Part shown: positions 1 through 64,000 of the stretch, in pieces
Numbering within the stretch: the first letter of the stretch is position 1
Layout of the letters: each line of letters starts with the position of its first letter
Assembly (NCBI GenBank): GCA_030390025.1
Contig: CM059432.1
Coordinates: 69,938,001-70,002,000, forward strand
Direction: 5' to 3'
Source: Squalus acanthias
Lineage: Eukaryota
Length of the DNA stretch: 64,000 nt
Notes under the pieces: generated by a model
Database searches by the model: none
The model's input: only the letters and a program-made list of their open reading frames with translations
Told to the model about the DNA's origin: nothing
Program-made: the position numbers and the translations under genes

Positions 1-832
1 GCCGAGGTTGAAAACAGTCCGGTTCAACTTAAGACACTGACTGGAGAGGGGCATAGAATCATTGGCAAGAGTATGGTGCTCGTGGCGGGGCCAAAGACAA
101 TGGCCGGAATTTTCCTTACCTTGGCGGGTCCGGTGCGGCCGGTGTCCATGGCGGGTCCTGACCCTGCTGCTGGCTCCAATTCGCTGCAGAAAATGAACTT
201 ATCTTAATGGGGCCTATTAAGCCCGCCCAGCGTGTTACCCGGCCCAATGAGATGAAGCGGGTATGGTGACCTCATTCATGACGTGTTTTAAGCTGGGATC
301 CTTAAAGGGACCATGGCCCCATTAAATTTTAAATTTAATCTAACATAATGAGTGTTGAATCTTTACTCTACAATAATATAATAAAAGTTCTATATGAGTG
401 ACAAAGAAATATTTAAATAATATTATCATTAAGTAATATGATGCCATCTATAAATACGATCAAGAACATAATTTAAAAAGTACATTAATTGGGAAGTTAT
501 TGGTGCTTTAGTCACAAATCTATAGACGTTTGTATCAGTAACTGGTACCAATAAAAGATATGTATGTATAGGTAATACATGAAATTAAGCAGATTTTAAA
601 TGTAATTGTAAAGGGGTGGATTTACAATTTTATGCAAGTTCAGCAGAAGAGCTGTGGAATCCCTGACAAACAGTGTGCTTACAATGTGTTGCTGGGATTT
701 CTGCAGCTCTTCCGTTGAAATTAACACTGGACAAGTGAGAGAACCTCCACAGAAATTCACCCTAAAGTCTCAGACTGAAAAATTAAATGAGTCATATTCA
801 GGGATTGAAAGCAAATTGAACCAGTGGAATGA

Positions 833-2930
833 GTGATGAGAATGAAATTGTTCATCCCTGTTTGGCATAAAAATAAAACAAAAAAGGTGACTCAACCGTG
901 GCTAACAAGGGAAATTAGGGATAGCATAAGATCCAAGGAGAGGACATATAAAATGGCCAGAAAAAGCAGCAAATCTGAGGATTGGGAGCAGTTTAGGATT
1001 CAGCAAAGGAGGACAAAGGGATTAATTAAGAGGGGGAAAATAGAATATGAGAGTAAGCTTGCAGGGAACATAAAACCTGACTGTAAATGCTTCTATAGAT
1101 ATGTGAAGAGAAAAAGATTGGTGAAGTCAAGCGTAGGTCCCTTGCAGTCAGAATCAGGGGAATTTATAATGGGGAACAAAGAAATGGCAGCCCAATTAAA
1201 TACATACTTTGGTTCTGTCTTCACAAAGGATACAAATAAACTCCCAGAGATGTCGGGGAACATAGGGTCTAATGAGAGGGAGGAATTGAATCAAATCAGT
1301 ATTTGTAGGGAAATGGTGTTATGGAAATTGACGGGATTGAAGGCCGATAAATCCCCAGGGCCTGATAATCTACATCCTAGGGTACTTAAGGAAGTGGCCC
1401 TAGAAATAGTAGATGCATTGCTGGTCATCTTCCAAAATTCTATAGACTCTGCAACAGTTCCCATGGATTGGAGGGTAGCTAATGTAACCCCACTATTTAA
1501 AAAAGGTGGTAGAGAAAAAACGGGGAATTATAGACTGGTAAGCCTGACATCGGTAGTAGGGAAAATGATAGAGTCCATTATAAAAGATGTAATAGCAGAG
1601 CACTTGGAAAACAGTGACAGGATCGGACAAAGTCAACATGGATTTACAAAAGGTAAATCATGCCTGACTAATCTACTGGAATTTTTTGAGGATGTAACTG
1701 GTAGAATAGATAAGGGAGAACCAGTGGATGTGGTGTATTTGGACTTTCAGAAGGCTTTCGATAAGGTCCCGCATAAGAGATTAGCGTGCAAAGTTAAAGC
1801 ACATGGGATTGGGGGTAAGGTACTGATTTGGATAGAGAACTGGTTGGCAGACAGGAAGCAAAGAGTTGGAATAAACCGTTCTTTTTCCGAGTGGCAGGCA
1901 GTGACTAGTCGGGTACCACAGGGATCGGTGCTAGGACCCCAGCTATTCACAGTATATATTAATGATCTAGACGAGGGAACTAGATGTAATATCTCTAAGT
2001 TTGCAGACGACACAAAGCTGGGTGGGCATGTGTGCTGTGAGGAGGATGCAGGGAAACTCCAGTATGATTTGGACAGGTTGGGTGATTGGGCAGATGCATG
2101 GCAGATGCAGTATAATGTGGATAAATGCGAGGTTATCCACTTTGATGGCAAAAACAGGAAGACAGATTATTATCTGAACGGCAATAGATTGGGAAAAGGG
2201 GAAGTGCAACTAGATCTGGGAGTCCTTGTGCACCAGTCGCTGAAGGTAAGCATGCAGGTGCAGCAGGCGGTTAAGAAGGCAAATGGCATGTTGGCCTTCA
2301 TAGCGATAGGATTCGAGTACAGGAGCAAGGATGTCTTGCTGCAGTTGTACAAGGCCTTGGTGAGACCACACCTTGAGTATTGTGTGCAGTTTTGGTCGCC
2401 TTATCTGAGGAAGGATGTTCTTGCCATGGAGGGAGTGCAGTGAAGATTTGCCAGACTGATACCTGGGATGGCAGGAATGACGTATGAAGAGAGATTGGGT
2501 CGATTAGGCTTATATTCGCTAGAGTTTAGAAGAATGAGAGGGGATCTCATTGAAACTTATAAAATTCTAACAGGACTAGACAGACTAGATGCAGGAAGGA
2601 TGTTCCCGATGGCGGGGGAGTCCAGAACCAGGGGTCACAGTCTAAGGATAAGGGGTAAGCCATTTAGGACTGAGATGAGGAGGAATTTCTTCACCCAGAG
2701 AGTAGTGAACCTGTGGAATTCTCTACCACAGAAGGCAGTTGAGGCCAATTCATTAAATATATTCAAGAAGGAGATAGATATAATTCTTAAGGCTAAAGGG
2801 ATCAAGGGATATGGGGAGAAAGCAGGGACAGGGTACTGAATTTGGATGATCATCCATGATCTCATTAAATGGCGGAGCAGGCTCGAGGGGCCAAATGGCC
2901 TACTCCTGCTCCTATCTTCTATGCTTCTAT
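833..2930 (+). mobile_element. 5'-truncated CR1 LINE (ORF2 reverse transcriptase plus 3' UTR)
   Basis: KSPGPD, QHGF, YLDFQKAFDKVPH, PQGSVLGP and FADD motifs; premature TGA at 2441; 3' tail ...ctcctgctcctatcttctatgcttctat. Confidence 0.95.
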
Positions 2931-3570
2931 ACGGTTGATGACTTGATTTAATGTGTAACTGGATAATCACAGTATACTGTGAGAAAAACCTGACCAGAAA
3001 CAACATAAACATTTATTTGAATGGTATATGTAATTTTCTATAGTGCAGATCAATTCATTGCAATTACTGTTGAGTTGGAAGGCAACAGCCAAGAATGGCC
3101 AGTGAAAAATGTATTTCCCTTACAATCCAGGGTAGTACTTACATCCCTTCAGGAATTTCTGAATTAACATTTACCAATAGCTTTTCAAGTAGAACAGAAT
3201 CTCCATCAATCTGTTAGCTGATGTAATCAACTTGTTTTTATTTTGGTTTGTTTTCCATGCTGTCAAGTAATCAGCTGGAGCAATGGCCACAGAACTCATG
3301 CCTCAGGTTGACAGACGTAGTTCCTGAGCTGTGTGAATCCCATGGCCGTGAGGGGAAATGTAAAAAGTAGGGGGGAAAGGCTCTTAAGTGCCTGTAAAGT
3401 GCCTCATAATGATTTCAATGGGTCCCCTGCCGCTGCAGGTGGGGTCAGCTCCACAATGACAGACGAGGAAATTGCAGCTCATCCAAGACTGGATGTCAGA
3501 CAAGCAGACTGATAACACAGAGTGATGGAGGGGTCAAAAGAGGTGGTGGAGTATGGCGTAGAATTACATA

Positions 3571-6242
3571 GGCCCTGAAATTCCCGTGCTTAATGCAGGC
3601 TGTTAACACCGGTTTGAAGAAACAAATGGTGTTCGCCACACTTCCACCAACTTCCAGCGCGGCCCGCCCTTGTCGCCATCTTGGGAAGGGTGATAGTGCG
3701 GCCGTTGCCTGCATGTGGCGGAAGAATTCAAATGAGGCAGATTGTGATGTCATTAGCGCACAACCTGCCATTTTGGACGTCGCCGCTCCACTGTATGCAC
3801 TCCTCTAACCATGCACAGCTCAACGTGTGTTCAGCTGCACGGCGGACCACCCACCAGCAGTACCTAAAGGGACACAATGCACCTTTGAGGTAAGTTGCTT
3901 TTTGCTTTTGTACTGATTCATGTACAGCTTATTTGAGTAGTGTCTTGGTGTAAGATATTTAAAAAGTTGGGAAGGTGTGCAGGGAGTGCTGCTGGATGTT
4001 GGGAAGGCATTGGCTCTTAAAGGAAGGCCTCTGACTACACCACTTGCTCCCAGTCATGGGGGCTCTACTTGCAGTCCCCCTCATGCTGCAGCATTACAGG
4101 GAGATGGAGCAGAGACAGCAAAGACAAGCTGCTCGCAGAGGCAGGAGGAGGGCTCTCAGCAGGAGGGTTTACCCGCCTAGGGTCTTCATGGAGCACTTCT
4201 CCTTCATGCACCTAAGCCAGTAGCAGTGTATTCGGAGACTCCGCATCACCAGAGAGGTTGTCACAGAACTCTTCCAGCTCTTGGAACCAGACCTGCAACC
4301 TCAGAGCAGGGCGACGACAGCTCTGCCAGTGGCCCTCAAGGTGACCGTGGCCCTTAATTTTTTCGGGAGAGGGCGACGCCTCAGCATTCCTAGCCATCTG
4401 CTGGATCACAGATTGCTGGACTGCTGTGAGACCCTGCAAGCCCCTTTTCACACTCGTAAACCCAGCCACGATGGCAGCAGTCTGAGCTTGCGTGGCAGCA
4501 AGCTGAGTGTGCATGGCAAAAGTCTGAGCTTCCACTGCAGCATTCCGATGTCGGGTCGCTTCCGCTTGTGCTGTAATAGAAGCTGCAACATCACCCATCA
4601 CACTCAGCATCATGGTTGGGTCCACAAGTGCTCTGATGGAGTTGCCTATCACTTCCATCCTGGAAATCATGGGCTCCAAGCTCAGCACAAAGCCCTGTAC
4701 AATGTTAGAGCCGGACTCCTCCATGCTCCTTGACAGTGACAAGAGGCTCTCTGACAGGCCTGCCATTGCACCTAGCCTTTATGTGTGCATGCCCATCACC
4801 CTTCTTCTGAAGGTCGACCCATCGAGGTCATCATCTGAGTCCTGTGCAGCAAAACTCGTGTGCGGCCTCGCCCTCCGGGGCGCTGGCACCTGTGCTATCC
4901 TTTCCCCCTGGCCTAGCTGCAGCTCACTTATGCCCGGTAATTCACCACGTGCAGATCCCGCCCCGATACTAACCTTTAAAGTACACGCAGTGCCATTTTC
5001 TGAGCTGGTATCTGGGAGTGTCAGATTGAGTGACGGTGCCTCTTCTTCTCCATCACTCTGCTCCTCTACTTCTTGCTGAAGAGGTTCGACTGCTGGCAGT
5101 TCTTGGATATCTGAAAGGAGAAAGGCAGAAGGGTCAGGTTGTGGTGAGGGGAGGGGGGGAAGCAAGATGTCCATGCATACACCATCAGCAGCTTGTAAGT
5201 GAGAAGTGATTGTGGGATGAGGGGGAAGTGGAATGTGAGAAGAAGGATTAGGCATGAACATCAATGGTTTCAGCCTTGCTCTGTGCCACGGCCTCAGTGA
5301 CGGCCCCTCCAATTATCTCCAGCAGTCTTCTCCATGGGGGTTAGGTTGTGCAGATGTGCTTGCCCCCCGCCTGTTTGTTACTGCTCTCTCCGATTGTGAG
5401 CGACCTTGGCCTGCAATAGAAAGGGAGTGCGTCAGTGAGTCTGGTGCAATGTGTTTGGGTGATGTGCCTGTCATGGTTGAATAGCTGATATTGTGTGCAA
5501 GGTGTGAGATGTAGGTGTGAGGCTTGCAGCAGTGGTAAGTGTGTGAGTGTGAGGTGAAGCTTTGATTGTGGGGTATGAGTTGTGATTGCTAGAGATTGTT
5601 GGTAGGTGAGTGATGGGGGTGTGGTGCATTGAGCAGTGTGTGAGGCTAGTGGTGCAGTTGGTGGGATATGGCATTTGATGACGCATTCACTCACCTTGAC
5701 CACTCGAGGAAGGTCATTAAACTTCTTCTGGCACTGGATCCAGGTCCTGGCGGTAACACTGGTGGCACTGACGGCTTCTGTTATTTTCTCCCGCTGCCTT
5801 CTTACAGTGTTCCTGGAAGGCCTCCTGCCCCCCTGTGGGTACAGGACCTGTCTCCTCCTGTACACCCCCAGCACCAAGGACTCCATTGCTGCATCGGAGA
5901 ACTGAGGTGCACGTTCTCTCCCCATTGAGACATATTTATTGCTCTAGCTCCACCAACAATGTCTAGCTCCAACAACAATGAGGTCTTTCTGATTCAGAGC
6001 CCCTCCCCTTTTAAGAAGTACAGACCAGCCTGTGACTTTGCAAGCAACTTTTAAATGGATGGCAGACTGCACAGGATATTGGGGCCCCTGTTGAGCGCTG
6101 AGCCAACCAGTAGCGCGTTTAGCACTGAGCTCAGCACTCCAAATTAATTTTGCGTGCTGCTTGCACTACTTTCAGCGGGCGTGGGCAGATCATGCATCGC
6201 GATCCACGCACCCATTTTCCGGCCTAATCAAATTTAGCCCCC
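3571..6242. mobile_element. Defective Harbinger: 5' part of transposase (+, about 4057-4365) abutting a decayed 3-exon Myb-like gene (-, 5925 to about 4370)
   Basis: LKVTVALNFF transposase motif; MGRERAPQFSDAAMESLV...RTWIQCQKKFNDL Myb exon; degenerate ends GGCCCTGAAATT and AATTTAGCCCCC. Confidence 0.8.
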
Positions 6243-8382
6243 ACAGACTTTTACAGCACAGAAACAGGCCATTTGGCCCAACAGGTCTATGCCGGTGTTT
6301 GTGCTCCATACAGCCTTCTCCCACATTACTTTATCTCACCCTATCAACGTAGCCTTCGATTCCTTTCTCCTTCATGTACTTATCTAACTGCACTTTATAT
6401 GGCTTTTTTAACCAGCGTTGCTACTTTTAATGATTTGTAAATCTGTACCTCTAGATCCTTTTGCGCCTCTTCCTCATTTAGAGTCTTAGGCCTAGAAATT
6501 CAATAAGGCCCAAAAACGGACAGGGGCACCGCGGGGCGAGATTTGCTTGCGCACATTTAGAAAGCGCAGGCAGCAGGTTAATTTGGTGCTGCCTGCTGAT
6601 TTCAATGAATTTGGCACCAGCCCAGCAACGAACGCACTGTTTCAGGCTATGCACTCAGCAGGAGGTGCAATGTTGCGCCACTATAACATCGCTGTAGCGA
6701 GGCTGCATTCTCTTAAAACAAGGCTTTCATTTTTGAAAGTAGTCTCGAGCCCTTAAAGGTGAATTGCCTTCTGAAACAGAAATTAAAATTAATTCAAAAA
6801 TCGGCAGTATTAGCACTTAAAGCTCAACTGCCTTCTGAAAAAAAACATTAAAAATCATTCCAAACTAGGCAGTCTTCAGCTGTTAAAGCTGAATTGCCTT
6901 CTGCATGTATAAAATGGTAAAAGTGCTTCAGCACTAACACAAATGGCTGAACAGGCCAGGGAAAGGGCACCCAGGGTCTCGGACGCAACACTCCATCTTT
7001 ATGCGGGGTGTCAACACTGGAAGAGAGGTCCTCTACCCACAGGGAGCAGGAGGCTCTCCAGAAAGAAAGATGTGGGACCAGATCATCGAGGCTGTTACTC
7101 CCAGCAATGTCACCCCAGGACCTGGCTCCAGTGCCCAAAGAGGTTTCATGACCTCAGAGCAGTGGTCAAGGTCAGTGAATGCATCTTCAAAAGCCATCTC
7201 CTACCAAATGTACCACGAGCCTCACACACTGCTCAATGCACGACCCCACCCCCACTTCACTCACCTACCAACAATCTGTACCAAACATGGGGCACACCTC
7301 ACATTCCTAGCCTCACCTCACCCCCTTGGAGGAGACGATGCTGGCCATTCTTGGCAGGGGCATGGCTGAGCCCTTGGCCAGCGGCAGGGCTGAAAGATTG
7401 CAAGATGCCGGTATCCTCATATGTTATCCTCCTTCTCGCATCTCACTTCCTACTTATCCCACAATATCTTATTATGTACAAGCTGCAAGTGGTGTAATTA
7501 TGCAGCTCTTGCTTTCCCACCCTCCCCTCACTACAAACCTACCCTTGTGCCTTCCTCATTTCAGACACCCAAGAAATGCAGCCTGCCCAGCCAGTGGTTG
7601 ACCAAGAAGAGGGAGGAGCGTGAAGAAGAAGAAGAAGAAACACCGTTACTCAATTTGACACTCACAGCCACTAGCTCCTCGACGTCGTCCTCCAAGGCCA
7701 TCTGCAGCCTCCCCCACTGAAAGTTAGCAGCCTTCCACCAGCCATGCTGCAGCCACTGGGGTAGCACAGCGTGACATCACTAGGATAGGCAAAGGCACAC
7801 ACAAGACAGTCACTAAGGAAATGCACAAGGGTGATTAGTTGATTCTTTAATGTAATATTGGATGCATATATGAATAAAGTTGGATTGGAAAGTTGTGCTT
7901 TGTGGTGGCTTTTGTTTCAGCATTGTGGCCAAGAGGATGCTATGATGGTCAGTAACAGAGGGATGTTAAGGTGTGGGATAAATGTTGAAAGGGGAATTGG
8001 GGTTGTGGTCACTGGTACCGCAGGCGGATGATTTGATCCCGGATATCCCAGCCAGAAAGGGGCTGTCTGGGTTGCCTCCTTCCTTCAGCTTCCTCCTTTT
8101 CTGCTTCCACCTCTTCCCTCTGCGAGCAGCTTGCCCACTTTGCTGTCTGTTTCATCTCCATCTGATGTTGCAGCCCAAGAGGGACTGCAACTAGAGCCCC
8201 CAGGACTGTGAGCAAGTGGTGTTCTCAGAGTCCTTGCTTTAACATCCAAAGCCTTGCAAGCGTCCAGCAGCACTCCCGGTACACTTTAACAATTTCTTAA
8301 ATGTATTGCACCAAGCCAGTACTCCAATAAAATATTTTAAAAACACTCCAAAAGTTGAAATCGATACTTACCTGAAAGATAA

Positions 8383-8598
8383 GGGAACGGTAGCATAGTG
8401 GTTATGTCACTGGGCTAATAATCATGAGGCCTGGACTAATGATCCATGAGACGTGTGTTCAAATCCCACCACGGCAGCTGGGGAATTTAAATTCAGTTAA
8501 TTAAATAAATCTGGAATAAAAAGCTAGTATCAGTAATGGTAACCATGAATCTATCGGATTGTTGTATAAAACCCAGGGAAGGGAATCTGACATAGTCA
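8383..8598 (+). mobile_element. 5' part of a tRNA-derived SINE fused to the downstream LINE
   Basis: A-box-like TAGCATAGTGG and B-box-like GTTCAAATCC. It ends in GGGAAGGGAATCTG, which matches the SINE body at about 30003. Confidence 0.7.
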
Positions 8599-11135
8599 GA
8601 CTCACAGAATCATACCTTTCAGCCAATATCCCAGACTCCTCCATCACCATCTCTGGGTATGTCCTGTCCCACCGGCAGGACAGACCCAGCAGGGGTGGCG
8701 GCACAGTGGTATACAGTCGGGAAGGAGTGGCCCTGGGAGTCCTCAACATTGACTCTGGACCCCATCAAGTCTCATGGCTTCCGGCCAAGCATGGGCAAGG
8801 AAACCTCCTGTTGATTATCACCTACCGCCCTCCCTCAGCTGATGAATCAGTACTCCTCCATGTTGAACACCACTTCGAAGAAGTAGTAAGGGCACAGGTG
8901 GGGGACTTCAATGTCAATCAGCAAGAGTGGCTCGGTAGCACCACTACTGGCCGAGTCCTGAAGGACATAGCTGCCAGTCTGGGTCTGCGACAGGTGGTGA
9001 AAGAACCATCATGAGGGAAAAAAACCTACTTGACCTCATCCTCACCAATCTACCTGTCGCAGATGCATCTGTCCATGATAGTATGAGCAGTGACCACCGC
9101 ACAGTCATTGTGGAGACTAAGTCCCATCTTCACATTGAGGACACCCTCCATCGTGTTGTGCGGCACTACCACCGTGCTAAATGGGATAGATTCAGAACAG
9201 ACCTAGCAGCTCAAAACTGGGCATCCATGAGGCGCTGTGGGGCAGCAGCAAAATTGTATTCCACCACAATCTGTAACCTCATGGCCCAGCATATCCCTCA
9301 CTCTACCATTACCATCAAGCCAGGGGACCAACCCTGGTTCAATAAGGAGTGTAGAAGAGCATGCCAGGAGCAGCACCAGGTGTACCTAAAAATGAGGTGC
9401 CAACCTGGGGAAGCTGCATCACAGGACTACATGCATGCTAAAAAGCGGAAGCAGCATGCTATAGACAGGGCTAAGCGATCCCACAGTCAACGGATCAGAT
9501 CCAAGCTCGGCAGTCCTGCCACATCCAGTCGTGAATGGTGGTGGACCATTAAACAACTGATGGGAGGAGGAGGCTCCATGAATATCCCCATCCTCAATGA
9601 TGGTGGAGCCCAGCACGTGAGTGCAAAAGACAAGGCTGAAGCGTTTGCAACCATCTTCACCCAGAAGTGCCAAGTGGATGATCCATATCGGCCTACTCTT
9701 GAGGTCCCCACCATCACAGAAGCCAGTCTTCAGCCAATTCGATTCACTCCACGTGATATCGAGAAACGGCTGAGCGCACTGGATACAGCAATGGCTATGG
9801 GCCCAGACAACATCCGTGCTATTGTGCTGAAGACTTGTACTCCAGAACTAGCCGTGCTTCTAGTCAAGCTGTTCCTTTACAGCTACAACACTGTCATCTT
9901 TCCGACAATGTGGAAATCTGCCCAGGTGTGTCCTGTCCACAGTAAGCAGGACAAATCCAATCTGGCCAATTACCGCCCCATCAGTCTACTCTCAATCATC
10001 AGCAAAGTGATGGAAGGTGCTATCAAGTGGCACTTACTCACTAAAACTGAAGTCAATGGGAATCGGGGGGAAAACCCTCCACTGGATGGAGTTATACCTG
10101 CACAAAGGAAGATGGTTGTGGTGGCTGAAGGTCAATCATCGCAGCAGGTGTTCCTCAGGGCAGTGTCCTAGGCCCAACTGCTTCATCAATGACCTTCCCT
10201 CCAACATAAGGTCAGAAATGGGGTTGTTCGCTGATGACTGCACAGTGTTCAGCGCCATTCACAACTCCTCAGATAATGAAGCAGTCCATGCCCACATGCA
10301 ACAAGACCTGGACAATGTTCAGGCTTGGGCTGATAAGTGGCAGGTAACATTCACGCCACAGAAGTGCCAGGCAATGACTATCTCCAACAAGCAAGAGTCT
10401 AATCACCGCCCCTTGACATTCAACGGCATTACCATTGCCGAATCCCCCACAATCAACAACCTGGGGGTTACCATTGACCAGTAACTTAACTGGACCAGCC
10501 ACATAAATACTGTGGCAACAAGAGCAGGTCAGAGGCTAGGTATTCTGCAGCGTGTGTCTCACCTCCTGACTCCCCAAAGCCTTTACACCATCTACAAGGC
10601 ACAAGTAAGGAGTGTGATGGAATACTCTCCACTTGCCTGGATGAGTGCAGCTACAACAACACTCAAGAAGCTCGACACCATCCAGGACAAAGCAGCCTGC
10701 TTGATTGGCACCCCATCCACCACCTTAAACATTCAGTCCCTCCACCACCGGCGTACCGTGGCTGCAGTGTGTACCATCTACAAGATGCGCTGCAGCAACT
10801 CGCCAAGGCTTCTTCGGCAGCACCTCCCAAACCTACGACCTCTTCCACCTAGAAGGACAAGGGCAGCAGGCGCATAGGAACACCACCACCTCCAAGTTCC
10901 CCTTCAAGTATAACACAATATTGACTTAGAAGTATATCTCTGATCCTTCATCGTCGCTGGGTCAAAATACTGGAACTCCCTCCCTAACAGCACTGTGGGA
11001 GTACCTTTACCACATGGACTGCAGCGGTTCAAGAAGGCGGCTCACCACCCCCTTCTGAAGGGCACTTCGGCATGGGCAATAATTGCTGGCCTTGCCAGCG
11101 AAGACCACATCCCATAAACGAATATTTTTTTTTAA
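8580..11135 (+). mobile_element. CR1-group non-LTR retrotransposon (APE endonuclease plus RT), frameshifted and internally deleted; distinct from the CR1 family above
   Basis: LTESYL, RGGG, YRPP, GDFN, LDLILTN, SDH (endonuclease); GPDNI, NYRPISLLS, FADD (RT); 3' tail ...gggcaataattgctggccttgccagcg... Confidence 0.88.
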
Positions 11136-14100
11136 AAGTGTGTGTCCATATAAGAAGCGCTGACAGCGTGTCTGTACAACTGCTGCATGCACGTTCTACT
11201 GTGCGTGGATAGAAGAGGGCGGTATGGAGTACAGCAACATCCAAAATCGCAGTCGTGCGTCAATTCGGGCGTTGCATGCTGATTGACGTCACGATCTGCA
11301 TATTTACATGGGAGAGGCAAGCGCAGGTAATGGCAGTGCTGCCGACCTCTCCAAAATGGTGGCCTCCATGTCTCGCACCGGAAGCAGCCGGAAGCGAGTC
11401 ACCAACAAAACCGGTCTTAATGGCCGGCGCTGCAACATCAAATTTCCTGGCCTTATTTTTCAAGGAGTATTTGGACTCCTTATTCTTCCTACCAAAATAC
11501 ATAATCTCTTGACTATCTATATTGAAATTTGCCATTTACATGCCCATTCTGCAAGTTTGTTAATGTCTTGTATGTCTTGAAGTTGATCAAATGTTTGCGG
11601 ATAATGTTGCCAAGCTACAGCATGTAGAAAGAGGAGGTGTCCAAGGACATATACTTGGGGGACTCCAATAGCTACATAGCACTGGTATTCTTGGAATTTT
11701 CTATATGATATCTAATAAGAACTGCATGAAATTTCTACAAATTTCAAGTTTTAGTAATAAGCCCAGGCTAAAACTGAGATCAAAGCAGAAGATGCTCATT
11801 GCACAAGATGTGAACAGAGAAGGATGTGATCACCAAACTGATCTTGATGACTTCCTTTTAAAGAATTTTGATATTTCCTACCTTACAACAGTGATTACAC
11901 TTCAAAATACTTCATTGGTTGCTTTGGGTCGTCCTGAGGTCGTGAAAGGCACTATATAAATGCAAGTTCTTTATTTCTTTAATTGTGCAATCATTTCACA
12001 ATTACAAGTTTTCTCATTTTTTGTAGTTGGAAATTAATTTTGAGAACCAATAATTGCATAGTGTAAATATTTTGTGCTTAGCAATCAGACAATAAACCAT
12101 CACTCTCAGTCTGAAACAAATGTTTTAAGTGTGCTTAATAAGAGGAGCTAAGTAACAAACCTTAATTATAATGTTATAAGAAGTAAGTAAATGCATAGCA
12201 AGCAACAGAGATACTGAAAATATTTATAGACTACTAGTGACAGATGTTGTGTAAAACACAGCAGTTTTAATGAAGAGCCTCCATCTAAAATACTAATCTA
12301 ATGCTAAAAGATAGGCTGTGTATTTTCAAAATGTTCTTCAGATTTTCACTTGTGCAATACAATACATTTGTCTGTATTATATGTCATTGTTCCACCTACA
12401 TTATTGGACATATTGCTCTCACTCAAGCCTGGGCAATGCTCATTTCCCAGGAGCTGGGGAGATGAAAAGGATGCAGAGATCTGATACGTCAGGCCTCCAC
12501 TGCTTTTATTTTCCCCCCAGGATCCAGGATTTCTGGGGTTCCCCAGGAGTTCGGAGCAGGGCCTGCACTTACAATAGTCACAGGCACGGAGTTGGGATAT
12601 TAATGAGATGTGTTCCCGGCCCTCCCGCCTAAATTTCCCGTCCTTGCATCACAGGGGCACTGAGTTAGAGTGCACTTTTAAGAAGCCTTGCCCCTGGACT
12701 CTCCCTCAGATTGGAGAGCCTGAGGACGCAGACAGTAAACTGAATAAGGACCAACAGATAAATGGCCTTTTTTGGCAAGTACAGTTGAATTTTGGAGTGT
12801 AGAGGCTTTCTTGCTACTGTCCTGCAACAGTATCTAGAAAGCCCCCCGTGCCATGGCCAACCACAGAGCTGCAGGCTGCTCAGACCTACAGCTGTGCTCC
12901 TGATTCCAGCACTAATTCCTGTTTCAAGGCCCTGCCAGGGGTTGTCCTGTTCTGAGGGTGCAAACAGGTCCAACCCAACAAATTAGGACACACCTCAGCC
13001 TGGATAGATGGAGCTCACTAGAACTAGAAGTGCGCTCCAATGTCCAGCACATGAGCAAGAAGGGAACAATATCGGGGTCATTTTGTCTAACTCGTTTTGT
13101 AGTTAACTGGTCCTCCTAGTTTAGAATCATCTGTGAATTTAACCAGGTTTTATTGAGCTTCCGAATCCAAGCTGTTAATTTAAATTGGAAACAGTCCCCT
13201 AGAATAGGAAAAATGAGACTGCCATGCAAATGGTATGAAAAGCTTTAGGTTATAAAAGAAATTAAAAGGGTTATGTGAAATGTCAAAATTAATGTATTTG
13301 TGCAGGCATTTAAAGTAATCACAACCATTCATAGGCTTAATTGATATAATTGTGGAGTAGGAACTCAATTTTTTATTAATATAACAATATTATTAGATGG
13401 TTGACCTTGGCTAGATGTAATAATATTGATGTGTTTGCAATTGGGATGGCCAACAAGTTTTAGCCCCAAAAATTATGACAATAATAATTAACAATATTGT
13501 GGTAAAATTGTACTACATTCAAAAAGGAGATATTTTGGTCTTTAAAGACACTGCTAAGATTTCATTCTAAAATAGCATAATAATATATAGTCTCCACTAC
13601 ACTTCGAAATTCCAGATTAATCTCTCAGAAGACATAGGCAACCCCTGGAAGATTCGTCTAGGACTTGGAAAACCAGGAAAAAAATCAACTCCAGCAACAT
13701 CTCCAATATTACTTCGCTATTTTAAGATGCAAAATGTAACTAATCTAGCCACGTTTAGCTACTCTATTAATGAGAGCCTACCTGTATATTCTAATGGTGA
13801 CAAATGGCTTGAGTTCCCTATAGAATGGCCGCAAAAACCTACCATGTCCGGTGAGTATAAAATCCTAATAAAAATATCCTTGTATTATATTCCGTTCTGT
13901 CTCATAAAGTTACATAACTGAGTACTTTAATCACAATGGCCCTGAAATTCTATGGGGCCTCTGCTGGTCTCCTGCCACAACTCCAGCCCGAGACCAGCAG
14001 AACCCCCAGGGAAACAGTGTAAACAGCAGAAACCGGCAGTTTATGCTGTTTTCCTCAGGGTTCTGCTGGGTTCCTGCTGGAATTACAGTGGGACACCAGT

Positions 14101-14817
14101 AAAAATCCTGTGGAATTTAAAAGCCAATGTTTCCATCACAGTTTTACTCTTGAGGGATACAGAGATTGCAATCAAAAACTTCACACACAAGGGAAGAAAA
14201 TAAATTGGGAAGAAATCTTTATTAGTTTTAAAATGGTATTAGTATTGTGCAACAAAAACAGAAAACACTGGAGACACTCAGCAGGTCAGGCAGCATCTGT
14301 CGAGAAGTCAGTTGATGTTTCAGGTATAAACCCATACTCGGAACTAAAAGATATTACAGATGAATAGCATTTAAAAAGGAACAGAACAATGGAAAGAGAG
14401 AAGGGGGGAAAACACACATGACCACGCATACACAGTAAAGACATAGAATGACCTCTAAAGTTCCATGGTAGGGATCATGAAATCGTTAAAGAGCAGAAGT
14501 GATATGCGCAGGAAACAAAAGGAGAAATAAATTAGAAAAATTTAAGAAATAAAATATATATACAAGACACTGAGAGTGTGAGAAGAGGTAAAAAGGGATT
14601 GGTAGGTAGAATTAGAAGCATGAAAAACTGGCAAAATGGAGTAGGCTCCAGTAGCACAGGGGTCTGGTCGAAGAAAAAAGTAGGTTGGCACCAATTTCAG
14701 GCTTTAGTTACCAGCAGAGTCTGGGGCTCTTCTTTAGAACAGAGGTTTAAGAAAAGATCTGATAATTAGGGGTTTTGATAAGATAAATCGGGAAATACGA
14801 TTTCCACTAGTCAGTGA

Positions 14818-16022
14818 ATCCCAGTAGATGTGGTGTATTTGGATTTCCAGAAGGCATTCGATAAGGTGTCACATAAAAGGTTACTGCACAAGAGCTCACG
14901 GGGTTGGGGGTAATATATTAGCATGGATAGAGGATTGGCTAACTAACAGAAAACAAAGAGTCGGGATAAATGGGTCATTTTCAGGTTGGCAAACTGTAAC
15001 TAGTGGGGTGCCACAGGGATCAGTGCTGGGGCCTCAACTATTTACAATCTATATTAATGACTTGGATGAAGGGACCATGTGTAATGTAGCCAAATTTGCT
15101 GATGATACAAAGATAGGTGGGAAAGCAAGTTGTGAAGAGGACACAAAGAATCTGCAAAGGGATATAGATAGGCTAAGTGAGTGGGAAAAAATTTGGCAGA
15201 TGGAGTATAATGTGAGAAATGTGAGGTTATCCAATTTGGTAGGAAAAATAAAAAAGCAAATTATTATTTAAATGGAGAGAGATTACAAAATGCTGTGGTA
15301 CAGAGGGAGCTGGGCGTCCTCGTACATGAAACACAAAAAGTTAGCATGCAGGTACAGCAAGTAATTAGGAAGACAAATGGCATGTTAGCCTTTATTGCAA
15401 AGGGGATGGAGTATAAAAGTAGGGAAGTCTTGCTAAAACTGTACAGGGCGCTGGTGAGAGCTGGAGTACTGCGTGCAGTTTTGGTCTCCTTATTTAAGGA
15501 GGGATATACTTGCATTGGAGGCAGTTCAGAGAAGGTTCACTAGATTAATTCCTGAGATGAAGGGGTTGTTTTATGAAGAAAGATTGAACAGTTTGGGCCG
15601 ATACTCATTGGAGTTTAGAAGAATGAGAGGTGATCTTATTGAAACATGTAAGATTCTGAGAGGGCTTGACAGGGTAGATGCAGGGAGGATGTTTCCCCTT
15701 GTGGGGGAATCCAGAACTAGGGGCATAGTTTCAGGATAAGGGGTCGCTCATTTAAAACGGAGATGAGGAAGAACTTTTTCTCTCAAAGAGTCTTGAATCT
15801 TTAGAATTCTCTACCCCAGAGAGCTGTGGAGGCAGAGTCATTGAATATATTCAAGGCAGAGATAGACATATATTTGAGCTACAGGGGAGTCAAGGGTTAT
15901 GGGGAGCGGGTGGGAAAGAAGAGTTGAGGCCAAGATCAGATAAGCCATGATCTTATTGAATGGCGGGGCAGGCTCGAGGGGCCGAATGGCCTACTCCTGC
16001 TCCTATTTCTTATGTTCTTATG
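14818..16022 (+). mobile_element. 5'-truncated CR1 LINE (frameshifted RT plus tail)
   Basis: PQGSVLGP and FADD motifs; tail ttcttatgttcttatgt. Confidence 0.92.
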
Positions 16023-16776
16023 TAGCTCAATGGCATAAATGTAAGATCATTATCCAAAGAATGAAGAAAGAAGTTAGAAGAACTTATTTATGCAGATGTT
16101 GTTAGGTTACCTTATCAGAAACAGTGGTGGAAGCAGAATCTATAATAGCATTTGAAAGAGAAGGAGATAAATATTTGGGAAAGAAAATTCTACAAGAACA
16201 TGGGGAAAGGGCGGTGAAATGAATCGCACTTTCAGAACGTTGGCGTGAGCACCAGGGTCCAAATGGCTTCCTGCAATGGTTATGTGGCTCCAATTAATGA
16301 ACCATGTGAACATGAATCTATTTTATGATAGAATTTGATATAACTTCTCTATTGTTTTATAGCCCCATAATGCGAACAAAGATATCTGTTAGTCTATATG
16401 GAAAAAGAATTAAAACTATAACAGTAACCTGGGACTAATCAGGGTGGACAAAGACAGGCAAGCCTGGGAAGTAGGGTAGGACCCGGTAATGTTGATCGCC
16501 ACCTGAAGAGCAAGCAGTGCAAATTTCCTCTGGGAGTGGGGTGGGCAGTAGCTTCATGCATCCTGGAAGCCTGACATACGGGATAGCCTCATCTGCCAGA
16601 ATTTCCACTGCTTCCATCTCCTTTGCCCTGATGATCTGAAGTTCAAAAGTACTTCATTGGCTGAAGATTCTTGCGTTCAGTTGGGTGGAATGACCTGAGT
16701 GGGGCCCACAGTAGGTTTCCAGGCTAGGGTTATAGCTTGAGTTAATCAAGAAGATAAATTTCTTTCCAAGTGAAAT

Positions 16777-17500
16777 AAGAACATAAGAAATAGGAGCAGG
16801 AGTAGGCCATTCGGCCCTTCGGGCCTGCTCCACCATTCAATAAGATCATCGCTGATCTTTTACCTCAACACCACCTTCCTGCACTATCCACATATCCCTT
16901 GATTCCCTTAGTATCCAAAAATCTATCGATCTCTGTCTTGAATATACTCAATGATTGAGCATTCTCAGCGCTTTGGGGTAGAGAATTCCAAAGATTCACA
17001 ACCCTTTGAGTGAAGAAATTTCTCCTCACCTCAGTCCTAAATGGCTGACCCCTTATTCTGAGACTGCGGCCCCTAGTTCTAGACTCCCCAGTCAGGGGAA
17101 ACATCTTCTCGCCATCTACCCTGTCAAGCCCCTTAAGAGTTTTATATGTTTCAATGAGATCGCCTCTCATTCTTCTAAACTCACAGCTTACTTTCCCACC
17201 TAACTTTGTATCGCCAGAAAACTTGGATACATTACACTCGGTCCCCTCATCTAAGCCATTGATATTGATTGTAAATAGCTGAGGTCCAAGCACTGATCCT
17301 TGTGGCACCCCACTAATTATAGCCTGCCAACCCTAAAATAACCTGTTTATTCCTACTCTCCATTTTCTGTCCATTAATCCATGCTAGTATATTACCCCCA
17401 ATTCCATGAGCCCTAATTTTGTGTAATAACCTAATACACTACATCCACTTATCCCCTTATCTACCCTGCTAGTTACAACCTCAAAAAACTCGCTAACAGA
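16777..17500 (-). mobile_element. CR1 3' fragment with internal deletions
   Basis: Minus-strand RT pieces (PQGSVLGP fused to RRMRGDLIE) and a CR1 tail at 16777. Confidence 0.88.
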
Positions 17501-17542
17501 CTTGTCAGCCCTCTTATAAAGGGGGTCAATTTCAAACATAGT

Positions 17543-18745
17543 CAACAACAACAACTTGCATTTATATAGCGTCTTTAACATAGTAAAATATCCCAAGGCG
17601 CTTCACAGGAGCGTTATCAGACAAAATTTGACACCTAGCTACATAAAGAAATATTAGGACAGGTGACCAAAAGCTTGGTTAAAGAAGTAAGTTTAAAGAT
17701 AACTTAAAGGAGGAGAGATGACAGAGAGCTTTAGGGAGGAAATTCCAGAGTTTAGGGTCTAGGCAGCTGAAGGCACGGCCACCAATAGTGGAGCGAAGAA
17801 AATCTGGGATACGCAAGAGGCCAAAATTGGAGCACAGAAATCTCGGAGGGTTGTCGGGCTGGAGGATGTTGCAGAGATAGGAAGGGGCAAAGCCATGAAT
17901 GGATTTGAAAACAAGGATGAGAATTATAAAATCGTGGCATAGCTGGACCGGGAGCAATGTAAATGAGCAACCCCAGGGGTTATGGCTGAGCAGGACTGGG
18001 GCAAATTAGGATACAGCCAGCAGAGTTTTGGATGAGCTCAAATTTACAGAGTGTGGTAGGTGGGAGGCTGGCCAGGACAGCATTCGAATAGTCAAGTCTA
18101 GAGGTAACAAAGGCATGGATGAGGGTTTCAGCAGCAGATGGGCTGAGGCAGGGGCGGAGATGGGCGATGTTACAGAGGTAGAAGTAGGCGGTGCTCGTGA
18201 TGAAGAGGATTTAAAAATTCTCATCCTTGTTTTCAAATCCCTCTTTGCCCTCGTCTCTCTCTTTCCCTGTAACCTTCTCTAGCCCTACAACCCTCTGAGA
18301 TCTCTGAGCTCCTTCAATTCTGGCCTCTCGCGCATCCCTGATTTTCTTTGCTCCACCATTGGCGGCTGTGCCTTCAGCTGCCTAGGCCCTAAATGCTGAA
18401 ATTCCCTCCCTAAACTTCTCTACCGCTCTACCTCTCTCTCCTCCTTTAAGAAGCTCCTTAAAATCTACTTCTTTGACCAAGCTTTTGGTCACCTATCCTA
18501 ATATCTCCTTATGTGGCTTAGTGTCAAATTTAATCGCTCTTGTGAAATGCCTTGGGACACTTTACTAGGCTAAAGGCATTATATAAATGCAAGTTGTTGT
18601 TGCTGATATGGGCTTAGAAGCTCAGCTTAAGGTCAACTAGGCTGCCGAGGTTGCGAACAGTCTGGTTCATCCTCAGACAGTGACCAGTGAGAGGGACAAA
18701 GTCGATGGCTAGGGAACAAGGTTTGTGGCAGGGGACCGAAGACAC
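17543..18745 (-). mobile_element. L2-type LINE 3' region (-) interrupted by an oppositely oriented L2 3' end (+, about 18208-18603)
   Basis: Tail TATATAAATGCAAGTTGTTGTTG at 17543 (-) and at about 18580 (+); L2 ORF2 C-terminal motifs (KILILVFKSLHG, GGRAFS). Confidence 0.82.
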
Positions 18746-20324
18746 GGACTGCTGACACGCTATCACCCATTTTACACTATCGCACAAAGTCAAGATCTAC
18801 CCTTGTATCTAGCTACATCTTATTGTTACGCTACCTAACTTTTTTTTTAATGAGTTTGTTCCACAAAAGAGCAATCACATGCTAATCCTACAGTAGAAAA
18901 TATTTGCTGTGCTCTAATGGGAATTGATTTAAGATGCTTGTTCAAGTGAATCAACTAACATTGTCATGATGTGTCACAATTCTGACATTACAGGTTAGAT
19001 TTCCCTCTGATGGGTGGTTTATTTGTGAGGCCCACGCATGTGGTACCACCAGGAACTCACAATATTTTCCTGCAGGGGACCTCATTGTATTCACAGCAGT
19101 AGAAGTTTACAGCAGTATTCACAATCCTGACTGGTTTACTATTGGGAGGGAGAACAATATGGGTTAGCTGTAGCATGTAAAAGACTGAGACTGATTAAAG
19201 GACGTGAAGCACTTAAATTGGAGGAAAAGAGAGAGCATAAACTGGCTTGCAATGGTAGTGGTAAGAGCCCCCAAATTTTCAGACTAATATGTGTAGGTGT
19301 TATTGGCAGACATAAGAGCAAGTAAGGATTAGCTCTTTGCTACTCCTGATTGGAAGCTTCACAAGTGGGTGATGCAGGCACAGGCAGTCAGTGCCACCTT
19401 AACCACCCTACAAATGGCAAGACAGTGCTGGAAACCGTTTAATGACCTCTCAAGGTTGGCCAAAGTAAATCAGTCATGAATACCCATGTATGTCCTGAGG
19501 AACTGCTAGACATATGATGCACTAACAGACCCACATGCTCTGACAGTGTAACTTACTAGATGGATGAATATTCACAATGCACTTGATATTCCACACACAC
19601 TTCCCTATACCACCATTCCATTGTGCCTTATCCCATTCCCTGAGGTGGTAAAGTTAAGAGAAAAAATCAACAAAAGTTAAAAAAAAGGTTTTGTAACTCA
19701 AGAAGAGTTTCTTTGAAACTCACTGTAGATGGCTAGATAACTCTTCAGAGCAGTTCCTGAGCCTAAACAATGAAAAATCAATGTCCAAATAAATCTCCGC
19801 AAACATGCAATAAAATTCTTCGATAGTGGCCTATATGTAGTATCCGTCTATGGGATAGCACTTTGCTGCTCCTACTGCCACTTTTTCCCATGGTCAGGTT
19901 AGGGTCACTATTTGTGGGAAATTGTGGAGAGTACTTGGCCATGCCCACCAATCCCCATTTACATGCGGCAGGGAAAGTTTAGGGCAGTTCATAAATGTGA
20001 CTTTCATTTCCTAGGAGTAAAATTATGGTGGCAATTATTGGAACACGATTGCGTAGTAAGATACACCACCCTACTTGTCTCTTTTCAACACCCCAAACCA
20101 CCTAAAAACAGGCAGCTTTGCAAATGAAAATCCACCCTACATTATTAAATTACATTTTAGTTACATAGAAGAAAGCTAGGTCTGGGGAAAATATTGAAAA
20201 TGAAATATTATTACAGCATTGTATAACAATAATGCCTGTAGTATTAACAAATACAATTTAATTGATCTATATTTTAGTGTTGTTGGTACAATGTTCCGAC
20301 TTCTTTGATAATTTTTTTTTACAG

Positions 20325-20473
20325 TTCTGACATATCAGATAAAAATGTACTGCAGTGACTTTTTGGACATAGAACATCCTGCTACTGTTTCTTTGTGTTT
20401 GTATGGGGGCAATGGTGATACAGGAGACAGAAGCCTTCTCAAACCTTTGCACAAAGAAACAGGAGATAGACAG
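20325..20473 (+). CDS. Host gene exon: N-terminal part of a divergent PLAT/LH2 domain (upstream exons not found)
   Basis: Acceptor tttttttttacag, donor CAG|gtactt. The 149 nt (phase 1 to 0) translate LTYQIKMYCSDFLDIEHPATVSLCLYGGNGDTGDRSLLKPLHKETGDRQ, with the PLAT-like V-x-L-x-LYG-x-x-GDTG motif. Confidence 0.85.
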
Positions 20474-20571
20474 GTACTTGATGCACTTTAAAAACAATTA
20501 TATAATAGCTGTTCTTATTATGTCATGATACATTTTCGCTTAAGATATTGATGTTGCGTGTTCTTTTTCAG

Positions 20572-20647
20572 TCCTATTTGTTTGAAATTAGTGCTGTGCA
20601 GCTGGGAGGACTACACACCCTTGAGTTGTATATCAGCAGCATAAAGA
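20572..20647 (+). CDS. Host gene exon, PLAT domain 1 middle
   Basis: Acceptor ttctttttcag, donor gtaagt. The 76 nt (phase 0 to 1) read SYLFEISAVQLGGLHTLELYISSIK, in frame with the previous exon across a 98-nt intron. Confidence 0.85.
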
Positions 20648-21292
20648 GTAAGTTTTGTTTTTGTCAACATAGAAGAACAATATATTTCTTAATCGTTTTC
20701 ATATTGCCCTAATTTCTTTCACCCACAAATTAACCTTCAAACTTTTGTTGCTCTCTATAGTCAGGTGAGAATGATTTTCACATATCTCCACAAACTGAGT
20801 GAATGTATTTTTTTGATTGTCGTGTCAGGAGGTACACGTAAGCAGTGTTTGTCTTCTCTCTGGCCAGTTTTCCCTCTGAGAGGTCCTGCTGAGAGAGTTT
20901 GAGCAGCTAGCGACTAAATTAAAAAGCAGAACCACAAAGGTCATAATCTCTGGATTATTACTGGAGCCATGAGCAAATTGGCATAGGTCAATAGGATCAG
21001 GGAGATGAATGCGTGGCTCAAAGATTGGTGTGGGCGAAGTGGGTTTCGATTCGTGGTGCACTGGCACCAGTACTGGGGAAAGAGAGAGCTGTTTCGTTGG
21101 GACGGACTACACCTGAACCATGCTGGGACCAGAGTTCTAGCAAATCGAATAACTAGGGAGGTAGATAGGGCTTTAAACTAAATAAGGCGGGGGAGGGTCC
21201 TGGTGAAGAGAAATCTAGAATGCTAAAGAGAAAAGACAAGGAAGCAGTGCAGGAAAGTGATTTGGGTAAGGATAACCAGATTGTGTCAGGAA

Positions 21293-21517
21293 GGACAAAA
21301 ATGAGAAGTCGCACAACACCAGGTTATAGTCCAACAGTTTTATTTAAAATTACGAGCTTTCGGAGCTGTTGCCCCTTCATCAGGTAAAGGTACCTTTACC
21401 TGACGAAGGGGCAACAGCTCCGAAAGCTCGTAATTTTAAATAAAACTGTTGGACTATAACCTGGTGTTGTGCGACTTCTCATTTTTGTCCACCCCAGTCC
21501 AACACCGGCATCTCCGC
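21293..21517. mobile_element. Penelope-like retroelement end (pLTR) inserted as an inverted, 5'-truncated pair within a CR1
   Basis: 198-bp palindrome plus a 27-bp unique tail, flanked by a direct repeat ATTGTGTCAGGAAGG (21280-94; 21518-32). Contains a hammerhead core. Inverted terminal structures are typical of Penelope elements. Confidence 0.8.
21396..21433 (+). ncRNA. Minimal type I hammerhead ribozyme motif (mirror copy on - strand at 21350-21387)
   Basis: TTAC-CTGACGA-A-GGGGC(AACA)GCTCC-GAA-AGCT-C-GTAA: stem I TTAC/GTAA, CUGANGA core, 5-bp stem II, GAAA, palindromic AGCT stem III, CUC triplet. Confidence 0.7.
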
Positions 21518-24500
21518 ATTGTGTCAGGAAGGGACAGAGCGTACAAACAAAAGAGTGCAATAACAAATAGGGTCCAGGTAAGAAAAAATGGTAATAAGAC
21601 AAATAGGGCCATAGTACAAAAAAATGTTAAGATGTCTAAAACTGTTAAAAAGACAAATCTAAAGGCACTGTATCTGAATGCACGAAGCATTCGTAATAAG
21701 GTAGACGAATTAACAGCGCAAATTGATGCAAACGGATACGTTATAATTGCAATTACGGAGACATGGCTGCAGGGTGACCAAGGCTGGGAGCTGAATATCT
21801 AAGGATATTCGATATTTCTGAAGGACAGGCAAAAAGGAAAAGGAGGTGGGGTGGCGTTATTAGTAAAGGATGAAATCAGAACAATAGTGAGAAACGATAT
21901 TGGCTCAGAAAATAAAGATGTAGAATCAGTCTGGGTGGAGCTAAGAAGCACCAAGGGGCAGAAAACATTGGTGGGAGTTGTCTATAGGCCTCCAAAGATT
22001 AGTGGTAATGTAGGGGATGGCATCAAACAGGAAATTAGAGATGCATATAACAAGGGTACTACAGTAATCATGGGTGACTTTAATCTACATATAGACTGGC
22101 CAAACCAAATTAGCCATAATACTGTGGAGGATGAATTGCTGGAGTGTGTACGAGATGGTTTTTTAGACCAGTACATTCAGGAGCCAACTAGGGAACATGT
22201 CATCCTAGATTGGGTACTGTGCAATGAGAAGGGGTTAATTAATAATCTTGTTGTGCAGGGTCCTTTAGGGAAGAGTGACCATAACATGATAGAATTCTTC
22301 ATCAAGATGGAAAGTGAAGAAGTCCAATCCGAAACTAGGGTCCTAAATCTAAACAAAGGAAATTACGATGGTATGAGGAGTGAGTTGGCTATGATAGATT
22401 GGGGAGCTTCATTAAAAGGCATGGCGGTGGATAGGCAATGGCTAACATTTAATGAACGAATGCATGAATTGCAACAGTTATACATTCCTTTCTGGTGCAA
22501 AAACACAAAAGGAAAAGCGGCCCAACCATGGCTACCAAAAGAAATTAAGGAGAGTATTAGATCCAAAGAGGAGTCATATAAAGTTGCCAGAAAAAGTAGC
22601 AAGCCTGAGGATTGGGAGCAGTCAAATAAATACTTTGGTTCTCTCTTCACGGAAGAGGACACAAATAACTTCCCAGAAATGCTAGGGAACCAAGGGTCTA
22701 GTGAGAAGGAGGAATTAAAGGAAATTAGTATTAGTAAAATAATAGTGCTGGAGAAATTAATGGGACTGAAAGCCGATAAATCCCCAGGGCCTGATAATCT
22801 GCATCCCAGAGTACTAAAAGAGGTAGCCATGGAAATAGTGGATGCATTGGTTGTCATCTTCCAAAATTCTATAGATTATGGAACAGTTCCTGCAGATTGA
22901 AGGGTGGCAAATGTAACCCCACTATTTAAAAAAGGAGGGAGAGAGAAAACAGGGAACTACAAACCGGTTAGCCTAACATCAGCAGTAGAGAAAATGCTAG
23001 AGTCTATTATAAAGGATGTGATAACAGGACACTTAGAAAATATCAATAGGATTAGACAAAGTCAACATGGATTTATGAAAGGGAAATCGTGTTTGACAAA
23101 CCCATTAGAGTTTTTTGAGGATGCAACTGGTGGAATAGATAAGGGAGAACCAGTGGATGTGGTGTATTTGGATTTTCAGAAGGCCTTTGATAAAGTCCCA
23201 CATAAGAGGTTAGTGTGCAAAATTAAAGCACATGGGATTGGGGGTAATATACTGGCATGGATTGAAAATTGGTTAACAGACAAGAAACAAAGAGTAGGAA
23301 TAAATGGGTCTTTTTCGAGGTGGCAGGCGGTGACTAGTGGGGTACCGCAGGAATCAGTGCTTGGGCCCCAGCTATTCACAATATATATCAATGATTTGGA
23401 TGAGGGAACCAAATGTAATATTTCCAAGTTTGCTGATGACACAAAACTAGGTGGGATTGTGAGTTGTGAGGAGGATGCAAAGAGGCTTCAAGGCGATTTA
23501 GACAAGTTGAGTGAGTGGGCAAATACATGGCAGATGCAGTATAACGTGGATAAATGTGAAGTTATCCACTTCGGTAGGAAAAACAGAAAGGCAGCATATT
23601 ATTTAAATGGTGATAGATTGGGAAATGTTGATGTACAAAGGGACCTGCGTGTCCTTGTACACCAGTTACTGAAAGCAAACATGCAGGTGCAGCAAGCAGT
23701 TTGGAAGGCAAATGGCATGTTGGCCTTCATTGCAAGAGGATTTGAGTACAGGAGCAAGGATGTCTTACTACAGTTATACAGGGCCTTGGTGAGACCACAC
23801 CTGGAGTACTGTGTGCAGTTTTGGTCTCCTTACCTAAGAAAGGATATACTTGCCAAAGAGGGAGTGCAGCGAAGGTTCACCAGACTGATTCCTGGGATGG
23901 CAGGACTGTCGTATGAGGAGAGATTAGGTCGACTAGGCCTGTATTCACTAGAGTTTAGAAGAATGAGAGGGGATCTCATTGAAAAGTATAAAATTCTGAC
24001 AGGGCTAGACAGACTGGATGCAGGGAGGATGTTTCCCCTGGCTGGGGGGTCTAGAACGAGGGGTCACAGTCTCAGGATACGGGGTAGGTCATTTAGGACT
24101 GAGATGAGGAGAAATTTCTTCACTCAGAGGGTGGTGAACCTGTGGAATTCTCTACCACAGAAGGCTGTGGAGGCCAAGCCACTGAATATATTTAAGAAAG
24201 AGATAGATAGATTTCTAGACACAAAAGGCATCAAGGGGTATTGGGGAGAGAGCGGGAATATGGTTTTGAGATAGAGGATCAGCCATGATCATATTGAATG
24301 GCGGAGCAGGCTCGAAGGGCCGAATGGCCTACTCCTGCTCCTATTTTTCTATGTTTCTATTCTCTCAGGTGGCCTAGCCAAAACTGGTGAATTTGACACA
24401 AACAGGAGACTCAAGTGAATGTCAGCTGAGCTTTGGTTTTGTTTCAAGGTCCAATTCTCCCACAGTAAGGTCAGATTTTATGTACCAGTCTAATTCAATC

Positions 24501-25741
24501 CTGAATGATTAAGAGCTGATTCAAATCTAGCCAGAATGGCAATTTTACTGAGTCAGCTTATTTACACAATTCTTCACAGCTCCAAGTGCTGATTTGGACA
24601 TCTACAGTGTGGTAGTCCGCTATTGTGATGGAAAATTGCAATTCAGGTGAAATAGAAAGGGATACAGACAATTAAAAAGAAATGACAGAATGAGGGTCAA
24701 AAACCCTTGCAGCCTCTGGAATGTCTCATAAAACATTTCAACCCTGTGACAGACTTTACCAAGGTTGCGAGGAGAGAGAGCGAAGAAGTGACAGCCAAAA
24801 ATAAAGGGGAACAAAACCAAATCTGGAGGCACATTAAGTGCGTGCAAGTAATAGAGCAGCACAGCACCCAACACACTGTTTGATTGCTGCTGAACTAGAG
24901 ATGCTACTGCATGAGGTAATTTCAAGGAGGTAGTCCTTTTTGCCACTGCATAGTACGATCCCCATCGGTCAGATCTCAGTGTGCCTACAAGGAGGTGGAG
25001 CCCATGAAGACAATTCCCCATGGTCATTGCCAGGTCGTTGTGCCAGGATCTGCTGATAGGCTAGGTGGCATCTTATTGGGTGAAGCCAATCAGTCTGTGG
25101 TGGCTCTTTGATCATCCGACCATGTCTCTTTCGTGCATAGTGTGATTGAGATGCTTCCAAAGAACCATCCACCATGACAGTTGGGCAGACCTTCATTTAT
25201 CATTTATGTACCATCGCATCCACTGTCATGACCTCCCTTGGAAATTGGAGTCTCCACAAGCACAAATCCTCTGCCAAAGCAAGGTATGTGCACCTGTCTG
25301 TGGATGTGGGTGTGAGGAAACCAGCAGATGGGTATAAGAAACCTGTGGGTCGGCCCTGATCCACCTGGCACCATTTGTTGATCCTCCTTTTCTTCCTCTA
25401 AAAAAGCTGAGATATTCAGATTCCCTTTGGGAAACCCAATGGTATCATTAATGGAGCTGTACAAAAAAAAACAATAATAAGCAGAGCAATCCTTAGGGTG
25501 GATGCAGGAAAAAAAATGTAGAAACTAGTGCAGAAATGTCTTTTAAACTATTCGAAGGCATAGAAAATCGATAAGGCCCAAAAACGGGCGGTGGCACTGC
25601 GGGGCGAGATTTCCTCGCACACATTTAAAACTTGCAGGCAGCACGTTATTTTGGTGCTGCCTGCTAATTTGAATGATTACAGCGCACAGCCCAGCGATGA
25701 ACGCGCTGTTGCTTCAGGCTGTGCGCTCAGCAGGAGGCCCA

Positions 25742-27600
25742 ATAAAAAAGAATTTTTACAATTATATTAGGAAAAAGAGGGTAGCCAGGAGCAATGTTGG
25801 CCCCTTAAAAACTGATATCGGTGATATTGTCAATGATAATAAGGAAATGGAAGACATGTTACATAATTACTTTGCGTCAGTATTTACAGTAGATGAAGAG
25901 GATAGCATGCCAGAAATCCTAAGGAAACTAATATTGAATCAGAGCTAGGGACTCAATAAAATTAATGTAAGTAAAATAATAGTAATGAAGAAAATAATGG
26001 CACTAAAGAGTGACAAATCCCCAGGACCAGATGGTTTCCATCCCAAGGTTTTAAAGGAAGTAGGTGAGCACATTGCAGATGCTCTAACTATAATCTTCCA
26101 AAGTTCTCTCAATTCAGGAACTGTTCCTTTAGATTGGAAAATTGTGCATGTCACTCTGCTATTTAAGAATGGCAAGAGAGGGAATCCAGGGAATTATAGA
26201 CCAGTTAGCCTAACATCTGTTGTCAGGAAATTACTAGAGCCCATAATTAAGAATAGGGTGACTGAACACCTCAAATATTTCAGTTGATCAGAGAGCGCCA
26301 GCATGGTTTTGTGAAAGGTAGGTCATGTGTGACAAACCTGATTGAATTTTTTGAGGTGGTGATTAAAGTAGTGGACAGGGGAATGTCTATGGATGTTATG
26401 TATATAGACTTCCAGAAGGCATTTGATAAAGTCTCACATAAGAGACTGTTAACTAAGGTAGAAGCCCATGGAATTGAAGGCAAACTATTGACCTGGTTAG
26501 GAAATTGGCTGAGCGGCAGGAGACAGAGAGTAGGGATAATGGGTAGGTGCTCAAATTGGTAGGTACTCAAATTGGTGGGATGTGACTAGTGGTATCTCGC
26601 AGGGATCTGTGTTGGGGCCTCAACTATTCACAGTATTTATTAACAACTTAGATGATGGCATAGAAAGCCATATATCCAAATTTGCCGACGTCACAAAGAT
26701 AGGTGGCAGTGTAGACAGTGTAGATGAAAGCATAAAATTACAAAGGGATATCGATAGATTAAGTGAATGGGCAAAACTGTGGCAAATAGATTTCAATGTA
26801 GACAAATGTGAGGTCATCCACTTTGGACCTGAAAAGGATAGACCAGGGTACTTTCTAAATGGTGAAAAGCTAAAAACAGTGGAGGTCCAAAGAGACTTGG
26901 GGGTCCAGGTACATAGATCATTAAAATGTCATGAACAGGTACAGAAAATAATCAAAAAGGCTAATGGAATGCTGGCCTTTATATCTAGAGGACTAGAATA
27001 CAAGGGGGTAGAAGTCATGCTGCAGCTGTACAAAACCCTGGTTAGACCACACCTGGAGTACTGTGAGCAGTTCTGGGCACCCCACCTTAGGAAGGATATA
27101 TTGGCCTTGGAGGGAGTGCAGTGTAGGTTTACCAGGATGACACCCGGACTCCAAGGGTTAAATTACGAGGAGAGATTACACAAATTAGGGTTGTATTCCC
27201 TAGAATTTAGAAGGTTAAGGGGTGATCTGATCGAAGTTTCAAGCTATTAAGGGAAACAGATAGGATGAATAGAGAGAAACTATTTCCGCTAGTTGGGGAT
27301 TCTAGGACTAGGGGGCATAGTCTAAAAATTAGAGCCAGACCTTTCAGGAGTGAAATTAGGAAACACCTCTACACACAAAGGGTGGTAGAAGTTTGGAACT
27401 CTCTTCCGCAAACACCAATTGATGCTAGATTAATTGTTAATTTTAAATCTGAGATTGATAGATTTTTGTTAACCAAAGGTATTAAAGGATATGGGTCAAA
27501 GGCTGGTATATGGAGTTCGGTCGCAGATCAGCCATGATCTAATTGAATGGCAGAACAGGCTCGAGGGGCTCAATGGCCTACTCCTGTTCCTATGTTCCTA
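25742..27600 (+). mobile_element. 5'-truncated CR1 LINE of another subfamily, nested in Harbinger copy 2
   Basis: RT motifs; 16-bp tandem duplication at 26542-26573 causing a frameshift; tail ttcctatgttccta. Confidence 0.92.
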
Positions 27601-28924
27601 AGTAATGTCGCGTCCCTGCAGCATCCCTGGAGTGAGGCTGCATTTTCTTAAAGCAAGGCTGACATTTTAGAAAGCAGTCTCGAGCCCTTAAAGGTGAACT
27701 GCCTTCTGCAAAAAAAGAAAATCATTCAAAAATACGCAGTCTCGAGCCTTTAAAGGTGAACTGCCTTCTGCACATAAAAAATGGTAAAAGTGCTTCAGCA
27801 CTAACACAAATGGCTCAACAGGCCAGGGAAAGGACACCCATGGTCTTGCATGTAACACTCCAGCTTTGTGCAGGGGATCAACACTGGATGAGAGGTTCTC
27901 TACCCACAGGGGCCAGGAGGCACTCCAGAAAGAAGGACGTGGGACCATATTGCCGAGGTCATTCCTGTGCCAGCAGTGTCACCCCCAGGACCTGGCTCCA
28001 GTGCCCTAAGAAGTTTCATGACCTCAGGTGAGTGGTCAGGGTCAGTGAATGCATCTTTAAAAGCCGTCTCCTACCAACTGCACCACCAGCCTCACACACT
28101 GCTCAATGCAAGACCCCCCCACCCCCCTGCCATCACTCACCTACCAACAATCTCACATTCCTAGCTAAATCTCACCCCCTTGGAGGAGACGGTGCTGGCT
28201 ATTCTTGGCAGGGGCATGGTTGAGCCCTTGGCCAGCAGCAAGGCTGAAAGAATACAAGATGCCGATATCCTCATACGTTGTGCTCCTTCTAACATCCCAC
28301 TTCCCCCTTATCCCACAATATCTTCTGATGTACAAGCTGCGCATGCTGTAAGCATGCACCTCTTGCTTTCCTGCCCTCACCTCACCACAACCCTATCCTT
28401 GTGCCTTCCTCATTTCAGACACCCAAGAAATCCAGCGTGCCCAGCCAGTGGTTCACCAAGAAGAAGGAGAGGAGAGTGAAGAAGAAGAAGCACCATCACT
28501 CGATTTGACATACCCAGCCACTAGGTCCTCAACATTGTTCTGCAAGGCCATCTGCAGTGTCCCCCACTGAAAGCCAGTAGTCTTCCACCAGCCGTGCTGC
28601 AGCCATTGGGGTAGCACTGCGTGACATCACTAGGATAGGCAAAGACACACGGAAGACAATCGCTAAGGAAATGCACAAGGGTGATTAGTTGATTTTTTTT
28701 AATGTAATATTGGATGCATATATGGATAAAGTTGGATTGGAAAGTTTGCTTTGTGATGGCTTTTATTTCAGCATTGTGGCCAAGAGGACGCTGTGATGGT
28801 CAGTAACAGAGGGAAGGGAAGGTGTGGGACAAATGTTGAAAGGGGAATTAGGGTTGTGGTCACAGGTACCGCAAGCGGATGATTCCATCCCGGATATCCC
28901 GGCCAGAAAGGGGCTCTCTGGGTT

Positions 28925-29210
28925 AAACATAGAAACATAGAATCTAGGAGCAGGAGTAGGCCATTCGGCCCGTCGAGCCTGCTCCGCCATTCAATACGAT
29001 CATGGCTGATCATCCAAATTCAGCACCCTGCCCCTGCTTTAATCCCCACAGTACACATATCCCACCCTACCCCCGTAACCCCACGTATTTAATTCCCCCT
29101 AACATATCCCATCCTATCCCCATAACCCCACATATTTAATCCCCCCTAACACTAAGGGTCAATTTATCATAGCCAAATCAACCTAACCCACACATTTTTG
29201 GACTTGGATT
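28925..29210 (-). mobile_element. 5'-truncated SINE with a CR1-derived tail (HE1/V-SINE-like)
   Basis: A non-CR1 core (tccaaaaatgtgtgggttaggttgatttggctatgataaattgacccttagtgt) is joined to a CR1 3' tail. Flanked by TGGGTT repeats and absent from Harbinger copy 1. Confidence 0.65.
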
Positions 29211-29989
29211 TTTGGGTTGCCTCCTTCCTACCACTTCCTCCTCTTCTGCTTCCTCCACTTCTGCTTCCTCCTCTTCTGCTTTTTCCTCTTCCCTCTGCGA
29301 GCAGCTTGTCACCTTTGCTTGCTCTGATTCATCGCCATGTGATGTTGCAGCCCAAGGGGGACTGCAGTGAGAGCCCCCAAGACTGTGAGCAAGTGGTGTT
29401 CTCAGAGCCCTTCCTTTAACATCCAAAGCATTGCAAGCATCCAGCAGCACAATTTAACAACTTTTTTAATGTATTGCATCAAGCCACTACTTCAATAATT
29501 TTTTTAAAAGTCCAAAAGCTGAAATCGAACTTATCTGAAAGAAGCGCTGACAGCGTTTCTGTACAACTGCTGCACGCATGTTCTTCCGTGTGTGGTTAGG
29601 AAAAGTGTGGTATGGCATGTGACAACGTCCAAAATCGCAGTCGTGCGTCAAACAGGCGTTGCACGTTGAATAAAGTCATTATCTGCACACTTATATTGGA
29701 GAGGCAAGTGCAGGCAACGGCAGCGCTGCCGACCTCTCCAAAATGGCTTTCGCCGTGTCCTGAGCCGGAAGCAGGCAGCCGGCATTTGTTCAAGAAAACC
29801 GGCGTTAACTACAGGGAATTTCTAGGCCGACAAATTTTATTATTTTGTCCTTTGAATGAATTTCCATATGCAGCTGGATCTCCTAGCAACCATTAATGTG
29901 GGCATGAAATCCACCTGGCATCCCCCACACTCTAACACGAAGCAGGCCTATTTGCCATACAAGGATCTTATATAGGGCCAACAATGCCA

Positions 29990-30186
29990 TCTAATGTTCT
30001 TTAGGGAAGGAAATCTGCCATCTTTACCCAGTCTAGCCTTTATGTGACTCCCACAGCAATGTGGTTGACTCTTAACTGCCCTCTGAAATGGTGGCTCACC
30101 GCCACCCTCTCAAGGGCAATTAGGGATGGGCAATAAATGCTGGCCTTGCCAGCGACACCCACATCCTGTAAATGATTTTGTTTTAA
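29990..30186 (+). mobile_element. 3' part of a SINE sharing its tail with the 8580-11135 LINE
   Basis: ggctcaccgccaccctctcaagggcaattagggatgggcaataaatgctggccttgccagcg aligns by eye with 11039-11100. Confidence 0.7.
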
Positions 30187-30544
30187 ATGTCTCAGAGGGA
30201 TCAATTTCAGTTAGGATGTCAGCAAAACATCAAGGGAGGAGCAATCACTTTAAGTCGGTTCTTCAGTATTCATGGGCTTGACTAGCCCATGACCCTCCCC
30301 TCCCTCAATGGAGCTGCTATTGCGGAATCGCATTTACTCTGTGGAGAAGGCACCCTGTAGTACCATTACTGACATAGACACCCATGCCTATTATTGAAAT
30401 GACTAACGGGGTTAGGATGAAGGCAAATGGGCAGGTAGAAGTCCCAATCCACTAAACTTCTGACAGCTCCTAGGATTTCTATCCCATGATTATATTTTGG
30501 TACAAGAACAAGATTGTGGAGCATGAGTCAAATGATTATGAATC

Positions 30545-30953
30545 TTGGCCTTGGCTCAGTAGTAGCACTCTCGCCTCGGAGTCAGAATGCTGTGAGTTCA
30601 TGTCCCAGTCCAGACGCTTGAGCACATAATCTAGGATGGCACTTCTGTGTAGTGGTGAGGTAGAGTTGCACAGTCGGAGGTGCCATACACACAAGAGATG
30701 ATGAGATGTTAAACTGGGGCCCCATCGGCCCTCTCAGGTGGATATAAAAGTACCATCGGCCAACTTTCATCCCTCAACCAACACCTAAAACATATGATCT
30801 GTCTGTTTGTGGGAGTGTGCTGTGTGCAAATTAACTGCTGCGTTTCCTATATTACCACAGTGACTACACTTCAAAAGTGCTTCATTCCCTCTCAACTCTT
30901 TGAGACGTCTTGAGGTTGTGAAAGGTGCTATATAAATCAAGTCTTTCTTTCTT
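30545..30953 (+). mobile_element. tRNA-derived SINE, DeuSINE/SacSINE1-like
   Basis: A-box TGGCTCAGTAG, degenerate B-box, body homologous to 59281-59745, and an L2-like tail. Confidence 0.8.
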
Positions 30954-30969
30954 GACACTCGCTCTGGGC

Positions 30970-32345
30970 TGTACTGAAGGACTCCTCCTGAGCTGTGCAG
31001 ACAGCTGAAAGGTTGTTTCAGGATGCCAATGGTTTGCTCAATCAGAACCTAGTGGCTGTACGGCTCTCATTATGTTGGCACTTGCCATGTGTGTCTGGAT
31101 TCCTAAGAGGAGTCATGAGCCAATTGGTGAAAGGATAGCCTTTGTCCCCCAACAGCGAGCCTGCCGCCCAATGGTTTGGGTGGAACAGAAGGGAGTATTG
31201 AGGACTGGCAAAATATGAAAGCCAGTCAGGAAACTGGGTACAGACCTGCAGGACTGCCTGCTTGTGGTCACAAACAAGTTAAACATTAAGCAAAGGGAAA
31301 CCATTACTGTTGAGAATCAGTCTTGGTTCGTGATGGGGAACACGCAGGGCTATGTCTGTGCAGTCTATGATGCCCTGCACCTGCAGGGATCCAGCAACGT
31401 GAGCAAATCCCAGTGCTTTTTCTTCCTGCTTGTCAACCTCAACGGGCAAGCTGATGAACTGTTGTTGCCTCGCAAACCGAGCATCAGTAACCTTCCAGAT
31501 CGCAATGCACAAAGTAAACTGGCTCATGTTGCTGATGTTCCGAGAAGCAGTTTGGAAGGAGCCATAGCCATAAAAGCTTAGAGCCACAATGACCTTCACT
31601 GGCACAGGCAGTGCAGTGCAAGCCCTGGTGTTGGGCTCCAATTCTAGCTTCAACAGATGGCACAGGTCTTACACACTGTGCGTCTGTGAGGTTCAGTAAT
31701 TACGTTTTGCTCCGGAATACCCACATGCTGTCAGGCCTCCTGCCCTCTTGCCTCTTTTGCTCTCTTCTCGCAGCCTGTGCAGGTCTTTGCTGCCTTTCTT
31801 GCTGCTGCTTCTTCTGATTTGGGACCCTCAAGGGTAAGTCCAGCAGCATTTCCATACTCAGCAACTGAGAACAAGCAAATCCTGTGAACCAGTTCCTGAC
31901 CTCCACAAACTCATTGTGCAAAAGTATCTCACAACCAAACATGCCAAATCAGCCAAAAATGTGAACCAAAAGCTCCCTATAAGCCTAAAACAACTAACCA
32001 GAGACTTGCCTTAATGGAGGTAAGGATCCCTTTAAATACCGCTTGTGAAAGCTGCTGGCTGACTGTTCCCGCCACGAGTTGCTGGGCGGACTAAGGAATT
32101 GACATTTCAGGAGCACACACAATAATTTCACAAAAGGGATCTGATTTAGATGCAGGACCTTTATTAATACCATTTAAATGATGTCTGCATTTGTTTCAGG
32201 AAGGCGTCAAGGACACCTATTGAGCGTTCGAGCCAATATGGCGTCAGACACCGTTCCGGCGCGGAACATTTGGCTGCAAAATTTCACTTCATGGCGCCCT
32301 TTTTGGATCCAGAAAATGAGCGAACCGCATACCCCACTAAATTTA
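30970..32345 (-). pseudogene. Decayed Harbinger transposase region
   Basis: VKVIVALSFYGYGSFQ...GFAHVAGSLQVQGIIDCTDIALR (ORF 31279-31653) with stops and frameshifts around it. Confidence 0.8.
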
Positions 32346-32434
32346 AAATTACTGCATAATTTTACACATTTTTGTTTATTTAAGAAATTAATTAACTTTG
32401 AATTGCTGTTAGAATTATTGAATTTCTTTTTCAG

Positions 32435-32513
32435 ATCTCAAGATATATATGAAGGAGTTATATGTAACTGAAGTTACTTACCCAAGGAAGGTTTATGTTT
32501 TTACACTAAATGA
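32435..32513 (+). CDS. Host gene exon, PLAT domain 1 C-terminal strands
   Basis: Acceptor tttctttttcag, donor gtaagt. The 79 nt (phase 1 to 2) read (N)LKIYMKELYVTEVTYPRKVYVFTLN(E). Phases match both neighbouring exons. Confidence 0.8.
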
Positions 32514-32534
32514 GTAAGTAACATTTCCTGTGTA

Positions 32535-35500
32535 TATTAGAATCATACAGCACAGAAGGAGGCCATTCAGCCCCTGTTGCCTGTACCGGCTCTTTGAAAA
32601 AGCTATCCAATTAGGCCCACTCCCCTGTTCCTCCTCCATAGCACTGCAAATTTTTCCTTTTCAAGTATATATCCAATTCCCTTTTGAAAGTTACTATTGA
32701 ATTTGCCTCTACCACCCTTTAAGGCAGCGCATTCCAGATCATAACAACTCACTGCATAAAAAACGTTCTCATCATCTATCCTCTGGATCTTTCCCCAATT
32801 ATCTTAAATCTGTGTCCTCTGGTTACCGATCCCCCCTCCCAGTGGAAACAGTTTCTTCATATTTACTCTAACAAAACCCTTCATAATTTTGAACCACTCA
32901 ATTAAATCTCCCCTTAACCTTCTCTGTTATAAGGAGAACAATCCCAGCTTCTCTAGTCTCTCCATATAACTGAAGTCCCTCATCCCTGGTACTATTCTAG
33001 TAAATCTCCTCTGCACCCTCTCCAAGGCCTTGACATCCTTCCTAAAGTGTGGTGCCCAGAATTGAACACAATACACCAGCTAAGGCCTAACCACTGTTTT
33101 ATAAAAGTTTAGCATAACTTCCTTGCTTTTATACTCTATGCCTCTATTTATAAAGCCAAGGATCTCGTATTTTTTTTTAACATTACCAACTTCTCCTGCC
33201 ACCTTCAAAGATTTGTGTATGTGAACCCCCAGGTCTCTCTGTTCCTGCACCATCTTTAAAATTGTACCATTTAGTTCATAATGCCTCTCCTCATTCTTCC
33301 CTCCAAAATACATCACTTCACACTTCTTTGCATTAAATTTTGTCTGCCCATTTCGCCAGTCTGTCTGTGTCCTCCTGAAGGCCGCCACTATCCTCCTCAT
33401 TGTTCACTATATTTTTGAGATTTGTTTCATTTACAAACTTGGAAATTATGCCTCCATATACAAGTACAGGCCATCAAAAAGAGCAGTGGCCCTAATACCG
33501 ACCCCTGGGGAACATCACTGTATAAGTCCCTCCAGTCAGAAAAATAACCGTTCCCCACTACTCTCTGCTTTCTGTCTCTTAGCCAGTTTTGCACCCATGC
33601 TGCCACTGCCCCATTAATCCCACGTGCTTCAATTTTGCTAACAGGTATATTATGTAGCACTTTATCAATCACCTTTGAAAGTCCATATGCACAACATTAA
33701 CTGCATTACCTTAGAATCACAGAGCAGTGAAGCACAGAAGGAGGCCACTTGGCCCATCGAGTCTGCGTCAGTGCTTTCAAAGAGTAACCCAGTTAGTCCC
33801 ACTCCTTGACTCTTTTCCCCTATCCCTGCAATTTTTTCTCCTTCAAGTATTTATCAATTCCTTTTTGATAGCTATTATTCAATCTGTATCCACCACCCTA
33901 TCAGGCAGTGCATTCTAAATCCTAACCACTTGTTGCATAAAAAAAATGTATCCTCATGTCGCCTCTGGTTCTTTTGCCAATCACCTTAAATCTGTGCCCT
34001 CTCGTTATCGACCCTTCAGCCATTGGGAACAGTTTCTCTTTATTTATCTAAACCATTCATGATTTTAAATGCCTCTATCAAATCTCTTCTTAGCCTTCTC
34101 TGCTCCAAGGAGAACAACCCCAGCTTCTCCAGTCTATCCACGTAACTCTAATCCCGCATCCCTGGAACCATTTTAGTAAATCTCTTCTGTACCCTCTCCA
34201 AAACCTTCACGTCCTTCCTAAAATATGGTGCCCAGAATTGGACACAGTACTCCAGCTGGGGCTGAACTAGTGTTTTATATAGTTTTAGCATATCTTGCTG
34301 GCTTTTGTACTCTCTGCCTCTATTTATAAAGCCCAAGATCCCATATGCTTTATTAACTGCTTTGTTAACCTGTTAACCTTCAAAGATTTGTGAACAAACA
34401 CCCCCATGTCTCTCTGTTCTTGCACCCCCTTTAAAATTGTACCATTTAGCTTGTTTTGTCTCTCCTCATTCTTCCTGCCAAAATGTATCACCTCACACTT
34501 TTCTGCGTTGAATTTCATCTGCCATGTATACCCCATTCCATTAGCCTGTCTGTGTCTTCTTGAAGTCTATTACTATCTTCCTCAGTGTTTACTACACTCC
34601 CAAATTTTGTGTCATCTACAAATTTCAAAATTGTGCTCTGTACCCCCAAGTCCAAGTCATTCATGTATATCAAAAAGAGCAGTGGTCCTAGTACTGAACC
34701 CTGGAGAACACCACTGTGTATCTCCCTCCAGTCCATAAACAGCCATTCACCACAACTCTCTGTTTTCTATCCCTTAGCCAATTTTGTATCCATGCTGCTA
34801 ATACCCCTCTTATCCCATGCGCTTCAATTTTACTAACAAGCCTATTATGTGGTACTTTATCAAATGCCTTTTGAAGGTCCATATACACAACATCGACTAA
34901 ACTGCCCTCATCCACCCTCTCCGTTACCTTTTCAAAAAACTCAATCAAATTACTCAACACAATTTGCCCATAACAAATCTCCTTTATTAGTCCATACTTG
35001 TCCAAGTGTCTGTTAATTTTCTCCCGGATTATTGTTTCCAAAAGCTTCTCTACCACTGACGTTAAACTGACTAGCCTTTAATTATCCTTCTCTCCTTTTT
35101 TGAACAAGCAAGGAGGCTTCAAGGGGATATAGACAGGCTAAGTGAGTGGGCAAGAACATGGCAAATGGAATATAATGTGGAGAAATGTGAAGTTATTCCC
35201 TTTGGTAGGAAAAATAGAAAAGCAGAGTATTTTTTAAATGGTGAGAGATTGGGAAATGTTGGTGTTCAGAGGGACCTGGGTGTCCTTGTACACGAATCAC
35301 TGAAAGTTAACATGCAGGTACAGCAAGCAATTAGGAAAGCAAATGGTATGTTGGCCTTTATTACAAGAGGATTTGAGTATAAGAGTAAAGACGTCTTACT
35401 GCAATTATATAGGGCCCTGGTGAGACCACACATGTAGTATTGTGTACAGTTTGGTCTCCTTACCTAAGGAAGGATGTACTTGCCATAGAGGGAGTGCAAT

Positions 35501-36840
35501 GAAGGTTCACCAGACTGGTTCCTGGGATAGGGGGATTGTCCTATGAGGAGAGATTGAGTAGACTAGGCCTATATTCTCTAGAGTTTCGAAGAATGAGAGG
35601 TGATCTCATTGAAACATACAAAATTCTTACAGGGCTTGACAGGGTAGATGCAGGGAGGATGTTTCCCCTGGCTGGGGAGTCTAAAACCAGGGGTTACAGT
35701 CTCAGAATAAGGGGTCGGCCATTTAGGACTGAGATGAGGAGAAATTTCTTCACTCAGATGGTGGTGAATCTTTGGAATTCTCTACTGCAGAGGGCTGTGG
35801 AGGCTCAGTCGTTGAGTATATTCAAGACAGAGATCGATAGATTTTTGAATATTAAGGGAATCAAGGGATATGGGGATAGTGCAGGAAAGTGGAGATGAGG
35901 TAGAAGATCAGCCATGATCTTATTGAATGGCGGAGCAGGCTTGAAGGGCCAAATGGTCTACTCCTGCTCCTATTTCTTATGTTCTTATGTGTAACATTTG
36001 CAATCCTCCAGTCCTCTGGCACCACCCATGTATCTAAGGAGGATCGAAGATTGTGGCCAGCACCTTCACAATTTCTACGCTTACTTCCCTCAGCAACCTA
36101 GGATGCATCCCATCTGGACCGGGTGACTTATCCACTTTAAGTCCTGCCAGCCTGTCTAGTACCTTCTCTTTATTTATTTTTATCTCATTCAGTACCCCGA
36201 CAACCTTCTTGTTTACTGTATCTTTGACAAAGTCCTCTTCCTTGGTAAATACCGATGCAAAGTACTCATTTAGTACCTGAGCCATGCCTTCTGCCTCCAC
36301 CAATAGATCCCCATTTTGGTCCCTACTCAGCTCTACCGCTCCTCTGACAACCCTTTTACTGTTAATATGCCTATAGAAAACCTTTGGATTCCCTTTTATG
36401 TTAGCCGCCTACCTATTCTCGTACTGTCTCTTTGCCCCTTATTTCCTTTTTCACTTCTCTGTACTTTTTATATTCAGCCTGATTCTCCCTTGTATTATCA
36501 AACTGACATCTGTCATACACCCCCTTTTTCTGCTTCATCCTACTCTCCAACTCCTTCATCATTCAAGGAGCTCTGGCTTTGGATGCCCTCCCTTTCCCCC
36601 CTGTGGGAATGTACCTAGACTGTACCTGAACCATCTCCTCTTTAAAGGCTGCCCATTGCTCCATTTCATTTCTACCTGCTAGTCTTTGACTCCAATTTAC
36701 CCAGGCCAGATCCTCCTCAATTCGCTGAAATTAGCCCTCCTCCAGTTAAGTATTTTAATTCTAGATTGCTCCTTGTCCTTCTCCATAACTAATCTAAACC
36801 TTATGATACTATGATCACTATTCCCGAGATGCTACCCCAA
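32535..36840 (-). mobile_element. Two tandem minus-strand CR1 copies (32535-33710; 33712-36840), the second split by a + strand CR1
   Basis: RT fragments on the - strand, with tails near 32538 and 33712. The minus copy stops at about 35108 and resumes at about 35989. Confidence 0.88.
35109..35990 (+). mobile_element. 5'-truncated CR1 inserted in the opposite orientation into another CR1
   Basis: ORFs 35165-35437 and 35536-35898 encode the CR1 RT C-terminus; tail ttcttatgttcttatgt. Confidence 0.9.
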
Positions 36841-39398
36841 CTTCATGAACTCTCCCCGAAGAACTGAATCAAGTTCGTCAGACGCAATTTGCTATTAACA
36901 AATCCGTGTTGTCTGTCATTTATTAACCCATATTTTTTCAAGTGACAATTAATTTTTGCCCGGATTATGGTATCTAAAAGTTTCCCACACAGGTTATGTT
37001 AGGTTATCAGAAATTCAAGCGTTTTACATCAATTGTCGTTGTCTGTATACTAACATAATGCCAGCAACGCCACTGTTTCACTGCTATGTCATAGTTGTTC
37101 GACAACAAAGGTAGGGAATCTTTTCGAGCATCTTGAAACCTTCTTAAAACCATACTGCATCTGATATCTGTGCCTATTTGTCCAGTATATAATTCTAGTG
37201 TGCTGATTTGCAGGGAACTATGGCATACCTTTCCATTTGTAGGTTCTGGAGTAGGAGGAGGATGAGAACAGATGCATATTAGCACTTAGGTATGCCGTCA
37301 TCCAGTGGTATAGGGCCATATCCAGACATGTTTGAAGATACCTGGATGAAGAGACAAGAACTGGATGTTCTTCATCAATGGATTTACTGCTGATAATGCA
37401 CTAGAACTATTCTTAAACCTGCCAATGTTATAACGCCAAGAGGTCACCCATATTTTGCTCCATGCACCTTCATGTTCATATTCATGCTGAGCTCCAGGCA
37501 ATACTAGTGCCCTGAATAGGAAGCATGCCTCGGGGGAGGGGGAGAGGAAAAGACACCATTGCTGCAGGCAGCCATTTTGTTTCTGTATCAATGGCTCATT
37601 ACAATATCTAGCATGGGTGCTTCTTCAGGACACCATTCCCATAGACCTGCTGGTTATTTCCAGCATTTTCTGTTTTTATTTACTACAGATTTAGAGACAC
37701 GATTAGTTGAAGTGTTACTGTCTGTAATCCAGGAACAAAGGGGCCCAATTTTTAAGCCCTATGAGAAGGAGACTTACAAAGGGCATGGTTCAGGTCTATG
37801 GAAGACATAGGCTTTGGCAGTGAGTGTTACCTCACCCCCAGTGCCTTCTGAAACCTGGGTTCTAAAAGAAAGTACCACCTTAATCTCCCAAGGCTCTTGC
37901 TACAATTTGTTAATTACCTTAGAACCTCCTGCCACTGTAGTAGGTATAGGAGGCTAAGACTGAAAGGGCACACAATAGTAAGCACCAAGGGGAGGTACAG
38001 TAGCTTTAAATAGTAAGTGGTTTGGCAGATTTGTTGTCAGTGAGATGTTTTTGTCACTGACGGGATATGTGCAAAATGATTTGGAGCAAGGTAGGGGAAT
38101 GCCCGTGCGAAAGAGTCATAGAATGATCAAATGGGAACCATTGAAGTAGTGTTACATGTCAGCGAGTGACGGATTTGAGTATGTTGCCAAAAGGAAACTG
38201 AAGGCAGGGCTTAGTGGCATTGGCCTCAGATCCTAGTCAGCTGAAGATCTCCTTTATGAGCTGTGCCCACAGCTGTCTGGCAGCTGGCACAGCTCAGTTA
38301 TTGCTTTGTGATTGAAGGGCAGTCTTCACAAGCATTTACAGGGGTCACCTACATTTGCAGATGGGAGGCGTTGTTACGGTGGGTGCTACCTACTGTTGCT
38401 GTTCAGCCTAGCATCCCTACGGTGATCTTCCTAATCCTCCTCTTCCTCCTCAAAGCAGAGGAACAGGGAAGCACCAGGGAAGAGCTCACTGGTGCCCGAA
38501 GTCCAGTTTGCAATATTAAATTTAATAAACACTGGAAAAACAATGAAATATACACTTACTTAAAAACCCATCAAAAATTTTAAAGAAACAAATAAAATTA
38601 AGAAAACTTTTAAAATCATTATAAAATTCTTTTTTTTTAAGTTTTAAAAACGTAATTAATAAAATGTAGATACCTCCTTTCAGGCTACTTCTGGCCTTCA
38701 ATAATGGAGCCCACCATAAGCAGGCCCACACGTCTCCTCCCTGAGGTGTTATCTACCACCAGAGGCCACTGTGCAATAGTAGAGGGGAATGTGTCCCTGC
38801 ACCAAACCCCACCCACCCATCATTATTTACATATGGTGGGGAGAGGGTGCAGTAGCTGTCCACCCCAGCAGGGCTGAAGGAAGGTCTGCTGGTAAACTTT
38901 TGGGACAGATATCTGGTGTTGGGCCTCAACCCCATATAGAATCATAGAATGGTTACAGCACAGAAAGAGGCCATTCGGCCCGTCGAGCCCTTGCCGGCTC
39001 TCTGCAAGAGCACTTCGGCTAGTCCCACTCTCCCGCCCTTTCCCCATAGCCCTGCAAATAATTTCCCTCTATTGGCCGTCTCAGCTACACCAGTAAACGG
39101 GCAGCCAAATGGAGGAAAATACAGCACTAAAACTCCTGGAGGTCATAACAGAGTCATGCACACTTCCACAATAAGACTTGAGACCCACTTTCAGCATAGG
39201 CACAGCTCCGTCAGTGTAAGAAAAGAAAAAACTTGCATTTATATAGCATTTCATCCCAAAGCACTTTACATGCAATTAATTACTTTTGAAGTTTAATCAC
39301 TGTTGCTTTGTAGGCAAACACAGCAGACAATTTGCACAGTTTCCTTTCAAGCTATTATTTCCACTTAATTTAATTGTCTATTGTGTTTTCACTTATAG

Positions 39399-39690
39399 GC
39401 ATATTGCTGTTCATTCCAAAAAGCCACCCATTATAAAGAAAGTTCCATTGTCTGGCATGCTTAGCAATGAACACACACGAGCACAACAAGTGCCCCAAGT
39501 TAAGGATTCAAATAGCACCGGAACCTCAAAAGCATTAGATGAATACTTGGTCAAAGTCCACACTGGAGATCATTTTGGAGACAGTACAAATGCCAATGTT
39601 TATATTGTCTTATTTGGTGACATGGCACATTCAAACAGGATTCTTTTAACAGAAACAGCTGATCATCAGAATCCATTTCGAAAAGGACAG
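39399..39690 (+). CDS. Host gene exon: end of PLAT 1, linker, start of PLAT 2
   Basis: Acceptor ttttcacttatag, donor CAG|gtaagg. The 292 nt (phase 2 to 0) include EYLVKVHTGDHFGDSTNANVYIVLFGDMAHSNRILL...NPFRKGQ, a canonical PLAT/LH2 N-terminal signature. Confidence 0.92.
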
Positions 39691-39788
39691 GTAAGGAAAC
39701 ACCTCAAACTGGTCAGAGAAGGAAAATGTACTGTTTATACTTTGTACTGTTTAACCTTCTGTTATGTATTCCTCTGATAATTTCTTAG

Positions 39789-39867
39789 GCTGACACATTC
39801 AAAATCAAAACAGATCTACTGGGTAGCCTGTACAAAATTGAAATTGGTCATGATGGGGGTAAACCTG
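39789..39867 (+). CDS. Host gene exon, PLAT domain 2 middle
   Basis: Acceptor tttcttag, donor gtaagc. The 79 nt read ADTFKIKTDLLGSLYKIEIGHDGGKP(G), matching the PLAT D-x-F...LG-x-L-x-KI-x-IGHD motif. Confidence 0.92.
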
Positions 39868-39997
39868 GTAAGCAGAGCATTGAAGAAAAACTTAACCCCA
39901 TTTGGTATGCTTTACCTGTGGGAGCCATTACATTTGTAATATGCTTGACAATTTATCTGCCTGTCAAAGTTTCTAAATACTAAATATTTCTTTACAG

Positions 39998-40073
39998 GAA
40001 GTGGATGGTTCCTTGAAAATGTTGAGATAACTAATCAAGTAACTGGCGAAAACCATGTTTTTCCATGTAACAG
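39998..40073 (+). CDS. Host gene exon, PLAT domain 2 C-terminal strands
   Basis: Acceptor tttctttacag, donor AG|gtgtgt. The 76 nt read (G)SGWFLENVEITNQVTGENHVFPCN(R), matching the PLAT GWFL...FPCNRW motif. Confidence 0.92.
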
Positions 40074-40496
40074 GTGTGTTAAAAATGGTATACATGCCTG
40101 GATTGCTTTATTTTTGGTTACTGCTGAACTTTTTAAAAGACTATATTTAAGCAGTTTACTTTTTATTATTATTCCATTTCAATTCTTTCTATTTATTTTT
40201 ATTTTATTTCATTCATACTAGAGTTGTTTAATGAGAAACCATAAACCATTGTTATTAATACTTTTGGCCACTATGAAAGATGAGTTTGTCTTTAATAAGC
40301 AGAAAATTAGGCACAGCAGCCTTTTAGGTTTGTTCGTGAGATTTGATCGGAGAAGTTTGGATATTTAAATTGAAATTGCTTGTCATAAAAAATACTGATA
40401 CACTATCTGATATTACAAACAGAAAAATGATCAGAATAATATATTTGAGTCAAATATTCTAATAAAATGTGGTAAATTAATGATGTGAATACAATA

Positions 40497-40626
40497 GCAA
40501 AATACTGCAGATGCTGGAAATCTGAAATAAAAACAGAAAATGCTGGAAATACTCAGCAGGTCAGACAGCAGCTGTAGAGAGAAAAACAGAGTTAACGTTT
40601 CAGGTCGATGACCTGTCGTCAGAACT
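40497..40626 (-). mobile_element. Second Penelope-type pLTR fragment with a hammerhead motif (40590-40626)
   Basis: The minus strand reads AGTT-CTGACGA-C-AGGTC(ATC)GACCT-GAA-ACGT-T-AACT followed by a conserved tail. Decayed relatives lie at about 14250-14345 and 37640-37690. Confidence 0.65.
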
Positions 40627-41099
40627 CAGATCGCTGGATTATTAACTACGTGAATGTTTCACTATAGTAAACCTTTTAAGTAATGTACTATTCGGGATCA
40701 ACTAAACAAGGCATTGCAATGAAGTATAGACTATAGCAAGAGTGACGTGATACAATTGCAAATTGTATGAAGATAGTGACGCTTTGCTAAAGCAGTTTAA
40801 ACTAATATCAGGACAATCAGAATTCCCAGGGCATGGTTCCCAGCTCCTGCTTCCTATTGCTGCTGCTCTAAGTGATTGAATGCCTCTGCACACTGTGGGC
40901 AGAAATTCTGACAAGTTCAGGAATTCCCAGTCACAGAGTACTGCAATGTTCAGCAACAGAAAATAGGAGTTGGAAGTGATGGAACCTGACCTTGCAGCCC
41001 AACTCCACCATAGGTACATATTTACTATTACTTAGTAAATATTCAACGTTTGCTAGTACACATCATAGTTTGTAGAGACACTTTATACAGCATTGTTCT

Positions 41100-42950
41100 T
41101 GGAGAGTGCAAGATCTATAAAAACAGCTATAAACACTGCAGCCACTGCCAGTGGCTGTCAAGATTACCACTGCTTGGAAATTTTATGCTGTGGTGTGCCA
41201 TTTCAGGCTACCTCTGGAAACAGCAGTAACATTACACTTAATTGGCTATGCACAGATGCTCCAAGAAAGTCAGAGGTGCATTGTTTGCAAGCGCAAGGCA
41301 GTTCATTCACTTCCCCATGAACAATGGGCAGCAACATGATGGGACACTGCAGTTTTACAGAGCATAGAATTGCCCAAATTACCTGGGGTCATAGCTTGAA
41401 CCCACATTAACAGGAAAGGATTCCATTCGCTCAATGTCCAGCTTGTTTATAACCAGCAGCATCACATCATGCAAGTTTTCCTGGCAGTGCTGCCATACTG
41501 CCTTCATTTTAATTGTAACACTGTGCTACTACTCTTTCAACCAGAAAGGCAACTGGATCATGAAAGACCAAAGTAATCATCTAGAGTCATGGCTGAAAAC
41601 ACCTGTGCGCTTTCCTAGGACACTAACTGAGCGCCACTACAATAAGTTCCATTCCTCCACCAGATCCATAATAGAGCACACAATTAGAATTCTAAAAGTA
41701 TGCTTCAGGAGCCTGATTGGTCTGGAAGGCTCTGCAAATAGTAAGGTTCTAAAGATAGTGCTTTACAAAGAGTCCTCCTCATGGAGGTCTCAGAGGAGGA
41801 AAGCACCCAAAGGCAGCAGGGGATTCAGGCAGATGAGCACGAACAACATGAAGAAGGTACAGAGGATGTAAGACACATTCATGCCAATTTGTTACAGGAG
41901 ACTCTTTTGTGGTGACCACACCTGCCCACTACATGAATAGTCCTGTATCCATTTTCTGTTGCCTCTCAATATGAGCTTATTGGGATTCAGATGGCTTTCA
42001 TCTCATGGCAGCAAAGTCCTGAGATGTACCTGCTGCAGGCTGCACCTCTTGTGCTACTACAAGAGCAGCTTGGCCCTGCATTCTTTCATGTACAAGTATT
42101 TGTGGGTGCTGGCAGGACGGCACACGTGCTGCTGTCCTGGGAGAAAGCACCATAATGTGACTGCCTTCCTGCAATGCCACTAGTACGGGGACTGGCTCTG
42201 TATGGCCACTGATAGTGGGACTGTTAACAATTATATTGCTAAAGGCCTGTGTGATACTTTATATCCTAGACCCAATAGTTTGGAGTCCAGAAGAACCAGT
42301 CGTCTCAATCTTGCATCCCGGCATCTACAGCAGTGGTGTGAATATCCATGGAGCAAGCACAGACAGCTCTTGGGACTTCTATAGTGGGAAAGTCCACCGC
42401 AGAACTGCCTAAAGCTGCCATACGTTCTAGGTCTGCTGTGCTGTGAAGCCATCCATCATGGGGTGACAAATGCCGAGCATCACTTGCAGATTCTGAGAGA
42501 CCATCCTCAGTGCCTGCACATACTGGTGATGCGCTGCAAGCATCCTTCTTTTAAAAAAAAGGAATACATGAGATTTGGGTTCCAAGGCTCTTTGGCCGAC
42601 CTGTAAAGAACATCTGCTTCCTCAACTTCTACGCCCAGCTTCTCCTGCCCATTTGCGCATCAGCCTGTGCACTCTTTCTAGGTCTGCCTGCTGTCCCTTG
42701 TGAGCTGGATATATTTGGGCTGGCTACTTGGCATAAAGAGGTTGAATAATGGCGTGTGCAATGCAGTGTTGACAGGAAAAGAAGCAGGCGAGTCTGCCAG
42801 ATTTTCTTTGTCCGTCTTTGCTTCTTTTTGCTTCGTGAAATCCAGAGGAGGAGAATAGGAGAGGTTAGAATGGGTTGTAGAGGTGCATTTGCAACTTGAA
42901 GTAGAAGGAGTCACAGGAGGGTTTGTGATGTAGCTTGCTGACAAATAATG
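41100..42950. pseudogene. Old Harbinger remnant (transposase on +, probable Myb-gene remnant on -)
   Basis: WLKTPVRFPRTLTERHYNKFHSSTRSIIEHTIRILKVCFRSL matches the intact transposase segment WLMTPLRTP...RYNESHQATRNIVEHTIGVLKQRFRCL. Confidence 0.72.
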
Positions 42951-44195
42951 TCTGGTCCTAGAGAAAGGAAGGAAAGAAAGAAAGAACTTGGATTTATATA
43001 GCACCTTTCACAACCTCAGGACGTCCCAAACTCTTTACAGCCAATTAAGTACTTTTGAAGTATAGTCACTGTATGTATGGACACCCCATAAGTATGAATG
43101 AGAATACCCCCAAAAATACCTCTACACCAACCTCTGAAAGAAATCTGCACTTACCTGGTGCGAGGCCTCCTTCGAAAACTTGCGTTGTTTCGCTGCAGAG
43201 TTGTGCGCAGTGTAGTGGCCCTCGGATCCCACGGGTGCACCATGTGTGTAAGCATACCTGGGATCACGTGGGGCAGTGCGCCAATCAGGAAACAGAAATC
43301 TCTGATGCCTGACAGCAATCAAATTTTAAATTCACACATTACACCATTTATCTGACTCATGGGATAACAGTGGTAGTCCATAATAATCAAGTGAACATGG
43401 TCTATTTATCCCTGGTTAAGCTCAGCACCCACAATATGGAAATGCAGGGCTGGATTTTGCCAGCCGAGACGAGTTGGGGGCGGGACTGCTGCCTTCCGGG
43501 TTCTAGTCCCGCCCCCAGCGACGTCTGACGCACCCACGCTTTTTTCCCTCGATTGGCCTTGTTACCGGCCAATTAAGGGAAAGCCGGTGACAGATGACAT
43601 CAGCGTATGACGCTTCATCTGTTGAAAAATTTTTGACATATGAATTGTCAGTGTTTGACAGCTTTGAGAAGCTGTCAAACACTGAGGGGGAAAAATTCAG
43701 TTGGTTGCGCCTCCCGTTAGCGCCTTAAGAGGGCGCTAATGGGGCGCAAAGCAGCTAGCGCCTGGGCGCAGCGATGTTTGCGCCGCTCGCGAACTTAACT
43801 AGACATTTTGCGGCGGCGCTAAACTTTATTGCCGCGATCTCCTGCGCGCGCAGATTATGACGTCATACGAGAGTGCAACGCCCTTGTGGCGCCCTGGAGC
43901 AGAATTTCAGTGGCGCCCCCATCCTTACCGCCTGGCGCATCCAACGACCGGAAGAGTGGAACGCTAACAATCGCTGTGGGGCTGGGGGGGGCGCTATTTA
44001 AAGGGGGCCTCTTCCTGTCTTTCTCTGTGGTTGACATTTTTGCACCACTCGTTCTGAGAGAGAGAGAGAGATTCGGAGAGAGAGAAAGAGAGACTTCTGC
44101 ATTGAGTCAACGCTGTGTGAGGTAGTTTTGGCTACTCATCCTAACTTCGCTGGTACTTTGGTTTCTGGCCTTCATAACTTTGCTTGCTAAGAGAT

Positions 44196-45347
44196 ATGGG
44201 GGCTGCACTGATGGGGGGCGTCGTCCTGCGCCAGCTGAATCGGAGGAGACAGAGACGCAGAGAGAGAGTGTCAATGATGGCCAGACGGAGGAGGGCCAAC
44301 AGGCGTCTGTACAGGAGAGCTTACCCTCCCAGGGTATATCGTGAACAGCTCTCCTACATTCATATGTCTGATGAGCAGTGTCTGCGAAGGCTGCGCTTCA
44401 GCAAGGAGGTGGTCACTGAGCTCTGCCACCTGCTGCAGCCAGATCTGCAGCCTCAACTGAGGTCCAGGACGTCTCTGTCGGTGGCAGTGAAGATTACAGT
44501 GGCTCTGAACTTTTATGCTACTGGCTCATTTCAATCTGCAGTTGGGGACATCGCCAATATCTCCCAGTTCGCGGTGCATTGCTGCATCAGGAAGGTCACA
44601 AATGCCCTCTTTAAAAGGAGACGAGAGTTCATCTCTTTCCCCATGACCCCAGACAAGCAGCAAGAACGCGCTCTGGGCTTTGCGAGGATAGCGGGCTTCC
44701 CCATGGTGCAGGGCGCCATTGACTGCATGCATGTGGCTTTGCGTGCTCCGCATGAGAATGCCGAGGATTTCCGCAACAGAAAGGGGTTCCATTCCTTGAA
44801 TGTTCAGTTGGTCTGTGACCACAGACAGCTGATACTCGCTGTCAATGCCCACTATCCTGGCAGCTGCCACGATGCTTTCATCCTGCGCCAGACTACTGTG
44901 GCAGAACTTTTTGAGGCACCGCATCAGCCAGTTGGTTGGCTTCTCGGGGACAAGGGGTATCCACTGAGCACCTGGCTGATGACACCGCTCCGTACGCCCA
45001 ACACCCCTGCTGAGCTGCGGTACAATGAGAGCCATCAAGCTACCAGGAACATCGTGGAGCACACAATCGGCGTGCTCAAGCAACGGTTCCGCTGTCTCGA
45101 CCATTCTGGAGGAGCCCTGCAGTACTCGCCTGAGCGAGTTTCCAACATCGTAGTTGTGTGCTGCATGCTGCATAACATGGCAATCCTCAGGACCCAGCCA
45201 ATGCCACCAGGCCTTGGAGCACCACCAGAGGAGGAGGAGGAAGAGGAGGAGGAGGATGATCAGCAGCAGCACCAAGGCGTGAGGGCGGCCCACAATGGTG
45301 AAACTGCAAGGGCCGTCCGTCAGCGGCTGATAGCAAGCCGCTTCTAG
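44196..45347 (+). CDS. Harbinger DDE transposase (HARBI1-like family), 383 aa from the ATG at 44196
   Basis: Uninterrupted ORF with RLRFSK, LNFYATGSFQ, GAIDCMHV (D), NRKGFHSLNVQLVCD, PGSCHDAFIL, LLGDKGY (D), RNIVEHTIGVLKQRFRCL (E) and CCMLHN. Confidence 0.95.
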   Translation: MGAALMGGVVLRQLNRRRQRRRERVSMMARRRRANRRLYRRAYPPRVYREQLSYIHMSDEQCLRRLRFSKEVVTELCHLLQPDLQPQLRSRTSLSVAVKITVALNFYATGSFQSAVGDIANISQFAVHCCIRKVTNALFKRRREFISFPMTPDKQQERALGFARIAGFPMVQGAIDCMHVALRAPHENAEDFRNRKGFHSLNVQLVCDHRQLILAVNAHYPGSCHDAFILRQTTVAELFEAPHQPVGWLLGDKGYPLSTWLMTPLRTPNTPAELRYNESHQATRNIVEHTIGVLKQRFRCLDHSGGALQYSPERVSNIVVVCCMLHNMAILRTQPMPPGLGAPPEEEEEEEEEDDQQQHQGVRAAHNGETARAVRQRLIASRF

Positions 45348-45658
45348 GCCCCTGCTGTGGAAATGGCTTCTGCCGTTGAGAACAGCATGAATGAACCCAA
45401 CACGCAACCCCTAAGCCGGCCAAGGCACCAATGATTCCAAACACCAAACATGTATATTTTGAGTACCAAATCTTATTTATTTTACAAACTCTGTGTGTGT
45501 CATTTCTTCATGACAAACTCATACAAATAAACACAAAAAAACAGTCATTACCATAACTGGTTCTCACAACCTGGAGATCATGTGCAAAACACTCAACAAA
45601 AGTTTGACCACGAACCTCGGCCTTTAATAAAAAAATGACCAGCATTTTGTCACACCTC

Positions 45659-47502
45659 CTACATCGAGGGTGAACTCCTTCCCGTGCGCCCTTCCCCCCT
45701 TCTTACCCTACTGCTCCTCCGCAATGGGACCTCAGTGGCTGCAGCAAGGCTGGTGGAAGGCTGCTGACTGTCAGGCCCTGACAATGCAGATGCCCTTGAG
45801 GGACGGCCTCGACCAGTTCTGGGCCTGGAGGGCCCGGCTGCAGACTGCACCAACTCTGCATGGGCGGCAGCAGTCTGTCCTACAGGCGGTGGCAACTGCA
45901 GTGGAGAAGTGACAGTGGTGGCAGCAGGAATGCTGTCATCTTGAGCGAGGACAGCAACTCCCTGCTCGACCGGCACACTGGCACTCCCACGGGGCAGCAC
46001 CTCAGCATCCGGAGTAATCTGCTGGAGCACAGATTGCTGGCCTGCTGCGGCACGGTGAGAGCCCCGGGGAAATGTGAACGAACCAGCGAGGATGGCAGCA
46101 GACAGTGCTCGCGTGACCTCAATCTGACTCTGCATGAGAGCAGTCTGAGATTGAATTGCAGCACTGAGCTTCAGTGTCGCATCCGCCTGCGCTGCAGCGA
46201 AGTGCTCCACACTCCTTGCCAGTGCTTCAATGCATTCGGGCACCCTACCCACTGCAGCCATGAGCTCAGTGTGCATGCCCACCGCCTGGGTGTTCATTTC
46301 CGCGATCAGCCGCTCCTCCTCTGCGTCCAGTGCAGCAGGACTCGCTGGCATACTCTCCCTCCGGGGAGAAGGCCCCCGAGCTTCCCTACCCCCATCGCGT
46401 TGCTGCAGCCCGCTGGGTCCTGGAGCTTCACCCTCATCAGACCCTTCCCCCCTGCTCCCCTCCAGGGAAGGCGTGTTCCCAGTGTCGGCATGGGCTTCCT
46501 CGGGAGAGGGTGGCACTGATGCTCCGGCTTCCTCTTCCTCCTCGGCTGCAGCTTCACTCCCACTGGCAGCTTCAGGGCCCGTCTCCTCAGCTGGTGAATC
46601 ACCATCTGAAAGCAGGGAGGTACAAGAGTGGCTTTAGCGTGAGGACAGGGTGGCAGTAAGGGAGGAATAAGTGCAGCGAGTTAGTAAGTTGGATTGAAAG
46701 TGTCAAAGGCTGGTGTTGTGAGGGACAAGTGGAAGGACAGAGGACAAAAAGGTGATGACCTTACCATTGCTGTCCAGAACGGGGTCGGCGTCTCCAGTGG
46801 CGACGGGACCTATCACCCGGCTTGCCACAATCCTGTGGACGCGCTCCTCAAGATCGCTGAGGGGTTGCAGCTGAGGCCGCCCTCCACCCGTCCGTTGCTG
46901 CTGTCTCCTATTATGCGCCAGCTTGGCCTGCAGGAAAAAGGACGGCGTCTGAGTAAATATACAGCCATGGTCTTGCCTGATGTGCCTCCCATAGGTGAAT
47001 AGCCCTTACTGTATACAGCCATGGTCTTGCCTGATGTGCCTCCCATAGGTGAATAGTCCTTACTGTATACAGCCATGGTCTTGCCTGATGTGTCTCCCAT
47101 AGGTGAATGGCCCTTACTGTATGCAAAGTATGGAATGTGTGTGTGTGCTTCATGAAAGGGCCATAGGTGTTGGATGAGTGTTGTTAATTGTGGTTTAAAG
47201 ACCCTCTGGCCATAGAGTGAGGTTGAGATGGAGGGATGGAGAGGTATTGCAAAAAAGCCACTCACCCTGACGACCCGAGTGAGGTCGTTGAACTTTTTCC
47301 GGCATTGGACATGGGTCCTGGGCACCATGCTCCTGGAGGAGACGCGCTGAGCCACCTCCCTCCACACTCTTCTGTAGTCGCGCGGCAAAGGCCTCCTGCC
47401 ACTCTCTGGGTACAGTATTGGTCTTCGGCGCTCCACCGCGCCAACCAGAGCATCCAAGGCCCGCTCGGTGAAGCGCTCAGCTCGTTCTCTCACCCTCTCC
47501 AT
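45659..47502 (-). CDS. Harbinger Myb/SANT-like DNA-binding protein, 3 exons (47502-47266, 46927-46765, 46605-45659), about 448 aa
   Basis: Exon 1 RFTERALDALV...VWREVAQRVS...RTHVQCRKKFNDL ends at gtgagt. Exon 2 AKLAHNRRQQQRTGGG...LSDLEERV lies between ctgcag and gtaag. Exon 3 follows ctttcag and joins the 285-aa ORF in frame. No stops. Confidence 0.88.
46958..47122. repeat. 54-bp tandem repeat, about 3 copies, in intron 1 of the Myb-like gene
   Basis: The unit TATACAGCCATGGTCTTGCCTGATGTGCCTCCCATAGGTGAATAGCCCTTACTG starts at 46958, 47012 and 47066, with only a few substitutions. Confidence 0.95.
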
Positions 47503-48559
47503 CCTTGGCTGGAAAAAGGATTCACAGGTCTCTCCAGGCCGAGATTCAAGGCTGCAATGAGCAGGATGTGGCTGGGGAGCAAGATCGCCCCCCCCCTTTA
47601 AGAACTGGCCGGCGCCAGTGTGTCTGTGTTCCCTCGCTAACTGGCAGCACCTGCGCTGCGCTCGCGCTCTGAGTTAGCGCCTCACTCCTCGGCCTTTGCG
47701 CCTTAAGACAGGTGTGCAGCGCCTGATTTAGCGCTCCAATCACCTCCCGGGGCGTTATAAGTGAAGTTTCCAGTCAGTGGCGATAATTAGCGCCAGGCGC
47801 TAATTTTTGTGCCCGCACGATATTTGCGCCCCAAACGGGGCGCGACTGAATTTTTCCCCCTGACAATCTCTGTTCTAAGGTGAGCCCTTGCACAAAGGCT
47901 CACCAAAACCTCTCTCCTCATCAGAAAGCAGATGGCTGCTGAATCTGAGAATGCAGCAGCCATTCTGTCATCTCTGCCGTTGAGATGAGGCACCTCCGGA
48001 TCCTCAAAGGTTGAAGCCTGCAGAAAGAAGCAAAGGTAAGGAAACATTTTCCAACACTTTACACTCACCTCTCATACTCATCTGTCCACACTTGCACCCA
48101 TCACTCACCTCTACAGCTGACATATCGACTCCTCTCACCCCCGCAGACCCACTGCTCGCCTCACTGACCCTGGCAAGGTTCACAGCCATCGGGAAGCCCG
48201 CACTTGCAGGCGTAAAATGGGGAAAAGCCTCAAAACTGCCTGTTAACTACCTGTTAACAGGCAGTTAATTGGCTCTAATCCCCTTCCCGCCTCAAGGAGA
48301 TGGGTCCCTGCACGACTCGGGGACCCACCTCCCAGGAAGATGGCACGGAGGCGGGTTGGGCGGGGTTGGTACCCGCTCCCAGTTTCTGCCATTTTCCCAG
48401 CAGTCCCGCCTCCAAACCCCCCTCCTCAGGGCTGGTAAAATCCAGCCTGCAGTGATTTTTTTTTCACTCTTATGTGGTTTATCGTAAGTTTGGGATTACA
48501 TGCATTAAATCCCGAACTTACGATCTGTCAAGTTCTGACTGTATTGCCCTCATTGCTGG

Positions 48560-49680
48560 CACAGAGTTGGGCTAATTGCCAACCAACTGCCCAGCAATTA
48601 CACAGGAAAATGTTACGGTTGGTGCAAACAGGCGCAGGAGCCTGTTTGCACAGCATAAGGGGATGGATGATATAGATGAAGCATCAAAGCAGCAACTTGA
48701 GTGCTCAAAAAGGAACCTGTGTTTATTTTACCACATGCTTTGCTGAAATGGCATGTTTTACAGCACATCAGGGCAATGAGGTTCAGTAAATCTGAGAGTA
48801 CGCCATCATACCGACCGCAAAGCCTGCCCCTTTAACTCTATGCCCTATCCTCACTCTGATCTTTCTGTCTTTGGCCTCATATAATGTCCCAATCAGGCCA
48901 ATGCAAACTTAAAGAACAGTAGCCTGAATTCTCTCCTCCCTGCCACTCATTCCATTAGCATAGGTTAACATTTCCATTATGTACAGTTGGTATGTGAAGT
49001 ACCCTGGTAGTTGCCATGATGCATTTATAATGAAAAAAATCAACTGTACCAGCTTTTTGCCAAATTAAAGACAGGTCAGTGGATGGATTCTGTGAGATAA
49101 GGGTTACCCTCTCCAATCCTGGCTGATGATCCCAGTCAGGATTCCTTTCAGTAAAACTGAGGAGAAATACAAGGAGGCTCATGTGGCCACCAGAGGCATA
49201 ACAGAGCACATCTCTGGAATACTGAAAGCATGATTCTACTGTCTGGACAGATCTGGTGGTTCTCTGCAGCATGCTCCAACACAAGTATTGAGAATAGCCA
49301 TTGACTGCTTCACAATTATGCACTGAAGAGAGGAATCAGTTGAAGGAAGAGGAGAAACCATTGTGTTAAAGGGTGGGGGATGTAGAGAGTGATACTGATG
49401 ATGTAGAAAAGTGAGGAAGATCCACAGGCTTATCTTGTGCCTGGCCCAAGAAGTGTCAGAAGAGTTCTGATAAGGAACACATTCTCCTCAAAGTAAAAAA
49501 AAATCTGCATCTGAATAAAGATTCCAATATCTGCGATTGGCAGCACCTCCCCACAACATTGCAAACTGGGCAGTCCAATTTCTTGGAATTTCCCCGAAAC
49601 ACACCACTTTATTCAAGGGAATAAAATGAACGCATATCGCAAATTCAGGTACATACTCGCCACGATTTTTCACCCATTGA
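48560..49680 (+). pseudogene. Old Harbinger transposase remnant
   Basis: About 49085-49330 reads DKGYPLQSWLMIPVRIP...YKEAHVATRGITEH, with frameshifts. Confidence 0.65.
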
Positions 49681-49897
49681 AATTAATGTGTTGAGGGACT
49701 ATGGCTGACTGTTGATATACTTAAGAGCCAATGTGAAACCACATAAACTACCCAACAAACTACCTTGTAGGTCATAGAGTGTTTTATTTCTTCTTACACT
49801 TATCCTTGTGGTGTCTGATTATTTCATCTGATATGTGATTTATGCTTTGAATTGTTTGATAATCAATATAACATTTTATCAATTTGATTTTTTTCAG

Positions 49898-49944
49898 GTG
49901 GCTCACTCTGGATGCAGGGACTGTGGTACAGCTTTATTTAGGAG
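49898..49944 (+). CDS. Host gene exon completing PLAT domain 2
   Basis: Acceptor tttttttcag, phase-2 start giving (R)WLTLDAGTVVQLYLG, which supplies the W-L expected after FPCNR. The donor G|gtttga is weaker, and the frame stays open a little further to a TAA. Confidence 0.8.
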
Positions 49945-50119
49945 GTTTGAATATATTTAATTTACAGTCTGTCAATGTCAACACCTCTGAAGCAAGTAAA
50001 ATGTTCTGTTTAGTCATTCATTCCGCATTAAGTAAACTGCATTAAAAATTACATGTTCGTATTTCTGAAGCAATACATTCTATAAATATCCAGGAATTTA
50101 CATCAATTAATTTATTGCA

Positions 50120-53100
50120 AAATCATAGAATCGTAGGATGATACAGCACAGAAGGAAGCCATTCAGCCCATCTTGCCTGTGCCGGCATTTAGGTAGAGTT
50201 ATGCAATTAATCCCACTCCCCTGCTCGTTTCCAATAGCTCTGTAATTTTTTTTTCCTTCAAGTATTTATCCAATTCTCTTTTGAATGTTACTATTGAATC
50301 TGCTTCCACCACCCTTTCAGGCAGTGCAGTACAATTCACAACAACTCGCTCTGGAAAAAAAATGTGTTCTTGTGTCGCCTCTGGTTCTTTTGCCAATCAC
50401 TTCCTTCTGTGTCCTCTGGTTACCGACTCTTCTGCCACTGGAAACAGTTTTTCCTTATTTACTCTTCATGATATTGAACACCTCTATCAAATCTCCTCTT
50501 AACTTTCTCTGCTCTAAGGAGAACAATCAGTCTCTCCACGTAACTGAAGTCTGTCATCCCTGATACCATTCTAGTAAATCTCTTCTGCATCCTCACCAAA
50601 GCCTTGACATCCTTCCTAAAGTGTGGTGCCTAGAATTGAACACAATACTCCAGCTGAGGCCTAACCAGTGTTTTATAAAGATTTAGCATAACTTCCTTGC
50701 TTTTGTACTCTGTTTCTTTATTAATAAAGCCAAACATCCCATATGCTTTTTAATAGCCTTCTCAACTTGGCCTGCCACATTCAAAGCTTTGTGTACATAC
50801 ACCCCCAGATCTCTCTGTTCCTGCACCCCCTTTAAAATTGGACAACTTAGTTCATATTGCCTCTCCTCATTCTTCCTATCCTATCAAAATGTATCACTTC
50901 ACACTTCTCTGCGTTAAATTTCATCTGCCATGTGTCTGCCCATTTTAGCAGTCTGTCTACGTCCTCCTGAAGTCTGTTACTATCCTCTTCAGTGTTTACT
51001 CATTTCTGAGTTTCGTATCATCTGCAAACTTTGAAATTATGCCTTGTGTACCCAAGTCCAGGTCATTAATATATATCAAAAAGAGCAGTGGTCCTAATAC
51101 CACCCCCTGGGGAACAACTGTATACTTCCCTCCATTCTGAAAAACAACCATTCACCACTACTCTCTGCTTTCTGTCCCTTAGCCAATTTTTTTCTCTAAA
51201 AGTCTTCCCACCACCGATGTTAGGCTAACTGACCTGTAGATTTATGCCTCTCCCTGATTTTAAACAGGGGTGCAACATTTGCAATCCTCCAGTCCTCTGG
51301 CACCACCCCTATATCTAAGGAGGTTTGGAAGATTGTGGCCAAAGCGTCCGCAATTTCCACCCTTACTTCCCTCAGTACCCTAGGATACATCCCATCCAGA
51401 CCAGGTGACTTTTCTATTTTGAGGACTGCCAAACTTTTAAGTACCTTCTCTTTATCTATTTTTATTCTATCCAATATCGCTACTGCCTCCTCCTTTACTG
51501 ATACATTGGCAACATCCTCTTCTCTATTGGAGACAGATGCAAAGTACTCATTTAATATCTCAGCCTTGCCCTCTGCCTCCACAAGAAGATTTCCTTTTTG
51601 GTGCCTAATTGGCCCCACCCTTCCTTTGACTAACCTTTTACTATTTATGTGTTTATAAAAGACTTTTGGGTTCCATTTTATTAGCCGCTAATTTATTCTC
51701 ATACTCTCTCTTTGCCCCTCTTATTCCATTTTTTAGATCTTCTCTGTACTTTCTGTATTCAGCTTGGTTCTCTACTATACTATGAACCTGACAATAGTCA
51801 TAAGACACCATTTTCTGTCTCATTTAAACCTCAATATTTTTAGTCAGCCAGAGAGCTCTAGCTTTGGCTACCCTTCCATTCCCCCTCATAGGAACATGTC
51901 TACTCTATACCTAAACCATCTCCTCTTTGAAGTCTTCTCATTGTGTTTTGCCTCCCAATTTTTGATTCCAAACACCTGGGCCAGATCCCTTTTCAACTCA
52001 CTGAAGTTAGCCCTCCTCCAGTTAAGTAGTTTTATGCTTGATTGTACTTTGTCCTTTTCCATAACTATTATAAACCTGATGATATTATGATCGCTGTTCC
52101 CCAAATGCTCCCCCACTTAAACATGCTCCACCTTTCCCACTTCATTCCCCAGAATTAGATCCAGCACTGCTCCTTCCTCATTGGACTGGAAACATACTGA
52201 TCAAGAAAGTTCTATTGTACACATTTCAGGAATTCCTCCCCCCCTTTTGCCCTTTACACTGTTACTATCCCAGTCTATATTAGGATAACTGAAGTCCCCC
52301 ATTATCACTACTCTGTAGTTCGTGCATCTTTCTGTACTTTGCCTGTGAATCTCCTCCGCTATCTCCTTCCCACTATTTGGTGGCCTACAGTATACATCCA
52401 GTAGCGTAATAGTTCCTCTATTGTTCCTTAATTGATAATGGGGGATTTCAGTTATCCTAATATAGACTAGGAAAGTAACAGTGTAAAGGGCAAAGAGGGG
52501 GAGGAATTCCTCAAATGTGTACAAGAGCACTTTCTTGATCAGTTTGTTTTCAGCCCAATGAGGAAAGAAGCAGTGCTGGATCTAGTTCTGGGGAATGAAG
52601 TGGGGCAAGTGGAGCATATTTCAGTGGAAGAGCATTTGGGGAACAACGATCATAATATCATCAGGTTTAGAATAGTTATGGAAAAGGACAAGGTACAATC
52701 AAGTGTAAAAATACTAACCAAATGTTAACCAAATAGACTCTGTCTTTGGCCCTTCAACGACATCATCTCTCTCCAGTGCTATAATAGTTTATTTTATCAG
52801 TACTTCTGCCCCCCCCTCCTTTTTTTCCTTCCTTATCTTTCCTGAATACCATGTAGCCAGGAATATTAAGTTCCCAATCCTCCCCTCTTTGAGGCCGGTC
52901 TCTGGTATTACCACTATATTATAGTCCCATGTGGTGACCTGTGCCTGCAACTCACCAACCTTATTTACCATGCTCCTTGCATTTACGTACATGCACTCCA
53001 TCTTAGACTGCTTCGCATTTTCTCCCTGTCTGATTCCTCCTATTTCTGAACTGTTCTTTACTCCTCTCCCAGTCCTCTGTGCACCTTTTTTCTCCTCTCT

Positions 53101-53283
53101 AATGTTTCATCCTGGTGCCCAACACCCTGCCTCTTATCACCTAATGCAAATCTTTTGGACATCACTGAGAGGGTGCAGAACATTTTGAGGAGGGAAGGGG
53201 AACAGCCAGAAGTCGTGGTCCATGTGGGAACCAATGACATAGGAAGAAAAAGGGTTGAGGTCCTGCAGGCAGAGTTTCAGGAC
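50120..53283 (-). mobile_element. Long decayed CR1 (RT plus endonuclease) with an internal inverted segment and a + strand ORF1 esterase fragment
   Basis: RT and EN motifs on - (SDHN, GDFS, YVNARS). 53158-53283 on + reads DITERVQNILRREGEQPEVVVHVGTNDIG (SGNH GTND block). Confidence 0.85.
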
Positions 53284-53950
53284 ACATGGGGTTAAGGTAG
53301 AAGCTGAAATATCATAAACAAACTTTAAAAAAATATTTTCTTTTATTATTTTAAAAATCTAGTAATTTTCTATCATAGTGGAGAAATTTGACATTCCACA
53401 AATATAAAATTTGTTTTTCAGGGCCAGAACGGTTGTTCAGCAGTCAATACACCCTTAAAACCCCAGTTACACCTATTCCAACAAGGCTTAACTTTTAATG
53501 GGGTGTGTAACAGCATAATTAGATCAGAAAAGCTTAAGTTTTTGTCACTTCAACTGATTTCACTGATTGCCGGCTGTGGGGAGTTCCTCAGCACAGCCTG
53601 TGGCAGAGCAGTGAATGACCGACCGCAACTTCAGAATTTCCACATTTATCTGCGCATGCGCTAAATCTTGAAGTTACGGTCAGTTTCAGAGGGGTAATGA
53701 CAGTGAACGCTGACAGTTTACCATCAACACCACTGCAAAATCTGGGTCATTAACTCCAACCTAAGCTGTTTTTCATTTTAACATGTGTGGAACGAATGGG
53801 TGTCTGAGCAAATGTTACCATTAAATGAATATTTTCATTAACTGACTACCCATTACCCAATATATAGCTTGCAGTCATGCATTTTTCAGTTAGCTACCAG
53901 TTTATCTAATGTACTGTTCATTAAAATTATATTCATAAATTCTTTTCCAG

Positions 53951-53970
53951 AAAACTACGCAAGAAAATAA
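53951..53970 (+). CDS. Putative terminal coding exon of the PLAT-domain gene ((E)NYARK-stop)
   Basis: Acceptor tcttttccag, phase 1 compatible with the previous donor, followed by AT-rich unique sequence with several AATAAA. Too short to confirm by homology. Confidence 0.45.
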
Positions 53971-54679
53971 AAAATCTGCACATTATACGGGTAACAACGA
54001 CAATGATATATCTACAAAGCATTGACAATCAAGTACAAACCAGTGAGGTGAAATACTTATGTGCCAAGTCTTTTCAATGAACCTTTATAAATAAACTTGC
54101 AAAAGAAATCCAAACATCATTAGGTTCTGATATGATTCTTGTGATATTCCTTTCTTGATGTTCTTTCTGGTAAATGTAGATGGTTCTAAATAAGTTAAAT
54201 TATAATGATGCAGGAAAACTTAAACTTGGGACTAAAAGTCTACAGCAGTGATTCTGAGATCTGGCACTTGCAGGGAGTCCACCTCAGGAGATCATGCCCC
54301 CCTCCCGCTGTGATTTTCTGAGATATGCTTCCTGTGAGCACCTCTCCCCATTGCATCGTGAAATCACCCCTCTACTGCACACTTTGTATGAAGATAATGA
54401 GGACTTTTAAATAAATCATTTTTTAATTTAAAAAAAAATTTAGTTTCATGGCAGAAAATAAACTATGCTACAGTTTCAGAAAACATGATGCTTGATAATA
54501 AACCAAAATATTTTTAAGCTTTCTTTTAAAAAGTAGACATTTTAATTTTGAAGGTTTAAAACTTTTGCCACAATTACTGTTATGTTAATAAGTAAAAGTT
54601 AAAAGACAAATACTGGAACACAAATATGATTTGGCAATAGAGCTCAATATTGTTAAAAATCAATTGAGTACATAATAAT

Positions 54680-55444
54680 GGCCCAGAAATTCACCTCTCC
54701 GGCTTGCCGCGGGGGTAAGGATCGCGCGCGCAATTACCTACTGCGCCTGCCGTTGTGTTTTGGGCCCACGGGAACTTCTGCTCCTGGTCCTGCTCCAAGA
54801 GCCGGCGCGCAGTGCTTGCGTGTTCCAGGGGCGCAGTTAGTGCGATGCGTCCCCTGGGATCACGTGGGCCATGGAGAGCCAATGGCAGCAGACCATCTTT
54901 CATTCATAGATTTGACAGGAGACCTGTCAAAGCTGTGAATTGAAAGCGGCCCCAAAAGAACAGCTAAACTTAAAATAAATTTAAAAGAAAACCCATCACA
55001 TTTATAAAATAACTATAGTTAAATAAATTAACCACTTTAAACAAAAATTTAAATTTTTGAAAAAATTAAAATACTTTTTAAAAGTGATAAAAATAAACTT
55101 ACCTTTCTTTAAAGTATCTAAAATAGATAAACCTGTTGAAAAAATGTTTAAATTATACTTAATTAACCACTTACCTTGTTGAAAATGGGTCCTGCGCCTC
55201 CTTTTTAATAGTGTAGTTTCTTCAATACTTACCCTCGCGTAGAAACCTGAAAAAAAATCTAAGTTCGCTGCGTGCGCGCAGCCTCTACCGCGCACGCGGT
55301 TCACCTAGGAACCGCCCCCTTCACCATACCGGAAGTTCCGGTTTCCCGCGCATGCGCAGTGCATGCAGGAAACCGGCACTTCGGGAAGCAATACGGGTGA
55401 GTACGGACTGTGTACTCACCCGGGAAGGGCCGAATTTTTGGCCC
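54680..55444. mobile_element. Harbinger-type MITE
   Basis: Ends GGCCCAGAAATTC and GAATTTTTGGCCC (11/13 match), CpG-rich subtermini and an AT-rich core; TSD unclear. Confidence 0.7.
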
Positions 55445-55619
55445 ATAGTCATTAATATATTTTTTAATGCTTATCGAATAAAGACAATTATAGTTCAAGT
55501 GTTTTTGGCACCTAAAAATGTATTTTGCTCAGAAATTTTAAATTAGTTTAATAAAAAAAATGAATAGTATTGATTTTCCTGTAGTTTCCAGCAGTTACTT
55601 TTAGTGTTACTTTTTCTCC

Positions 55620-57178
55620 TGAAACCCCGCCCCCCTGCCCCCTGCATCCTCACCTCCAACATCAAGTTTATGGACTTCTTTGTCACCAAGATTGAGACCA
55701 TCTGTTCAGCTGTCTCTGCCACATCCCCCCTTCCCATTGCCCACCAAGCCAAGGTTCCCCACCCCCACCATAGCCATGAAACCGCATCTTTCTCTAGTTT
55801 CTCTTAAATCCATGTTTGAACTTCTCCAATCAGGTTTCCATCCCACCACAGTACTGAAACAGCCCTAAGCAATGACACAAATGACATCCTCTGTAATTCT
55901 GACCTTGGTGCACTACGCTTCCACGTCCTTCTTGACCTCTCTGCAGTCTTTAACACAGTCGACCACATCATTCTGCCTAATACTTCTCTGCTGTACAACT
56001 GAGTGGAACTGCCCTTGTCTGGTTCGACTCTTACCTATCCAATCGTAGCCAGAATATCTCCTACAATAGCTTCTTTTCCCGAACCACACCATTACCACTG
56101 GAGTCCCCCAAGGATCTATCCTTGGTCCCCTGCTATTCCTTATGTACATACTGCCCTCAACAATATCATCCGAAGACATGACATCAGCTTGTACATGTAT
56201 GCTGACAACCAGCTCTACTTCACCATCACCTGTATTGACTTCTCCACTGCCTGTTTATTTGTCATCCAATCCTAGATCAACCGCAATTTCCTTCAATTAA
56301 ACCAAAGCCATTGTCTTCAGACCCCCCGCCCCCATAAATCTGTTCCCTCGCTCCCAATTCCATCCCCCTCCCTGACCACTGTCTCAGGCTGAGCCAGACT
56401 GTTCGCAACCTCGGGAAGCTCTGCTTCCGGCACTATATCCTTTCCATCACAAAGACTGCATAAATCCACCTCTGTAACATCGTCCAGCTATACCCCTGCC
56501 TCAGTCCATCTGCTGCCGAAACCCTCATCCATGCCGTTTTCACCTCTAGACTTAACTATTCCAATGCTCTCCTGGCCATCCTCCACCCTCAATAAAATTT
56601 AGCTTTGCTGCCTATATCCTAACCCTCTTCTTCTTCTTCTTAGACAGTCCCTCGGAACCGAGGATGACTTGCTTCCACATTAAAAATGAGTTCTCAGGTG
56701 ACTGATGAGATCCTAACCCACACCAAGTCCTGCTCACCCATCATCCCTGTCCTTGTTTATTTACATTGGCTCCTGGTCTATCAATGCCTCCAATTTAAAA
56801 TTCTCAACCTCGTGTTCAAATCCCTCCATGGCCTCGCTCCTCCCCATCTTTGTAACCTCCTAAAACTGTCTGAGATCTCTGCATTCATCCAACTCTGGCC
56901 TCTTATGCATTCTCCCACTCACTTTGCCCCACCATTGGTCGCTGCCCTTCAGTCGTCTAGGCCCTAAGCTCTGGAATTCTCTCCCTAAATCTCTCCACCT
57001 CTTTCTCCTTCTTTAAGAGCCTCCTTAAAACCTGCCCTCTGGCCAAGCTTTCAGTCACCACTTCTAATTTCTCCTTCTTTGCCTCGATGTCCATTTTTGT
57101 CTAATTATGCTTCTGTGAAGTGCCTTGGGACGTATTCCTATGTTAAAGGCGCTATATAAATGCAAGTTGTTGCCGTTG
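55620..57178 (+). mobile_element. Decayed L2 LINE 3' half
   Basis: QSGF, LDLSAVFNTVDH, GVPQGSILGP and YAD remnants; tail tatataaatgcaagttgttg. Confidence 0.85.
56626..56709 (-). mobile_element. 84-bp retroposed 3' end with a (GAA)n tail, probably RTE-type
   Basis: Flanked by a perfect 10-bp TSD ATCCTAACCC (56616-25; 56710-19); begins with (TCT)n on +. Confidence 0.7.
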
Positions 57179-57583
57179 TGCTCTCCTGTTACTCAGGTAG
57201 CCCCTAGGAGAAGCACAAACACAAGACTAAGCTTCAGTTCACACACTTGCACCATGGCGAAGCAAGGTGGTTAGAAGAACACACTCGGTATAGGTTTTCA
57301 TTAAAATTACGGTTACACTAAAGTTGTTGTACATGCAAACATTGTTCTTGGCAAAGTTTGGAAGTCGGTTTCATCAGGTGGCATGAATGAGAGCTATGTG
57401 AGTTTATGTGCACAGAGATGGCATAATTATGATGGAAAGGAGATGTAGGCATGGATGTTAATGCAGTGGCCAGCTGTGGTAATCAAGAGAAGGTCTTTCA
57501 TATCGGAGTGGCACGGATATGTTTGCATGGCAACAGCTTGTCCACATTCTCTGCAGACTGTGCTGCAACAGGTTAGAATCTTT

Positions 57584-58858
57584 GGGCTAAAAATTCAAGT
57601 ACGCTGCAACCCTGCCAGTAACAGCACTGGCCAAGGCTAACGGCTGCCCGCCGAGAGAGTGCAGGCAATACCGATAATTTGGTACTGCCTGCTAATTAAC
57701 ATCAGCGTAGCATTGATTTTGTGGTGTAACGCACTCTTTCCAGTGCTAAGCTCAGCAGGATGCAGAAGGTCACGTCTGTCTCCCGCTTGCAAGTGAAGGG
57801 GAACAGTGAAGAAAGTAGTGAACCTGTAGCCCATGTACGGGACAGTTGCTATACTTGCTACAAAAACATTATCTGCCACCCGATGTTTGTTGATGTTTTA
57901 ATAGTTCATGAAATGGATGCATCTGCGTTCGCTGTAACACTAATCTTTCCCCAATGGTTACTCTTGAAAGTGTTGAATGTGTAGTAATCATGCCAGCTTT
58001 TAGTGGGTCTTGCATACTCGACACATAATTATTTGATAAATAATTGGTTATGGAATTTTGAATAAATTTATTATAATTCCTTAAAATCTTAAGCAGTTGA
58101 GTTCAGATTTGCTAGAGGGTTGACGTCCTGGTGACGCTATCATAAAAATAAAAGAGGTCTTATCAGAGATGATCGTCAAACGTTGCAATGGAGTTCTAGG
58201 CAATCTGATGCACTTTAGGAATTCTTGTTTTTTATTTGCTGGGAATCCGCCAAGGGATTTGCAGTTTTGTGCTGGTGTTCTGTTCTAAACTAAAAACTTG
58301 TTCCACAAGGTTTCACCCATTGATTTACTGACCCACAAACACTGCAGGCCTCCCGGAAAGCCGCCAGAAAATGCAACCACCCTCGTCCCACCATCCTCCC
58401 CGCCCCCCCCAACTGATGGGCAAAAAATGAAAGTATAAAAGAAGAACCTTGGCAAAGAAGGTGTTTGAAGTTCCAGCATCCATCTGAGGTATTTTCCACT
58501 TGTCAGCCTCCATCCTCGTATACAATCTGCCAAGTCCTGCCAGACTCCTCATGGCAGTTAACGCTGCTGAAGCGCTTTTAGCGGCTGCACGGACTGGCAT
58601 GCTTTAGAGAGGGCGGCAATAGGAGTGGCGAAATCCAAAATGGATGAGCGGGCGTCAACTCGCCGTTGCACGCCGATTGATGTCACGGTCCGACTCATTA
58701 CAATACTTTCGAGCGCAGGCAGCGGTAGCGCAGTCGACGTGGCGAAAAATGGCAGCTGCCGCGGGACCCGCCGGCAGCGGGCAATAGTGCAGCAGCCGCC
58801 ATTTTTTCCCCCGAACCTGGCAGTAACGGGTGGAGCTAAATCCCCGAATTCTTAGCCC
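57584..58858. mobile_element. Non-autonomous Harbinger-type element (1275 bp)
   Basis: TIRs GGGCTAAAAATTC and GAATTCTTAGCCC (12/13 match), with a CpG-rich right subterminus resembling those of the other Harbingers. Confidence 0.75.
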
Positions 58859-59280
58859 ATAGAATGATACAGCACGGAAGGGGGTCATTCGGCTCATCAT
58901 GCCTGTGCCAGCTCTTTGGAAGAGCTATCCAATTAATCCCACTCCACAGCTCTTTCCCCATAGCTCTGCAGATTTTTCCACTTGAAGTATTTATCCAATT
59001 CCTGTTTGAAAGTTATTATTGAATCTGCTTCCACCACCCTTTCAGGCAGTGCGTTCCAGATCATAACAACTCACTGCGTAAAAAATGTTTTCCTCATGTC
59101 GCCTCTGGTTGTCCTCCACATTCACTGCATATTGCTGCTGCTTCTCTTGCTGACCATGGGAATCTTTGTCCTCCAGGGCTTCCATGAGGAAACCTCTTTA
59201 GAAGCCAGAGTTATGCAGTATGCAGGTAAACCATCACAATTCAACCCCAAAGACACTTACAGCACTTTGAAGGATTTTCA

Positions 59281-59745
59281 AAGAAAGACTCGCATTGATA
59301 TAGCGCCTTTCATGACCACCAGATGTCTCAAAGCGCTTTACAGCCAATGAAGTACTTTTTGAAGTGCAGTCACTGTTGTAATGTGGGAAACACGGCAGCA
59401 AATTGCACACAGCAAGCTCCCACAAAGAGCAATATGATACTGACCAGATAATCTGTTTTTGTTATGTTGGCTGAGGGATAAATATTGGCCAGGACACCAG
59501 GGATAACTCCCCTGCTCTTCTTTGAAATAGGGCCATGGGATCTTTTACGTCCACCTAAGAGAGCAGACAGGGCCTCAGTTTAACGTCTCATCCGAAAGAC
59601 GGCACCTCCAACAGTGCAGCACTCCCTCAACACTGCACTGCAGTGTCAGCCTAACTTTATGTGCTCAAGTTCCTGGAGTGGGACTTGAACCCACAACTTT
59701 CTGACTCAGAAGCAAGTGTGCTACCCACTGAGCCACAGCTGACAC
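59281..59745 (-). mobile_element. Full-length tRNA-derived SINE, DeuSINE/SacSINE1-like
   Basis: The minus strand starts GTGTCAGCTGTGGCTCAGTGGGTAGCAC (A-box), has GGTTCAAGTCC (B-box), a central GGAGGTGCCGTCTTTCGGATGAGACGTTAAAC, and an L2-like tail. Confidence 0.85.
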
Positions 59746-60020
59746 AGGCCCTATTTCTATTGCTCCTTGTTACCCAGTATTCTTCTCATTTCCAGCACAG
59801 TCTCATTTACAAAGGACAGTAAAACTGGTTCTGATGCCTCCTGAAGTCAATCAGAAATTTATGGGAAAACAGTTGTAGTAAATTGGTCAGTTGTTCTCTG
59901 TAGGTTTGTGCCTCAAATGCTTACCAGACTATTTTAGCAAGTCCTAGGAGTGGGGTTTGAACCTACAATCTTCTGATTTCAAAGGCAGAAATACTACCAC
60001 TGATGCAAGGCTGAAACACA

Positions 60021-60165
60021 GAGGGTGAAATTTATCTTGGGTGATATAGCATCGGTTTTACACTGCACCCAATTTTTTCTTTTGCTTTGACGTCAATGGT
60101 GTAAAATGGGTGGCCGATGACATAGCACCCACTTTGAGCTGCTGCCCACGACGAATTTCCCCCTC
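60021..60165. mobile_element. Short MITE-like element
   Basis: Inverted ends GAGGGTGAAATT and AATTTCCCCCTC resemble the Harbinger termini in this window. Confidence 0.5.
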
Positions 60166-61309
60166 GCACCGTTAACTATATTGGCTTCAGTCACACTTAG
60201 TTTAAATACTCCCAATTGCTCTTTCAACATTCAGAGCCAACATCTCAGTCCCCAAGTGGTTTAAGTAAACCCCATCTCCCCTGAAAAGCTTACCTTCTCC
60301 AAGAACTGTCTTCCAGTTGTCCACAAGGGGATTTTTTCCTTATACACAGATCCTCCAATCAAACATTCCAGGCTACGTTCATTTCTGATGGCCTCCAATG
60401 ATAGGTAATAAACCACAGACCACAGCCATGACAAATGCATCCTTAAATTTGCTAATCATTTTTTGGTAGTTTTTCTTCCAGCAGACAGACTTCTTATCCA
60501 AGATAAGAATATAAATGCAAGTTGTTGTTGTTGTATGATATCTTTCATGGATAAGAAGGTTTATCCAAGAAACTAAGGACGGTTTTACGTTGGGAACAAA
60601 AAACATTTGATTGCATACACATACAAATTTCCTCTTCCTTGATTCAAACTTTGATCCCAAAATCACCTGCCAGGTCTTGGATTGGAAAAAAAAATCCTTA
60701 ATTTTGATTCAGTTCACACTGAGATGGCATCTCCAGGTAACTAGGCAACCAAATACACAACCACGGCCATAGAGACTTCACGTTCTGTTAGTGAACAACG
60801 TTAGTCTTTGCTTTCAGACCTGCCTCTTACATTATCAATTTATAATTGTATGTTGAGTGAGGTAGATATAGAGAGATACTTTGTACAGTTCCTGGATAAC
60901 ACAAGGATTTTAAACTAATCACCTGAACAGGTGTTTTACTACTGGGCTACAGGATGCAGCTGGCATCTTGCATGTTTTATGCATGTTTCACAGGACAGTA
61001 TATTTTAGGTAACTGAAACAATGCATAATTGCAGCTTTGTATATGTGGAAAGTTGTAATATAGTTTTTCATGCTCACTAATGTTTATTGCTACTGAATAT
61101 ACATGATCTGAGCATTACATTTTAATACCAAATTACTTTCCCGTCAATTCCCTTCGATATAATTCTGGTCCAAACATGAAATGTTCCCTTTATTCTTAAT
61201 TTCATTGCTTAAGAACATTGAATATTGTTAGTCAAATGTGTATTGGTTATCTTTTGTTCATGGGCAACTTGTCAAATATTGTGCTTTACAGCACAAAGGA
61301 AGATGGTTA

Positions 61310-63220
61310 ACATAGAAACATAGAAGATAGGAGCAGGAGTAGGCCATTCGGCCCCTCGAGCCTGCTCCGTCATTTAATGAGATCATGGCTGATCATCCAA
61401 ATTCAGTACCCTGTCCCTGCTTTCTCCCCATATCCCTTGATCCCTTTAGCCTTAAGAAATATATCTAACTCCTTCTTGAATATATTTAATGAATTGGCCT
61501 CAACTGTCTTTTGTGGTAGAGAATTCCACAGGTTCACCACTCTCTGGGTGAAGAAATTCCTCCTCATCTCTGTCCTAAATGGCTTACCCCTTCTCTTTAG
61601 ACTGTGACCCCTGGTTCTGGACTTCCCCACCATCGGGAACATCCTTCCTGCATCTAGTCTGTCTAGTCCTGTTAGAATTTTATAAGTTTCAATGAGATCC
61701 CCTCTCATTCTTCTAAACTCCAGCGAATATAAGCCCAATTGACCCAATCTCTCCTCAGACGTTATTCCTGCCATCCCAGGTATCAGTCTGGTGAATCTTC
61801 GCTGCACTCCCTCCATGGCAAGAACATCCTTCCTCAGATAAGGCGACCAAAACTGTACACAATACTCAAGGTGTGGTCTCACCAAGGCCCTGTACAACTG
61901 CAGCAAGACACCCTTGCTCCTGTACTCGAATCCTATCGCTATGAAGGCCAACATACCATTTGCCTTCTTAACCGCCTGCTGCACCTGCATGCTTACCTTC
62001 AGCGACTGGTGCACAAGGACACCCAGGTCTCGTTGCACTTCCCCTTCTCCCAATCTATTGCCGTTCAGATAATAATCTGCCTTCCTGTTTTTGCCACCAA
62101 AGTGGATAACCTCACATTTATCCACATTATACTGCATCTGCCATGCATCTGCCCAATCACCCAACCTGTCCAAATCATACTGGAGTTTCTCGGCATCCTC
62201 TTCACAGCACACACACCCACCCAGCTTTGTGTCGTCTGCAAACTTGGAGATATTACATCTAGTTCCCTCGTCTAGATCATTAATATATATTGTGAATAGC
62301 TGGAGTCCTAGCACCGATCCCTGCGGTACCCCACTAGTCACTGCCTGCCACTCGGAAAAAGACCCGTTTATTCCAACTCTTTGCTTCCTGTCTGCCAACC
62401 AGTTCTCTATCCAAGTCAGTACCTTACCCCCAATCCCATGTGCTTTAACTTTACACGCTAATCTCTTATGCGGAACCTTATCGAAAGCCTTCTATAAGTC
62501 CAAATATACCACATCCACTGGTTCTCCCTTATCTATTCTACCAGTTACATCCTCAAAAAATTCCAGTAGATTAGTCAAGCACGATTTACCTTTTGTAAAT
62601 CCATGTTGACTTTGTCCGATCCTGTCACTGTTTTCCAAGTGCTCTGCTATTACATCTTTTATAATGGACTCTAACATTTTCCCTACTACCGATGTCAGGC
62701 TTACCGGTCTATAATACCCCGTTTTCTCTCTACCACCTTTTTTAAATAGTGGGGTTACATTAGTTACCCTCCAATCCATGGGAACTGTGCCAGAGTCTAT
62801 AGAATTTTGGAAGATGACCAGCAATGCATCTACTATTTCTAGGGCCACTTCCTTAAGTACCCTAGGATGTAGATTATCAGGCCCTGGGGATTTATCGGCC
62901 TACTATCCCATCAATTTCCCTAACACCATTTCCCTACAAATACTGATTTCATTCAGTTCCTCCCTCTCATTAGACCCTATGTTCCCCGACATCTCTGGAA
63001 GGTTATTTTTGTCCTCCTTTGTGAAGACAGAACCAATGTATGTATTTAATTGGTCAGCCATTTCTTTGTTCTCCATTATAAATTCCCCTGATTCTGACTG
63101 CAAGGGACCTACGCTTGACTTCACCAATCTCTTTCTCTTCACATATCTATAGTAGCTTTTACAATCAGTTTTTATGTTCCCTGAAAACTTACTCTCATAC
63201 TCTATTTTCCCCCTCTTAAT
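61310..63220 (-). mobile_element. 5'-truncated CR1, same young subfamily as 833-2930
   Basis: Near-identical RT and 3' UTR, including the shared AFIAIG variant. Confidence 0.95.
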
Positions 63221-64000
63221 TGTGGTGGTTGGTGGTCAATCATCTCAGCCGCAGGACATCACTGCAGGAGTTCCTCAGGGCAGTGTCCTCGGCCCAATCA
63301 TCTTCAGTTGCTTCATCAATGAGCTTCCCTCCATCATAAGGTCAGAAGTGGGGACGTTCGCTGATGATTGCAGTGTTCAGTTCCATTCACAACTCCTCAG
63401 ATAATGAAGCAATCCATGCCCGCATGCAGCAAGGCCTAGGCGACATTCAGGCTTGGGCTGATAAGTGGCAAGTAACGTTCACACCACACAAGTGCCAGGC
63501 AATGACTATCTCCAACAAGCGAGAGTCTAACCACCGCCCCTTGACATTCAACAGCATTACCATCGCTGAATCCGTCACTGTTAACATCCTGGGGGTCACC
63601 ATTGACCAGAAACTTAACTGGACCAGCCACATAAATACTGTGGCAACAAGAGCAGGTCAGAGGCTGGGTATTCTGCAGCAAGTATCTCACCTCCTGACTC
63701 CCCAAAGCCTTTCCACCATCTACAAGGCACAAGTCAGGAGTGTGATGGAATACTCTCCATTTGCCAGGATGAGTGCAGCTCCAACAACACTTAAGAAGCT
63801 CGATACTATCCAGGACAAAGCAGCCCGCTTGATTGGCACCCCATCCACCACCTTAAACATTCACTCCCTCCACCACCGGCGTACCGTGGCTGCAGTGTGT
63901 ACCATCTACAAGATGCACTGCAGCAACTCGCCAAGGTTCCTTCAGCAGCACCTCCCAAACCCACGACCTCTACCACCTAGAAGGACAAGAGCAGCAGGCG
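63221..64000 (+). mobile_element. RT 3' part of the second CR1-group LINE family (as at 8580-11135); runs off the window
   Basis: GVPQGSVLGP and FADD motifs; collinear with about 10115-10870. Confidence 0.9.

Follow-up and report, generated by a model that had tools for sequence, protein, structure and literature searches.

The window, a stretch of 64,000 nucleotides on contig C8 of a 3.7-Gb genome, contains a 223-bp insertion within a decayed CR1-type LINE, which is split between ORF1 and ORF2 (Table 1). The main part of the insert is a palindrome of two 99-nt arms (21293-21391 and 21392-21490) that meet without a spacer at GGT/ACC and differ at one position, A21379 versus C21404. This is the loopless structure that the initial annotation had described, and the 15-bp target duplication that it reported around the insert proved to be an exact direct repeat. 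The outermost 2 bp of the palindrome (21293-94) are part of this duplication, and at each insert junction 2 nt are compatible with both target and element. The right arm alone has a tail, formed by 27 unpaired bases that separate it from the second duplication copy. The insert, which has no TATA box, is promoterless, and there is no ORF between the arms. Folding of 21260-21540 predicted a near-perfect 99-bp stem for the palindrome, with a z of -25 against 200 shuffles.

Table 1. Features of the insert and of the CR1-type LINE that harbors it (positions in the window).
Feature	Position	Strand	Remarks
Host CR1-type LINE, ORF1 end, GDSL/SGNH esterase-like	20987-21181	+	E 0.0007, below cut-off
Left target-site duplication copy	21280-21294	+	Final 2 nt also match the element; empty site in 1330 CR1 copies
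Tail-less inverted PLE 5' leader (pLTR) copy	21295-21391	-	Spans about Inr+4 through the inner end cluster
Minimal type I hammerhead motif, CUGAUGA variant	21350-21387	-	Mirror of the + motif; predicted cut after position 21354
Sole arm mismatch, pairs with 21404	21379		C-to-T at CpG, hammerhead-sense strand
Joint of head-to-head arms, self-complementary GTAC, 4-nt overlap	21390-21393		Parent leader has TGTACC there; 32-bp centre in 60 loci
Direct PLE 5' leader (pLTR) copy	21392-21490	+	127/128 positions shared with the ORF-linked L211 leader
Minimal type I hammerhead motif, CUGACGA variant	21396-21433	+	Predicted cut after C21429 (C17)
27-nt PLE tail, single arm	21491-21517	+	Parent tail reaches the ORF ATG a few bases on
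Right target-site duplication copy	21518-21532	+	First 2 nt also match the element; right junction unique
Host CR1-type LINE, ORF2 (APE endonuclease + RT)	21803-24274	+	Stops near 21800 and 22900 break the frame

The empty site, with a single copy of the 15-mer, occurs 1330 times in the genome at no more than one mismatch, and in all four empty-site copies that were inspected the 15-mer was present once. Three CR1 copies used for comparison matched the host at 86-96% per piece, and the right junction has no second occurrence in the genome when up to 2 mismatches are allowed. PLAT/LH2-domain exons are present on the + strand, in the window at 39280-39777 (weak, at about 39.5 kb) and upstream at C8:69723913, 69789363 and 69911476. 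Judged from these flanking exons, a large multi-PLAT gene, which we take to be LOXHD1- or RP1-like, probably spans the window on the + strand, and the insert probably lies in one of its introns. Among the other repeats in the window is a GC-rich DNA transposon of the Harbinger type (44178-47673), with an open 389-aa DDE_Tnp_4 transposase on the + strand and a Myb/SANT gene on the - strand, and a decayed relative near 4200-7500. Self-comparison of the window also brought up a decayed 198-bp palindrome (13933-14130, 68%) and an inverted repeat with 283-bp arms at 90% (52025-52715), neither of which gave a match to the arms of the insert, and two inverted CR1 3' portions (1024-2930 and 61312-63221) that are 95.5% identical over 1.9 kb and lie 58 kb apart.

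Copies of the family were counted genome-wide by sequence patterns, and a 47-mer of the arm gave 3251 exact matches. Full copies are arranged as 3' UTR, TATATATA, TCACT, hammerhead, leader, tail, ATG and ORF, and the stretch from leader to ORF is contiguous. The window arm is identical to the ORF-linked leader of copy L211 at 127 of 128 positions. The parent ORF matches RVT_1 of Pfam (E 1.4e-8), carries a PADKGG (DKG) motif, and by eye ends in VYLIRC-x3-C-x3-WYIGET followed by R, H, H, E and N, which is of the GIY-YIG type (CCHH). A Pfam search with the parent protein gave no direct GIY-YIG match, and a PDB sequence search did not match the endonuclease. The first match of this protein in the Atlas was an RT/GIY-YIG cluster (0.97), with GIY-YIG on 47% of the members. 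The Penelope origin proposed in the initial annotation was therefore confirmed through the link of the arm to an RT/GIY-YIG-type ORF, and the genome search for a parent encoding both domains was successful, with the endonuclease recognized by eye and through the Atlas and without a Pfam match. A single RT/DKG ORF with a GIY-YIG-type end, an arm that is the pLTR of this ORF, and tandem units were all found, as expected for an EN+ Penelope-like element (PLE), and the insertion itself shows an inverted 5'-truncated copy, a one-sided tail and a target duplication. The insert is almost certainly of PLE identity, and consists of two head-to-head copies of a hammerhead-bearing PLE 5' leader, one of them tailed. 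A C-x4-C-x2-C linker precedes the endonuclease in the parent protein. As described in PMC8557442, a CX2-5CxxC linker between RT and EN is absent in Penelope/Poseidon and marks Neptune/Nematis, and by this linker the parent would be of the Neptune/Nematis type and not a Poseidon.

That the insertion is recent, as had been proposed, fits the perfect duplication, the single mismatch in 99 positions and the near-identity to the parent leader, whereas the many open frames belong to a sister subfamily. Open frames of 921 aa are found in many copies, some of them in tandems with a period of 3.14 kb, and the copies with open frames that were fetched have stem I CAC/GUG instead of UAC/GUA. This sister subfamily looks very recently active. 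L215-L225 are arrays of 2-4 PLE units (~3.14 kb period) with several open 921-aa frames, and are homogeneous within arrays. Giant insertions of the head-to-head type are L183 (C1:44.008-44.015 Mb) and L031, whose 1.4-2.9-kb arms carry long open PLE frames on both strands.

The minimal hammerhead motif that had been suspected on each strand is present in the sequence of both. On the + strand, stem I (21396-99/21430-33) is followed by CUGACGA (21400-06), an extra A (21407), stem II (21408-12/21417-21) and GAAA-GC-UC (21422-29), and the motif on the - strand mirrors this. The CUGANGA/GAAA/UH core, the extra base before 10.1, the G10.1-C11.1 pair and the palindromic 15.2-16.2 are those of a minimal type I hammerhead. 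The monomer fold was no better than that of shuffles (z -0.7), and AGCU pairs two hammerhead copies in a predicted dimer. Stem I reads UAC/GUA in 192 of 241 motifs and CAC/GUG in 32, a compensatory change that represents one change between subfamilies and not independent events. The scan with hammerhead models that had been suggested as a check did not support the motif, since Rfam gave no hammerhead match in the 64-kb window at gathering score, and none among the 18 matches in 21250-21560 at E<=10. The miRNA matches in Rfam were below the cut-off, reflect the hairpin only and were rejected. The initial annotation had placed the arm mismatch at the variable N of CUGANGA, which is right for the position (N7), but the ribozyme relevance that this implied is weaker. 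The C-to-T change was found on one arm in 8 of 50 listed same-centre loci, and on both arms in none. Because it recurs as a CpG transition at other loci, selection on the ribozyme is not needed and was rejected, and CpG decay is the likely origin of the mismatch. Transcription in either direction had been expected to yield a hammerhead together with its full antisense. The geometry of this proposal is right, with the antisense coming first. This holds for read-through RNA of both strands, so that the motif is predicted to be locked. The predicted probability of stem II in such RNA is near 1e-17, and the modeled RNA would form a 99-bp hairpin with the ribozyme locked in it. No RNA run with this sequence was among the sequencing records listed, and the insert is probably without a function of its own.

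Pairs of this kind are common in the genome. Short back-to-back anchor pairs, 30-70 nt apart, were found at a minimum of 880 loci, and the sister subfamily accounts for 349 back-to-back pairs; only 86 pairs have shorter centres. The exact 32-bp centre of the window palindrome is shared by 60 loci. Exactly one arm was tailed in 49 of the first 50 pairs, and in 32 of 35 pairs of the sister subfamily. Of 73 parsed loci, 68 had a duplication of 11-15 bp, and in 53 of these it measured 12-13 bp, which puts the 15 bp of the window locus at the top of the family range (3/68). Directly after the duplication, 79 of 136 primed-strand ends have a G, compared to a background of about 0.21, and this preference is uneven between the sides (51/68 versus 28/68). 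The overlap between target and element, a statistic from 41 of 47 parsed loci, had means of 1.5 and 1.8 nt compared to null values of 0.75 and 0.93, and lay above all 500 shuffles. The sequences suggest that PLE palindromes may have preferred targets. No insertion hotspot was found at the CR1 position of our insert, since 13 of the 78 flank sets, a total that counts 4 duplicates, resembled the host CR1 and none lay there. Several loci had related surroundings: L044 (C1:57.83 Mb) and L170 (C5:9.31 Mb), two palindromes whose centres differ, sit in related repeat copies and share one 12-bp duplication; the flanks of L081, L088 and L166 are related to each other; and the insertions L059, L077 and L084 lie no more than about 15 bp from a single CR1 3' site.

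The 5' ends of the arms are clustered. Among 100 unselected arms (the first 100 matches of the 47-mer), 42 end at -3 to +14 of an Inr-like A and none at -14 to -4; of the remaining arms, 10 end further 3', 11 end at -15 to -49, and 37 extend further upstream. The TATA-Inr-like site of this cluster lies just 5' of the hammerhead, and the peaks at +4 and +10/11 coincide with GTAC words. The sister subfamily has a short leader variant without GTAC, and there the Inr-like A, 7 nt before the core, is the end point of 16 of 56 arms; the shift between the subfamilies was not significant (p 0.086). Judged by eye in the shorter-centre listing, about 5 of 100 listed arms start at the hammerhead cleavage site. 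Given these few ends, hammerhead-cleaved RNA was rejected as the usual template. From their end positions, it seems moderately likely that the short arms were copied from uncleaved transcripts at their 5' end, with copying limited by this end; the peaks at GTAC words and the non-significant shift count against it. A smaller second cluster of 5' ends is located at the TATATATA box (-22 to -36; L115, L032, L152, L156 and L019) and includes tail-to-TATA tandem joints.

For the family as a whole, we consider it quite likely that such an insertion is one event of twin target-primed reverse transcription with two uncleaved RNA templates. The RT/GIY-YIG protein, probably as a dimer, would nick both strands about 12-13 bp apart, often before a G. 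Each 3' end would then pair over 1-4 nt with an RNA and prime at one of two internal start zones, and as these lie about 35 nt apart, one arm would receive a tail. Synthesis of both cDNAs would continue across the uncut hammerhead as far as the TATA-Inr-like site, close to the RNA 5' end. A short self-complementary word, GTAC in our insert, would then let the two cDNA ends anneal, followed by fill-in. In the in vitro work of PMC11167929, both strands are cut and extended by a PLE protein that uses two internal start sites and an uncleaved RNA template and is predicted to be dimeric. The same work describes priming without homology to the cut DNA, which counts against the overlap-primed step (PMC11167929).

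Whether one or two templates are used can be examined through the haplotypes of the arms. Among 50 pairs, both hammerheads were readable in 34, and 25 of these, with two common haplotypes, were informative. The arms differed in hammerhead haplotype in 9 of the 25, where random pairing expects 21, indicating that pairing is partly independent and partly from a single source; several of the discordant pairs differ at 2-3 sites and in loop length. The other 16 pairs were concordant, which is far above random pairing and indicates that many events use one source. In the sister subfamily, one of 21 pairs was discordant at multiple sites, but with mostly one haplotype across its arms this comparison has little power. 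The direct units within an array had one haplotype in the 7 arrays that were fetched, and one distant extra copy in L224 differs. At the long pair L117, 12 of 14 non-CpG arm differences are common to other loci. The arms of the window palindrome have the same haplotype and are thus concordant, so that this locus alone cannot separate one template from two.

A fold-back on a single template, in which one cDNA or antisense RNA loops at GTAC and copies itself, while mixed arms result from later conversion, is the published hypothesis in its antisense-RNA version (PMC3846280). It would explain why the window arms are identical except for one CpG, why most informative pairs are concordant and why self-complementary words are favored at the junctions. 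However, the arms that result when one cDNA folds back on itself are nested and identical, and therefore non-nested or discordant pairs need two template passes, or else conversion or lopsided deletion. The tailed arm was 5'-shorter in 7 of the 14 pairs that differ by >50 nt, among 18 long pairs, which means that in these the arms are not nested. Non-nested arms could be explained by lopsided deletions at the centre of a palindrome, and discordant ones by later gene conversion, but the discordant pairs were not more diverged downstream, with 1 difference in 9 loci compared to 12 in 25, a comparison that leaves out two discordant loci because of indels. The primer-end overlap and the tight 12-13-bp duplication at both ends also argue against self-copying, and we regard the fold-back as unlikely. 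The family statistics favor twin priming from two uncleaved RNAs over the published self-priming idea.

Spread of the palindrome as a non-autonomous unit of its own, as a MITE-like or retrozyme-like hairpin, is improbable. It would account for the same 32-bp centre at 60 loci, but these are a small share of the pairs, centres vary widely, and arm ends and haplotypes differ even among same-centre loci; moreover, the insert has no TATA box and its hammerheads are not in direct tandem. A self-propagating palindromic element with fixed ends and centre was rejected as well, since both vary. That the host retained the hairpin for regulation or silencing, as a source of dsRNA or small RNA in an intron, could be imagined from the probable intronic position in the multi-PLAT gene and from the long predicted stem, yet the insert is young, unique, located in a decayed CR1 and one of hundreds, which makes this reading highly improbable. 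Assembly fold-back is very unlikely, and the least probable of all, because, although the palindrome is loopless and no read or contig spanning the locus was present among the sequencing records listed, the unmirrored flanks continue the CR1 colinearly around the duplication, the tail is one-sided, a CR1 empty site exists, and the at least 880 pairs have varied joints. The two end clusters also reappear as loose ends elsewhere, both in the contigs of two further sequencing runs and in raw reads of another organism; few opposite-strand joints were among those listed.

Twin priming is known from LINE-1, where both nicked ends prime cDNA and the cDNAs join by microhomology, resulting in an inversion within the duplication. 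In LINE-1 the two primings occur at separate sites of a single RNA and no segment is duplicated, whereas here the same segment is copied twice, sometimes from different source haplotypes. The architecture itself is already published, and the window locus is a young, ordinary PLE stub. Pen2, Pen2a and Pen3a of Adineta are described as head-to-head inverted pLTRs with palindromic joints, a tail, a TSD and a TATA/TCACT leader, for which self-priming on an antisense template was proposed (PMC3846280), and this layout is reported to be general among EN+ PLEs (PMC8557442). The Adineta insertions share with ours the head-to-head pLTR, the palindromic joint, the single-arm tail, the short duplication, and TATATATA followed by TCACT (PMC3846280, PMC8557442), but our insert consists of two leader stubs without an ORF between the arms. 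The duplication of 12-13 bp in the element family here compares to 8-10 bp in the Adineta cases, and where the Adineta paper explains the joint by self-priming on antisense, the haplotype data favor two templates (PMC3846280).

PAc, the Poseidon of Anolis carolinensis, also has a hammerhead near the ORF start and two internal RT starts that define the tail, and its protein likewise cuts and extends both strands, on an uncleaved RNA template and at AT-rich targets (PMC11167929). In contrast to this Poseidon-clade element, the parent here has the CX4CxxC linker of the Neptune/Nematis type, its ORF starts after the tail instead of inside stem II, and the short primer-template overlap and the G after the cut are seen here (PMC11167929). 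The minimal type I hammerheads of metazoan PLEs share the extra base 9/10.1, G10.1-C11.1, the palindromic 15.2-16.2 and the short stem I; low activity is reported for them, and opposite-strand pairs were noted 100-700 bp apart, whereas the pair here abuts without a spacer (PMC4209133). Non-LTR retrozymes are, like our insert, non-coding, pLTR-derived and equipped with a type I hammerhead, but form direct tandems of at least two hammerhead units instead of an inverted pair (bioRxiv 10.64898/2026.07.22.740005); with an inverted pair, and no other copy within the window, retrozyme identity was rejected. How PLEs form inverted pLTRs and tails is described as still open (PMC8557442, PMC11167929), and the two-template reading was not found in the literature searched, which omitted most subscription papers, including older PLE reviews.

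The window locus itself is of little weight, and the useful part lies in the family statistics, which are of modest mechanistic value. The hundreds of short palindromes form a countable natural record of PLE integration, in which arm haplotypes test for one or two templates, 5' ends test for hammerhead cutting of the template, and duplications show the geometry of the cut. That PLEs integrate as a two-RNA dimer, with a symmetric 12-13-bp staggered cut from which two distinct transcripts are primed at two fixed internal positions, has in our view a slightly better than even chance of being correct. If so, copying to the 5' end of uncleaved RNA would stamp hundreds of hammerhead palindromes into the genome, and the arms of mixed haplotype would be the genomic proof, replacing the self-priming model of inverted pLTRs.

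Follow-up and report, generated by a model that had tools for sequence, protein, structure and literature searches.

Does the sequence at 43686..47860 of this Squalus acanthias DNA (64,000 nucleotides analysed, hereafter the window) still move, as a sequence-only reading had suggested, or is it a well-kept copy of a transposon family? The 4175-bp element, which is delimited by inverted ends and an empty-site joint and is assigned no strand, is a two-gene PIF/Harbinger transposon (PHIS superfamily) of autonomous structure in a vertebrate. It has a Harbinger-type DDE transposase gene, a separate Myb/SANT-like gene, short terminal inverted repeats (TIRs) that start with G, and a target-site duplication (TSD) of 3 bp with empty-site support in four of four sequencing runs; its closest transposases come from sharks and rays. 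We regard it as probably a full-length copy, with both frames open, of an abundant shark PIF/Harbinger family, inserted at TGA in an older element, and a well-preserved resident rather than a jumping source.

The left TIR (43686..43701, plus strand) and the right TIR (47845..47860, minus strand) form a perfect 16-bp inverted pair that begins with GGGGG, and similarity between the ends stops after base 16. A TGA copy stands on either side (43683..43685 and 47861..47863, both plus strand), and neither the TIRs nor the TSD show a flaw. The window holds 268 perfect 16-mer inverted pairs less than 10 kb apart, of which only the element's pair has a 3-bp direct flank, and a scan for TIRs with a TSD (41 candidate pairs in the window) returned the element and its host element only. 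The empty-site joint, 43681->47860, skips 4178 bases (the element plus 3 bases) and occurs in all four runs, in 13, 2, 2 and 12 contigs; these empty sites keep one TGA and are paralogous sites of the host repeat, the sequence between the joint ends being flagged 'not known'. No contig of the four runs bridged an element–flank junction of the filled site among the 32 pieces listed. The observed/expected CpG ratio is 0.97 and 0.83 at the element termini versus 0.33 and 0.39 in the flanks; since a ratio of 0.86 is also reached in the older host element's left arm, CpG-rich termini are a weak sign of youth. The perfect TIRs, exact TGA duplication and CpG-rich ends described in the sequence-only reading are thus all borne out, and the search for empty sites that it proposed has returned paralogous ones.

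The intronless transposase gene (44196..45347, plus strand), delimited by its unbroken frame, a Pfam match and homologues, encodes 383 residues that match DDE_Tnp_4 (PF13359; E = 2.8e-41, 141 bits versus a cut-off of 24.8). Its three catalytic motifs, already pointed out from the sequence, are D176, D252 and E288, which fall in conserved columns of 120 homologues. The top-scoring homologues are elasmobranch Harbinger transposases (sharks and rays; best identity 67%), and in the tree it clusters with copies from sawsharks, the clade being starred (98/94) and lying inside an elasmobranch-wide transposase clade. M178 sits two residues past the first catalytic Asp, D176. This column holds T in 82 of 115 homologues and M in 17, six of which have an intact DDE, and the T-to-M change is of the CpG-decay type. 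The predicted structure is confident (mean pLDDT 89.3). A Foldseek search with it gave no fold match at E 0.001 or better, the top three hits, all weak with a best E of 5.9e-3, being DDE transposases or integrases, and a sequence search of solved structures gave low-complexity matches only.

The Myb/SANT-like gene lies on the minus strand, and its three exons join into one open frame of 448 residues, with both introns GT..AG, at the coordinates first proposed. Exon 1 (47266..47502), placed by Pfam and homology, carries the Myb/SANT domain and matches Myb_DNA-bind_5 (PF13873; E = 7.3e-10, 39 bits versus a cut-off of 21.7); exon 2 (46765..46927) and exon 3 (45659..46605, ending at a TAG stop) are placed by homology. 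Intron 1 (46928..47265), which contains a 54-bp unit repeated 3.1 times with 96% matches (46958..47122), is supported by ungapped protein homology across its junction. The protein is 37% identical to the Myb-like protein P0123 over 365 columns spanning both splice junctions; each homologue search gave a single hit. The 159-bp intron 2 (46606..46764) is skipped in three contigs of run X16, while the three remaining runs show no such skip; X16 is RNA by our guess, none of the runs matching the element being recorded as RNA. Of the two junctions that the sequence-only reading had proposed for confirmation, 46765/46605 is therefore seen spliced in a probable RNA run, whereas 47266/46927 has no spliced joint among the 15 of 186 joints listed. 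One X16 contig (47160-47406, 16 differences) crosses the intron 1 donor unspliced; it could stem from pre-mRNA, from DNA or from a different copy. The interval 45348..45658 separates the convergent stops of the two genes and carries AATAAA-type signals on both strands.

An 8-bp subterminal motif, GGCGCTAA, which like the nested insertion site, the tandem repeat of intron 1 and M178 does not figure in the sequence-only reading, was picked by eye and then checked with an unbiased count: it has six exact copies, every one near the element ends. The left cluster (43717..43997) contains three exact copies and five with one mismatch, and the right cluster (47674..47830) three exact copies and four with one mismatch; by analogy with the zebrafish Harbinger3_DR, both are candidate binding sites of the Myb-like protein. 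In the same model, for which PMC2836001 and PMC9710019 are the citing sources, the subterminal motifs, probably GGCGCTAA, would be bound by the Myb-like protein, which would also bind the transposase and carry it into the nucleus. The DDE transposase would then cut the element out and reinsert it with a loose preference for a target of about 15 bp, movement being by cut-and-paste with both proteins of the element. Deleted derivatives would probably be mobilized in trans by the same two proteins. A complex prediction with transposase residues 30-340 and Myb exon-3 residues 85-205, run without alignments, returned no answer, with a score of 0.00.

The family comprises roughly thousands of copies in at least two organisms and is present in a third. 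Relative to a single-copy flank contig, the per-site depth has a median of about 9,800 times in X1 and 3,900 times in X11, which gives family size as an order of magnitude only, because depth is not copy number. The proposal that the element is a source of local MITEs was rejected within the window: a self-search found no second sequence matching the element termini, only internal relics of 65-80% identity and short matches. Internally deleted derivatives exist elsewhere in the family, one example being the joint 44022->47726 of X1. Metagenome contigs scanned with the left terminus gave 0 matches.

Variation among copies bears directly on whether this copy or its immediate subfamily transposes today, with native proteins that would work in a two-plasmid assay. 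We consider this unlikely, even though much of the element speaks for it: the TIRs, TSD, frames, catalytic triad and subterminal motifs are intact, the ends are CpG-rich, and intron 2 of the Myb gene is spliced in the probable RNA run. In so large a family, chance should leave the frames of some copies open; on assumed rates of stops and indels, a rough calculation keeps both frames open in 7-59% of copies at 1-0.2% divergence. An identical sister copy was not seen in the runs, where the highest share of the element's sampled words was 0.66. At five of the 21 listed sites in the element (the rows listed being the best supported 40 of 424 differences), namely 44271, 44540, 45375, 46933 and 47197, another letter makes up at least 99.8% of the depth of X1, X16 and X6, and the element thus departs from nearly all contig copies of two organisms; in X11, 30-35% of the depth at two of these five is not the listed alternative, and 45375 is the sole one fully different in all four runs. 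If private to this copy, five changes in 4175 bp correspond to about 1.7 million generations at 7e-10 per base per generation, the rate given for the epaulette shark in the part of PMC10587355 available to us. X16 contigs have the other letter at 20 of the 21 sites, and its transcripts therefore come mostly from other copies. In X6 (organism B), by contrast, the listed alternative is the minority at 14 of the 21 sites, so that a close subfamily is abundant there, indeed dominant, which speaks for present-day transposition. The differing letters could be those of a young subfamily specific to one species instead of signs of decay, because the runs may be from other species and contigs drop rare variants. 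The five near-fixed sites, the word share of at most 0.66 and M178, where 82 of 115 homologues have T, count against current source status; the flawless TIRs and TSD, and the occurrence of M178 in other homologues with an intact DDE, count against a mere resident.

The insertion site itself raises a second possibility, that the family homes specifically to a palindrome of its host element in a targeted nested insertion. The host (43447..48448, no strand assigned) is an older non-autonomous Harbinger-like element of 824 bp without the insert, with imperfect TIRs and its own 3-bp duplication, GCA (43444-43446 and 48449-48451), and in the contigs of the sequencing runs it is itself a high-copy repeat. 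The insertion splits a host palindrome (43644..47867) with 21-bp arms (43644-43664; 43669-43685 plus 47864-47867), which becomes whole again once the element is taken out together with one TGA. The six bases to the left of the TSD are identical to the corresponding six in the 15-bp target consensus of Harbinger3_DR, which this one site matches at eight of 15 positions. Yet homing rests on a single insertion site, with no flanks of other copies among the 24 of 3398 loose ends listed, and since the host is a high-copy repeat, a hit through an ordinary short target preference is to be expected; we consider palindrome homing improbable. That the two genes are instead a co-domesticated host pair of the HARBI1/NAIF1 type, selected for a cellular role, is very improbable: both frames are open and repeated co-domestication of Harbinger genes is on record in the available text of PMC9710019, but domesticated genes of this type are single-copy and orthologous across species, with lost ends, whereas here the ends and TSD are perfect, the element sits inside another repeat, the family is thousands of copies deep and the annotated proteins of sharks and rays include no close orthologue (67% at best).

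We compared the shark element with described Harbinger systems, taking the latter from the parts of the sources available and thus by description, not by sequence. Harbinger3_DR, a reconstructed element (cited in PMC3016246, PMC2836001, PMC9710019 and PMC13668399), likewise has a DDE transposase, a Myb-like gene, a 3-bp TSD and a repeated subterminal motif, and shares with the shark site the six target bases noted above. It differs in that the shark TSD is TGA, not CWG, with a target match of only 8/15, and in that the shark element is a native copy known from sequence, whose 8-mer motif is putative. The TGA duplication also departs from the CWG of the NuwaI group. The NuwaII group (PMC4482050) has several of the same traits: its TIRs start with GG and span 13-46 bp, a range that includes 16 bp, and it has two genes with a Myb/SANT partner and a TSD of the form TNA with C on the 5' side. 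The shark insertion, however, reads C|TGA|C, so that the 3' G of C|TNA|G is replaced by C; this is a single site, and the target is a family-level preference. Harbinger-Snek of sea kraits (PMC8437027) resembles the shark family: it is a two-gene vertebrate Harbinger of high copy number that has deleted derivatives and also intact copies, 269 in L. colubrina and one in L. laticaudata. RNA reads cover both of its frames, and its current activity is suspected. It arrived by horizontal transfer, whereas the shark family nests in an elasmobranch-wide transposase clade. Among the shark and ray proteins annotated 'putative nuclease HARBI1', examples such as P0002 and P0003 of Pristiophorus japonicus are transposases 67% and 60% identical to ours; none so annotated exceeds 67%, and all come from automatic gene annotation and do not stand for described transposon families.

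No Harbingers were found in the elephant shark, and other cartilaginous fish were suggested for checking (PMC9179366); the present family, thousands of copies deep, bears on that gap. In a literature search with most subscription papers outside its scope, we found no described autonomous elasmobranch Harbinger family and no native active animal Harbinger tested in cells. Harbingers are already listed in shark repeat annotations, as far as the available text of PMC8455134 and PMC12498223 goes, and intact transcribed copies are known from sea kraits; a specialist would therefore not be surprised unless activity were shown. In the source text available, the vertebrate Harbinger said to be active in cells is the reconstructed Harbinger3_DR. 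Being native, with both frames and its ends intact and with a candidate binding motif, this element can be put to an assay directly, for which it is, judged from its sequence, a reasonable but unproven candidate. It is doubtful that the dogfish element represents a natively active Harbinger whose young subfamily continues to transpose, with two proteins that work unmodified and a Myb protein that reads GGCGCTAA. If it did, vertebrates would have a two-component transposon that is native instead of reconstructed and has an extended target preference, and DNA transposition would be going on in a lineage that mutates slowly and is described as LINE-dominated.

We compared the 4175 bp element at 43686–47860 with known PIF/Harbinger transposons. 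It is a real, well-preserved PIF/Harbinger copy and shows, of the traits that define an element of autonomous structure, all four that can be tested. Sequence comparison gives terminal inverted repeats (TIRs) of 16 bp (43686–43701 and 47845–47860), and the element is flanked at both ends by TGA as a 3-bp direct repeat. The window has 268 perfect 16-mer inverted pairs spaced by under 10 kb, and of these the TIR pair alone has a 3-bp direct flank. The sequence-only reading had claimed perfect TIRs, an exact TGA target-site duplication (TSD) and CpG-rich termini; the first two are borne out without mismatch, and the third agrees with CpG observed/expected ratios of 0.97 and 0.83 at the termini versus 0.33–0.39 in the flanks. 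CpG is a weak clock here, because the left arm of the older element that carries the insertion also reaches 0.86. The motif GGCGCTAA occurs six times in the 64-kb window, three times by each element end and nowhere else, and nine more sites match it with one mismatch, none of them more than 304 bases from an element end. In an unbiased count, an 8-mer occurring six times was found in none of 500 shuffles. Since the Myb protein of Harbinger3_DR is described as recognizing a 9-bp subterminal motif (PMC9710019), GGCGCTAA is by analogy a likely candidate for the binding site of the Myb protein.

The transposase, identified by open-frame search and domain match (DDE_Tnp_4, E 2.8e-41), is an intronless + strand frame of 383 amino acids (44196–45347). 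Alignment with 120 homologues places D176, D252 and E288 in the conserved catalytic columns, in agreement with the unbroken frame and three catalytic motifs read earlier. Residue 178, two positions past the first catalytic Asp, is Met, versus Thr in 82 of 115 homologues, and this is the change that CpG deamination would produce; Met178 is shared by 17 homologues, six of them with an intact triad. AlphaFold models the protein with confidence (pLDDT 89.3); the folds that match this model best belong to DDE enzymes, each match being weak. The top-scoring relatives are nearly all from sharks and rays, with identities of at most 67%, and the transposase clusters with sawshark copies in a tree of 33 relatives hand-picked by length and species spread, so that an elasmobranch is the probable host. 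Separately, several transposase clades of this tree (P0018/P0020/P0061, P0011/P0014 and P0007/P0016/P0025/P0017/P0013) join distant sharks and rays on very short branches (0.05–0.14), a pattern suggestive of either domestication of Harbinger transposase genes or their horizontal transfer in elasmobranchs.

The Myb-like gene on the − strand has three exons (47502–47266, 46927–46765 and 46605–45659) with GT..AG introns, and they join into one frame of 448 amino acids as proposed; moving the junctions by one base destroys the canonical splice signals. Exon 1 matches Myb_DNA-bind_5. Of the two junctions proposed for checking, 46765/46605 is seen spliced in sequencing run X16, where a joint (46605→46765) skips exactly intron 2 in three contigs (depth 336, shorter side 25 letters). 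This joint is missing from the other three runs compared (X1, X6 and X11), which fits the guess that X16 is RNA. The other junction, 47266/46927, is not seen among the 15 joints listed of 186, and one X16 contig runs unspliced over the intron 1 donor. Intron 1 rests on protein homology: the predicted spliced protein aligns without a gap over this junction to the Myb-like protein P0123 (37%, 365 columns, E 2e-71), and likewise to the protein P0010. X16 carries another letter at 20 of the 21 listed sites of difference inside the element, so other copies are the main source of its transcripts; a single contig of this run is identical to the window for 159 bases (45477–45635).

When the element is taken out together with one TGA, a palindrome is restored whose arms are 21 bp long. 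This palindrome lies inside an 824-bp host element (43447–48448) that has TIRs with mismatches and is flanked by a separate 3-bp duplication, GCA; therefore, one Harbinger-type element landed in another. A joint 43681→47860, flagged 'between: not known', skips 4178 bases (the element plus 3) in 13, 2, 2 and 12 contigs of X1, X16, X6 and X11, respectively. Empty sites were thus found in all four runs, but the depth of 1001 in X1 is far beyond a single copy, so these contigs represent paralogues of the host repeat. Such sites bear out the element boundaries and TSD but do not reveal presence/absence polymorphism at its own locus. At this single site, 8 of 15 positions match the Harbinger3_DR consensus reported in PMC3016246, among them all six that precede the TSD on its left; C|TGA|C is close, but not identical, to the C|TNA|G reported for NuwaII (PMC4482050). 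The host element also contains a second palindrome (48208–48292, 40-base arms) and, at 48000–48045 (+), a short stretch that reads VEACRKKQR and runs into a donor-like GTAAG; it resembles the end of a Myb exon 1 and is perhaps a relic of one in the non-autonomous host.

Other repeats lie elsewhere in the window. Decayed Harbinger Myb-like genes (4212–5943 on the − strand, and 6913–7762; exon 1 identity to that of the element, 49%) belong to an inverted arrangement at ~3905–8354, and a transposase relic ends at ~4167–4373. Broken transposase relics at 30953–31668, 41112–41715 and 49000–49308 are 28–71% identical to the element's transposase in matched pieces, and a candidate Harbinger-like non-autonomous element (57584–58858) has similar GGG-starting ends without a matching 3-bp duplication. 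The window also holds a loopless, near-perfect hairpin (21293–21490; 99-base arms, 99% complementary), long fold-backs with extended inverted arms (17542–18606 and 52025–52715; 78–93% complementary) and long frames resembling non-LTR retrotransposon reverse transcriptase and endonuclease (833–2443, 8939–10171, 21803–24274, 26540–27250 and 61403–62491), which we take to be CR1/L2-like.

Parts of the stretch occur in 20 of 22 listed runs under ten coded organism labels, with a best share of sampled words of 0.66. Contigs were compared for four of the 22, which may be of species other than that of the window; most of these contigs are 90–99% like the window. Depth on the element is 10^5–10^6 in X1 and X11 versus ~18 on single-copy flank contigs, and the median per-site ratios of ~9,800 and ~3,900, respectively, are good only for order of magnitude, contig depth not being copy number. 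On that scale the family would number thousands of copies. The X11 flank contig differs from the window at 10 of 148 bases while family depth is similar; thus, the family is common to diverged organisms. Deletion joints (for example, 44022→47726 in X1) and deeper terminal bins indicate that it includes deleted non-autonomous derivatives.

The recent mobility and natural activity that the sequence-only reading put forward remain a hypothesis for this copy. The best-supported 40 of 424 differences include the 21 sites inside the element. At five of these, no less than 99.8% of the depth in X1, in X16 and in X6 carries another letter than the window, and only site 45375 has it in all four runs. 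If private to this copy, the five changes would correspond to about 1.7 million generations at the epaulette-shark mutation rate (PMC10587355), and word shares are consistent with ~1% divergence. These near-fixed differences, together with the best word share of 0.66, make it unlikely that the element belongs to a young species-specific subfamily; yet the runs may come from other species and contigs lose rare variants, X11 has 30–35% of depth outside the listed alternative at two of the five sites, and in X6 most of the depth lies outside that alternative at 14 of 21 sites, which points to an abundant close subfamily in that run. Open frames alone are little evidence in so large a family, because a calculation with assumed stop and indel rates leaves both frames in 7–59% of copies at 1–0.2% divergence.

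The ends, the TSD, two open genes, the catalytic triad and the spliced intron 2 of family transcripts are the observed basis of a mechanism modelled on Harbinger3_DR and Ping/Pong, for which both proteins are reported to be required (PMC2836001). By analogy, transposition would need both proteins; the Myb protein would bind the ends and the transposase and carry the latter into the nucleus; excision would usually be precise, and insertion would be guided by an extended target preference. Among animals, a Harbinger-family element of Caenorhabditis inopinata is reported as active in the laboratory (PMC13668399). Shark repeat annotations include Harbingers (PMC12498223, PMC8455134), whereas PMC9179366 reports none in elephant shark. 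Among the papers listed by the literature searches, none describes an elasmobranch family of autonomous elements. Harbinger-Snek is reported with 269 intact copies in one sea krait, and in another its two frames are both covered by RNA (PMC8437027); intact, transcribed Harbinger copies have, by that account, already been reported in vertebrates.
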